DNA of 64,000 nucleotides, from the NCBI GenBank assembly GCA_964016885.1, contig OZ024740.1, positions 180,110,001 through 180,174,000 on the forward strand, in the 5' to 3' direction. Source of the stretch: Eledone cirrhosa (Eukaryota). Below the pieces are notes generated by a model. It had not been told where the DNA came from. It ran no database searches and saw only the letters and a list, made by a program, of their open reading frames with translations. Made by a program: the position numbers and the translations under genes. Positions within the stretch are counted from its first letter, which is position 1. Each line of letters begins with the position of its first letter. This document shows, piece by piece, positions 1 through 64,000 of this stretch.

Positions 1-345
1 TCCCCATCTACTTACGGATTGATATTTTGAAACTCTTTACTCCCACTTCCTCTCCTCCTTACTATCACACTACCTTATTTCATGTTATTTTAAACTTATT
101 TACATATTCTTAAACGAAAATCTAATTACTGAATTATACCATGTAGTGAATAGTTGAATTCCATTCTGATGAAGTGTAATAAATGATTAAGTATTGCATA
201 GGATTGAATAATATATATTGTAGTCAGCACATGTAGACAATTTATAATAGACACGTTTTACTTTTCTTGGTGCAATACTTGTTTATATATATATATATAA
301 AGGAAAAAGAACAAAGGAACTTTTATGACATTATAACAAGTTTAT

Positions 346-392
346 TGCCGACAGCCATTTCGTCCGACCATATGGCGGGACTTTTCAAGGCA
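346..392 (-). ncRNA. Type I hammerhead ribozyme, U3:A8 core variant, in a PLE-like 3' tail
   Basis: Minus strand reads tgcc-TTGAAAA-GTCC(cgccatatggtc)GGAC-GAAA-tggctg-TC-ggca-ataaa. Stems I and II pair, GUC site present, then AATAAA and a tail running into (TA)n at ~284-298. Confidence 0.65.
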
Positions 393-620
393 TATAACAG
401 GTAATTGTAAGTTCATTATTTTCATCAACGTTTCACTCAAGATTAGCAGTTTGAAATCGTGGTATACATCAACAGCTCAGCTTGTTTATCTGGGGTCTAT
501 ATTCTAAGGGGGCTCTTTTATAATAGTTGTAGGAGTTGTAAAAGGGATGGGTTAGAGGGAATTAAGAGAATTTGAAAGGCGTGATCATCGCGATTTACGT
601 ACGACCTACCATACATCTTG

Positions 621-687
<67 letters not shown>

Positions 688-1199
688 TTATATATATATA
701 AGGTAGAGGAATATCCTGATGTCTTCATTTGACATGTCATCTGCCATGCCATGTGTTTATGGAGTGTTCGGAAGAGGGCCATAAACAATCAGTTCATTGA
801 AATTGATTCGGGTACTTCAACTTTTACGTTGGTATTACGGATCGAAAGCATACTTGTTATCATTGAATACATGTTGGAGAGACTTACCTCACTTTCTATA
901 TTTATCCTGCAGCTATTTTACCCAGGCAATCTTGTTTATTTTTCCTCTGAATTCTGGAAATTCACTTTGAGATTTAGCCGAACGCTTTCCTTGAAATGGC
1001 TAGGATAATTTTAGCAATAATTGCTCCATCCTTGTGCTCCTTATACCTTGCAGCCATACGTCATGAGAACTTACTATGAACTGTGGTGTAGGGATCATAT
1101 TCTGCATTGATGATGTATCTAAACTCAACGCCATAACTTATATATGTAAACAGCAATATGTCGTCACCAAAGATTCGCTAGGATATTCATAATACAAAA

Positions 1200-1620
1200 T
1201 GCAGGAAACATCAACTACATACATGATTGGTTTGGACTCATACTGAACATCCTGAAGACTAAAATACTTCCACAACCTCCTTCCCACTCAACTCCTCCAG
1301 ATTCCAACAGAAACATCTTCAATGCACCACTACAACAGGTAGACAAATGCAATATAACTGGTGCATACACTCCATGCAATATAACTCTGAAATAAACTAG
1401 AATTCAGGTTCCATGCTTGCAAGGTCACATCTGGAAAACTCCTGTATCGATTGCTCGGAAACTGGATTATTTATGTGTATCAAATGAGAAGGCTATGTCC
1501 GTAATGAGAAAAACACACGCGACCGCCCTAGTCTACAAGGATGAGTTGAAGAAGACGGTGAAGAGGACCAGCATCAAATTCTATGTCCTGTGATCAAGAT
1601 GTAGAAGATAGGACTGCGTA
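1200..1620 (+). pseudogene. Highly decayed RTE-like LINE RT fragment
   Basis: Reads ...GLILNILKTKILPQPP...FNAPLQQVDKCN... with breaks, resembling the post-YADD region of RTE reverse transcriptases. Confidence 0.35.
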
Positions 1621-3283
1621 ACATACACATGTCCTGGCGGAGAAATGAGGAAATTCGCCATTAACACCCCAGATGTCTACAATCATTAATGGCTGCCTTT
1701 TGGTAAAATTATTCTTTGCATATGACCTAATTGGCAGCAAACGTATCGTCACACACGAAAATATTATGAAAAATGAGAAATATAATCTGAAAACAGGTCC
1801 AGCCAAAGGCGAAGACGACATAGAAACGCGTACACACACACACACACACACATAAATACACACACATACGCAATCAGACACATACACATACACGCACACA
1901 CATATATATATATATATAGATTAGGTATAAACCGACGGTTGTAGCTGCCGTAAAACATGTACTATTCCATCTATATATTAATTTCAACAACGTCATTATT
2001 CCGTGTGTCAGAATACTCGATTATCATTGGTTCATAGGTTTCAAGCGACTCCACCCAACTCAACGACGCCAAATGTAAATTAATATGCATAATGCCAATG
2101 AGGAAGTGAGAGGAGAGAGTAAGAAACAGAGAGGCAAATTGAACGCTGTAACTATTACTATGTGTGCGTGTGTATGTACGTGCGACTATGTTTATGTGTG
2201 TGCGTGCGTGCAGTGTTCCACAGAAAATAAAAGCAATTCAACTTTATCAAACAGTGAACTACAGCGGCGAGTCGCTCAGCCGGGAATGAAGAAACATGGG
2301 CCGAACAGCGCCATCGGAACGCCGAACTTCAGAGGCGAAGACATGCCGCCATGAATGAAGAGGACCTTGCTGAACAACGCCAACGAAACGCTGGAGCCAA
2401 GGAGCGACGGCGTGATGCGATGGTTGAAGACGAACTGGCTGAGCATCATCTTTTATATTAATTATCTATATCTATATCTACATATAATATAAAAGATTGG
2501 AACTTCCATCATCCTTTTGAGAAACGTGGAACAACCACGACTATGCAATAATACACGTTTTACAGTCAGGCAAAAGATGAACCATCTCATAGAGGTTACT
2601 ATTCTAGGCGGGAGCACCTAGAATTCTTTATATACTATGCACAAACGGTACAACGAAGAATCTAGTATATTTGGAAGATTTTTTTACTGTTTTTTGTAAA
2701 GACCACAGACTCGCCTCACACAGTAACCAGAAAAACATCCAATACAGTCATTTTCTCTTTTACCTGTGTTCTCTTATCATCTGTTTACCCGGGCGAAGCT
2801 GGGAACGTCAGTTAGTATATTTATTAATTTCAAGAACGTCAGTATTCCGTGTGTCATAATTCTCGATTATCATTGTTTCATAGGTTTCAAACGATTCCGC
2901 CCACCTCAACGACGCCAAACCGAAATTTATATGCATAATGCCAATCAGGGAGTGAGAGGGGAGTGTGTGAACGCTGTGTTCAATAACTATTAACATGTGT
3001 GCGTGTGTATGTACGTGCGCGTATGTTTATGTGTGCGCGTGCGTGCAGCGTTCCACAGAAAGTAAAAACTATCAACATGTGTGAGTGTGTGCGTGTATAA
3101 GTTTGCGTGCGTGTGCGCGTTTCCATGCGTGCATGTGTGTGGCGTTCCACAATCGCCACACAGTTTATCTGTAAGTGTGCCTGTCTGTCAGTCTAACATA
3201 CACAGAATTGTGAAGGGAGTAAATAGGGACCTTTTTTACATTAACGGACATTTTTTATATTTATTATTGTGATTTTTTGACAA

Positions 3284-6200
3284 TTGCTCGAAATGAATAC
3301 TGACAATAAAGGCAATTCGACTTTATCAGACAGTGAACTACAGCGGCGACGGCGTGCAGCCAGCAATGAAGAAAAACGGGCCCAACAGCACCATCAGAAC
3401 GCCGAACTTCAGAAGCGAAGACGTGCCGCCATGAATGAAGAGGAGTTGGCTGAACAACGCCAACGAAACACTGGAGCCGAGCAGCGACGGCGTGCTGCGA
3501 TGGTTGAAGTTGAAGTGGCTGAGCATCATCAGCACATGGCCGGAATTCAGCAGCAACGGCGTGCGGCGATGGATGAAGAGGAGCTGGCTGAACAGCGCCA
3601 GTGCAATACAGAAGTTCAGAAAATGTGTCGCCAAAGTGTTCCTCATTCCAGTAAAGGGGCTAGAAGGCGAACGAATGATAATAAAAATGGATCTTGGCAA
3701 CCGTTTCATTTTCCGATTGGTGGACGAGCAGAGTGTCCACATTGTGGAGCATTGCTTTGGAGGCACGAAAAGACGTGGACCACAATGTGCTGTCATAAAG
3801 GAGCAGTTCAACTAGAACCCTTGCGAATGCCGGATGATGAGGAGTCACCGCAGTTTAAAATACTAAGTATCTGGGGTGATCAAAGAGACCGAGGTAGATT
3901 ACTGCGCAAATATTCGCGGCAAATTAACAATTCATTAGCTTTAGCATCACAGAGAGTTAGTGAGATGTTTGAGAGTGGAACATGGCAACATAATGTAGTC
4001 ATTCAAGGCCGTTTGTATTATTGTATAGGTAATTTAGAAGTTACCCCATGCCTCGATTCGCTCAAATTTACGTTAACGATCCAGATTATAGTGAATGGGA
4101 GGAGGATATCAGGATGGGTTGGATGAAGTTGCCGGGAAATATAATTGAACTTGCACGGCAAAGGTTAAGTGATTTGATCCGTGATTTGCAATCATGGCTT
4201 AGACAGTGTAATCCTTATGTTATGGATTTCATGTTGGTGGCTGAACTGCAAAATGTTCAGCAGCAAAGATTGGTGATTAAGGCTGATGCAGTGCCAAGGA
4301 ATCAACACGAACGGCGATATAATGCCCCTGAAGGATATCGTGAAGTTGCTGTGTTGATGGACGATAAGCCTGTATCGAGAGATATCGTCCTCAATCGCAG
4401 AGATGGTGGTCTCAAGACTATCAATGAGTCAAATAGGGCATACGGTCCATTGCATTATGTTCTTTTATTCCCAAAAGGTGAAAATGGATGGAACATGTCT
4501 GTTCATTTAGATGATCATGAGAATCAGCATCAACAGGGAGGTGGCAATAGTCACAATAATTCGATTCGCGACTTTTACGCTTCCATTTGAACTAGAGGAA
4601 TCAACAGAGAAATGCACTATTTCAAGCCAGCAGATTGTTCCATGAATACTGTTGTATGGCATTCGCAAAGATCGAAAATCAAAGGCTAAATTATATAGCT
4701 AGAAATCAGCAACATATCAGAGCTGAATTGTATAATAATATACAGGGGATGCGATAACAGCCAATGATGCCAATTACAAGCAAATTGGTCGACACATCTT
4801 TTTGCCATCGTCGTTGATCGGCGGCCCGAGATATATGAACATTCGCTATCAGGATGCAATGGCTATTGTCAGAAAGTTTGGAAAGCCAGATTTATTTATA
4901 ACGGTTACATGCAATCCTGAATGGACTGATATTAAGGATGCACTTTTGCCAGAACAACAGCCAAAGGACCGTCCTGATATTGTGGCAAGGGTATTCAAAG
5001 AATATCTGAAAAGATAATGGATGATGTCGAAAAAGAGGGAATCTTTGGAGGTATAGTTGCTTTTAGAAACGTAATTGAATTCCAAAAAAGAGGATTGCCA
5101 AATGCACGTTTGCTGATCACTTTACATAGAGATTGCAAATTGAGATGTGCTGAGGATGTCGACAGCGTTGTGTGTGCTGAGCTGCCTGAGAATGAGGCAC
5201 TACGCAACTTAGTTGCAAAGTCAATGGTGCACAATCAATGCGGAGCGGCAAATCGGAAAGTGCCTTGCATGAAAAATAGCAAATGCAGTAAGCACTTTCC
5301 GAAATCTTTTGTCACGAACACTTCCTGGAATGATGGGGATGATTATCCCTCATACAGAAGACGGACGCCTGCCCATGGCGGTTTGGTCCAAAATGTAAAC
5401 GATCTACAGGTTACAAATCAATGGGTTGTGCCACACAATCCATATTTTATTATGAAATATCGTTGTCATATTAATGTGGACATTTGTAGCTCAATGGAAG
5501 CTTGCAAATATATATTCAAATATGTTTACAAAGGTCATGATCGGGCAATGATCAATGTCAAGAATGCGGACGCGAACCAAGGAGATGAAGTTGGCAGGTT
5601 CCAGGATGTTCGCTCGATTGGATCTAGCAAAGCTTACTGGAGAGTGTTCGATTTTGATCTCAATGAACGCAAACCCCGCGTTCACAAACTGACGGTTCAC
5701 TTAGAGAATAGGCAAATGGTCTGTTTTCAGGACACTAGAAGAGGTGTTGAAAGAATTGCTAAAGCACCACCTCCTAAGACGGAATTGACTGAGTGGTTAA
5801 AGCATAATAGGGAACATGCTTTGAACCCTTCGCACTATACGTGGGAGAAGAAGGGAAAGAAATGGAATGATAGAAAACAAAAGTTGATATTCATGACTAT
5901 TGGACGGGTTTGTAATGTCCATCCAGCATCTGGTGATGTGTTTTATCTCCGAATTCTGTTGCATAGTGATTTTGCGAGAGGCAAACAGAGCTTCGCTGAT
6001 TTAAAAACAATCAATGGCGTGTAATATGAAACATACCAGGCTGGGTGTCAACATCTGGGACTCCTTCAGAATGACGGTGAATGGAATAACGCCATGGAAG
6101 CTGCAGGAACAACACAGATGCCAGCTCAAATAAGGCAGTTGTTTGTCACGATTCTAGGATTATGCAATCCTGCCGACCCAAGAGAGTTGAACGCCATTGG

Positions 6201-7849
6201 GGAATTATGGCTGATGATTTTAGGCATCATCTTCAGGTCGATGATGAAAATTTGATGAAGGATATTGTTTTGCTCAATATTGAGTAACTGCTTGAGTTCA
6301 TTTGAAACGTTTCAGAGATTTTAATTTGCCAATTCCTGGTGTAGAAATGCGGCAACGTGTCTTAGCATTGAACATGAGATTGCAGCTTAGACGGTTGCCC
6401 CTAGATCGGAGGGAACTATTCCAGATTGATCCACTGGTACATCAACGTATTGTGGATGAACGTATGCCAATGTTGACCCAATCTCAGAGAGAATTGGTCG
6501 ATGGCGTTCTCCACTCGATTTCCACTAATGAGCAACTTTGTGCTTTCAGAGATGCTCCAGGATTCACGGGAAAGACATTCTGTTTCAACACTATGTTATC
6601 GGCAGTCAGAGCTCAGAGGAAGATTGCTCTCCTTGTGGCCACCATTGGGTTCGCTGCTACTTTGCTGAGTGATGGAAGGACCTTCCACTCATGCTTCAAG
6701 GCTCTATTGGCTGCGGATGAGTTGAGTGTCTGTAACATTACAGGACGGAGTGAACTCGCGGGCCTTATACGCAATACGTCTCTGATTATTTGGGACGAGG
6801 CTCCAATGGCACTCATATATTTGCTGGAGGCATTGGACAGCACTCTGAGAGATATCTGCGGTAGTGACCTGCCATTTGGTGGTAAGACTATCGTTCTTGG
6901 TGGCGATTTCAGACAGGTGCTACCAATTGTTAGGAATGCTCAAAGAGCGCAAATTGTCGATGCGTGTCTGAAAAAGTCCCCGTTGTGGTGCCATTTCAGA
7001 GTTTTGCGATTACACGATAATATGCGACTTCGTATGTTCGGGAAAAACGAAGAGGCTCAGACATACGGCCGATTGTTGATGCAGTTGGGAAACGATGAAT
7101 TGCCACACGTTGGTGATAATCAGACTGTAAGAATGCCAGACCATTTGGTCATGCCACTGGACCACCAAGCATTGATTGAGTGGGTGCTCCCTAATTTGAA
7201 TGCTTTTTGGCAGAATATCTCCTGAATATAGGAATGCGTTATTCTAACTCATACGAATGCAACGGTTGGTGAAATAAATTCACAAGTAGCCGGAATGTTT
7301 CCTGGAGAGGAATGGTTGACCGTCAGTGCGGATGCAATGGAGCGTAATCAGCAGAACAATATGGATGTTCCCACTGAGTATCTAAATTCACTTCAAATAC
7401 CCGGATTTCCCCCACATATTTTGAGGTTGAAAAAGGGTATGCCGATTATATTGCTTAGAAATATCAATCATAAAATGGGTCTTTGCAATGGTACCAGATT
7501 GATTGTTGAGAGATTGATTAATGGAAGAGTTTTAGAAGCTAAAGTCCCAGGCAGAGAGGAATCGGTTCTCATTCCGAGGATCATGCAGAGACCGAGTAAA
7601 GATCTGCTGCCATTCATTCGGCAAAGGAGACAGTTTCCCGTCAATTTGGCCTTCTCTATGACTGTCAACAAGGCACAGAGACAGACTTTCAAGCGAGGCG
7701 GCGTCTACGTGAATCATCCAGCATTCCGTCACGAGCAACTGTATGTTGCTGCATCTCGAGTGTGCGATCCTGATAGTATAACATTTGCAATTGATACTAC
7801 TAACAGAGGAACAACCCTGAATATTGTCTATAATGAAGCTTTGAGCTGA
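3284..7849 (+). pseudogene. Helitron RepHel transposase (STPR-like repeats, Zn motif, HUH Rep, PIF1-family helicase), broken by frameshifts and stops
   Basis: ORF pieces 3284-4126, 4048-4590, 4802-5017, 5017-6024, 6302-7225, 7295-7849. Motifs: CPHC...CCHKG, GGPRYM..YQDAMAIVRKFGKPDLFITVTCNPEW, EFQKRGLPNARL (degenerate HUH), YIFKYVYKG, DAPGFTGKTF, IIWDEAPM, GGDFRQVLP, LCNGTRL, QFPVNLAFSMTVNKAQ, QLYVAASRV. Confidence 0.95.
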
Positions 7850-8329
7850 TGTATGCATATATATAATGCTATCAATAAGCGACGTAAATGATTCAGACAT
7901 TGGTGTCCTTTCATCAGTATTGTGAGCTTTGACAGAGTAATCATTTATGTCCAATGTCATTTATTTTCGATAATGAGCAATAAAAACCAACAAGTATTGG
8001 TAGAAATTGCCTTCAAATTTATCGCTTCTGATTATTGGTAATAAACCCTCATCATATTTTGTTGCCTATGGCCGGCCAGGGCTAGAGTAATATTGAAAAA
8101 CGATTCTATTTTCGAATTAGAAGTATCCGCCATTTGGGGTTCAAACCAGGCCACCTCCCCGAGTTGAACTCTGGACAATAACTACTGTCTATTACTCAGT
8201 TTTATTATTATAGCTGACCACTTATAGATAAGCATGTTATCCATATCCATATTAATTTGGCATTTGTATAAACCATTTCAAGTAAATAGGGACCTTTTTT
8301 ACGTTGACGGACATCTTTTATATTAATTA

Positions 8330-8688
8330 TCTATATCTATATATACATATAATATAAAAGATTGGAACTTCCATCATCCTTTTGAGAAACGTCGAACAAC
8401 CACATCTATGCAATGATACACGTTCTACTGCCAGGCAGAATATGTACCATCTCCTAGAGGTCACTATTCTAGGTAGGAGCACCTAGAACTGTTCATATAC
8501 TATGCACAAACCGTACAACGAAGAATCTGGAATATCTGGAAGATTTCTTTTACTGTTTTTTGTATCACACAGACAACACGGACTCGCCTCTTACTGTAAC
8601 CAGACAAACACCCAATACAGTCATTTTCTCTTTTACCTGTCTTCGCTTATCATCTGTTTACCCGGGCGAAGCTGGGTACGTCAGCTAG
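8330..8688 (+). mobile_element. ~355 bp mini-Helitron module forming the 3' end of the array units (also 2465-2815 and 9578-9936)
   Basis: Each copy begins A|TCTATATCTATA and ends with hairpin + CTAG (TTAG in the first copy); the three copies are highly similar. Confidence 0.75.
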
Positions 8689-11194
8689 TCTGTATATTCA
8701 TTTCATCAAACATTATTATTCCGTGTGTCATAATTCTCGATTATCATTGGTTCATAGGTTTCAAACGACTCCGCCCACCTCAACGACGCCAAACTTAAAT
8801 TAATATGCATAATGCCAATGAGGGAGTGAGAGGGGAGAGTAAGAAACAGAGAGGCAAAGTGAACGCTGTACCCTATTACCATGTGTGCGTGTGTATGTAC
8901 GTGCGCGTATGTTTATGTGTGTGTGCGTGCGTACAGCGTTCCACAGAAAGTAAAAGCAATTCTACTTTATCAAACAGTGAACTACAGCGGCGACGGCGCT
9001 CAGCCGGGAATGAAGAAAGACGGGCCGAACAGCGCCATCGGAGCGCTGAACTTCGATTATCATTGGTTCATAGGTTTTGGGGTACGTCAGCTAGTCTATA
9101 TATTAATTTCAAAAATGTCAATATTCCGTGTCATAATTCTCGATTATCATTGGTTCATATGTTTCAAATGACTCCGCCCACCTCAACGCCGCCAAACTTA
9201 AATTAATATGCATAAATCCAATGAGTGAATGAGAGGGGAGAATAAGAAACAGAGAGGCCAAGTGAACGCTGTAACTATTACCATGTGTGCGTGTGTATGT
9301 ACGTATGCGTATGTTTATGTGTGTGCGCGTTCCAGAGAAAGTAAAAGCAGTTCGACCTTATCAAACAGTGAACTACAGCGGCGACGGCGTGCAGCCACGA
9401 ATGAAGAAAAACGGGCCGAACAGCGCCACCGGAACGCCGAACTTAGAGGCGAAACGTGCCGCGATGAATGAAGAGGAGTTAGCTGAACAACGCCAATGAA
9501 ACACTGGAGCCAAGCAGCGACGGCGTGCTGCGATGGTTGAAGACGAATTGGATGAGCATCATCTTTTATATTAATTATCTATATCTATATTTACATATAA
9601 TATAAAAGATTGGAAATTCCATCATCCTTTTGAGAAACGTGGAACAACCACGTCTATGCAATGATACATGTTTTATAGTCAGGCAGAAGATGAACCATCT
9701 CCTAGAGGTCACTATTCTAGATGGGAGCACCTAACATTGTTAATATACGATGCACAAACGGTACAACGAAGAATCTGTTATATCTGTAAGATTTTTCTAC
9801 TCTTTTTTTGTATCACACAGACACCACGGACTCGCCTCATACTGTAACCAGACAAACATCCAATACAGTCATTTTCTCTTTTACCTGTCTTCTCTTATCA
9901 TCTGTTTACCCGGGCGAAGCTGGGTACGGCATCTAGTTTATATAATTCTCAAAAAGAAAACGAAACCATTCATGGTGTGCTGATTAATAAAAAAAAAACA
10001 ATCGATGTTTGCATAGTTCATCCAGTTTTGATACCTGAACATAGATGCACAAATAATTTTGCTAGTTAAAAAATATTCGGATAATCTAACACAAATAAGA
10101 ACACATCCGCACGAACAGCTCGGGTAAAGACCACAGAGCAACTTGATGTTTCATGCTTGCATTTTTCATCTTTAATTGATTATCTAGAAATATGACAAAA
10201 GGTATAAATTCTGAACATTACTTTCATATAAGGTTAACGTTTATTTTAATGGTCTGGGGAATTTTCTTGAAATCCAGCTGATAATTGTGATGGTACTTAT
10301 TGTTCATGCCGTACAGTTTAATATAAATGTTCTGATAGTCTGCAATTATTTCTGCAACGCTGAAATTACATCCTCTGTATCATACTAAATAGGACATGTA
10401 ATCTTGGTTCTGATGTATTCACCGCATCATAAATTCTGGAGAAATGAATGTTTCTCTCTCAATTTACATTCAGGATAATGAAATGCGTAAGTAATATGAC
10501 AATATTGGAATCTACATTGAGAAGGTAAGATCAATCTTCAGATGAATACATGTCATTTCCTGGGGTACCATATATCAAAACGAATAAAATATTGTATCCT
10601 TATGACGAGAAACTTAACTTCATATGATATTGTACATATATGAATAGGAGACTCTAAAATATTGTTCATTTATATCATACTTGCCAGAATAGGGATCAAC
10701 ATTTTTGTAACTTAGAAACTTAAGCTAACATGCAATATTTCATTTTATTTGCATATAACACATTGATTCTTAAATATTCCAAAGAATACTAAAAGAAACA
10801 TAAATATATTTGTTATTGTTCCTGGAAGCAAAATGAACAAATGAGAGCACAATTATTTAAATTCGTTTCAATTCAATTCATTTAGTAGAGTTCTTTATTG
10901 TGGCTTTCAATACTATCTCACCTGGATCTGTCTGATGTTCAAAATTCTGTTAGTGTTGTAAAAAATAATATTGCAATATGTTGCCTTTCGAGATGATTTC
11001 CGGTATCATTACCGTCATCGCCAAATGGATTATCTTTAATGTTAAAGTAATATATAACCCACCAATATATTTGTATTCCTATGGCCATGACCGGAATCAA
11101 TGTTAATTCAAGGACATTTTGGTAACAGGCAGAATTGTTACATTGGACAAAATACCATTCCACATTTTCGAATTATAAGTGCAGACAAGGACCA

Positions 11195-11282
11195 TTGTGC
11201 ATCTTACGGGGCCGATAAAATAAAGTACCAGTAATGCTTTGGAGTAATTGCTGGCCTTGTGCCAAAAATAGAAACAATTATT
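11195..11282 (+). mobile_element. SINE 3' fragment (family of 19365/19552)
   Basis: gccgataaaataaagtaccagtaatgc...ggccttgtgccaaaaatagaaacaatta matches the SINE body and tail at 19405-19475. A minus-strand fragment lies at 14568-14632. Confidence 0.6.
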
Positions 11283-12183
11283 TCGGTACGATAGAATAAA
11301 ATATAGCAAAAGCTTGATTGCATATATTCTCACAAACAGCATGTCATTTGCTAATACAAGATTCATAAATTAAGGAATTTAGATGATTCTGTGAACGCAC
11401 ATTAATGTATTCAAATTTATTGAAAGAATGTTTGAGGATAATATAGATTGCAACTTTCATTGAAACGTTATTCAACAGACTCAATGCAGGTAAAATGTTA
11501 CGACCAGCGTATATGTATTGACATGATACATTAAAGCCTAAATCAACTTATTTGGTTTCTAGTAAGTTTTCATAATTTTCTTTAGTATATATTATTCAAA
11601 TAGTAATACGTTCTAAATTATATTAAGAGTATTGCTATATTACAGCATATATAAAACAATTAGTGCAACTGAAATTGATCATTACTCTGTTTTGACGATG
11701 TATGTAAAATTTGTTCGATCAACTGGAAATCTGCCCAGTAAAATCGAATGTACTTAACTGTTGATTCTAATCACTTTTACTAACAAAGCATGGGTCGAAT
11801 TTATGTGCCAGTACGTACTGTAATAAAAACTGGGACTTGATTATTGCAAAGAAATTTCGAAATCCATTCAGTTATACAACTTCCGTATACGCACTCTATA
11901 ATTTGTATACGAAAATACTATTTTTCTGACGATAAAGGGTTGTACAACCAACTACACTAACTGTAGTAACCTAGCAACTAAACCCTACACGACTGAGATA
12001 TGGAATTCTCTGTAGATATATATCTTGTCAAAACTAATGTGAAATCATATACCATAATGAATGTGATGTAGAAAATTCGGTATGTATCATACAAGGAAAA
12101 TATATCAACTTCTTGCAGGTTATTTTTTTCTGTACATAATTATATATATATATATATATTATTATTACATATATTATGTATAT

Positions 12184-12215
<32 letters not shown>

Positions 12216-13663
12216 CGTGTGTATGCAAACATTAAAAACATTGTCATTTTGAATCACATTTTTTGCATCACATTGGATTCTTGATACCGCTTGTTTTTAC
12301 TATATTGTAACTTCATAGTTAAGAGATATCATACGCGTTGTTTTGTGTTTTATGTATTATTTAAGCAAATGCAATTCTATAGAGACACATTAAAACAATT
12401 TTGAAGGACACTGATGTTGTTTCTAGTTAACATGCCCGACGCTATATTTAAATAAAAGGGAGAACGCGGGGACTTACAACTCATTAATAAATGCAAACAT
12501 AACATTTGCTTATTTCAAAGCGTCCTTGCATTTTGCTTTAAAGTAAACGGGACTTCAAAATATTAGAAACACATTCAACAATCACTTCAATATCCTTCTG
12601 TTGCGAATTTGTGGTTGATAAAGATATATTTGTAGCTGTTGTGGTTAGTCTTGTTGGCTTCGTAGTTGCTTGCTATTCAGTCTCAGGACCACTATGATTG
12701 AACACTTTTAAAACCATTAATGAAAATTAAGGTGAGATATTCAACACGTTCCGTAGTTAGGTCCATGTTATCTAATGTATATGTGCTTTCTAAGATGATA
12801 GCATGTTATTTAAGATAATTTGACTAAAATATGTAGATTCAAGCAATTCTACAATCCAAATGCGGATGGTATACATCGTATCTATAAATAGCATAATTCA
12901 GTTCTAAAGTAGAGAGCCAATGATACTGAAGATAGGTCCGCGGACACTCGAGTAGAGTTCATATAAGATGTAATTTCTATCACTATCACGATACAAGAAA
13001 TTATACGACAACTTACCAGTGAATCCTTCTTATGTAAAAAAGTTAATTTGCATATAACAAGTACACACAATTAACTAAAGACACAAGAAAAATATCAGTC
13101 CCTTACGCTATCTAGAATTAGGACAAGAAATACTTAACCCTAAATGCAGTAGGTCACGAAGGGTAATTACGTTATATTTTAGGATACTTGCAGCATGTAT
13201 TTCAAATCAAAACAAAATACATTATGTTAGAAATGTGTACCAAGAATTGTGAAGTCGACAATGTCAAATATAGAGTTAAATAAATATTAATCACATTTGC
13301 CAAAAAGTATCTATCTTTCGCACATGATTAGTAGCGGCAGTGGCGGACTGGCCAGGTTGCCAGGATGTCCAAGGATATTGCAAAGCCCACAGAAGCATTG
13401 CAGGGCCCACTGTAGTATTGAGGGGCTAATGCTTTGCTTTCAAAAAATGCCTGAAATATAAAAGAAATAATACATTTAAAAAAAAAACGATTAAGAAAAG
13501 CATATGGTAAACCAATTCCCCGGGAATTAATAGTAACCAAAATATATGATAGTGCATATAGCTGGAATCAGTGGTTGTACATTCTACTAAATCTAACGCT
13601 TAGTGTATTCATTCATACACATATACATGCATACGCACACAAACACACGCATTTATATATATA

Positions 13664-14441
13664 CTAGCATTAAAGCCCGGCGTTGCTCGGGGTCATTAAG
13701 TTACCAAAGTTAGGTTGCACCACCCATTTTATGGCAGCACTTTTTTGTCTGCCAGGCACTAGGTGAATGAATTGCAGACCTGGAAGCAGGAACTGCGCCA
13801 GCAGTGACAATTGTAGTTTCGCCTATGGATATTAGCTCTGTGCAAAAAAGTGTTGAAATTTATTGTTTCACAGTACTTGCGCAACACGCGCGTAGACGAT
13901 GCCAGCCGAACAACAGACCTGCGTTGGAGTTGTTCTGCATGGTTGTCTGTGTGTTTTCTAAATTTAAGACAGTAAGGAGGGTTGTGATATGAGGGAGAGT
14001 TAGCTGTTGTTTCTAGCAGGTTTAGTGACCTCATAGAGGATATGTGTTTTCTAAATTTAAGACAGTAGGGAGTGGTATAATATGGGGGAGAGTTAGCTGC
14101 TGTTTCTAGCAGGTTTAGTGACCTCATAGAAGATATGTTTTCTAAATGTAAGACAGTAGGGAGGGGTTAGATATGGGGGAGAGTTAGCTGCTGTTTCTAG
14201 CAGGTTTAGTAACCTCATAGAGGATATGTGTTTTCTAAATTTAAGACAGAAGGAAGTGGTGTGATATGGGGGAGAGTTGGCTGCTGTTTCTAGCAGGTTT
14301 AGTGACCTCATAGAAGATATGTTTTCTAAATTTAAGACAGTAGGGAGGGGTGTGATATGGGGGAGAGTTAGCTGCTGTTTCTAGCAGGTTTAGTGACCTC
14401 ATAGAGGATATTATTGTTTATCATTATCTATAAAAGGCAGA
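13664..14441 (-). mobile_element. Non-autonomous Helitron carrying an internal minisatellite
   Basis: Minus strand: A|TCTGCCTTTTATAG at 14441, then hairpin CCGAGCAACGCCGGG and CTAG|T at 13667-13663. Confidence 0.75.
13953..14410. repeat. Five-copy 91/93 bp minisatellite
   Basis: gttttctaaat recurs at 13953, 14046, 14137, 14230 and 14321 (spacings 93, 91, 93, 91). Confidence 0.9.
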
Positions 14442-15039
14442 TTGTTGTTGTTGAAGTGTGTGTGTGTTTGTATGCGTTTGGAAAAGAGGTTTTAAAAAAG
14501 ATTTATCGCTTGTTGTTGAATAAATGTATCTGTTGCTTTTGAATAATTGTCGTTTCGTATGAAATGTAATAATTGTTTCTACTTTTTTGGCACAAGGCCA
14601 GCAATTACCAGTACATTACTGGTACTTTATGTAATAATAAACGTTCTCTATCTCTCTCACTCTCACTCTCTTCTCTCTCTCTCTCTCTCTCTCTCTTCGG
14701 CAATCACGCACGTTGTCAGATGATATGAGAGAGTAAAACGGACAGTATCACCATCAAGCTTGGAAAGAGAAAGTAGCAGAAAGTATGAGGTTGTATAGAT
14801 TTTGAATGGTAGTGGAAAGAGTTTAGCAGTTTAAATGACAGAGGAACATCGTAAAATATTGAGTTTTATCTATTTTTTGCGTCATTGTGGGTGAAATTGA
14901 AAAAATTAGATGTGCCAAGACGCTATTTCGAATACTGAATTGTAAATTTCAATTGAAGAAATTCTATATCGTAGATTTCTATAAGAAAGGAGCATGACCA
15001 CACACTGAGCTTTATAGATTATGATAAATGCAAATAATG

Positions 15040-15305
15040 AAATTTCATTTCTCAATCTTAGCACGGCTGATACTTAAATGTAAGTATGTATACGTACATA
15101 CATATATGTATACAGACGTACAGTAGTATGTATATACATACATACAATTCGGGCTGTTTGTTTACAAACAAACCGAATTATTATAATAAATGCTCGGTAA
15201 ACCCATACGTACATATATATATATGTGTGCATGTATGTATGTACATACATACTAGTGTACGTCTGTATATATATATATGTATGTACGTATACATGCTTAT
15301 ATATA
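15040..15305. mobile_element. Family X fragment with 5' inversion (homologous to 41917-42820)
   Basis: 15040-15146 matches 41950-42045 and 15147-15303 matches 42670-42815. Confidence 0.7.
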
Positions 15306-15310
15306 TAAAA

Positions 15311-15916
15311 TTATCTCCAAATTATTTTGTTGAGCAAAAATTTGCCAAAACTACTGCTATAGTTCATAGTAATAGTCAGGCTACTGTCTTATTAACACCC
15401 CACTCCTCACTGATTAACCTCGATGTCACGTGATTGATTCTTTTGAATTCGCCACCGACCAAGAAGGCAGTGATTTTTTCAATGTCCTGGAATTTAGTCC
15501 TCGCTTCCTTTTTTCCATCCACTGAATTATTTTTATTTAAGTTCCCTGTGTCCACGCATCGCCTGGGAACTTAGCTGAGAATTGACTTCCTGATGACGAA
15601 AGGTATTCTCCATGTTCCATTCGGGAACCATGTTTATTCCCTTTCAGAAACTAATTAGTTGGAGTGAAATTTTAGTAAGTAAGTTAATTTTTATAATTTT
15701 CTTATTTTACGTCTTTCATATAATTGTTCTGCATCCCCTTCCATTGAACTGCAAAGTTACTAACACAAAACCTGTATATTTGCTAGCATAGGTATGTATC
15801 TGTATATATATGTTGGTAGATATACAAATTCTTTATAATTATCTCCAAATTATTTTGTTGAGTAACAATTTGCCAAAACTACTGCTATAGTTCATAGTAA
15901 TAGTCAGGCTACTGTC
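15311..15916 (+). mobile_element. Retrozyme-like family Y, ~1.15 tandem units (528 bp period)
   Basis: ttatctccaaattattttgttgag recurs at 15311 and 15839. Contains an HHR at 15585-15665. Diverged homolog at 42861-43758 on the minus strand. Confidence 0.75.
15585..15665 (+). ncRNA. Type I hammerhead ribozyme with extended stem II
   Basis: acttc-CTGATGA-cgaaagg...cctttca-GAAA-ctaattag-TT-ggagt. Palindromic stem III, GUU site. Confidence 0.8.
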
Positions 15917-16152
15917 CTTAATTGTAAGTTGCAACATCACAACTTACAATTAAGGACAAAATGAAAACACACACACACATAGAACAAACACCCAACCAGT
16001 TACATATAAATAAACAAATAAATAAACAAATATAAACACACAGAGACACCCATATGTAACACATGCGCAAACTAAGCACACATCACAAACAAAAACAAGA
16101 TGGTGTAGGACAGAACAAAGGAGAGGCACAAACACAAATAAAATAATCCCCG

Positions 16153-16195
16153 GTCACTGAAGAGGTCACCGAATGTGTGACGAAAGAACTTTGAC
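16153..16195 (+). ncRNA. Minimal type I hammerhead in a PLE 3' tail (~15950-16340)
   Basis: gtca-CTGAAGA-g-GTCAC(cgaatgt)GTGAC-GAAA-gaac-TT-tgac. Same stem III and site as the HHR at 62622-62667. Confidence 0.75.
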
Positions 16196-16338
16196 AATAT
16201 ATGAACAATCATCTGGTTGTGGAACCAACCAACCAACCGGAAATTTATAAATTCCTAAATTTATTATAATAAATTGAAGTGAAAGCTTTGGGTGCGTGTG
16301 TTTCATATTGGCAACATGACCCTCCCAAAGTATAACAA

Positions 16339-16405
<67 letters not shown>

Positions 16406-16406
16406 G

Positions 16407-16450
<44 letters not shown>

Positions 16451-16566
16451 TACTCACACTTACACACAAGCTATTGACCAGGTAATAGTTGGTATCAATG
16501 GGTTAAAGACGTCTGTCAAATCAATTAGCGGCGAAGGTAGTATATATATATATATATATTTTGAAC

Positions 16567-17010
16567 ATTTTGAAAGTAGATTTATAAGTATGAATTGTCA
16601 GGTGATTTTCGTAGCTGCCTCATTGGCCTAGCGGTAGGTACTAGTGACGTTGCAGATCCTGGTCTTGGGTTCAAGCCTGGTCGAGAGGAATATGTAATCT
16701 TTTTCTGTGTTTACTTCACATCCCATAGAAAAGAAATAAACCGAAAAGCTTTACTGGAACACTAGTGCTGACCACTATCGAATTTCAGACCTGGATGACC
16801 ACCGTCTATGCCTCCTCCAACTAGGCCGCCATAAAATAGAAATTAATAATTATAAATCTACTTTGAAAATCAAAGTTTAAAAGTTATGGTGTCGTTCATA
16901 GCTTTCCTAGTGATGTTAGTCATATTTAGGGTGGACTTGTCAAACTTCTGCCTCTTTGGTAAAAACCTTATTATTCATATGTGTGTTGAATGAATTTAAT
17001 TTGATTTTTT
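16567..17010. mobile_element. Foldback element with two convergent tRNA-like (Pol III) heads, copy 1
   Basis: 21 bp TIR attttgaaagtagatttataa (16567) / ttataaatctactttgaaaat (16850-16870). Plus head has TGGCCTAGCGG and GGTTCAAGCC; minus head has GGCCTAGTTGG and AATTCGATAG. Shared ~140 bp right flank with copy 2. Confidence 0.55.
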
Positions 17011-17069
17011 TAACAAACAAATAATATATATAAATATAACTAATATAATATAATATAATATAAGATAAG

Positions 17070-17175
<106 letters not shown>

Positions 17176-17464
17176 ATACCTATCATGGAAAGTTCGAATT
17201 TGACATGCAAAAACACATATATGTGAATAAAGTAAGCCCGAATCATAGTAGATTCAAATTTCACAGAAAGAGAGAGAGAGAGAGGGAGGACTTGGAGAAA
17301 TGAGGTGCAACAGAAATTAAACATGGATTACATCTTAAAATATAGCTTAGATAGATGAGAAACCAAACAATGACGTAGTTTATGAAACACCCAAATGATT
17401 TATAGGTCGACCTGCAGTAGGAGAAATAACATTAAGAAAGACATGAAAAACACCACATCATTTT

Positions 17465-17920
17465 GTTTTGAAAATAGATTTTTAAGTATGAATTGTCAGA
17501 AGATTTTCGTAGCAGACTCAGTGGACTATCGGTAGATAATAGAGATGGTGAAGGTCTTGGTTTTAATACTGGTCGAGAGGTAAATATAATGTTTTTCCGT
17601 TTTTATTTTACACCCCATAGAAAAAAAAACTGAAAATAATTTACCAGAGTCTTATTCCCGACAAGGATCGAACTTCAGACCAGGAATCCCACCGTCTATG
17701 ATTCCTCCAATCAGGCCGCGGTGAGAGGTACGAAACTACAATGAATATTAATAATTATATACCTACTTTCAAAATCAAAGTTTAAAAGATGTGGTGCTGT
17801 TCATGTCTTTCCTAGAGCTATTAGTCTTATCTAGGGTTGACTTGTCAATATTCTGGTTCCTTGGTAATAGCCTTATTATTCCTATGTGTGTTTAACTGTT
17901 GAATTAATTTAATTTGATTA
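17465..17920. mobile_element. Foldback tRNA-head element, copy 2 (diverged direct duplicate of 16567-17010)
   Basis: Colinear similarity throughout, including the ~140 bp right flank. Minus head has B-box AGTTCGATCC. Confidence 0.55.
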
Positions 17921-18003
17921 TTTTATAAATAAATAATATGTAAATATATATACATACACATATACACACACTCCCATATGTATATATACACACACACACA
18001 CAA

Positions 18004-18040
<37 letters not shown>

Positions 18041-19364
18041 CAAATAAAATACTGAGTTATTAAATCATATTGATACCCTGCAATTAACAAGCTCAAAGTA
18101 TAAATACTGAGCATTATATAATAGTATATGTAGAAATTGACACACTAAATTCCGTGTCTAGAATTACGATGGTATCTGTTACAAACACAATTTTCAGGGC
18201 GAAACATTAAATCTGTAATCTGTCCGAGAGATGAAATATTTTCTGTTGGAGAAGGTAAGATATTTTTGCTGCAAAAATTTGATTGCACAGTTTTGTTTCC
18301 ACTTATGTATTTTTTGAAAACATTATTTATTCATTATAAACATTAAATGATAGCATTCTATATGTAGGCTTCACCTCCTGCCAACCAATATGTTTAGACC
18401 CAGTCAGCCACTGAGTAGGGGTATATCTAATGATAAGCGATATTTCTGGCGTGTTCATGCATTAATAAATATGAATAAAATGTCCTGCATTCCATCTATG
18501 TATAGAAGAAAATATCAGAAACTATGATTGGAAGGAATTGCATTGAAACTACTGAATAATTATTTATTTTCTTTGAAAATAGGATTCCATGCAATAATTT
18601 AGCTGACATCTGACCTTCACATTTTTGTGAATAACATAATTTTCATATAAATATGAACGAGTACATTTCTATTGTGTCCTGATGAACTTTAACAATAGTT
18701 ATTATTCTGATACTAATATTCCATTTCACAAATACTTCTTCTTATTCTAGAATAAGCGTATAATACCAATACAATGTTCTAGAACACGTATTCTTATGTT
18801 ACGTACATTTTTCTTGAATAGACATACAGCAAAAGAAATACCGCACCACTGTTTTTGCTAAGAAATGAAAGATTAAAGATAGAATCCAAATTCCATGCAT
18901 AATCCATCATGGTCAATTATGATTGTACCCCAGATTTGACATAAATTCTCATATTTAGAATCCATAATTCAAGTCACAAAGAGGTGGGTTTGTCTCCTGG
19001 TGTAACAAATTATGTGAAAGTCAATTCATGACATCTGTGTCACTGAGGCTTAATGTGTGATGTTTATCCGTAGAATAATGCTTTCAGACAGAGATTTCAA
19101 ATGTTTCTGCATGTGTTTCTTTCCTTTATATGAAGCTAAAAGAAGTAAATAGTTATCAACCGCATGCGTATATAATTTTGTCAACCAATAATTCAATATT
19201 CATTCAACGTAATTAGTTTTACGTATTGTTGTCTCCATTTACTTCAATAATAATTTATATTTCCATTTACCATATTCGTAAGTAAATATATGTTAAAGTA
19301 TACTAGAAATTGCAAATAATATTTATTCCTCCTGCAGAATAAATAGAATATATATTATTTCTTT

Positions 19365-19740
19365 TCAAATCCCGCCGAGGTTAACTTTGCCTTTCTTCCT
19401 TATGGGGTCGATAAAATAAAGTACCAGTAATGCACTAGGTTATTGCTGGCCTTGTGCCACAAGTAGAAACAATTATTTATTTTATTTTGAATTATATTCA
19501 ATGTTACCATAATGGGCATATAACATTACATTCTAGATATTAATATATACTAATAATTGTTTCTACTTTTGGCAGAAGGCCAGCAATTACCCAGTGTATT
19601 ACTGGTACTTTATTTTATCGACCCCATAAGGATGAAACGCAAAGTTAACCGCGGCGAGATTTGAACTCAGAATGGCAAGGGCCGTAACTCTATACGTCAA
19701 AGCATGGCGCTCGACCCTCTACCGATACTGCAAATCCACC
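19365..19740. mobile_element. Inverted pair of tRNA-derived SINEs (19365-19475 plus, partial; 19552-19740 minus, near full)
   Basis: Minus copy has an A-box-like ttgcagtatcggta and B-box gagttcaaatc. Shared body ggggtcgataaaataaagtaccagt and tail gtagaaacaatta. Confidence 0.7.
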
Positions 19741-20289
19741 GAAGTTAACTATGAACTGCCCCCTTCAGTAAATGTTAATAATTCCTACATAGTGTATTTT
19801 TTATGAAACTACTTAATTTTTTTCTCACTTTAAGATATATTTGTGACCATTGTGACAATTTATGATACCGTGTTTACAAACACTTTTAGTAATAAACATT
19901 AAATAGACTAGCTTATTGTAACTCTAACATTTCGTCTTAATTAATCCTTTTTTTACAAATTTACAATAACGTATTTACCTATGTAACACACAGAGTATAT
20001 ATCTTAGGAATATGTAAATAGTAAATATATACATCCATTAGTAATTTTACGAAATGGTCAGTATATCTTCCACAATTATCTTGTTTCTTCAAATTTTATT
20101 TTCCCCTTCTATATTTTCATTGTATTTTTCATATTTCGTTTTTATGCTCATAATAAAAAAAATAATACTTAAGAAGAAGGGAGGTAGGTGTAACAGCCAA
20201 ACTTGCTTGCTTCAATTCGGTATTCATGCCAACCCTTTATTATGTTTATCTCCCGTAATGCCCGAATAAAAATGGTCGTGAATACAAGC

Positions 20290-20650
20290 GAGCACATTTT
20301 AAAACTCCAAAGAGCCTTTGGAGTAACTTTACGCGACAGAGTGAGTAGCTCACATATCAGAGATGATACACTCTAGTTAGAGCTGCTGCTACGCCAAATT
20401 GAGAGATCACAGCTCTGATACTACGGGCATGTGGTTAGAATGTCTTAAGAATATATCACTGGACTTATTTTACAAGCAACGCCAAACAGCAGATGATTCA
20501 GAGGTAGGAACTGAGGAAAATGAATGGATAAAATCTATGAGTTCGGCTGCTTCCACTTGGGATGTCCGGCCGGATCAATTGGAGGTGGTTGCTTCTGAAA
20601 CGTCCCATTGGAAGAAGTGCTTAAGGCTTCTGATTAATTCCCATTGAATT
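20290..20650 (+). pseudogene. Decayed RTE-clade (Expander-like) LINE 3' fragment
   Basis: Translates LQRAFGVTLRDRVSSSHIRDDTL*LELLLRQIERSQL*YYGHVVRMS, typical of the RTE C-terminal region. Confidence 0.6.
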
Positions 20651-22229
20651 AATCTGAAACGAATTTATATTATCCATAAACGTTTACACAGACATCCGAA
20701 CGTATACTTTGATAACCACTTCAAGGTATAAATAATACATACATAAACGCATATATTCATACATATATTTATATATGCAATCAATTATACATCCATCCAT
20801 CTATACATGCATACATACATTCATACATACATACATACATACATGCATACATACATTCATACTTACATGCATACATACATGTACGCATTATTCAATACAT
20901 AGACTGACATTATATACATCCGCAAATTCAAATAGTAACGTTTAACAAGAAACAAGTCAGAAACTGCATTGGCCCAAATCAAATCCCATAATTTCATTTC
21001 TTTCAGTTTATAACAACTCAATTTCAAATTATATTGATGACATCTGAGATCATTTGTTCACAGGAAAAATAAATTGAATAATTTGACAACCTAATTAAAG
21101 AAGAAATATAAATTATACAATTGCTAAATAAAAGTAAAAGCAATGTGATCATATCAAAATTATAATTCATTTATAACTTCAGCAAACTCTCGTAAGGAGA
21201 GGGACAATGTTTCAGAAAATGATTGATTTTCATAACGCAATGATATATTTGTTGTCTTGTTTTCAATCGATTTAATGTACTACAAGTATATTTTTTTCCG
21301 ATCCCAGATGATGCCAAGCGAAATTGAATTCTGTTGTATTTCAGCTCAGAAATTGTAGGGGTGTACTGATATCATTTTTGGTCTTTAAAAGTGTCATCGC
21401 TATGTGATTTATTGCGATGACAGTGTGAATATCGTAGCGCGCAGGATCACCTCCATGAAAAATGAATATTGATAATGTTGGCCTTTCACGACTTGATTAA
21501 TTCAAATAATCCTTCAAATCTGAAGCCATCCCCAAATCAATCCAAAATATTCGCGTAGTCTGTACCATAGAAAGCGATTGGTTATTGGATTTGGCATAGA
21601 AATGTCGGTCTTCTATGAAAAGAAGGACAATTAAATGTAGATTATCTTCCTAAGGAATGGTTTTCCTTAGCTATGTTTAAAACATCGCTTACGAGATTAG
21701 GTCTATTATGAACAGCATAGGAGAGATAACTTAGCTTAGATAGATTACTCTTATAATCTGTACATCTGCTACTTGATGGTAACCCATGCCTCCAATGTTG
21801 CATGTGATTCTTTCGAAAATGATTGAACTTTTCCGAGCTATGGATAGCTCAGCATTTGATGTGTGTAAGACTATTTTATATATCATTTGTAAAATCTATT
21901 CGTGCAATACTCATATTCATTATCCTCTATCTGCGATACCCCAAGAACACTGATTATTAATTGATCTTTCCATCCTGTTTGCTTGAAATCCATTTCTGTG
22001 TGATATGTGAGACATCAGGAATTTGTTTGTGTCTATCACTAACACAAAGTTTGGAAAAGCTGTGATATCTTGTTTTTGATATGTTTGTCTTTGTGTGTGC
22101 ATGCTATTTTTGTCATTCGATTTGGTAATGGAAGTCGTGGAGTTTGTGTTCTTGGAGATATATCTGGGTTGAATTAGCATGGTTTTAATGATAGTGAAGC
22201 AAAACACTAAGGTGGAAATGACATTAAAA

Positions 22230-23150
22230 TGGCATAAAATGACATAATTCGTTGAAGATATGATTTAAGCAAACCTGAGCTATGGCTTAAAAAAGGGAAA
22301 AAATAAAATGGAAAGGAGACTTATTGAAAGATATTAGACAAGATATATAAACTACGGAATAATGGATTCTCTACAGTTAAACTAGAGGATTTTGTAGAAA
22401 TGCCAGTAGCATATATGGGAACAGATATAAGAAGTTCGAAGAGAATATATTGTTCCAATATAATCCAAAGCAATTATTCCGCACTTTATAGGCAGTATGA
22501 ATGATGTCGTTGGTAATGCTGACCAGGCCAAGAGTTTATGGTATACAGTATTACGAAACATCGTGATGCATAAACGGGATCCCGAGTGGATAAAAGCCAT
22601 GAAAACCGAATTGCGAGGAGGAAATAGCTCAATAGTTATTACGATAATTACAGTAGATGCGAAGGCTAATGTGTTTAACATACCAAATTTGACTCAGAGA
22701 GGTTCATGTGAGACTGGCAACTCAATTTAATTAATGTATCAAGGGAGATGCAGTTCCCTCTTGGAAGGTCAAGGGAAAAACAACTCTTGTAATACAATAT
22801 GGAAGGGGAAGGTTGTGGAAGACTATGGCCTTATAGCATGCCTACACATAATATGGAAGGTGCTTACAGAGATATTTGTGGAAAATATGTTACAGGAAGG
22901 AATAAAATCAAGCGATCAAAATGAGCGTAGAAAAATATCTCAGGATAACTAAGATCACCTGGTTATTGATAAGATGGATTTGAGGCATCGTAGAAACCAT
23001 CATACAGACATATCTCAAACCTGGATTGAATTACAAATGCATATGATATGGTGTCTCGTTGGATTGTTGAATGCCTGTAAATATTTTCTATAACTGACAA
23101 CATCATAAAGTTTCCTTTGAATAGTACGCTAGAGGATTTTATTCCTTGGA
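22230..23150 (+). pseudogene. Decayed R4/Dong-like LINE RT fragment
   Basis: Broken reading with HKRDPEWIK, YGLIACLHIIWKVLTEI, DHLVIDKM and NAYDMVSRWIVECL, resembling R4/Dong RT (KAYDxVPHxWIxECL). Confidence 0.55.
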
Positions 23151-23819
23151 GGGTTAGAAAATAAAAAGGGTGTCTTGCAATGTAACTCAATTTCATCATT
23201 ATTGTAAATTATTCTCATCAGCCCGGTACATTATGATGGTTGTCCCGCCGCCTTCCTTTAAAGAGGAAGGACAAGCTGTATTTATCTGTCATGGGGAAAT
23301 GGCGAAAGATGATGAATAGTGTACGCGCTTGAAAGATTTGTAATTGGGCACTTTCCTCTTCGCAAAACCCTAAGTAACATATTCAGATTTTACTTAAATA
23401 GTACAATCAGGGCGAAGAAGTGATTGCTGCCTTCAATCAAATTTGTTGAAGGGTGGGTGAGGGCGATGCGCAGGACCTGAGTATGAACCCGTAGATTAAG
23501 TTGGACAACTGAGACAAGGCACTTACCCTAGAAATAAGGGCACATGTGGTATTATGGGATTTTCTTCTATGAGTAACCCTCGAACGTCTCCTCCTTATTG
23601 AGGTATAACCTACATCATTCTTATTATTACCTTTCTTTTGTTTACACGTAAAACCCACACACCAAGACACATATAAATACACTCCATATTTTCGTCCTCT
23701 GCCGCCATAAGGTTTTTTTTTATATTAACACTTGTGGTGAATGAATAAATCGTTATTATTATGGTTGTTGTTATTATTATGATAATTACTGTAACTATTA
23801 TTATTGTTGTTGATGATTT

Positions 23820-23866
<47 letters not shown>

Positions 23867-23867
23867 A

Positions 23868-23902
<35 letters not shown>
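23820..23902. repeat. (AGT)n microsatellite
   Basis: Direct reading. Confidence 0.95.
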
Positions 23903-24229
23903 TTTTAGTATTAGTCATATCTGCAATAAATAACCATGCTTTCAGTGAAAATTATTTTGATTTTAATTCCTGGAATCATTTATTCTCCGGGGTCATTAAA
24001 CTATAAATCATTCTATATATAGTTCGATATGAATTTGTTTATGTGTACCTGCGAGTGTGTAAGGAGGGCATTACAAGTTTGGTGTTTTGATGTTTGCTTG
24101 AAAATTTCCGAGAATCAATTTTTTTTCGAAATAGAGGGTAACAGTTTGAGAAATCATATACATGTTTATATTCGTATTTGGTCATATCTATACATGTACA
24201 CACCACACACAAAGCCACACACACACACA

Positions 24230-24287
<58 letters not shown>

Positions 24288-24383
24288 CATATGATATATA
24301 TAAATATATATAAATATATATATATATGTACATAAATATATATAAATATAATAATTATATATACATATATATATATGTTAATG

Positions 24384-24422
<39 letters not shown>

Positions 24423-24458
24423 TACATATTAATATATACATACACACACACACACGCA

Positions 24459-24499
<41 letters not shown>

Positions 24500-25173
24500 T
24501 ATGCCGTGTGATGTGTATATGATATAAACGTGAGTGTAATGCTAAATTGGCAGATATAAGTCATGATTTCTTACATATTGTCAGTTTTGATTTATAATAT
24601 GTTCATGTTATCAGATTTTGAAACATTGAAAGACTCCCATGAAAAGAAAAATACATCATACAATATCTGAGCATTCCAAATCCATAACAGAATTATTTTT
24701 GCTAGAAATACATCATTTGACATTAATCTTAATATGTCTAAACGATCAAATGTTACCCCATTAATCACTCACACACATTCTTCGTGGAAATGCTGATCGT
24801 CCTGCTTCAAATATAAAGACTATAGACGGTTGAAATGATTTTCTTACCGTGAACATATTAGAACAAATAATTCAATATTTCTTTCGATAATATTCTATCG
24901 AATCTAAATAATAAATCCCATTCGTAAATGAAATTTTATTAATGTGTTTGTTACTATCACAATCACAGATGCAAAATTAATAATGGAATGTATTTAAAAA
25001 AGAAAATTTACAAAATAACATTTCGGACTACAAGCCAAAATTACATATTTAGTGTATAATAGGTATTTGTATAAATAAACATTAATATATATATATATAT
25101 ATAGACACGTACGGCACATAAAGAAGGACACACTGTTCCCTTCTCCGACATACATCTTTCTCCTCGGAAAACC

Positions 25174-25208
25174 TCCCTGTCGATGGATGTAAAATCCGAA
25201 ATGTAGGG
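25174..25208 (+). ncRNA. Decayed minimal hammerhead
   Basis: tcc-CTGTCGA-tGGAT(gtaaa)ATCC-GAAA-tg-TA-ggg; A6 is mutated. Confidence 0.4.
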
Positions 25209-25466
25209 ACCAACACATCTCTTCCAGGGTAACTCTATCTCTAGTGTTCTTTCTATGGCTGTTTTACTTTCTCTACGTCTCTTTCTACACTTCTTCTTAC
25301 TTATCTCCCTCTCCTCATAGTACTACCAGATTTTGTTTGCCTGAGATTTACCCATAGGCATCGTAGAGGCATCCAAAACAACTATTACATATATATAATA
25401 GCTATCTCTTTATATTGAGATGTTATGTATATTCGTTGTGAATTTAGTTATGTATTATTGTGTATG

Positions 25467-25526
<60 letters not shown>

Positions 25527-25612
25527 TAATAATAATAAATTTTAAGAATAAAATCCAAAGAGGGCTCGATAAGGATAAATAAATATCAAATATATGAGAA
25601 CCGTAGAGCAAA

Positions 25613-25744
25613 TATTTATTAAAATAACAGATTAAATTTTAAGCAAATAATCGCTGTTTTCTCTCTTAACGGGATCTTCAGAAGATCCCGTTAAGGGTGA
25701 AAGCAGCGATTCTTTGCTTAAACTTTAATCTGTTATTTTAATAA

Positions 25745-25748
<4 letters not shown>
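25613..25748. repeat. Palindrome of a PLE 3' tail (family of 59640-59710), centred on the HHR core
   Basis: ~67 bp arms meeting at gggatcttca|gaagatcccg. The right arm is nearly identical to 59650-59710. Confidence 0.8.
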
Positions 25749-25814
<66 letters not shown>

Positions 25815-25986
25815 CAAGTAAGTATGTTTTGAAACAGTGAGCAGGTTTGAAATTAGAAAATAGAATAGCTTTCACCGTATTTTTGACTAAATAAATTTTA
25901 GCCTGATAATGGGGTTTAGAACCGTCAGAAAAATGGAAAGATGAGTATTATATATACAAATATATGAACGTGTGAAGGTATATAAG

Positions 25987-26057
<71 letters not shown>

Positions 26058-28907
26058 ATTATATATATATATATGCGTCTGTGTATAGATTTCCGAATGT
26101 TCGTAGAAGAGTTAACGGAAAAGAATGATCTATATGAAATGCAGAGTACAAATATATATTTATACATAATTTCTCAACACAATTTCATGCTTATTACGGT
26201 TTTTGATGCGGTATATCTGGTAGTCTTTCGTATCTTTCTGGCAATACCAATATACCAGAGCCATACGGAACACTGAAAAATATGAATTAGTAAGGAAAAT
26301 GACCTTTAACAGGCTGGGGTTCAGTACAAGATAGTTGTTAGTTCTAGGCACGTAACACCTAAGGAATTTGTATTGAGACAGTTGTGAAATACAGTGTCTC
26401 TTCACCATCTTCTAACCCTGGTGGAGCACCCTGGTGGAGCACTCTGAAAGCCGATTTCACCCAGAGAAGGTTAGCGAAAGGAAGTTTAATAGTGGTACTG
26501 AGGAGGAATTGATTCCATTACTAGAATATTACTTTTTATTTGGCGTAAGAAGTATGAATGGTTAAGCTAAACTCGGCAGAATCTTAGCTCGGAGCATCTG
26601 AGTTGCAACGAATATACTGAATGTTTTTACAGATGTTATATTGACTCTGCCAATTAACCGTTTTTATACATACATATTCAAACATTTATACACACAACCA
26701 CAACATCCAAGCACACACACACGCACACACATACACACAAAACACACGCGCGCACAAACATGCACACACGTACACTCACATACATACATACAATATATAT
26801 ATATTCAGAAAATGGTCTCTAAAAGTGGTTAATTCATAACTCATAATTAGGTGTATTTTTGTCGATCTGTTTATATAATACCTTGACAGCTTCACTTAAC
26901 TTGTGACTTTTATATGACATCCAATACCTTCTAGAGAATAATTATCAGTTTATATTTTTTTTTATTATTATACGAGGAAGTGTCTTTAAAATGTTGATTA
27001 ACAGACGAAAAACTGAATAATTACCTGTTATTCAAACTTAGGCAGACGGCTTAATTGCCCGTGATAGCATTTATATCTTCAGCCTTTTTATGGATTTTAG
27101 TCTTTTTTTTTATTTCTCTTTGTTTTATTCGAAATTGCCTTTCTCTGTTTATCTTTTGAATTAGTGTGAATGAATTATTGTATTCTAATATATCAATATT
27201 TCTAATGCAAAATTGCTTAGATAAGAGTTGTCGAAAAATATTGAAACAAAAATAAAGAATGGTTTGAAATTATAAATAAAATGTAAGGCACCAGCAAACG
27301 TAAGAAATGATTTGTCACGGAATTTAAAGTATACTAACCCGTCAAATTAATAAACAGGCTTTTAAATGTTTTGAATGTGAAGATAGTTTCAAACAACCAT
27401 TCAAATAGCCATTTTTAGTTTGAGACATAAATATTACAATTTGGTCCTGAATATTATTTTATTTTATTGTGTATACAACTAGCTAACATCAACAAATTTT
27501 CTGCAACGTTTGATTAATAAAGCCACTATATTGTTTATTAACTCTGACAAAACCAGTTCGAGTCTTAATTAAGGGATCGATTTCTTTTCTTTAAGATTTG
27601 GCCTAAGTTATAAGCATTTCCGGTTTGATTTTTGCGAGGTTTTTTCGATAGCTTCCATTGCATTTTAGTCATATTGATATATTTTTTGTATAAATTATAT
27701 ACCACTGTAATTTTTTTACGAATGGAAGGAAAGATATCATAATAAAACATATATACACAATTCATAAACATAGTGAGATTTTAACCCCTGAAAATTGATT
27801 ATAACATAGGCTCGAAATAGTATCCTCAATTTTTTTTTCTTTTTGGTTGTTGTTTTTATTATAGTATTGTAATAGGAAATATAATATCATATCACAAAAA
27901 TGAATGGTATTTACACCAAAAATATTTCATCTAAATGTGGAATGCAAATTTTTTGGAAAGGATTGTGTATTAAAACAACAAAGTAATCAATACATATTAT
28001 ACATGATTAAAATCAATATATCCTGTATTTTTCTTGCGTCAATGAATTTATCATAATATAACAAATAGAATATATATATATATAAGTAAAAAACTAAAAC
28101 ACAAAAACAATAACAAAGTGTGCATACGAACAGTCTTGGTATTAGGTTCACGCTTGAGAGTGCGGTGTGGTGGACGACATTTCTAGCATAAGCCCTTCAT
28201 CAGAAGAAAGGTGGGAAGGAAAAGACTTCCAAGGCTGTGACTGGGAGTGGTGGAAAGACATTAAAAATGGGGAAAAAATTAAAAGGAAGGAAACAAAAAT
28301 TAAAATGAGGCAAAAAAATTAAAATAAAAACAAGTGGTAAAATGGTATGAGGTGTGTAGAGGTGGTGGTGGGTGGATGGAGGGGGAGAGGGGAGGTGGAA
28401 ACAAGGGTTCCGAGCTTACATGTGTGTAGATGTACGTGTGTGTGTGTATGTGTGCATATGAGTGTGAGTGTTTGGGGAAGAACGAGGTTCCATTCTCGGG
28501 TAATAGGAAAACAAGTGTGTAAATGGGTTGGGGTGTAAGTCACTGTGTGTGTACGTGCGGATGGAGAGGGGTCAGAGAGGGTGATGGGGAGGGGGCATGC
28601 GGTATCTGGAGGGAGAGGGGACATGCGATATCTGGAGGGAGAGGGGGCATGCGGTGTCCGGAGGCAGAGTAGGTGTATATGAGGATACGCACGTATGTGT
28701 GTTTTTGTGTGGTGTGGATACGTGGCAATGTATTTTTGCGTGTGTGCGAAAATGGTGTAAGTGAGTGGGTGTTTGTGTGCATGTGTTCCTGAATGTTTTC
28801 ACAGTGAGTGTGTGGTCGAATGGTGAAAGAACCGGATGTTATCGGATAGAGTCCAGAGAGAGTGACCAGCGGTGTAGGATCCGTGGAATTGGTGAGGAGG
28901 AAGTAGA

Positions 28908-28966
<59 letters not shown>

Positions 28967-29182
28967 TATATATAGACAGAGAGAGCAGAGCGCGCCCACT
29001 TTGGTTATTGTTGGTACAACGAAAATACATCTTATGTTAAGAGGGAGATGGAGAGGAAATAGGAATATCATATAATATTACAAAAATAATATCACTTAAT
29101 AGTAGTTATTTCATTGTTCAGCGGTATGTAACAAGATGGCTGTCGTTTCTGGTTTTGGGTAAAACACGTTAATCGTAGTTAA

Positions 29183-29831
29183 TCTATATATATAAAACTG
29201 AGGATGTTTGTCTGTGTGTCTGTGTCTGTCTGTGAGTTTGAATCCTTAAAACTCGAGAAGTACCCACCGATTTTTTTCAAACTTTACATGTTTATTACTT
29301 ATGTTTCAGGGAGTGGTATGCACATACACATTCAACTTTTTGATCTCCTAGGTGAAAAACTGCTTTTGATCCCAATAGGTGAAAAACTGCTTTTTTCCAG
29401 TTTTTTACGGTTTTTTTGAGGCGTTACGTCAGACCGATTTACTTGAAATTGTAACTATGCATTAGTCAGTCTCTTCTTCATACCGTGAGCAAAGAAAATC
29501 CAACTTTTTTATGGCCTAGGGCCCGCATTAGGTGAACAATTTCATCTTTTCAGCTTTTTAGGGCTTTATGAGGCGTTACGTCTAGCCTTTTTTCCCGAAA
29601 TTTCAAGGCTTATTATGTACATTAAAAAAATTCATTTCCCTGATGCAATAGGTGAAAACCTGCATTTTTCCTGCTTCATCGAGGAAAATCTGAAAGATTA
29701 TCCAGCCATCAGAGAATTCGGTTTATTTTCTTTACATATTGTCCAGGTATGCAGTTTTTCCACTATTAGATCTGGTGGCGGCCCGCATTTCAAAATAGCT
29801 TATCCCGTGCAACGCCGGGTGCCACTGCTAG
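29183..29831 (+). mobile_element. Non-autonomous Helitron
   Basis: A|TCTATATATATAAAA at 29183; hairpin CCCGTGCAACGCCGGG at 29804-29819; CTAG|T at 29828-29832. Confidence 0.85.
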
Positions 29832-29994
29832 TATTAAATAAATTGATTAAAGTGTGCCAGTAATCAAGCCTTCGCCGGTGGGTCAATCCTTGTTAACTAA
29901 TTTAAATATCAGTTAATGAACAGTCAGTAATTAATCTACCCAATTACCTGTTCGGTGGGTTAATTTTAGTTAATTTATGAACATATCAGCTAAT

Positions 29995-30210
29995 CAATCG
30001 TCAGTCGATCGACTTTCGTCAAATCGGACCGTGGAAACAATGTTTCTATGGGCATTTCCAATTGCTAATGATATCTATGGTCACAACTCCAGGTAGATGG
30101 AGCAACGTGAAATTAAGTGGCTTGCTCAAGGACATAACGCATCACCCGGTCCGAGAATCCAAATCACAACCTCACGATTGCGAATCCAATTCTCTTAGCA
30201 CTCAGCCATT
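29995..30210 (-). mobile_element. tRNA-derived SINE with CORE-like domain
   Basis: Reverse complement matches 61277-61470; contains gcgttatgtccttgagcaagccacttaatttcacgttgctcc. Confidence 0.65.
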
Positions 30211-30434
30211 ATACAAGATATCTATTTTGTCACTTAATACGTGTTGGACACGACCTTAACACGTGGAAAATTGGAGCATGGTTACTAGCATGAGGGTGTT
30301 TTATGAATAGAATATCGCTTTACGCAAGCACACACACGCACACATACAGACACGCACACACACGCACACACACATACACACACACACACATACACATAAC
30401 GCACACATATATATCTATTTATATATCTATCTAT

Positions 30435-31142
<708 letters not shown>

Positions 31143-31266
31143 TAGGGAGAGAGAGAGAGAGAAATAAATATATATATGAATAAATAAATATATTTCGTTT
31201 CTGAATTTGTTTAGCATTTTCACCCTCCCAAAGCATAACAATAAATATATATACATATATCTATAT

Positions 31267-31328
<62 letters not shown>

Positions 31329-31329
<1 letters not shown>

Positions 31330-31530
31330 ACGAAGGAAATGTGGTAAGGAACCAGATAGACCATAACGCACCAAAGTACTCAATACTTAGGGTAGTAGAG
31401 CGGGTAATAGGAACGAGTAGGACCCTGACAGCTGGGCTCAAGCCGTTTCGACGGCTAATTCTGGACTCAGTCCAGAATTATCCGTCGAAACAGCTTGAGC
31501 TCAGCCGTCGGCGCCCTACTCGTTCCTATA
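31329..31530 (-). mobile_element. Short PLE 3' end with 5' inversion (family of 46082-49986)
   Basis: 31329-31468 matches 46085-46223, followed by an inverted copy 31469-31529; (TA)n on both sides. Confidence 0.85.
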
Positions 31531-32879
31531 TATGTATAGATATATCTATTTATATATATGTGTATACATGTAAGTGTGTACATTTATATACATGATGTGA
31601 TTTGCCATCATTGTTGTTACATGCGGTCTTTGGCAGTGACATGTAAACAGCGAGCAGAGATGGAGAACAGATGGGGTGAGAGGGATAGACGCGAGATACG
31701 GGACTTTACTAAAGGGTGCTGAATTTAATTAGCAGAAAATAAACGTGATATCTTTCTGTTTTTAAACGGTAATTGTTTTGAGTATAACTTTTCATTTAAG
31801 GGAATATTTATTTGTGTGTAGTTTGAGTGGTAGTTGAAAATAAATTTATATGAGAATTAAAGCCCAATTTATTATTTGAATTAGGAGAATTATAATGCAA
31901 TTGCTCGTAGGTGCAGACTAGGGATGTTGTTAATCTGTTAGTCTGGTTTAGTTGAAAGTTAGTGCGTGCTTTCGGATCTAGATTCTTTCTTCAGACTTGA
32001 TCCGCAATAGCTTGCCAAATCCATTAGGGTTATATGATGTCTACAGTTGTTTACATGAATCCAAGCCACTCTGACGGCTTAGGATATGCGTCCTCTTCCT
32101 CATAAATCCGAGTATACTATTCAGAGATTTACCTGATTCTTCTCAGAGGTGTCTATTTGGAGAAGTTTTCTTGTGCACTGTGAAATAGTTGAGGCTGCCT
32201 AGTACCGATATAGTTGGCTCTTCATGCGCGATTCATTCCATATATAACAAAGTTCTTTTCACATATCAGGTTCGTTGTCGTTGTCTACTACTCTTGTAAT
32301 GTTATCTCTGAGAGGGCGTCGCTGTAGCCGTATTTCAAGCGGATCCCAGCATTATTGTTTGTCAAAATACATTTCTAATAAGTGCAGTGCTTTCTGGCTT
32401 GTTTAATAAAGTTCGGTTCAACATGTTTATAAACTTCCAACAACAATCGATGAGCTCGGCTCGATTTTTTGCAATTAATTTAACTTGTCTATCTTTGTTT
32501 CCGCTCCTGCTGATATGAATACACATTAGCCACAGGGGACAAACCAGTGTTGATGTGAAAGACAATGTTCAATGCACCTTTTCATCATTGGATTATAGAG
32601 GTACAACACGAGTACCACTCACTATGTCTGAATAATTACTATCTGGTAACAGGCCTAATCCAGATGACCTATATTGTTCACTCTATGGATACATACCGTA
32701 ATAACATTAAAGCTTTTTTTCTTTTTCCCATCTGCGGACGCCACTCCTGTAGATGATCTAATGTAATTCAATGATGAAATATTGTGATTGTGAACGCTGA
32801 CTAAAGGATTTCATCTGCTCCCATTCAGATGACAGTTAAAGGTTAATTGTTAAAAGTTACTATATTTTCAATTTCTTTT

Positions 32880-33122
32880 CTGTTTTGTTTCGCCGCATAC
32901 TGGAAGAAATGAAAAAAAATCTCAACAGGGAGTTCGCGTTCTGTTTTGGCGACTTTCGCAAGGCGGTTGATTCTATCAGGAGAACTCTTATGCTTAAAAT
33001 ACTTAAACTCTACGGAATAACTTCTGGAATTGTTGAGGCAATTGAAGCTCTGTACCGAATCACCACTGCCACCGTTGTATCAGCTGATGGCGAGACGTAA
33101 TCCTTTGAAGTAAAAGCAGTAT
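32880..33122 (+). pseudogene. RTE RT core fragment
   Basis: RRILEEMKK...FGDFRKAVDSIRRTLMLKILKLYGI...TATVVSADGET (RT motif A region). Confidence 0.7.
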
Positions 33123-33170
33123 ATTATATATATATATATATAAATATATATATTATATATATATATATAT

Positions 33171-33202
<32 letters not shown>

Positions 33203-33336
33203 ATATATATTATATATATATATATATATTATATATATATATATATTATATATATTATATATATATATATATTATATATATATATATATATTATATATAT
33301 ATATATATTATATATATAAGTATATATTATATATAT

Positions 33337-33457
<121 letters not shown>

Positions 33458-33483
33458 GACTAAAACTGTTTAATTCGGGAGAA

Positions 33484-33805
33484 AACATGATGATCTCTTC
33501 CGAATGAATCAGTTCTAGTCATGTAGAAGCCAGTTCTATATTAAATATCTATACTCTGCTATCTATCTTACTTCCTGTGGTTTCCGGCGATTGTATACAT
33601 TATTGTGTATATATCTTTATTAATGGTTTGTTATATATTGTCCTGCTAAATTGCGTGCTATAAATGTAGCACCAATGCCTTCGTAGGATTAATATAGACG
33701 AAAAAAACAAACAACCATACAAACCCTAAGATAAATAAATGGTTATATTTTCATTCTTATTACCCCCAAATCATTGAAGAATATTTTTATATATGTATAT
33801 ATATA

Positions 33806-33899
<94 letters not shown>

Positions 33900-33913
33900 A
33901 GTATGTACGCACG

Positions 33914-33957
<44 letters not shown>

Positions 33958-34255
33958 TTCTTCAATGATTTGGGGGTAATAAGAATGGAAATATAACCAT
34001 TTATTAATGTTAGGGTTTGTTTGCCTGTTTGTTTTTTTCGTCTATATTAATCCTACGAAGGCATTGGAGCTACATTTATGGCACGCAATTTAGCGGGACA
34101 ATATATAGCAAACCATTAATAAAGATATATACACAATAATGTATACAATCGGCGGAAACCACAGGAAGTAAGATAGATAGCAGAGTATAGATGTTTAATA
34201 TAGAACTGGCTTCTACATGTCTAGAACTGATTCATTCTGAATAGATCATCATGTT
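33484..34255. repeat. ~300 bp inverted repeat around a (TA)n core; arms are tail-to-tail HHR-bearing PLE-like tails
   Basis: Arms 33484-33790 and 33953-34255. The outer ends resemble the HHR at 44317-44365 with a decayed core (CATGATGA...GAAT). Confidence 0.8.
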
Positions 34256-34261
34256 GCCGGG

Positions 34262-34810
34262 ACGTTGGCGACTAAACTGACAACCCCACCAAGGTTTCTT
34301 GGTGAGGAGGGTGACTTTGGATATCCTGCAGGACTAAAACCAAAACTTTTCAAAGGGCAAAGGACCTCTTAAGAGTCAATGGCCATCCAAAATCACCGAG
34401 AGAGATGACCCCATTAGCCTTTGTCAAGGCAGAATTCTAGGAGAAGCAAAACTCTGATATAAAACCTGCAACCCTGATGGTATCCAATGATGTTGACTTG
34501 TTCTTCTTTTTAGTAAATATCATATTGGTTAAGATAGTGGGACTGGCTTTGTGCAATGCCTTTGCTCACTATAAAAGCTTCACGGCACAGGCATTGCTTT
34601 ATATCTTGATATCTCCCTGCACTTGTCGTCACATGATACATAGCCCGAGGATAATGAGTCAATAATTGTCACAAGTGTAGTGTTTGTACCAGAGCTTTCA
34701 AGTCGCTGGCTGGACTAAAAAGTCACACTCGTTCAGCCCATCGGTAGGGGTTCTCCTGCATGTACATAAAGTAGTGGCCGTACTCGAAAACGAGTTGGCA
34801 GCCACCATAT
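34262..34810 (+). mobile_element. Internally deleted RTE derivative (5'UTR-like segment joined to 3' C2H2 end)
   Basis: ctaggagaagcaaaactctga 5'UTR-like motif; C-terminal HKCSVCTRAFKSLAGLKSHTRSAHR*; terminal hairpin ctcgaaaacgag, then (TA)n. Confidence 0.45.
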
Positions 34811-34863
34811 ATATATATATATATTTATTTATTTATATATAGACACACAGACACAGATCAGAT

Positions 34864-34894
<31 letters not shown>

Positions 34895-35779
34895 AAGTGG
34901 ATAAAAGAAGCGAATGTATAAAACTCGCCTTCATACCTTTAGTGAAACTATTGTGTATTATACAACTTTAAAACCAAATTGTTTGTTACATTATAACTAA
35001 GTGTAGTAGAAACGTAATTGTTTCCCACGCAATGATACAGCTCAATAACTGATTCACACTCACGCGGGTGAAAACTCCTATGTTTATCCATTTATTTTAA
35101 TTTCGTGAACTTTTCAATATCTGTTTTATATGTGCGAACCCATTTCGCTTTTAACATTTTCATCTTCCAATTAATTGAAAATTGTTATTTTTAGTTTAAC
35201 CCTATGAAAATAGCATATATATTTTCAAATGTGTAATTGATTATTTTGTTATTTGACCTTCTATTTAGATTAAGTCAACATCCGCAGCATTGAAATATTA
35301 ACTTGTATTCATATTATCACAAAATGGAAATTTATATCGATTTGACATTAATCTCTTGAGAAATAAAAGAAGAATGTGAGCTTACGTTGAACGTTAGAAG
35401 TGAGAAAACATATATGAACATATTAAAAACTACATGAAATTTTTGAGCATTCATTTATTTTAATCCTTATGCAATAATTTATATAGTCTGACCTAAACAA
35501 AATGCTAGTAAATATGATTTATTGCGTCTTGACATTTTGTTTTTTGTAATTGTTTTCTGTCACGAATAGGGATGTTAGTGCCAAAGGTTTCATGTAGTAT
35601 GTGTGTCAATTAATTATACATATTTGAATCTAAATATCAGTTTGGTTTCCTGGACAGGCCGCCCTGAATGAGACAGTCAGAAACAGCCTTTAAGTGGCTG
35701 GCTTCCCATCGTATATTGTTCTAGCCGGCCTCGATTGTGGTATAATTGTCAGAAGAATTAATATGACACTGTTTATCAC

Positions 35780-36265
35780 ATGGGGCGTATTAAATATTCT
35801 TACAATGATTTTGACACAAGCGACAAATATGGATTATTAACTCGAAATATTATGAGTTATTTTTGCCCATTAAGTAAAAACGGTCTCGATCGGAATTTAG
35901 TTTATGAATGCATAGTTAAAAAAAAAAAAAAGTCTTATAGTTATATTGGTGCAACTTCTGAATTTAAAGAAAGGTGGTATAACCATCGCCACTCGTTTAA
36001 AGGTAAAGATAAAAGATTTAGCACGGCACTCCAAGAATTGATTTGGTCGCTTAAAAATAAAAATATTGAATATTCCCTTTCTTGGCAGAAACTTTCTCAT
36101 GCTTTTCCAAATGAAACTGCATCTATATACATGGGGTGTGATCTCTGTACCCCAGAGATTCTTCACCTCGTTCAAAATAGACAATTAGCTATAAATAAAT
36201 GCTCTGAAATATTTAGCTCCTGTCTTCACAAATTCAGCAAAACGTCTCATAAGGCATTTAGTTAA
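35780..36265 (+). pseudogene. PLE GIY-YIG endonuclease fragment
   Basis: CPL..LVYECIV...SYIGATSEFKERWYNHRHSF...IWSLK...CDLC...SSCLHK, homologous to the C-terminus of 47138-48886. Confidence 0.8.
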
Positions 36266-37089
36266 AACTTTAAAAAAGTTAAATATACTATGAAAAAAGC
36301 AATACAAAATGTTCTATATATGGTTTTAAGCTAAATTCTTGTTAAATTGTAAATAATGCTAAATAGACTATGAAATAAGTCATATAGTTTTTCTTCATTA
36401 TAACTTTAACATCTATCTTTTAAATAGTATCTAAGTCAATTAATTCTAACATAACATGATAAATTAGGCTATAATGCATACATCTTTTTTTTTAACTAAT
36501 TGTTTGATACGGTAACATAATACCCTAACCAGTTCTTAAAAATAGCAACGACAACTGTTCAATATTTTTCCACTTATCTACTGAAATAAAATTGTAAAAA
36601 CAAATAATTATGAATTGACTACGAAATTCGTAATTTAACATTTTTCGTTACTATAGAGTTACATTGTAACTTTGGCATCTTTGAATTAATTTTTAAATTC
36701 CTATAATTTTTATTTAGTATCTAATTTTATCTATCATAAGGGATAAATTAAATAGACTAACGATCCCTATTTGTTTTCCTTTGATTTCTTTCATCACTCT
36801 GGTAACCTCATACTTTAGCTAGTTCAAAAAACGCCAACACCAACTGTAATGTTTTTTCTACACTCATATATTTTGGGTCGAGGTTTATTCCACGCATATG
36901 TTTGTCGGCCACCGAACTGAATAGCTCTTCTGAACGCCTGCATATCAAATGATATCTACATCTCCTGTGGATTTTATCTGAAGAGAACATGTTTTGACAT
37001 ATGTTATACATAAGCGTTACGTCTTCGTAATACGAATAATAAATAGGGATGAACTAAAGTAACTGTCTTTTGTTTATTACTATTATAAC

Positions 37090-37765
37090 AAAACTCCGGA
37101 TAAACATATACCGTTGAGTAGATTTAACACTCTGTGATTACACGCTAAAAGCAAATCTGGGAATGACGAGAAGCATGTGTGGTTTATTTTTTTTAAATAC
37201 ACATCACTCCACCGGCAACCCAGTGACGAGAATAGGTCTATCGACAGCTATAAACAGCAGCTGCGTCCTTTCAACAGAAAAAAAGCTCTACTATTTAGGA
37301 GCAGTATATATAACCAAAGTTAAATTAAGGATTTCATGTCTGAGAAACATGCGCCATACCACCTGCCATGTGTATTTTAAAAAAAAGTTTGAATTTAGTG
37401 TGTAATCACAGATAGCTAAATATCCTCCTGTATCCGTTATCCGGGATTTGACATCTGATTTTCCGATTAATGTGAAATATATGATTTTAATGAAATATAT
37501 ACAAAGGAGATTAGTCCTTTTTATATCTATATATGAGGTTTTCGTTAAATGTTAATGTTACCTACGTATCTATGTGTTTACACTCTTTACAAATTATCCT
37601 CTGTAATTGTTTGATGATTTTATTTTATATATGTCAATAGATTGTTATGTTAATGCTACAAAATACTCGGATTTATCCCTTAAAATCGTTGAGCTTATTC
37701 TACAGTTGGTATGGCGTATGTTTCTCAAACATGACATCCTGAATTTAATTTTGGTTATATATATA
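37090..37765. mobile_element. Family Z diverged copy (minus 37090-37370, plus 37385-37765)
   Basis: Homologous to the 38850-39558 unit; the plus segment reads through the unit junction. Confidence 0.55.
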
Positions 37766-37854
37766 TGTGTAGTTTAAAGATTCCATACACTGACGGTTTC
37801 CCTATTTATTGATCGCACACACTCTCTCCCTCAAGTGTGTTATTCTTTCTACAT

Positions 37855-37923
<69 letters not shown>

Positions 37924-38724
37924 CTACATTAATTTTGGTTATGTATATATATATATAGCTATATTATAGAGTGTTATCCTTTTGCAACAATATATTATAA
38001 TTAGCGAAGTATCTATAGTTACTTATATAATAATTCAACATCTATATATTTTAGTTACTATTCTAACGTGTCGCGAATTGAACGTTTTCCAAACAATATT
38101 TAAACTTTATTTACATTTGATTTACAATATGTAAAGTATATTGTTTGTATTTGATTGATACTGATGAGCTATTCTTGCAGCAATTGACTATACCTTTCTA
38201 TTTATTTAGTGAAAGATTCGTAAATCTATTAGATGCTTTAGAATTGCCTTTGTATGATATACTGTTCGCGCGCAACATGTATAAAATTCTTGTCTCACAC
38301 AAATTCGTAGACTATTAGATGTCTTGTATATTTGGTTGATTAATTTATTGATTATTCATTAAATGATCGGTAGATTAATTGTTGACGACTGCTTCAATAT
38401 TTCAATGCTAATTATCCATTTAATTATTATGACTGCCGTGTGTACTTCCAAACCAGAAACAGCTGTCTGAGTATACTGATAGACAATGTATTGCTAATGT
38501 GAAGTAAGTGATATTTCGTTGTTCAAACTGATACTATTTACTATATCGTTTCTTATATAAGATGTCCACCTTGTTACACCAATAAATATTTATTGTATGT
38601 TCTCTCTGCTTCGGAAATGTTGGCGTCTTTGTATTGAATAGATTTTCGGTCGGCAAATATGTGCTAAGATAAAGGAATTGTACACCGACATCATATATAT
38701 GAATATATATATATAAATATATAT

Positions 38725-39558
38725 ATATATCCGAAATTTAAATTAATTTAAGGGTGTCATGTCAAAGAGACATGCGCCATATTCACTTTAAAATATGCTC
38801 CAATTTTTCCAATGAATAGATCCGAGCATTTCATATCAACTAGAAATTGAAGGAAAATTAATCAATTTATAAGGTATCTATTTTTGAAGTTCTAGTTAAA
38901 CTTTAATTAGTTACCCACATCGCTGTGTGTGCTTACACACTTTTTCACATTATGCCCTGTGATTGTTTCATTAGATATATATGTCAATCAATTTCTAGTT
39001 GATATAAAATGCTCGGATCTATTCATCGGAATCTTGGAGTATATTTTACAGTGGATATGGTGCATGTCTCTCTGACATGACACACTCAATTTAATTTAAA
39101 TGTTGGATATATATAAATACGGCCCCTTACTTGTAGAGCTAACTCAGTTGAAAGGACTTGACTGCTATTTCTCGTTGTCGATAACCCTATTCACGCCACT
39201 GGGACGAAGCTGGCGCGATGTGTGTATTTATATTAAATGCAACACGTGCTAATAGTTAGTCACAGATTTGAATTTGATGTGAAAACACAGGTAGTTAAGT
39301 CTTCTTCCTTGTTGAAAATCCAGGATTTGACTACTGTCGTTTACCAATCGATTAATAGGTGAAATATATTTCTTTAATGAAATATATACAAGGAAATTTA
39401 ATCAATTCGGAAGGTATCTATTTTGGAAGTTCAATTTAAACTTTAATTAATTACCCACATAGCTGTGTGTGCTTTCACACTTTTACAGATTATCCCTGTG
39501 ATTGTTTCATATGTTTATTTTAGATATATATATATATGTAAATCAATTTCTAGTGGAT
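38725..39558 (+). mobile_element. Family Z: ~540 bp tandem unit (1.3 copies) with 5' inverted segment
   Basis: aaggaaaattaatcaatt at 38850 recurs at 39390. 38725-38850 is the reverse complement of 38988-39113. Confidence 0.7.
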
Positions 39559-39698
39559 CTGTATATAAGCAAAAAGATATTTAATGTGTTGGTTATTCAA
39601 CAAATTTATTTATAACAGATTCGAAGCACTCTACAAGTTTTCTGGAGAATAATATCAATGATATTAATAAACGGAAACTATATTTAGACAACCATATT

Positions 39699-39759
39699 TA
39701 TTGTATTATATATATTTCAAGGGTACCAACATTTTGGTACGCCCTCATCAGATAAAATG
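39699..39759 (-). ncRNA. Type I hammerhead in a PLE tail with 5' inversion (39560-39925)
   Basis: cattttat-CTGATGA-gggcgtacc...ggtaccctt-GAAA-tatata-TA-atacaata; same family as 45858-45923. Confidence 0.65.
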
Positions 39760-40240
39760 CAAAATTTGTTTTATAAATGGGAACATACCCAAGAAACCAG
39801 ACCTTATCCAAACTGAACCTTAACCGATAATTTTATTGGGTATGTCACCATTTATAAAACAATTTTGTATTTTATCTGATGAGTACGTACCAACATTTTG
39901 GTACGTACTCATCAGATAAAGTATTAAAAATGTGGCCGAACACAGGAAAATAAACACCACTAGATTATTGTTTAATTAGTGTATGTGTGATCTAACTATC
40001 TATCTATCTATCTATCTATTTTTCTATCTTTCTGGGATGGACACACGCGTGAAACTTGCTGGATAAGTTCTGCCTAAATTTCTATAGAAATTCTTAACTG
40101 TAAACCTTAATTTTTATATCAATTTGTAGAGGGACTGCCAGGTCAAATTATGATCTGGTCTGTCTCTCAAAATATTCTACGCCTTTAGGCGAAATAGTTC
40201 ACAAAATGCTTTTTGGGGGAAAAGCTAACATTTAAAAAAA

Positions 40241-41700
40241 ATGGTTGAAGCTTCTTCACCAACATTCGAAGGAGGAAACGGGAAGATATGCTTACAGCTT
40301 CCCCCTGCCACTGTCATAGTAGCAGATGTCAAAGACAAAGGTCAGCCAGAGGAAGGATTTTCTCCACCTGCTGACCGACAACTTGACGTTGCCATGGCAA
40401 CAAACCAAAAGTGTGGCACAATGAACAAAAACAACACAACCAGCGGCACCAGCAACAACAACAACAACAATGCTATGAACGAAAACAACACCGACAACAA
40501 TAACAATAACAACAACAACAAGACCAATAACTGCAACAAGGAAGTAAACGAAAATATCGTTTGCGCAAACCGTAAAGAAAACGTTAAGCTACACTCCGGT
40601 AGATATTTCAAATGCAAATGAGCTTTTGAATAAGTTTTGGGGAGACGAGTCATACTCCATAAGCTGTCCCCCAGATTTGCGAAGAGAAGCTGCCTTGAAA
40701 ACTGTGGTTTTCAGGACAGTCTCAAACAAAACCCGAAAACCGACTCAACTTTCACAATGCGAAATTGAGTTGGTTTTAGAAGATACCTTAAAAGACATTG
40801 CTTTCATTCTGTAAACGTATGGGTTTACCGAAAATTTAGACTCTACGGGAGTTTATCCATTCTGATGAAAGACCAACTGACGGCACAGAACTACTCTGTG
40901 TCGCCAATTGTGTCATCGTTGTTCACCTTTTTTCCCACTTACATGGGGAAAAGAACGCAGAAATTAAAAATCCAAAGTATCACACCAAATATTGATATTT
41001 GGTGGGTACTGTGTGTATATTTAAACCTCAAAAAAGACACAATAATGTCGGTGGGTAAGTCCTCCGGCGACCTTTTCAGCGGAACTAGCCTGGAAATTCT
41101 GGTCCAAATGACACCAGAACGAATAGATAGGATCCCGGAACGGGTGCTGCTGGATGGACTTATATACATAAACATTTCGGTCGAGGGTAGGCGGCCCTCA
41201 TGTTACCGCTGCCTAAGCAGAGGTCACCTGAGAGCTTCCTGTCCTCGGCTAACTAGCCAAAAAAGGCATTACTGTCAACACCTGCAACACCAGCAGAATA
41301 AACACCATCACCACCACCACAACAACAACAACATAAAAAATAGTGACAACAAAACAAACGAGAAACACAGTAACCTAAAACAACTCCAGAAACACCCACA
41401 CACATAACAGCTCCCCAAAATGTACCCCACCCCAACAGCACGGATGAGGCCTCATCATCGTCACCCAGTGATGATCAGGGAGAGCCTTTCCGACCAGTAA
41501 AAAGAAAAAAAGAAAAGACATAGCACAAACAAAAATCCAACAAACACACAAACAGCAACACAAGCGACACCAACAGCACAAACCAAAACATCCCCTCCTG
41601 AAAACAAAACACCTACTACAAAACGTAAACACACACAAGAACCACAGACAAAAAGCAACACAACACAACAAAAATGTTACACCTACATAAATACTAACAA
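40241..41700 (+). pseudogene. Non-LTR retrotransposon ORF1-like (L1/Tx1-type) with CCHC zinc knuckle, disrupted
   Basis: ORF pieces 40241-40621, 40626-40814 and 40865-41407. VEGRRPSCYRCLSRGHLRASCP (CX2CX4HX4C), followed by a T/Q/K/P-rich low-complexity tail. Confidence 0.65.
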
Positions 41701-41916
41701 TAAAACTTTAACAGATACCATATATAAAAACCCTTCGGTGGAGACCGAATGGAAAACCGTTACACACTCTTCGGAGAATCCTAATCTTAAAATGATTAGG
41801 ACCTCCATCGACACACATAAACAGTTAAAAGATAAGTTAACCCCTGCGTCATACCCTATAACCGCGTCCTTTTGAAATGTTTCCCCAGCTCCACCCCAGA
41901 AATGCCCACCTCAGAC

Positions 41917-42289
41917 ACCGAAAACGTTAAATGAAAAAGAATGAAACGAAATTTCATTTCTCACTCTTAGTACGGGTGATATTAAATATAAGTACGTACA
42001 TACATATATGTATACAGACGTACAGTAGTATGTATATACATAAATACATGCCCACATATATATATATATGTACGTATGGGTTTACCGAACATTTATTAAA
42101 TGTTCGGTTTCTTTGTAAACAAACAGCGCAAATTACGCCGTACAGTGTTCGGAAATCATCGTTTCCCTTTTGTCCAACACTGACAAAGGAGCGATGAACT
42201 AGTTTCAAGCTTATTAGCTATCGTCAGCATTGTATACCTTCCTTTCAGATGATTGAACGTTTGAAGGTTAATATATGTGTGCGTGTATG

Positions 42290-42350
<61 letters not shown>

Positions 42351-42820
42351 TACGGTACGTCTGTATAGATATATGTATGTACGTACTTATATTTAAGTAT
42401 CAGCAGTACTAAGAGTGAGAAATGAAATTTCGTTTCATTCTTTTCCATCTATCGTTTTCGGTACGCCCGGCCGACTAACTGAATCTATATGCAAATTAGG
42501 CTGCTCAGCCCTTAATATGCATAAGGAAAGTATACACTTTCAAACGTCCAATCATCTGAAAGGAGGGTATACGATGCTGACGATAGGTAATAAGCTTGAA
42601 ACTAGTTCATCGTTCCTTTGTCAGTGTTGAACAAAAGGGCAACGATGTTTGCCAAACAATGTATGACGTAATTCGGGCTGTTTGTTTACAAACGAACCGA
42701 AGATTATAATAAATGTTCGCTAAGCCCATACGTACATATGTATATATGTGTGCATAAATGTATATATATACATACTACTGTACGTATGTATACATATATG
42801 TATGTACGTACTTATATTTA
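41917..42820. mobile_element. Retrozyme-like family X: minus copy 41917-42267 and plus 1.1-unit tandem 42348-42820 (425 bp period)
   Basis: tactac(g/t)gtacgt...cttatattta at 42348 and 42773. The minus copy reads through the junction. HHRs at 42191-42233 (minus) and 42571-42613 (plus). Confidence 0.75.
42571..42613 (+). ncRNA. Minimal type I hammerhead (family X)
   Basis: acgatg-CTGACGA-taggtaataagctt-GAAA-ctag-TT-catcgt with a 6 bp stem I. The inverted copy at 42191-42233 has an AGCT/AGCT stem II. Confidence 0.75.
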
Positions 42821-43049
42821 TATATATAAATATATATCTACATATATATATATATATATATAATTTAATATATCAACTAACATAAGCGCACAGATGCACG
42901 CCTATGCCAGCAAATACACAGGTTATGTCATAGTACCTAGGTGGTTCAATGCAGGAGGATGCAGAACAATAATATAAAAGACGTAAAGTAAGAAAATCTT
43001 TTTCAAAAAATTTTTTTTAAAATTTTTTTACTAACTTACTTAAATTTTC

Positions 43050-43131
43050 ACTCCAACTAATTAGTTTCTGCAATGGGATAAAGACAGTTACGTAATCTAA
43101 CTGTCGAGAATTCATTGCGTCATCAGGGAGT
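43050..43131 (-). ncRNA. Type I hammerhead, extended stem II (family Y)
   Basis: actcc-CTGATGA-cgcaatg...gacagtta(gattacg)taactgtc...cattgca-GAAA-ctaattag-TT-ggagt. Confidence 0.85.
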
Positions 43132-43610
43132 CTATTCTCAGCTAAGTCTCCAGGCAATGCGCGGACACTGGCGGCTCATATAAAAATAATAATAATTCGG
43201 TAGATAGAACAGCTGGCGAGGACTGAATTCTATGTACTGAAATCCTCACTGCTTCTAGTCAAATGGCCGATTCTAAAGAATCAATCACGTGACACAGAGG
43301 CTAGTCAGAAGGAATGGGATGGTAAGATGACTGACGCCTACTAACACCCCAAAAAAAAAATTTTTTTAGAAGTGGTTTTGGCAGGTTTGCTCGACAAATC
43401 AGTGATTTGGAGATAAATATAGATAATTTAATATATCAACTAACATAAGCGCACAGATGCACGCCTATGCCAGCAAATACACAGGTTATGTCATAGTACC
43501 TAGGTGGTTCAATGCAGGAGGATGCAGAACAATAATATAAAAGACGTAAAATAAGAAAATCTTTTTCAAAAAATTTTTTTTTTTAATTTTTTTTACTTAC
43601 TTAAATTTTC

Positions 43611-43692
43611 ACTCCAACTAATTAGTTTCTGAAATGGGATAAAGTCAGTTACGTAATCTAACTGTCGAGAATTCATTGCGTCATCAGGGAGT
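43611..43692 (-). ncRNA. Type I hammerhead (family Y, second tandem copy)
   Basis: As 43050-43131, with two substitutions in the stem II region. Confidence 0.8.
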
Positions 43693-43803
43693 CTATTCTC
43701 AGCTAAGTCTCCAGGCAATGCGCGGACACTGGCGGCTCATATAAAAATAATAATAATAAAGATTTTCTTATTTTACGTCTTTTATATATATATATATATA
43801 TAT

Positions 43804-43938
<135 letters not shown>

Positions 43939-44082
43939 AGATTCACTAATTGACAAATAGATAACATCTCGCTCCGAAAAATGTAAACAAAACGGCTGGG
44001 AAGACCCTTTAAGTACTTAAATATTAGCCCGTTACACGAGAAGGACGTGCTTTTTGCCTGCGGCATACGACAAAGACGGCTT

Positions 44083-44152
44083 TTCATCTGAAGAAACCGT
44101 TCTCATACAAACAACAAATGCACCGTTGAAAAGTTGAAATTATTATAATGAA
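44083..44152 (+). ncRNA. Putative type I hammerhead with long stem II loop
   Basis: ttcat-CTGAAGA-aac...gtt-GAAA-ttatta-TA-atgaa, overlapping a following AATAAA. Confidence 0.55.
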
Positions 44153-44316
44153 TAAACGATGTATGTAACATCAACGTCTTCCTTACTGTTATTCTTATAT
44201 ATATATACATATATATATATACACACCCACACATATATATATATATATATATATATACGTTATTCCGGGTTGAATCGGAGGTAACCACAGTAAGGTACTC
44301 AATACTTTGATACCCA

Positions 44317-44365
44317 GATTCCTGATGATTTCTAATGAATGAAACAGTTCTAGTCCTGTAGAATC
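44317..44365 (+). ncRNA. Type I hammerhead
   Basis: gattc-CTGATGA-tttc(taat)gaat-GAAA-cag(ttctagtc)ctg-TA-gaatc; stem III has a real loop. Confidence 0.7.
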
Positions 44366-45095
44366 GCATCTATATTAAAACTATATATATATATATATAG
44401 AGAGAGAGAGATCTAAGATCTATTATAATATCCTATTATCATCATTATTATTTTAATTGTCATCATCTATCAATGGACCAACATTATAGACTCTTATATT
44501 TTATCTTATTTTATCTTATCATAATATATTCACTTCTAATATAACTAAGTAATCAAATAATTAATTAATTATATAATTAATTTATTAAAATAACCAATAC
44601 ACACATAAATATATTTAATATTATCATGTTTATACCTTCGTATCTCTATATTTTAACCAACACTATAACCACTCTCAATAATCTTAATATGTTTACTTTT
44701 CTTCGCACATTTTTTATTTATTAATTTTCATATTTTGTATTGTTTTATATCATCTTCGATGTAACTTCTTTATTAACACTTATTTATTTATTTGCATTTA
44801 TTCAAACATGTATTAGCATTTATTCATTTATTGTTGATATCATTATTTCCCCTTTATTTTTATTTTTCTCTACCTTTATTTCTCCTTTATCCTTTTATCT
44901 CCTCTTTCTCTCCTCCTTTCTCTCGGTCTTTTTCTCTCTATATCTACCTTTTTTTTCCTTTCTCCTTTTTCTTCTTTCTTTTTTCTTTCTTTCTTTTCTC
45001 TATCTCTCTTTCTTTTTTCTCTCTCTATCTTTTTATTAATATTATTAATGATGCTATAATATGAATTTTTAAATTTACCGGTCATATAGTAGTTA

Positions 45096-45199
45096 TCTCC
45101 GATGATCTGGTTAGGCTAACATCGTATTTGAAATTGAGTGACACTGCCTCAAATGTTCACCAATTTTTAGACAACTTAATCAGTGAAACAATTGTCAGA
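45096..45199 (+). ncRNA. Hammerhead with very long stem II (U4>C) at the end of a T-rich PLE-like tail (44410-45260)
   Basis: tct-CCGATGA-tctggttagg...cttaatcagt-GAAA-caattg-TC-aga, then aataaa. Confidence 0.6.
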
Positions 45200-45282
45200 C
45201 TGTAAATAAATCCCTTTTTTGTACTGTTGACCATGTTATTCTTCACTTTTTCAATGTTATATATATATATATATATACAAAG

Positions 45283-45368
<86 letters not shown>

Positions 45369-45729
45369 ATATATACATATATCTTTAATATACATTTAAA
45401 CAAAGATCGATGGAAGTGTGTGTATAAGTGTGTTTGTCCACTTAATTTCTCACAGGATAAAAATTAACGATAGGATCAGTCGGAATTAGTCACACATTTG
45501 CAGCATATACAAATGATTTGTGATGCCATGTGTTTTGACATACATTAATGTAAATTGATGAATATGCATTAAAATTATTGAGAAAACAAATTATATTTTC
45601 CATCTCCAACATATCACAATAAAACTCGATTAATTTAACAATAATAGTATACACTTAAATACAAATTCAAAAATGTTAGTGAAATAAATAGAAAATATGA
45701 AATAATTAATTACAATGTTATGTTGGCAT

Positions 45730-45793
<64 letters not shown>

Positions 45794-45857
45794 AGCGAAT
45801 TTTCAACCGTCAAGGTGGTTTTCCATGGTTATGTCACTATTTATAAAACAAATTTTG

Positions 45858-45923
45858 TATTTTATCTGATGAAAGCGGTCCGAAATTTGCTTGGACGCCC
45901 TTGAAATATATTATAATAAAATA
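45858..45923 (+). ncRNA. Type I hammerhead
   Basis: tattttat-CTGATGA-aagcggtcc...ggacgccctt-GAAA-tatatta-TA-ataaaata; 8 bp perfect stem I. Confidence 0.7.
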
Positions 45924-46054
45924 ATTATGGTTTTATAAATATAGTTTCCATTTATTAATATATTGAACATTTACACTAGTAAACTGTTGAGTGCTCTATT
46001 TCAGTAATCATCTTTTAAGTTTGTTGGAATCCCAACAGATTAAATATAACTTCT

Positions 46055-46085
<31 letters not shown>

Positions 46086-46177
46086 ACGAAGGAAAAGTGG
46101 TAAGGAACCAGGTGGACCATAACGCACCAAAGTACTCAATACTTGAGGTAGTAGAGTGGGTAATAGGAACCAGTAAG

Positions 46178-46271
46178 ACCCCGACAGCTGAGCTCAAGCC
46201 GTTTCGACGGCTAATTCTGGACTAAATGAAAATTTATCCTGGTATTTAAATAGCCGATCTTCTCAAGGGGT
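46178..46271 (-). ncRNA. U3:A8 hammerhead in the PLE 3' pLTR
   Basis: Reverse complement of 49878-49971. Confidence 0.7.
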
Positions 46272-47137
46272 AATTCGATATATGGTCAAAGTGATTGTCA
46301 AAAATCAGTAGTAATTCTGTGGTTGCAAATTAGTAGGGGAGATGGTGGCTAAACCTGCCAGTAGGAGAAAGAGGGGAGGGGGTGGAGTAGACCCAATCAA
46401 GCGTTGGTAGTGCCAGCTACAGCTGGGCATGAGGTCAAAGAAGATACAGGGGAGGGGGGGGGGGAGTCGGAACGGTAGGTAGAACAATGGGGGGTAGAAA
46501 TATCTAGGAAAGAAAAAATACTGAGAGAGAAGAAAAGCAAATAAGTGTAAAGAAAAAAGTAAAGTAAATTAAATTCTACGACCTAGGTGTCAGGCTATTG
46601 TTAGGCTAGAATAAAATAAATAAATAAAGAAAGAAGTAAAGAAATAAATAAATAAATAACGAAATAAGTAAAAGAACTAGGTGGGACGGATAGGCAAGGA
46701 CCCTTTTAACAGGTATAAGTACGTAAATGATACGGTGACGGGTCAACAAAAGGGGCCAAAATACTAAAGAGACTACCACGAAATAAACAATAAAGGTTTC
46801 CATCCCGGGCCAGCAACGACCCAGTGCAGCAAAGTGAACTTGTACGAGATAATAATTCTGAGTCCCGAGAAAAATATATATTAATGCTAACTCTAAAGGA
46901 TCTAAAATAAGCTACAAGAAAGTTCGTACGAAATAAAGGTAGAATACGGAGAAATAAATTCAGAATCCACCCCACCCAGAAGAAAAGCGATGCAAGAAAT
47001 ACTGAAACGAAAAAATAAGGCATAAGTGCCACTAAGAAATATAGAGGGCACAGAGAATAGTGGGAGCGGTTGGAAAAAGGGGGCAAGTATCCGGGGTCTA
47101 AGCCAACTGCTATAAAGGGCGGAGTCCGCCAAATCTA

Positions 47138-48980
47138 TCATAGACTAGGGGAGGGGGTGGTGGGGGTACTAAGGCTACATGGGGCCAAAGGGCAGCCTCG
47201 GGTGGGCGAGAAAAGAAGCCGACAAAGGAGAAGAGCTGGGGTAGAAGGACCAAGGAGAGAGGGGGGAAGGAAATAAAGGAAGCGATAAAAGAATACAAAG
47301 AAGATCTTACGTCTTCCTTGGCAAGCAGGGGTTACCCATTGCAAAATCGGCAAGTGGGGTGTTATAGCCCTAGTCCCCCCCCCCCCCGGGTCATTATGGG
47401 GTTTGAGGGCGAGGTAAGTCCTACGCAATCTATGTTTACATGCAGTAACCAGTTCATCTTTCTTGTTTAGGAGTTGGTCCGTGGAAAACAGCATTTGTAA
47501 AGTTTCCTCCGAGCATAAATTGCACGGACGGCGTCCTCCCGTGTAAGAATTGGCTCTGGACAGTAATCTCCAAGTGAGATCATAGGTGATGTTGTTGTCC
47601 TTGAGGTCCCATATGTGGCCCGAAAGTGTAGTGGCGTGACGCCGGGCCGGGTTTCGGAAGGTATGTCTATGTTGGTATAGCCGGGTCTTGAAGTCACATG
47701 CGGTAAGTCCTATATAGGCTTTGTTGGAGGTATCCGTCCTCACGTTGCACTGGTAGATCACATTACGGTCTCTGCATCTATTGTTGAGTGGGCAAATAGA
47801 TCTATCCGGGCAGTTACACCTCCTGGTTGGTCCTCCACTGCTATTTAGGTTATTTCTGCCATCGGGGTTGAGTTTTTTGTTGTTAGAGGAGACGATGTTT
47901 TGTACGAAGTTTGGTGTAGTGCTGTAAGAGAGTTTGATGGTATTTTTGTTAATTATGTTGTGGTAGCGGTGTTGTAATGGGAAGTGTTTTTCAATGAGCC
48001 TAAAGAATAGTTTCCCGATGGGAGTAGTCACCTCTGCGTTGTGGGGAGGATTGAACCATGTTACATTGCGTGAGCGGCGGTGTCTCCTGCTGGTTCCGCT
48101 AATGGGAGCTGGACAGTAGGATATTTCTTCCCGGAAACCACTCCGCTTGAGGGCCTGGTTGTAATAAGGCGCATGTTCATCGAATATCCGCTCATTAGCT
48201 GACAAACGGGATATGCGGAGGGAGATGTTTTTGACCAGGTTGTTTGTGATGTTCCTAGGATGATTTGATCGGCGGTGGATGTAGTGCAGATTGTCATTAG
48301 GTTTCCTGTATGGGTAGTACAGGTCGTTTTCGAGGTCGAGGGTCACGTCCAGGAAGTTTACTCGGGTCAGGGACGTTTGTAGGGTTATTTTAAATCCCCA
48401 GTCGCGGAAGAATCTGATTAATTGTTTCCGGACCCGATCTGTACTACTGGGGTTGTACCCTTTAAGGGTAAGGAGCCCATCATCACGGTACAATCCACCA
48501 CCGAATGCAGGAAACATATCAGTGAGTTTGGCTATTAGGAATAATCCTATAAGATCAGTGACCTCCGCCGAATCCGTGGCGCCCATGCTGACGTCGAAGG
48601 GTGAGTCGGGAAATCTTTTTATCCATTTAGAGTCGTCAAAGAGTAAGACTGTCTTCCTGGCGTGGAGGATGATTTTTCTTTCCTGGTCGGTGATGGGCAC
48701 GAGTGTTTCGGCGAAGTCCAAGGCGACAGTAAGTAGCGGTAAGGTGATTGAAGCATAGTAGCTATCTATGTCGAACTGTATGAATTTAGTTTCTCGTTTA
48801 TCCTCCATATTGCTGAACCAGGAGATTACTTCCTGGGTGTTGATCCATAGGCTAAGTCGGGTGTGTTGCTTGACTTTTGGTATCACGCGGTCTAGGATTT
48901 TTTTGCTGATTCTCCCTATGTCGGACTTCGTTGGGTTAATAAGCCTGATAGAGGGTTTACGGTCAAAATCGGATTTATGG
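47138..48980 (-). CDS. PLE reverse transcriptase + GIY-YIG endonuclease (N-terminally truncated; Naiad-like motifs)
   Basis: Open from HKSDFDRKPSIRLINPTKSDIG through FDIDSYY, SMGATDS, YRDDGL, FLDVTLDL, WFNPP, CNC..CPLNNRC, VIYQC..YIGLT, FKTRLYQH, CNLC, ACKH. Confidence 0.92.
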
Positions 48981-49877
48981 TACCCCCACCACCCCCTCCC
49001 CTAGTCTATGATAGATTTGGCGGACTCCGCCCTTTATAGCAGTTGGCTTAGACCCCGGATACTTGCCCCCTTTTTCCAACCGCTCCCACTATTCTCTGTG
49101 CCCTCTATATTTCTTAGTGGCACTTATGCCTTATTTTTTCGTTTCAGTATTTCTTGCATCGCTTTTCTTCTGGGCGGGGTGGATTCTGAATTTATTTCTC
49201 CGTATTCTACCTTTATTTCGTACGAACTTTCTTGTAGCTTGTTTTAGATCTTTTAGAGTTAGCATTAGTATATTTCTCGGGACTCAGAATTATTATCTCG
49301 TACAAGTTCACTTTGCTGCACTGGGTCGTTGCTGGCCCGGGATGGAAACCTTTATTGTTTATTTCGTGGTAGTCTCTTTAGTATTTTGGCCCCTTTTGTT
49401 GACCCGTCACCGTATCATTTACGTACTTATACCTGTTAAAAGGGTCCTTGCCTATCCGTCCCACCTAGTTCTTTTACTTATTTCGTTATTTATTTATTTA
49501 TTTCTTTACTTCTTTCTTTATTTATTTATTTTATTCTAGCCTAACAATAGCCTGACACCTAGGTCGTAGAATTTAATTTACTTTACTTTTTTCTTTACAC
49601 TTATTTGCTTTTCTTCTCTCTCAGTATTTTTTCTTTCCTAGATATTTCTACCCCCCATTGTTCTACCTACCGTTCCGACTTCCTCCCCCTCCCCCTCCCC
49701 TGTATCTTCTTTGACCTCATGCCCAGCTGTAGCTGGCACTACCAACGCTTGATTGGGTCTACTCCACCCCCTCCCCTCTTTCTCCTACTGGCAGGTTTAG
49801 CCACCATCTCCCCTACTAATTTGCAACCACAGAATTACTACTGATTTTTGACAATCAGTTTGACCATATATGGAATT

Positions 49878-49971
49878 ACCCCTTGAGAAGATCGGCTATT
49901 TAAATACCAGGATAAATTTTCATTTAGTCCAGAATTAGCCGTCGAAACGGCTTGAGCTCAGCTGTCGGGGT
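49878..49971 (+). ncRNA. U3:A8 hammerhead in the inverted pLTR
   Basis: acccc-TTGAGAA-gatcggcta...tagccgtc-GAAA-cggcttgagctcagctg-TC-ggggt; predicted cleavage after 49966. Confidence 0.7.
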
Positions 49972-49981
49972 CTTACTGGTT

Positions 49982-50062
<81 letters not shown>

Positions 50063-50528
50063 ATGTGGGTGCGTGCGTGTCCATGTGTGTGTGTGTATGT
50101 GTGTATATGTGTGTGTGTGTGTGTGAGTATGAGTGCATATTAACCTACGTAGACAAATTAGTAATAAACCATTTCGGTATAATTTTCAACGCATTATATT
50201 AACAAGTTGGGAACATATTTTGCTTCAATTACGAAGTAATTGGAAAGCTTAAAGTTGATTAATCTATATGTTGGTTTTTATCATGACATTCGCAAATAAA
50301 ACATGTATTAGTTTATGTCTGTGTGTGTGTATTCGTTTGAGTAGGTAACTATATATCTATTTGTCCTCTGTTCTCCAGTGACACGTTGTGCGCAAGGCTA
50401 TGAACAATTTTCATTACAATTTCATTATCACCCAGCCGAAAATGTCTGTGGTTACTCACTAATTTCTATCTCTTGATGCAAATGTTTGCGCTCTCTATGT
50501 CCTCCGATCATTAGGTATAATATATATG

Positions 50529-50598
<70 letters not shown>

Positions 50599-51446
50599 TA
50601 TATATATATGTACATATATCAATACATATATGCATATATGCATATATTGATACATATATAGGTATTCATTTTGAGTAGACACACGCTTTTCTTCTAAAGT
50701 TATTTGTCAAAGTTCGCTTGGGTGATAGTATTTGCCTATGTTGATTTGACATGTGTTCAATGAGGTTGGTTAAACATGGTATGATTTCAGTATTGTTTAA
50801 CGGTGTACATATATATACAGTTATTTTCCAAACTCATTGTAATCGCTACGATTTTATTCGTTATAATTTAATCGATAATACATATTGTTGAAAGCAATTA
50901 TTTATCATTGTTTCATGTGAAACTGCCGCTGGCTCCTTCGATATACGCCCGACGGTATTATCCGTTATAATTCCCAAGGTGTTCTCGTTAAATTGAAATT
51001 TTATTGGCTTTTATTTGATGTAAGTAAAGTAATGAAAATATAACGTTGGCGATGTTACTTTACTCTAGGATTATCCTCTCTACTTAAATACAGTGTTAGT
51101 ACCTACTGCACACAATGAGATGAGGAGCCCCACATCAAGTAGAGTAACTAATTCAAAGCACATTGTATGTAAGTAAGTAACATTTGTTTGAAATGATACG
51201 AGAGAGATAATGCTATAACAAAGCACCCCTGCACCCCGCCAAAAGAAAAACATTTTATAGATAACCTCCCAGCAAAAACTACACATCTTAAAAACATTGA
51301 TAGGAAGCAACCACCTGTGGCAAAAATCAAGAAAAACAATACGTCATGTATTTTGTATCCCTCACTTACCCCCCCCCTCTCTCTCTCTCTCTCTGTATAT
51401 ATGTATACGTATATATCTATATATCAATATATACATGTATATATAT

Positions 51447-51477
<31 letters not shown>

Positions 51478-51487
51478 CATATATGTA

Positions 51488-51521
<34 letters not shown>

Positions 51522-51547
51522 CATACATATATAAAAATATATATATT

Positions 51548-51599
<52 letters not shown>

Positions 51600-51666
51600 T
51601 GTATATTTATTTATATATATATGTATATATATATATATATATATACATATATGTATATTTATTTAT

Positions 51667-51748
<82 letters not shown>

Positions 51749-51797
51749 TATATAAATATATATACATATATATATACACACACATATATATATATAT

Positions 51798-52170
51798 ATG
51801 CTGAAAAATGTTTCCCAGTGAAAAATAGTTTAATTAGGAATAAGTATAAATTAGTAATAAGTATTAGTTAGTATTCAGTTTTAGTTTTAAGTTTTTACCG
51901 GTTACGCATTTCTTATGCTTTTCAAAAATAATTGTGAGATAGTGTGCTCGTGATTCTTGCTCTAAAAATCACGAGCACTCTATCTCAAAATTATTTTTGA
52001 AAAGCATAAGATATGCGCAACCGGTAAAAACTTAAATCTAAAACTGAATACTAACTAATACTTATTACTAATTCATATTTATTCCTAATTAAACTATTTT
52101 TTCACTGGGGAAAATTTGTCAGCATTTTACTTTTCTTTTTACTAATATATCACAAATGGCATACAGTTAT
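51798..52170 (+). mobile_element. ~160 bp-arm palindrome: PLE-like tail with 5' inversion and a decayed U3:A8 hammerhead
   Basis: Arms 51798-51956 and 51967-52125. ttt-TTGAAAA-GCAT(aagat)ATGC-GCAA-ccgg-TA-aaa at 51994-52030. Confidence 0.7.
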
Positions 52171-54544
52171 ATATATATAGAGAGAGAAATATATATCGAG
52201 ACATATATATATATGTGTGTGTGTGTGTGAGTGTGTGTGCGTGTGTGTGTGTAACCCTTTAGAATGTATAAACACAATTTATTCATACCTTTACACGTAC
52301 ATACATAAATTCAATCCATTTCGTATCGTAATCATATTGCTACAATCAGAAATTCAGTTTTCAAATCATCCATTACCTCCTTTTAACCGAGCAATTGTCC
52401 TTGTAAATAGGTATATCTTCAAATTTACTCATGCAAGTAATCATGTGTGATATGTGTACCTATATACTGAAAATGTATGTAATTATATCCTAAAATTAAA
52501 TTTCGGAAGCTTTCATAACTTTTATCAAAGCCACATATCAATAAGCAACTCAAACTTTACTATTTCTCATATATTATGCATAATTCAAAAAATACAAAGT
52601 TGCCACATACATTTATCTTATATATCCCACTATGACTTATCTAATATTTGGTAATCATAATATACAGGCCATGCCAAACTTTGTCTCTAAACATCTAATC
52701 ATTTCAAAAGTAAAGAATTAAATATTTCAACTGAAAAACATTAATAATGAGTTTTAACATTGAAACACGATTAGATATGATGGTCACATTGGAAGTGCCG
52801 ATTATGTAGAGCAAGGTATATGATTAATACTTTATTTTACTGACACCCGAAGAGATGATCATTCTAACCCTGTAATTATTCTGCTATTACAACGAATCAC
52901 ACCGAACATAGTTGTATGCCCTATAATTATAAAGGTGAAGTAATGTGGCCCCAAGGTTATGAATATAAATTGTTACAGTTATTACAATCTCCACGTCATT
53001 ATACCTTTCAAAAATGTTTCTATAGACTGAATTTAGTATACATTTTTTCGATACATAAATTATATATATTATTTATATGACTGCTCCATTATGATTCATC
53101 CATGCCAGGCGAAGCTCTTCATTTCAGCACCGGCAGTAATACCCTACTAATGCATCCATACTCTAGAATCCGCGTTCTGTGCATTTGCCTTTCTATCCAT
53201 ATTTCGGTTTTGCCCTGGAAACTTGTATATGTTATTTAGAACGTCAATCATCTCAGCCAGGTTAATATTTTCTGTTTTGATTTGCGATTAACATGATGTA
53301 CGTTAGTTATTGAAGCTGATTTGTAACACATAGTCTGCTCTGAATGATACAGCATGATCCAAAGATGTATATTCAGAGTTATAACTTGTCACCAAGCTAG
53401 AAATCCTACTCTACTGTTTTACTTCTTCTATGATATCGAATGCGTAATCGAACTCAGTGGGATTTCAAAGCTGTGTGAAAACAGCTAGCGCCTTAATACT
53501 TCTGCCACTTTGATGCTTTTTACAACGTACAAAGGAGAATATCATTGTATGATTTCCTCTGAATTTTATATTGTAATTCAATATTTCAGGGGGACACGAT
53601 TTCTATCTTAACAAGTAAATCACATTCAAACGCTATTCTTATATCTGATATTTACTCTAAATATTGTGTGGGAAAAATTAATATTGCGAGTTATAAAACC
53701 TTTCCGAATTCTGTCTTTGTTTTCATAAAATAGAATATGCTCTAATAGGTAACAATCATAAACAATGACCCATGAATTCAACTATTCCCATTCCAAAGCC
53801 TTGACTTTCTCCCATATTCAAATTATCAAATTTAGATGTTTAAATGACACATTTGACTTTGGTGATATTTGAATAAACGAACACATAAGAGGAACATATG
53901 AAAAAAAGTGATGCACCTATTTCATAGTGTTAGGTTTTTTTTATCATACCGCTATTTATATATAACTGGGATCCTATTATGACAGCAGTTACCAAATCCC
54001 TCTGTAGTATTTATATTTGACATGCTATATCTTATAGTAATTTCGTTAATGTACACATTTTAAAATCATTTCATAATATTCCTGTTCAACTTACGTATAC
54101 AGTTGCCGTCTCAGAGAAAGGGGTATAAAAAAAAATACAATGAAGCATTTCTATTTTTGTGCATTATTGATACAAAATCCTAGTTTAAAAGAATTAGAGT
54201 TTGCTTTACTGAACATATACATATGATGCGTAGGTTATATTGCTGAATGGATAATATAAGCAATTTCTGATAGTTACGGGTATAAAAGCATTTAGATTGA
54301 ATATAACACCGGGAATTATTTCTATTACGTTTCTATATGTTACTATATAAAATTAAGTCAGTGTCTCATGGTGCAACATATTTCGTAAGTTTTCATTCCA
54401 AACCAACAGTATTGTATTATGGAAGATATCAAGATAAGGAATTGAAATTTTGTTTACTTGATATTAATATAAATATAAATGGACTGATGACAAAGCCATT
54501 AAGATAATAAAAGAGGCGAGCATAAGTCAGAATAAACAGATGAA

Positions 54545-54985
54545 TAATAATATTCGTTTCTGATTTCGGGACAAGTTCAAAAACATTTGGGGGAGGGAAA
54601 ATCCATTAATTCGACCGCAGTGCATTGCGTGTGCTTTATTTTATCGAACCCGATAAAAGCTAAGATCTGCACGTTTTGAGATCAGCAGTTAAAGAGCCGT
54701 GACTAAATACCGAAAAACATTTTGTCCGACGCTCTACAGATACTACCAATCCACCAATTACAACAACAACAACAACAGCAATAATAATAATAAAAATAAT
54801 AAAAATAAAAATAATTATTTCTACTTTTGGCACAAGGCCAACAATTAGCCCAGGGCATTACTGGTGCTTTATTTTATCGACCCTGTAAGAATGGAAGGCA
54901 AGATATGAACTCAGACAGTAAAGCGGCATAACTCTATGCTGCAAAATATCACTCCAGAGGCTCTACCGATATTGCCAATCCAAAT
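54545..54985 (-). mobile_element. Two tandem tRNA-derived SINE copies (54545-54760, 54812-54985)
   Basis: Similar to 19552-19740, including ttattttatcga(a/c)cc and gata(c/t)t(a/g)ccaatcca. Confidence 0.6.
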
Positions 54986-55855
54986 TAATAATAATTTCTT
55001 TATTGACAACAAGGGCCTACATATATAGACAGGGATACGGCGTTACAGAAAAAAACTCGAGTAAGAAAAAAAAACAAAAAACAATAAGCAATACAATAAC
55101 AATACAAATTCCCCCAATAGGGAATAGAACCACCCGAGGGCAACACCAGTACAGCACCTACCTTGAACCAACCTCCTTGAGAAGAAGATGAAGAAGAAGA
55201 AGAAGAAGAAGAACCACTTTTTCTATATCATGGATCGGTTAATAATTTGGGTACTTATTAACAAACTCGTAACTAAAGTAAAATCTAATAGGAGTCGAAG
55301 AGAGCTCATTAATACCAGATGCTACTAAAGTAAACATATTTCAACGCCTTGCATTTGTCGTCGTTGTACTACGTTTATTATTTAACAAGTATTTCTTAAA
55401 AAAAATGATTGCTTTGAGCCCTTGCTATGCCACAATATTATTTTCTGATCTAAAATATATTTTTCCCCTTTTGATATTCTGGTTACAGAGTACATTTTAT
55501 CAATAGAATGAGAAAAAAGAAATTAAAGGTGTAAGTACTTCCCCCTTGTATAGAAAGACATGAACTAGAATACACTAGGTTTTTTTTTAAATCAAGTTGT
55601 CCTTATTAAATGAATAAAGTTTTTTTCTTAATTATATATATAAATTTTACAATTTTTTGTATTACTATCATCACGAATACTAACAGCACGTACAAGAGAA
55701 CATATTTCTTCGCGGAGATTTTATATCGATATTAATTTATTTTTTAATACACGTTTTATATTGTATACACAGACTCACACGCTTATATGCACACATACAC
55801 ACACACACATATATATATACATACATATATATATATATATAAATATATATAAATA

Positions 55856-55921
<66 letters not shown>

Positions 55922-55945
55922 TATATGTATATATATATATAAATA

Positions 55946-55999
<54 letters not shown>

Positions 56000-56023
56000 T
56001 ATATGTATATATATATATAAATA

Positions 56024-56185
<162 letters not shown>

Positions 56186-56445
56186 ATTTCTAGGAAAACT
56201 AAAAGTATTGACCGGAATCATTGGAAAATTGGCTTACTAATTCAAAAGTTTTATAAATATCCAGAGGGTGGTAATTTAATAGAAATCATTACTTTATTTT
56301 TATCTGTTCGTTTCCTTATTTATTTATTTATTCATTTTTGTAAATATTTATAAAGATACATCGGCAGAAAATAATTTTACCATGGATTTCATCATTTCAA
56401 ATGCAGTATCATTTTATCATATTATATATGTATACATACATACGT

Positions 56446-56482
<37 letters not shown>

Positions 56483-57213
56483 CAATATTCAGAAGATAAA
56501 TAACGAAGACTGAATTACATTCCGTCTAGATACATCTTTATATTTTATTTCTTTTTCATCATGCTTCTTATATTTCTACCATATTTATTTTTTTTTTCTA
56601 ATTATAATTCTGTTTTTTATCTTCTTCTCCGTCTCTCATGTGTATATATGTGTGTGTGTGTGTGTGCATATGAGTGTAAATCTGTATACAAGTCAGTGTA
56701 AATCTGCATGAATGTCTGAATGCATATGTGTGTGTATGTGTTTGTGTCTGTATGTCTGTGTGTGTCAGTGTGTGAATTATGAAACTAAATAATCAATTTC
56801 TTTATTGAAAACAAAAATTAAATACATAGAAAACTGAATAGATTATTCCTAATGTAAAACTACAAAATCTCGTTACAATCTTATAGTATTTCGTTGCTGA
56901 CAGAAGCGAGAAATATTTTAAATTGCGAACCATATAAGATTAATCTATCAATCAAAATAGATCAGGCCTTGCAGTAACGTAATTTAACAGTTATACACGG
57001 ATAGTAATCGACAGAACTGCATATCTATATCTATCTATCTATCTCCTCCCTATTGAAGATTTTGTTATTCAATTTATTTTTGTTATATTTTATATTTTTA
57101 TATAATTATATTTTGTTATTGTCTCCTCATTATTGAGGATGCCTTTTTTATGTAAACTCCCCCCATTTTACTTGTCCCACTCTTTGATGCCCTGGTGGCA
57201 AATAAAAAGAAAG

Positions 57214-57245
<32 letters not shown>

Positions 57246-57927
57246 GTATATATATATACCCACCCACCCGCAATCTCAAGAACGTGAAACTAATAAACCT
57301 TTGTTTGTACTTTCTCTCTGTTTTGTTCCCGTTCCATTTTTCACCTATATATATATATATATATATTAGGATTGGTGCTCTAAAATAGCGATGTATACAT
57401 GAATGTATGTATAGTATACCGTATTTTTAATTAAAAACATTTAGAAGAGCATACGCCAAAAAGAAGTAAGTGATATAGTCACTATTCTAAAACTGATAGC
57501 GTATGGTCTTCTAGATGTTGCTAATTAAACATACTGTATATTGCCAAATATTGTATACATGCAATCATATATATATACATATATATATATCTATAAACAT
57601 CCGTATAGAGTGGACGAGTGAAAATAAAGGTTACTCAGTAGCGAAATATAGATTAAGTAGCCACATAACTTACTATTCTGACTCATGTTGGCAGTAGGCG
57701 TAGTAACCACTCATGGTAAATTTGTGGGTTTACGAAGCTATTTAACACCTATTTGGATTGGATCCCCATTCACTCTGAAGACTTCTTAAGAGCTTTTTGA
57801 TGTTTGCGCTGCTGGGGTTCTATTTTCGATTCTCTCCAGACCAGAGTTTGGTTTACATAGTACCAGAAGCCTGAGTCGCCAGACCTGACCACACACACAC
57901 GCACACACACACACACACACACGCCCA

Positions 57928-57972
<45 letters not shown>

Positions 57973-58003
57973 AATAAACACAACCTTACACACACACACA
58001 TAT

Positions 58004-59704
58004 AGACCTAGAAGAAATAGATCCCGTCGCATTTGTTGGTTTAACCCACCATATAATATGGAGGTGGCCACACCATTAGCTAACATCTTTCTTTCCCTTA
58101 TTACGAAGCATTTTCCCCCTACACATAAATATAGTAAACTTTGTAATAGAAATACTATTAAAATTTCTTACTCTACGACTCCTAACCTTGCACATAACAT
58201 CACAGCTTCAAATTTAGCTAAACTACCTAGCCGTAGGAACACGTGCAACCCTGTAGTTAGTACTAACTGTAATTGTAGGAATCGGGCTGATTGCCCCCTA
58301 TCCGGGAAATGCCTCTCTAGTAACATTGTCTACAAATGTAAGGTTGTAACACCCACGTCCCGTAGGGCCTACACAGGGTTAACCGCCAATAGTTTCAAGC
58401 AGCGTCTTTACATGCATACCCAATCTTTTCGTTACCCTCTAAGAAGGAATATGACGTCACTTTCAGCTTATATCTGGAGTCTAAAAGACAACCACACCCA
58501 ATATAAGTTACACTGGGAGATCCTAGCTAGGGCTAGATCGTATAACGGAAGTAAAAGACCATGTGACCTCTGCGCCGCTGAGGCCCTGGAAATACTCTAC
58601 GCTACAGACCACATCTTAAACAAAAAATCTGAGGCAATTTCGGCTTGTAAACATAAATTGCACAAAACTTTCCTGTATTACAGCCCCACGTTATACCCTA
58701 ACGGATAGCACGATCTATACGTGGATATTTTACGTCTTGATGTGGGAGTTAAGTATATGTTTTGTTTATTCCTTTACTTATTTGCATAGGTAAGTATATA
58801 TTACCCGTATGTTTTGTGAAGGTATGTATACCTTCTCGTACGTATATTTGACTGTTATAGCGTATAATTTTTACATATTCTGGTATTTAGGGTTTGGCTA
58901 TGTGTATACGGGAGTTTTGCGTCCGCGTGAGTGTGCAGGTTCGTACGTATGGTGGGTGTGTGTATATGTGTAGTTCTTGTTTTAGTTGACTTACGTCTCC
59001 GAACATTCGAGTATTTATATGTAGGTATGCGTGTGCGCTTGTTATATACGTATTTAATTACTTATATACGTTTATATAATTATTTATTTATTTGTACACA
59101 AGCATACACACACACACATATTTATATGTGCGTGGTTTTGTATACCCATGGTAGGTTTTGCGTATGCTTTTGTATGTACGTATCTGTTTGCGTGTATGTA
59201 TTTATTTGTTTCTATTACTTCTGTATTGTATTTATTTACTTTGTTCTTAACTCTGTAGCGGAGATTCTTTTGGTCTCCTAGTTAGAATTTTAGTCTACGA
59301 TTTCTGCTATACCATTTACGTGGTTTTGTCTTTGCGTGCTATTGTTCTCCACGCTCCACATACGACTCATTATCTTCGTTTTTTCGTTCATTGCCAGAGA
59401 ACGTCTCTATGCACCACCTAAGAGAACATTAGTCTACGACCTCTTTTATACCATAAACGTGGTTTTGTCTTTGCGCGTAATTGTTTTTCACCGCTCCTAT
59501 TAATGACGTATTATTCGTTTTTTCCCGTTCTTTGCCAGGGAACGTTACCACGAACCAAAGTATCGTATTCCTGTCTTCCTCAGGTTGCAACGTTTTTTGA
59601 AATATCCAGTGCTGCGTTTACAGATTGACTTTGTTAGTTTCAGAGGATCTCCCGTTAAGGGTGAAAGCAGCGATTCTTTGCTTAAACTTTAATCTGTTAT
59701 TTTA

Positions 59705-59710
<6 letters not shown>
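58004..59710 (+). mobile_element. 5'-truncated PLE: GIY-YIG ORF (58004-58708) plus long 3' tail
   Basis: RSRRICWFNPPYN...CNCRNRADCPLSGKC..IVYKC..AYTGLT..FKQRLYMH..CDLC..ACKH. The tail has a ~139 bp duplication (59291/59430) and a decayed HHR end at 59640-59680. Confidence 0.85.
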
Positions 59711-59745
<35 letters not shown>

Positions 59746-59752
59746 TATGTGT

Positions 59753-59944
59753 ATAGGATAAAGTATGGCCCCGACGGCAGAGCTCAAGCCGTCTCGACGG
59801 CTATTTAAGTCCAGAATTAGCCGTCGAAACGATTTGAGCTCTGCCGTCGGGGTCATACTTTTTCCTATTACCCACTCTACTACCCTAAGTTTTGAGTACT
59901 CTGGTGCGTTATCGTCCATCTGGCTCCTTACCACAATTATTTTG

Positions 59945-59948
<4 letters not shown>
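59753..59948 (+). mobile_element. Short PLE 3' end with 5' inversion (family of 46082-49986)
   Basis: 59805-59945 matches the pLTR 3' end; 59753-59803 is its inverted copy. Confidence 0.8.
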
Positions 59949-59980
<32 letters not shown>

Positions 59981-60036
59981 CCCCACATACACATACACAC
60001 AACACACACACACACGCGCGCGCGCACACACACACG

Positions 60037-60074
<38 letters not shown>

Positions 60075-60942
60075 AGAAAGGGAGTGATAAAATACCAGGT
60101 GGACCATAACCCACCAGAGTGGGCAATATGAAAAGATACCTGGAACCCGACACTGAATATTTTAATAAGATATGATTCGATATTTAGAATGTAATTCCTT
60201 CTTCTTCCTCTTCTTCTCCTTTCGATTGTTGTTTAATTCTAAATTAAATCTTGTTAGTTCCGGAACTGCATGTTTTTATTTCCAATCTACTTAACTACAT
60301 GGTTAATAATGTCTTCTATCAATACGTGTTTGATTAAATAACGCGTACCCCAGTTACAGTATTGACTGAAATCCCCGAATCCACATATTTGTATCCTTTT
60401 TATCTTCTATATAAGAATAATTTATGAGTAAAATGAAATATTATCGTTAATTGCTGGCGGAATTCAAGAGATTAAACTTAGAATATTGAAAATTATATAT
60501 ATAGATGAATTTACTCTTATTTAGTAACATCACATCAATATGTGGTGTAGTTCAAAATAATAAAAGTGCCTTTATTAAGCATGTAGGGCAAATAGAAATA
60601 TATATTTACGATCTGTATAATATGTAAATATACATACGAGGCATAATATGTAAATATACATACTTCAAGTTTTCTTACGTGTTATTGTGTATTGATGTTC
60701 CCCGTCAACTATCTGTTTTATGGCGCTTCGTATACTTCAATAACATCAATTAGTAATTAATTGAATAAACATAACCAAACGTAAATTAAATTGACAGACA
60801 AAGTATACAGTTGGTTAAAAGCATAATGTTATACGATGTCCGATTTTTGCCAAGATTAAGGCCAGCTGCTAAAATAATCTTTTGCAAGTAAAGTTTTATT
60901 GACAGATTATCACCCAAATTTGCATTTGCATGCAATAGTGAC

Positions 60943-61082
<140 letters not shown>

Positions 61083-61083
61083 A

Positions 61084-61149
<66 letters not shown>

Positions 61150-61237
61150 TGTTTATGAGTATGTGTGTATACATATATGAAAAAGACCACATTCATATTA
61201 CACACACACACACACACTCACACACACACACTCTCAT

Positions 61238-61268
<31 letters not shown>

Positions 61269-61276
61269 AACATATA

Positions 61277-61470
61277 GTATTCGCGATTGTGAGGCTGTGA
61301 GTTCGATTCTTGGACCGAGTGGTGCGTTATGTCCTTGAGTAAGACACTTTATTTCATCTTGCTCCTTCTCCCTGGAGTTGCCACCGATAGATAGCATTAA
61401 CAATTGGAAAGACCAACGGAAACATTGTTTCCTCGGTCCGGTACGACGAAAGTTGATCGACTGTCGATAT
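61277..61470 (+). mobile_element. tRNA-derived SINE with CORE-like domain
   Basis: B-box gagttcgattc, gcgttatgtccttgagtaagacacttta; homolog at 29995-30210. Confidence 0.65.
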
Positions 61471-62609
61471 ATATATATCTATATATATATATATATATAT
61501 GATAAAGAACACAAGAGCGTCTACAACATCAAAAGATTTTTATTGGCTTACAATGTTTCTTCCTTACGTAACTATAAAAGGGGTTTGATTGGTGTTATGG
61601 ACTCTACCAACCAAACATTCAAGAACAAAGAGTAAAGAGAGTAAAGAGCAAAAGTAGGGGACGATAAGTCTAATTTTGGTGCGGGAGGGTGGGGTATGGG
61701 TCCTTGTTTACTAGCTGCGGTCATATTCATTCCCGGGAGTCGAGTGGTTAGCTGAACCATAGATGGGGTGGCGTTGATAGTATGGTGCAGAGGGTGTGCA
61801 GAGGCTACACAAACACAAAGGGCATACAATATATATATATATATAGCGGAGGAGAAAGTACATGAGGTAATTAGAAATGGAAAAAGAGTAATAATAATAA
61901 TCTATAATTAATAGTGTATAATAAGGCATGGGGAAGATTACACTATAATGAGGTATAAAAGTAAGAATAAGGTAAAATATAAAGGAGGATAAAAGTGGAA
62001 ATAATAAAAATAAAAAAATATATATGTAAAAAAATATATAGAGAATATATAAAGAAATATAAGCGAATATTTGGAGGGGAAAACACAATGTAAAAAAACC
62101 GATTTTTTCAATTAAAAATTAAAATATTATAATTATGGGGAGAGAAAACGGGATAGAGAAATATCATCAAATGTGATTAGTTGAGAGAATATAAGATGAT
62201 GATAGTTATGTCAAGTTTATACATCTTAATAATAAATAATCTGTGTATCAGATATATATATATATATAGCCACAGGGAAATGTATTTCTTAAATAATATC
62301 AAGTAACAAGCATTGTTATTTGCAATATATACATCTTAAATATCATAAATAGAGCTTTCCACAAAGTCAGCGCACTATTTAAATAGAAAAGAAATAATTA
62401 TGTTCGAGATAGGGAGTTACTATAGTTTGATACATTGTAATTACTATAATCCATAACCTTTAAGTATCTATCAGAAAGCAGTGTCCTAGAGCGATGTCTT
62501 GTTATAATTGGGGAGTGTCATATTTTAATAATATTTCCATAGTTAATTTATTTGGCAATCAATATTTATCACTGGCTGACCAACGGTTAGAAATACAGAT
62601 TTAAATATA

Positions 62610-64000
62610 TATATATGTAGTCTATCAAAGTTCTTTCGTTGCACATCTGCAACATCATCAGTGGTAGTATTATCATGTTCCCTCCTATTTTATTGTAATA
62701 TTTATGCCATTTTTATTTTATTTATTTATTTATTCATTTATTTATTAATTTATTCTTGACCCCGTCTCTGCGCATGCATGTGTGTGTGTGTGTAATGTTT
62801 CGTGTGTGTATTTTGGTTTTTCGTGTGTGTATGTATTTTGGTGTTGTATTAGTGTGTATTTATATGTGTTTGTTGTTATTGTACTTGTGTATATATTTAT
62901 TATTTATTTATATTTCCCTTAAGTCGGTATTGTTCGTTTGGTTATGGTTGTTGTTGTTATTCCATTCATCTTTTTCTGTTTAATTTTGGTCTTCTAAGCT
63001 CTATTTCAGTTGCTGCCCTCTTTTGCCTACCTGTTGAGTCATTTCAATGTTTAGATATAATTTTAATTTCTATGTTGTCTATATTACCATCATGTCTTTT
63101 TCTGGCGTGCTTGTATAGTACTGAACCGTTTTTTATCCTTTTATTTCCCCCCAATGTTGGTCTATTCTTTCTCCTATGCTTCGGGCTGTCTCACCTATGT
63201 ATGACGTTGTCAAGTTTCTGCAGGTACCCTCTGTATATCTTATGCTATAGACACCATTTCTAGATTTACAGTTTATTTGGGGGTTCATTTTACATATAAC
63301 ACCTTTCGTATTTGTACAGTGGGTTTCCTTATAGGGGTATGTTGTGCTGATCAGGGATTTTATGTTAGTTCCTGGATTTTCTACCAGTTTAATCCTTATG
63401 TGGGTCTTTTTTAGGGCCTTTCTACACTGGTTAGCTAATTTCCCCCCAGGGTAGCATCCACGAACATGACACTCTTGTGTCTCTGGTTGTCGTACCATGA
63501 ATTGGCTTTCCCTAACTCATGTTTAGTCTTATCTAAGCTATTCTATGATCTGCTCCTGAGTAATGGACAAATTCCTTTCATGTCCATTTCTATGAGAATC
63601 TTATACTTCTATGTGGCTTCTTTGTATACTCTGATTCTGTCTCTTTGGTTGTAGCCAGAGAACTGCAGGTGGTTGAGAAAATGTTGGAAGTATCTTTCCA
63701 TTTCACGTTGGTCGCTCATGTGGGACACTTTCTTCATTACGCGTACTAAATCTGCGATCAGAATATTAAACTTAGCACTACTGGACATTGCTGTGTTTTT
63801 GAGTATCAAGTATTTGGAGGACATGGGTTTAGCATAGTATGAGTGGAGAAATTCGGCCCTCTCGTCTGTAGTGTTAATCCAGAGTGCTGTGTCTAATACT
63901 GGTAGTCTATTGTTAGGGCGTTTGGAAGGGTAGTCTACAGTTACAGTTATACTCTGGTGTATGGAGATAGTTATCTGCTGGATGCTTTCCATTGTGTTAT
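62610..64000 (-). mobile_element. Decayed PLE of a second lineage (RT C-terminus, GIY-YIG, tail with HHR); runs off the window
   Basis: 63609-63992 TVDYPS..RLPVLDTALW..YYAKPMSS; 63133-63498 CKSRNGVYSI...YIGETARSIGERIDQH. Confidence 0.8.
62622..62667 (-). ncRNA. Minimal type I hammerhead
   Basis: ctacca-CTGATGA-t-GTTGCA(gatg)TGCAAC-GAAA-gaac-TT-tgatag. Confidence 0.75.

Follow-up and report, generated by a model that had tools for sequence, protein, structure and literature searches.

The described systems closest to the repeat reported here are metazoan non-LTR retrozymes, EN+ Penelope-like elements (PLEs) and non-autonomous Chlamys PLEs. Mobilization of animal retrozymes by PLEs was previously argued from co-occurrence and phylogeny; in the accessible text of Li, Clavereau and Pollet 2026 (10.64898/2026.07.22.740005), metazoan retrozymes are derived from PLE pLTRs by phylogeny. 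For PLEs themselves, the accessible part of PMC11167929 reports on a lizard PLE protein that, once purified, cleaves AT-rich DNA on both strands and begins reverse transcription internally, at two sites that bound the tail. Optionally, one inverted pLTR of a PLE bears a tail of about 31 bp (PMC3846280 and PMC8557442, accessible portions), and a stem III favored in the dimer is described for animal and PLE hammerheads (PMC4209133, accessible portion).

The window analyzed here, a 64,000-nt stretch of Eledone cirrhosa DNA, contains two copies of a repeat that we call family Y, one at 15311 and one at 43 kb. We read family Y as a non-autonomous, PLE-mobilized non-LTR retrozyme copied into TA microsatellites, with a probability of about 0.8. 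The features of the two copies and of the elements next to them are as follows (m, monomer coordinate).

15036..15300, no strand assigned: family X, another hammerhead repeat, as a two-armed fragment; the TA tract that ends it is where Y lies
15309..15838, plus: family Y monomer, subfamily A, 528-bp period, m1 = 15311; its 5' end adjoins a short TA tract
15424..15443, plus: 20-nt block with CACGTG, identical across all 12 subfamily clusters
15585..15665, plus: type I hammerhead motif (from sequence, covariation and energies)
15585-89/15661-65, plus: hammerhead stem I
15590-96 and 15647-50, plus: hammerhead core, CTGATGA and GAAA
15598-603/15640-45, plus: hammerhead stem II
15611-18/15624-32, plus: hammerhead inner hairpin
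15649-60, plus: hammerhead stem III, a 12-nt palindrome
15660 (m350), plus: predicted cut after GUU
15722, plus: site S1 (m412), the 3' end in 41/103 genomic segments, read through in this copy
15723..15837, plus: 115-nt tail from S1 to S2 (S2 = m527, the 3' end in 53/103 segments)
15774-15825, plus: 25-pair hairpin inside the tail
15839..15916, plus: second, partial Y unit (m1-78), severed at the junction with family Z
15913..15958, no strand assigned: fold-back palindrome with which the family Z fragment begins on its 5' side; Y shares the initial 4 bases
15931..16339, plus: 3' end of the autonomous PLE family Z, with the last codons of a GIY-YIG-type ORF, the 3' UTR and a minimal hammerhead motif at 16157
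42854..43757, minus: 43-kb copy, subfamily B, long arm ending at S2, period about 563 bp
43758..43787, plus: 43-kb copy, short inverted arm ending at S1, then (AT)n(AG)n

The earlier note had described the 15311 copy as 1.15 units of a 528-bp period, and both values were confirmed: positions 15311-15388 and 15839-15916 are identical at 76 of 78 bases, while 19 other offsets gave 13-30 matches. The unbroken match of the repeat begins at 15309 and the copy is 608 nt long. It is 71-75% identical to the 43-kb copy, which lies on the opposite strand, falls into a different subfamily and forms a head-to-head pair of one S1 arm and one S2 arm. Both copies sit in a TA tract at the end of a family X copy, and no ORF of 150 aa overlaps the unique sequence of either one in the 64-kb window. 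Family X at 41917-42845 is two-armed and carries a short type I hammerhead motif (42577, plus; 42227, minus) with a palindromic stem III.

The window contains further repeats. A frameshifted Helitron-like Rep/helicase region (3281-7849; PIF1 PF05970, E=3.5e-61) has repeated termini at 1970-3530 and 8312-9944, and a 91-93 bp tandem unit occurs in five copies with 90% matches at 13950-14411. Two more PLE-like endonuclease fragments and the end of a LINE-like ORF (minus strand) lie at 57875-58708, 35762-36265 and 30435-31025. Additional CTGATGA motifs with a common upstream context were found at 39751-39900 and 45866, those at 39751 (minus) and 39876 (plus) overlapping as an inverted pair; they possibly belong to another hammerhead family. 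A PLE-like element at 46085-49986 has 1-kb inverted arms, one of them with 77 extra nt, and a 620-aa open frame (47138-49000, minus) with RT and GIY-YIG-like motifs. A simple core scan of its ends revealed no hammerhead. Family Z (sampled loci L132-L150) is abundant, with 2,482 first-look candidates; its first end is preceded, at a distance of 158 nt, by a minimal hammerhead motif, and there is a related copy near 62661 (minus). We take the ORFs of family Z and of the 46-50 kb element to be those of PLEs, given the RT and GIY-YIG motifs in their translations, and a Pfam, PDB and homolog search returned no name for these nearby PLE-like ORFs.

At the genome level, a core 25-mer of family Y has 8,625 exact occurrences in 3.0 Gb (reversed control 0), a figure that counts motif occurrences and not insertions. 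The first 100 core matches form 65 clusters, of which 60 were retrieved in chromosome order and one was dropped as a duplicate. The resulting 59 loci were picked for holding the core, so that at least one arm of each spans m335-359. Clustering of 90 full units from this set and from top-hit loci gave 12 clusters, 8-29% apart, and family Y has at least 12 subfamilies. It is low in GC (35-37%) and its arrays are short. As in non-LTR retrozymes, its monomers are tandem and non-coding, carry a type I hammerhead each and are dispersed at high copy number.

Our results showed that family Y has two fixed 3' ends, 115 nt apart. With S1 defined as m404-416 and S2 as m512-m8, the 103 segments of the 59 loci end at S1 in 41 cases, at S2 in 53 and elsewhere in 9, and 5' ends are scattered in 98/103. 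All 41 S1 ends and 48 of the 53 S2 ends are followed by (TA)n (89/94 canonical ends). The arms form 41 head-to-head pairs, among which we found 34 S1+S2, no S1+S1 and no S2+S2, the other 7 having a non-canonical end (p=1e-10). Most arm junctions (32/41) fall between a 5-base overlap and a 1-base gap. A motif-based recount of 55 top-hit loci gave S1+S2 in 18 of 19 pairs and one S1+S1, with 36 loci lacking a scored pair; over both samplings the one-of-each rule applies to 52/53 pairs. The longest internal TA run of the monomer (m493-498) is the 3' end of 0/103 segments, which argues that the fixed ends are not mere microhomology. Contigs from two of three public runs, all of one sample that is possibly the source individual, exit at 15722 into (TA)n; these contigs do not bear on starts or expression. 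The earlier note had taken the 15311 copy to be circularly permuted and had named shared fixed termini as the refuting outcome. Termini are fixed for 3' ends, with 94/103 at two sites, and random circular permutation is not supported.

The 15311 copy is atypical for family Y, with a 5' truncation that abuts a TA tract and a 3' end interrupted by a fragment of an autonomous PLE. Neither end is a native 3' end: the left one is the truncation, and the right one (15916) is a junction, via the fold-back, with the 3' part of the ORF-bearing family Z. The Z fragment (409 nt) stops at the first of Z's own end sites, and (TA)n follows at 16342-16452. Divergence from the nearest sampled relatives is about equal for the two parts (Y, 4.2%; Z, 5.4%). 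The copy would be a one-armed, 5'-truncated insertion with a 3' end set by family Z, either by a later insertion of Z at the flanking TA tract that deleted the true end of Y, or by an enzyme that left Z RNA and went on copying on Y RNA. Sampled locus L073 holds a second junction of this kind: a two-armed Y insertion (L073:1500-3078), bounded on both outer sides by (TA)n, in which the right arm continues into family Z for about 890 nt. As this would be an S2+S2 insertion, later insertion with deletion fits better than a template switch. We also considered Z as the mobilizer of Y on the strength of these junctions; they leave this unproven, since L073 favors later insertion and other families also cut Y. 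The start and end points of the 15311 copy do differ from those of the 43-kb copy, as had been noted earlier in favor of a circular or multimeric template, but they are set by truncation and by the second element and so say nothing about a circle. Only 5' ends vary across family Y, as 5' truncation gives with any template, so differing end points lend no support to circular permutation.

Family Y bears the marks of PLE mobilization, namely two 3' ends bounding a tail, a tail at one end of the inverted arms, an AT-rich or microsatellite target and variable 5' truncation. According to our model, a PLE protein would nick both strands of a TA tract, and each nick would prime reverse transcription on Y RNA, one at S1 and the other at S2. 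The two cDNAs would stop at random points and would then be joined. The template RNA would be longer than one monomer, either an uncut multimer or a circle, and hammerhead cleavage would require the dimer, formed through the palindromic stem III. Family Z shares the two-end design (6/7 pairs, 58-nt tail), and so does the 46-50 kb element, with its 77 extra nt on one arm. The S1+S1 pair among the Y top hits and one such pair in family Z tell against the model. A linked RT plus GIY-YIG ORF, as an autonomous PLE would have, was absent from Y: a profile search of 131 Y loci, out of several thousand in the genome, found a PLE ORF upstream on the same strand in none, and a PLE ORF fragment somewhere in 32. 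Y and Z have no real similarity, and no autonomous PLE with Y-like ends was found among the 131 loci.

The hammerhead of family Y contains the type I elements (CUGANGA, GAAA and NUH with stems I, II and III), and its core is nearly invariant in 44 distinct copies. The core CTGATGA and the stem III sequence GAAACTAATTAGTTGGAGTGAAA are identical between the two window copies, in agreement with the earlier note. Beyond its 6 bp, stem II continues into a 7x7 internal loop and an 8-pair hairpin, and at its base there is one extra base on each side, C after CUGAUGA and A before GAAA, which form a C.A pair. No Rfam hammerhead model matched at the gathering score or at E<=10, and only low-complexity miRNA models appeared, below threshold; the missing match is likely owed to the long stem II insertion. 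By computed energies, the stem III hairpin of a monomer stands at +1.5 kcal/mol and the palindrome duplex at -9.0, so that stem III is favorable only as a duplex and the dimer form is predicted. Shuffles fold as well as the isolated hammerhead region (z=-0.23), in whose minimum-energy fold stems I and III are missing. Folded as a circle, the plus strand exceeds shuffles in stability (z -6.1 and -4.4), and the minus strand gave z values of -2.5 and -1.9 (25 shuffles each). The 5' ends are not piled up at the predicted cut (1/103 at m351), which indicates that cut linear monomers are not the usual template. Family Y is likely a self-cutting RNA repeat, with cleavage predicted from the motif. As a guess, the conserved 20-nt block could be a promoter element.

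We then analyzed the pairing of the RNA helices. In an alignment of 44 distinct copies, compared with shuffles and slid controls, hammerhead pairing is found in 94.4% of cells, the shuffles giving 86.4% and the slid controls 31-45%; the count of pairs and the pair type do not exceed shuffles, and of the five shuffle measures two were not significant. Stem II has two pairs, and the inner hairpin four, with changes on both sides, making six in the hammerhead. The tail hairpin (25 pairs, just before S2) is 91.6% paired in 41 copies. In a tree-aware test on 17 cluster rows, same-branch double changes numbered 3 in stem II (p=0.006), transversion pairs included, 3 in the inner hairpin (p=0.07) and 2 in the tail (p=0.09), making 8 versus 2.35 expected for the three helices together (p=0.0008). 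Single changes leave the tail hairpin paired in 18/28 cases versus 10.5 expected, via G-U pairs, and show no pairing excess in stem II or the inner hairpin. No trace of A-to-I editing as a source of the G-U pairs was seen (A>G 4.2 versus T>C 4.5 per 1000, p=0.64). Selection on the RNA fold, which the earlier note had proposed, is supported by these data, from few independent events. Its comparison of stem II, GAAAGG/CCTTTC versus GCAATG/CATTGC, holds as two double changes, but the stems are perfect in only one 43-kb unit (43126); the second (43687) breaks one stem II pair and one inner-hairpin pair. Pairing of the inner hairpin is likewise kept, but the hairpin was not replaced, as it is a homologous helix with four doubly changed pairs and a one-base bulge in the 15311 copy.

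These pairing data bear on the reading of family Y as a DNA-level satellite or MITE in which the hammerhead-like motif would be fortuitous and covariation would reflect shared descent only. The two non-significant shuffle measures, the few double changes (8 events on a 17-leaf tree) and the lack of an Rfam match would suit such a repeat. The same-branch excess and its stem II transversion pairs speak against it, as do the single changes that keep the tail hairpin paired by G-U pairs, which exist on one strand only, and the one-sided truncation, which points to reverse transcription; we find it very improbable. Insertion of a circularly permuted cDNA from random starts can be virtually dismissed. 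It would account for the scatter of 5' ends and for the different monomer positions at which the two window copies start and end, but 3' ends cluster at two sites, every pair with both ends canonical is S1+S2 (34/34), and the 15311 ends come from truncation and the Z junction. A further alternative is that family Y is the pseudo-LTR of an autonomous PLE with a rare or lost body, and that its copies are ordinary 5'-truncated PLE insertions. The two-end design is the same as in family Z, the extra base before a 6-bp stem II and the palindromic stem III are PLE hammerhead traits (PMC4209133, accessible portion), and retrozymes have been proposed to arise from pLTRs (accessible text of 10.64898/2026.07.22.740005). 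We nevertheless judge this unlikely: S2 runs directly into the next monomer at 119 internal junctions, none of the 131 loci has the ORF upstream, and the ORF-less form has been kept by at least 12 subfamilies up to 29% apart.

Another alternative keeps PLE mobilization and concerns the template, which would be a covalently closed monomer circle formed by hammerhead cleavage and ligation and copied round and round. Copying from a template longer than one monomer, as the earlier note had proposed, is supported, since 48/103 segments cross the monomer junction, 41/103 are over 530 nt and one reaches 3.8 units. Adjacent units share variants absent from other sampled loci in 25/70 pairs, and only 3/71 pairs, in an alignment-free count, hold two haplotypes known from other loci. 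A first count had assigned adjacent units to different templates in 15/64 pairs; this fell to 4/64 under strict filters, mostly at homopolymer edges. The stability of the plus-strand circular fold also favors a circle, as does the lack of a 5'-end excess at the cut site, since copying of a linear cut monomer would halt there. Circular forms of retrozymes accumulate in mussel, coral and axolotl (PMC7229834, accessible text). However, the same observations would all be expected from a homogeneous genomic multimer that is transcribed and left uncut, and one arm (locus L095) joins two different tail variants. In the PLE assay, moreover, the main template was RNA that had not been processed, and mutation of the hammerhead left insertion normal (PMC11167929, accessible part). 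Divergence between opposite arms and between adjacent units (2.4% versus 1.7%) did not differ significantly (23 loci, p=0.16). We place the circle a little short of even odds.

Some S2 ends carry an additional run. In subfamilies with a CUCU template, (CT)3-24 stands between S2 and the TA tract at 12/14 ends, whereas the frequency is 3/39 with AUCU, 0/42 with CUUU and 0/8 for unclassified S2 ends; no such run occurs at S1 ends in the 59 loci. The runs were seen at the S2 ends of L044, L045, L048, L050, L074, L094, L097, L105, L124 and others. They could be written by stutter on a dinucleotide template at the start of copying, as in the related telomerase. In a fuller scheme, a hammerhead RNA circle would be copied by a Penelope enzyme dimer that starts once each at S1 and S2, positioned by the tail hairpin, and whose stutter writes new (CT)n and probably (TA)n; we regard this scheme as doubtful. 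CT runs beside AT tracts elsewhere in the sampled loci are also mostly of at least three units (52, versus 6 with two units), so slippage after insertion fits the runs as well as enzyme stutter does. A literature search over main texts, mostly of open-access papers, found no report of stutter by a PLE enzyme.

Compared with known systems, family Y resembles the metazoan non-LTR retrozymes in its tandem monomers, which are non-coding, low in GC and equipped with a single type I hammerhead (Cervera and de la Pena 2020, PMC7229834), and in numbering thousands of copies alongside PLEs in the genome (PMC7229834; 10.64898/2026.07.22.740005), as far as the accessible texts go. Its monomer is longer, 528-563 nt versus about 170-400 nt in the accessible text of PMC7229834, a range that is descriptive and not mechanistic. 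Its stem II, extended by the loop and hairpin, and its short arrays also set it apart from the retrozymes described there. In contrast to the circles of the mussel, coral and axolotl retrozymes, a circular form of family Y RNA is putative. Two fixed ends and paired inverted arms are a feature of family Y that the accessible texts of PMC7229834 and 10.64898/2026.07.22.740005 do not describe for metazoan retrozymes; the word "tail" is absent from the text of Li, Clavereau and Pollet, and a literature search over main texts, mostly of open-access papers, found no report of fixed paired ends in a retrozyme.

With EN+ PLEs, family Y shares head-to-head inverted arms, a tail at one end only, 5' truncation, microhomology joins, fold-back palindromes and AT-rich targets (PMC3846280, PMC8557442, PMC11167929 and PMC4209133, in their accessible portions). 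The extra base before stem II and the palindromic stem III are likewise found in EN+ PLE hammerheads (PMC4209133, same portion). Family Y differs from the EN+ PLEs of these texts in having no ORF, in the extra A before GAAA with the C.A pair at the base of stem II, and in its tail, which contains a conserved 25-pair hairpin and at 115 nt is about three times the published 30-40 bp. Non-autonomous PLEs of the Chlamys clade such as MRC1 are, like Y, ORF-less derivatives with head-to-tail multicopy insertions; this clade is described as lacking canonical hammerheads, and its non-autonomous members resemble their autonomous partner at the 3' end (PMC8557442, accessible text). Unlike them, family Y had no 3'-end partner in our comparison with Z and the 131 loci.

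The class to which family Y belongs, the retrozyme-type repeat, is already known; the new element is the footprint of two-site PLE initiation on such a repeat. Here the repeat itself carries that footprint, in thousands of copies. The end pattern constrains the unsolved mechanism of PLE insertion, and family Y offers the existing in vitro assay a short RNA that lacks an ORF and whose start sites are mapped. In family Y the one-of-each rule has almost no exceptions, whereas for published EN+ PLEs the accessible descriptions speak of "often" or "optionally".

Follow-up and report, generated by a model that had tools for sequence, protein, structure and literature searches.

A dispersed non-LTR retrozyme family of Eledone cirrhosa, probably mobilised by a Hydra-type Penelope-like element

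A short repeat in the genome of Eledone cirrhosa is, at the level of sequence, a non-LTR retrozyme. Its tandem units each carry a type I hammerhead ribozyme (HHR), are non-coding, have a GC content of 36%, and occur in many dispersed copies, which bears out an earlier note on this DNA that had called the element retrozyme-like. The copies end at two fixed 3' sites, one in each of two head-to-head arms, and their arms can run through many units. From these patterns, we consider it probable that the family is mobilised by a Penelope-like element (PLE) of the Hydra type, with rolling-circle reverse transcription of RNA circles as the likely route. The analysis started from one insertion in the window, a stretch of 64,000 nucleotides of contig OZ024740.1 to which all coordinates without a locus name refer, and was extended to the whole genome.

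The insertion in the window contains a 563-bp non-coding unit in 1.6 tandem copies, as had been described. The copies start at 42862 and 43425 with a period of 563, and over its 333 nt the second matches the first at 97% identity. The longest ATG-initiated ORF in the unit has 32 aa, there is no ORF of at least 120 aa within the studied interval, and the RT and GIY-YIG ORF of an autonomous Hydra-clade PLE is absent from the unit. The architecture of the element is one of tandem and inverted arms, not of LTRs. The earlier note had reported (TA)n flanks and a short 5' inversion. The (TA)n is present on both sides of the element. A 30-nt inverted piece (43758-43787) does match the reverse complement of 43535-43564 with 100% identity, but it is better described as a second, separately primed arm. 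The predicted monomer is more stable as a linear fold than its shuffles (z about -4.4; 0 of 100 shuffles as stable), and its circular fold scores -136 compared with -108 +/- 6.5 for 30 shuffles. Part of the 563-bp unit was also covered at low depth by contigs of run X5, from another organism. Table 1 lists the features of the insertion and its relatives in the window.

Table 1. Coordinates in the window of the studied insertion, its hammerheads and related elements.
Feature	Position	Strand	Remarks
Older-subfamily copy of the studied family	15302..15887	+	71-75% identical; HHR core 15590, compensatory stem II
Left (TA)n target, end of neighbouring HHR-bearing repeat (family X)	42813..42860	.	
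Main arm ('B arm')	42860..43757	-	1.6 units in tandem; 5' truncation at unit position 229; continues into (TA)n from its 3' end, fixed site B
'Tail' between priming sites A (U453 = 42972) and B (about U8-12, next unit)	42860..42971	-	
Complete 563-bp unit, reference U	42862..43424	-	unit position = 43425 minus window coordinate
Downstream type I hammerhead	43050..43131	-	core CUGAUGA 43126-43120; predicted GUU cleavage after 43055
Predicted 561-nt cleavage-to-cleavage monomer	43055..43615	-	36% GC
Partial second unit (U229-563)	43425..43757	-	97% identical to first
Upstream hammerhead	43611..43692	-	intact core (43687); stem II with two mismatches; cut predicted after 43616
Second, head-to-head arm ('A arm'), U424-453	43758..43787	+	continues into (AT)n from its 3' end, fixed site A
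Right (AT)n target, then (AG)n	43788..43805	.	
Coding Hydra-clade PLE H1	46086..49986	-	two-arm, two-site architecture; U3-A8 hammerhead; 80-nt tail

The two hammerheads of the insertion have predicted GUU cleavage sites after 43616 and 43055, which are 561 nt apart. Hammerhead cleavage is slower at GUU than at GUC. The downstream ribozyme has a stem I of ACUCC/GGAGU, a C.A mismatch at 10.1-11.1, a 6-bp stem II (GCAAUG...CAUUGC) with a distal hairpin, the GAAA element, and a palindromic stem III. The claim of a complete type I HHR on the minus strand of each copy stands for both cores and for the spacing of the sites, but not for stem II of the upstream ribozyme, which has two mismatches. When constrained to the HHR structure, the upstream copy folds at -14.6 kcal/mol and the downstream copy at -27.3 kcal/mol. 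Because of the two mismatches and the weaker constrained fold, the upstream ribozyme is probably impaired even with its core complete. A circle of about 560 nt is better supported for the family, by the structure of its arrays, than for the window locus, where the upstream HHR is damaged.

Hammerheads of the family have the conserved core CUGANGA / GAAA / NUH with stems I-III. At position 10.1-11.1, where G-C is usual, 381 of 386 distinct copies have a C.A mismatch. The G10.1-C11.1 pair of hammerheads has been termed highly conserved (PMC4209133), and an axolotl HHR with U.U at this position cleaved weakly as a single copy but well in dimeric form (PMC7229834). GUU is listed among the cleavable NUH triplets (PMC3138052). 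Rfam hammerhead models gave no match to the motif at E up to 1, nor up to 10, and the Rfam miRNA matches were (TA)n artefacts.

Substitutions in the stems provide evidence for a maintained structure. Covariation was analyzed in an alignment of 41 HHRs, 2 from the window and 39 of 62 that were picked from 103 distinct locus sequences. Stem II pair 38-92 is UA in 20 of the 41 rows, CG in 12 and AU in 8, pair 41-89 is UA in 21 and GC in 17, and three pairs of the distal hairpin have changed on both sides. Shuffles scored 0.094 (0 of 500) and slid controls no more than 0.071, where the alignment gave a covariation score of 0.231; related rows count many times in it, and its core invariance follows from the choice of rows. 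A second comparison used BLAST-aligned copies from 121 loci. Core positions polymorphic in at least four loci numbered 0 of 11, as against 114 of 393 other unmasked positions (p 0.025); five of these 11 positions lie inside the 28-mer that picked 61 of the 121 loci, and the six CUGA-GA positions lie outside it. That 28-mer, which covers the 3' half of the HHR, has 5,416 exact matches on many contigs of the 3.0-Gb genome, and the reversed control has none. The excess of exact matches over the control, together with the compensatory changes in stem II, places the motif beyond chance. Judged by these substitutions, the hammerhead structure is under selection across subfamilies.

The family is large and of mixed age. 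Its subfamilies are about 70% to 98% identical to reference U, and 2,976 exact junctions between an A end and (TA)n were counted genome-wide. The earlier note had proposed a genome-wide check of copy number and start phases. By the HHR matches the repeat occurs more than 5,000 times, and the phases proved not to be random, with 3' ends at two fixed sites. Random start phases of the copies are thereby ruled out. Of the loci parsed, 61 form a position-ordered sample and the remaining loci are best matches. A mark called locus-specific below is specific within the loci sampled.

The 3' ends lie at site A (U453, 83 nt past the cut) or at site B (about U8-12 in the next unit). These sites are about 120 nt apart, and the interval between them corresponds to the 'tail' of Penelope. 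Both kinds of end finish in TAT, and 166 of 171 A or B 3' ends run into (AT)n. Parsing of 141 loci gave 69 with A+B, 31 with B only and 26 with A only; the other 15, with at least one arm of another end, were left out of the pairing count. A further 20 long loci yielded 16 A+B, one A+A and three single-armed insertions. Over the 161 parsed loci, 85 of the 86 classifiable two-arm loci are A+B, one is A+A, and none is B+B (p about 1e-24 compared with independent choice). The sole A+A locus, L223 (G000:C3:56250000-56256500), has arms of 4.9 and 2.8 units. The position-ordered sample contains 32 A+B, 17 B, 11 A and one unclassified locus. Arms shorter than 40 nt, such as that of the window insertion, were missed in the first set, and four loci scored as B-only do carry a short A arm.

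The second arm is not a by-product of the first. In three loci (L047, L075 and L085) the two arms do not overlap, which means that both arms were primed on RNA and rules out a fold-back origin of the second. The lengths of A and B arms are uncorrelated (rho 0.11, p 0.55, 32 loci). In 6 of 53 two-arm loci, both arms begin within 7 nt of one template position, as if the RTs had halted at one break. Partial tandems, an inverted 5'-truncated arm, a one-ended tail, and a microsatellite target are insertion features of the PLE type. Together with the pairing of sites one per arm, they argue for the PLE mobilisation that had been suggested from the window alone.

The arms also carry information about the template. 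In the position-ordered sample, 82 of 92 arms pass at least one cleavage site. The longest arms have 12.3 and 15.0 units, and pure head-to-tail arrays reach 15 units. Unit junctions across the cleavage site are exact and free of indels in 224 of 229 cases, taken from 80 loci that were not picked on the HHR pattern. No pile-up of 5' ends was found at the cleavage site among 207 ends, of which 5 lie at U369-372 compared with 4.35 expected. The exact junctions, the lack of 5'-end enrichment, and the long arms together indicate templates that were continuous across the cut, either circles or uncleaved multimers. Could the RT instead have jumped between cleaved linear monomers, from the 5' end of one to the 3' end of the next, with no ligated circle? 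Both arms of L192 begin at the cleavage site (U370/371), as a cleaved linear template would give, and five other arms begin at U369-372. However, template jumps are usually imprecise, whereas nearly all junctions are exact, and 5' ends at the cut occur at the chance level. We therefore regard such jumping as very improbable.

Copies within a locus resemble each other most and are usually near-identical across both arms, as expected if a single unit was read repeatedly. The exceptions to nearest likeness within a locus are two neighbours that were mis-joined and a few pairs of older copies. In-phase mismatches number 98 in 28 loci, with 101.4 expected. Among shared variants in 35 loci, 26 occur in all copies (16 of them in L088 alone) and one occurs in phase only. 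The 29 long loci represent 16 haplotypes, each fixed across its units. Of the A/T tracts, 12 of 12 are identical in L202, as are 10 of 11 in L203, where the tract is a different one. In L206, L231 and L234, every unit of both arms, or almost every one, carries locus-specific marks. The youngest loci (L202, L203, L225 and L228) have long arms, where thousands of aligned cells hold 0-2 substitutions.

One locus, L229 (G000:C4:311539300-311546000), is built differently. Two monomer types with four linked markers alternate in B1-B5 and A1-A2, in register. No other substitutions occur at its unmasked positions, and its marks are present in no other sampled locus. Rolling round a dimeric circle is expected to produce this pattern. 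A duplicated-dimer donor may account for it as an alternative, and the pattern comes from one locus.

These observations bear on whether the arrays arose at the DNA level, by short insertions followed by tandem duplication, unequal crossing over, and gene conversion. Such a satellite route is raised in the discussion of one preprint on related elements (10.64898/2026.07.22.740005). The non-periodic mosaics of L201 and L224 and the arm-specific variants of L022 and L226 would fit it, and all four loci misfit a single monomer circle. DNA-level amplification is nevertheless improbable, as it has to contend with long arms in the youngest, nearly substitution-free loci, with inverted arms that are both long and carry common marks, and with the alternation in L229 that stays in register across the inversion. 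Some insertions probably used multimers, and some arrays were probably reshuffled later.

A more serious competitor to the circle is two-site PLE priming on an uncleaved or partly cleaved linear multimer transcribed from long genomic arrays. The HHR would then be weak, and circles would play no part. Several observations fit this alternative. For the anole PLE, HHR cleavage was dispensable in vitro and unprocessed RNA was the main substrate (PMC11167929). Also against the circle, eight of nine Xenopus dimers showed no cleavage in vitro (10.64898/2026.07.22.740005). The GUU site and the C.A mismatch point the same way. Variants in phase are found in short arms of L220, L140, L150 and L166, although dimer circles fit them equally well; the GG-to-TT variant of L220 is confined to that locus, with 2 matches genome-wide. 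One common substitution haplotype is shared by 15 of 31 long young loci. A further point against the rolling circle is that single variants are in excess in units unpaired across arms, with 44 compared with 47 in paired copies (p=0.012) and, in a second count, an unpaired to paired ratio of 34:41 where 1:2 is expected.

A strand excess also suggests an unlocated long array, which would favour the linear multimer. Internal units are skewed genome-wide, with 3,270 forward and 2,705 reverse, whereas A ends are not (1,501 and 1,475). Old types are even (1,338 and 1,304), and one young type has 574 and 479. The remaining internal units, 1,358 and 922, hold a forward excess of about 440 and are of the window's A-site type. 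Over the young types as a whole, the forward excess is about 440-560 internal units. By these counts, the excess is probably due to one or a few long arrays, possibly a long master array. Queries of 4 and 6.6 units did not find such an array among the candidates scored (29 of 2,692 and 33 of 1,008, respectively), where arms had at most 12-15 units. This absence counts against the linear multimer. So does the fact that 5'-truncated copying can only shorten arrays, yet the long loci carry 16 separately fixed haplotypes, and so does the single in-phase variant set against the 26 shared by all copies. We judge the linear multimer unlikely, though it has the largest claim among the alternatives to the rolling circle.

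The candidate source of the mobilising protein is a coding PLE. H1, a young PLE that lies three kb from the studied element, carries the Hydra-clade marks DKT, RW(R) and CxCX5C. Its many genome copies are 98-99% identical with intact 784-aa open frames, and four copies form a tandem with a 3,531-bp period at G000:C1:437.20 Mb. Its ends are A'+B' in 8 of 8 insertions with both ends readable (30 loci). Pfam gave no match for a piece of the H1 ORF, and an Atlas search returned unnamed HTH_animal/GIY-YIG/RVT clusters only. H1 shows no sequence likeness to unit U and was rejected as the source of the 563-bp unit on that ground. A second PLE family, H2, has 41-47% protein identity to H1, a tail of ~100 nt and the same A/B rule. 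The region from the cleavage site to B was compared between the unit and H2 for three copies. Of 300 shuffles each, 0, 0 and 26 did as well when aligned globally, a likeness that an A/T gradient may inflate. In local alignment the counts were 2, 8 and 159 of 300, and H1 gave no signal. These comparisons make H2 a candidate donor of the mobilising protein, if a tentative one. The window also holds an RT C-terminal fragment, which we take to be LINE-like, and two C-terminal fragments of Hydra-type PLEs, with 37% and 51% identity to H1, at 30435-31025, 35762-36265 and 57875-58708.

A coding PLE could be related to the unit in another way, if the unit were only its pLTR, seen as truncated ends. 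The earlier note had named this as the case against its proposal, a pLTR with fixed ends. The ends are indeed fixed, at two internal sites, and fixed ends, a tail, and inverted arms are all PLE features. In L132 (1822-3839, minus), moreover, the C-terminus and 3' UTR of H2 pass into an old-subfamily B arm with no (TA)n between. The unit is nevertheless not the pLTR of a coding PLE, since it forms pure arrays of up to 15 units and L132 is the only PLE-joined locus. Among the PLE C-termini less than 80% identical to H1 that could be followed to (TA)n in L001-L242 and the window, nine of them listed, L132 alone enters the unit. The PLE part of L132 is H2. Copies of H2 themselves lead into an HHR and tail of another kind, and in L132 the rest of H2 is missing from the next 900 nt. 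By its structure, L132 is possibly the product of an RT switch between two RNAs, or of an insertion plus a deletion. The pLTR explanation is thus largely refuted, and little credence is left to it.

Other repeats surround the insertion. Family X (41917-42820, with pieces also at 15036-15289) is an HHR-bearing repeat with a unit of about 425 nt and two inverted arms. Its type I HHR at 42577 (+) has U.U at the base of stem II, a palindromic stem III, and a GUU site. The studied element is inserted in the terminal (TA)n of family X, and the two have no sequence likeness. A motif scan returned two more hammerhead-like matches at 44322 and 45866 (+), the latter resembling the H2 type. Rep/PIF1-helicase frames, presumably Helitron-like from their translations, are split over several ORFs at 3281-7849. 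A 91-bp tandem repeat with 5 copies and a 184-bp higher-order period lies at 13950-14411.

The proposed cycle would begin with transcription of multi-unit loci. The type I HHR, whose structure is under selection, would cut these transcripts at GUU, probably slowly or as a dimer, and the resulting ~560-nt monomers, with some dimers, would be ligated into circles. A PLE protein would then bind the region after the HHR and cut both strands of a (TA)n target. The two 3' ends would prime at the fixed sites ~120 nt apart, one per strand, using TAT microhomology; the ends and their pairing are observed, and the enzymology is what they suggest. Both cDNAs would travel round the template in reverse, making 0.05 to 15 turns, before being joined 5' to 5'. 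The arm structure is read directly from the loci, and a circular template would account for it. Circular templates for more-than-unit reverse transcription have been proposed, without a test, in 2014 (PMC4209133) and 2020 (PMC7229834), and for the anole PLE a pair of internal RT start sites, between which the tail lies, has been demonstrated in vitro (PMC11167929).

A more specific version of this cycle seems to us evenly balanced between right and wrong. A dimeric Hydra-type PLE protein would clamp one RNA circle at two sites, with each target strand priming one of them, and both RTs would roll round monomeric or occasionally dimeric circles. The slow C.A/GUU hammerhead would be selected so that circles survive, and the genome would be a direct record of the retrozyme/PLE cycle. 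If true, a two-site clamp on a circle accounts for PLE tandems, inverted arms, and the one-sided tail together.

The route of retrozymes to new sites, and the tandems, inverted arms, and one-end tail of PLEs, are open questions in the cited papers. In the family described here, a short template has inserted thousands of times, in many cases very recently, under a near-absolute rule of one site per strand, and one array has a period of 2. A direct in vitro test is within reach, as one genome supplies the 560-nt substrate, both exact priming sites, and Hydra PLE ORFs of 784 aa that are intact. Titles and abstracts in the literature, a scope that leaves most subscription journals, Repbase and Dfam outside, held no account of the studied family, of strict one-site-per-arm pairing, or of genomic rolling-circle evidence. 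Like families could be listed in the supplements of 10.64898/2026.07.22.740005.

The closest known systems by composition are the metazoan non-LTR retrozymes (Cervera and de la Pena 2020, PMC7229834; Li, Clavereau and Pollet 2026, 10.64898/2026.07.22.740005). They too are tandem repeats without coding capacity, in which each unit has a single type I HHR; their GC content is below 50%, they form dispersed multi-copy families, and they co-exist with PLEs. The monomer had been called rather large. At 563 nt it does exceed the 170-400 nt given in the first account (PMC7229834), but it falls within the 51-972 bp of the second (10.64898/2026.07.22.740005). The studied family differs in its long covarying stem II, its C.A mismatch, and its GUU site. 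Its two head-to-head arms in (TA)n with two fixed ends are a feature undescribed in the parts of these papers that were consulted. The weak-HHR features of the family resemble those of the axolotl HHR_Amex2, whose stem II has U.U at its base.

Hydra-clade PLEs (Craig et al. 2021, PMC8557442) are alike in their mode of insertion. They share (TA)n targeting, an HHR near the 3' end, partial tandems, an inverted 5'-truncated arm, and a one-end tail. In contrast to them, the studied family has no ORF, and its tail is about 120 nt, compared with 80 in H1, about 100 in H2 and 30-40 in that account (PMC8557442). The unit lacks likeness to H1 and has a weak collinear likeness to H2. The same source presents non-autonomous Chlamys elements such as MRC1, which are likewise non-autonomous PLE derivatives with multicopy head-to-tail insertions. 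As presented there, they are mostly without HHRs, resemble their autonomous partner at the 3' end, and inhabit green algae (PMC8557442).

The enzymology of the family is best compared with Poseidon PAc of Anolis (Frangieh et al. 2024, PMC11167929). PAc likewise starts RT at two internal sites, one at each limit of the tail, and has an AT-rich target; both target strands are cut and extended, and a protein dimer is predicted. PAc is coding, whereas the studied family is non-coding. The PAc start sites are reported as not homologous to the target, whereas TAT microhomology is present at both ends here. Lastly, PAc showed no difference in start site between the strands in vitro (PMC11167929), whereas the family uses one site per arm in all but one of its classifiable two-arm loci, a stricter pairing.
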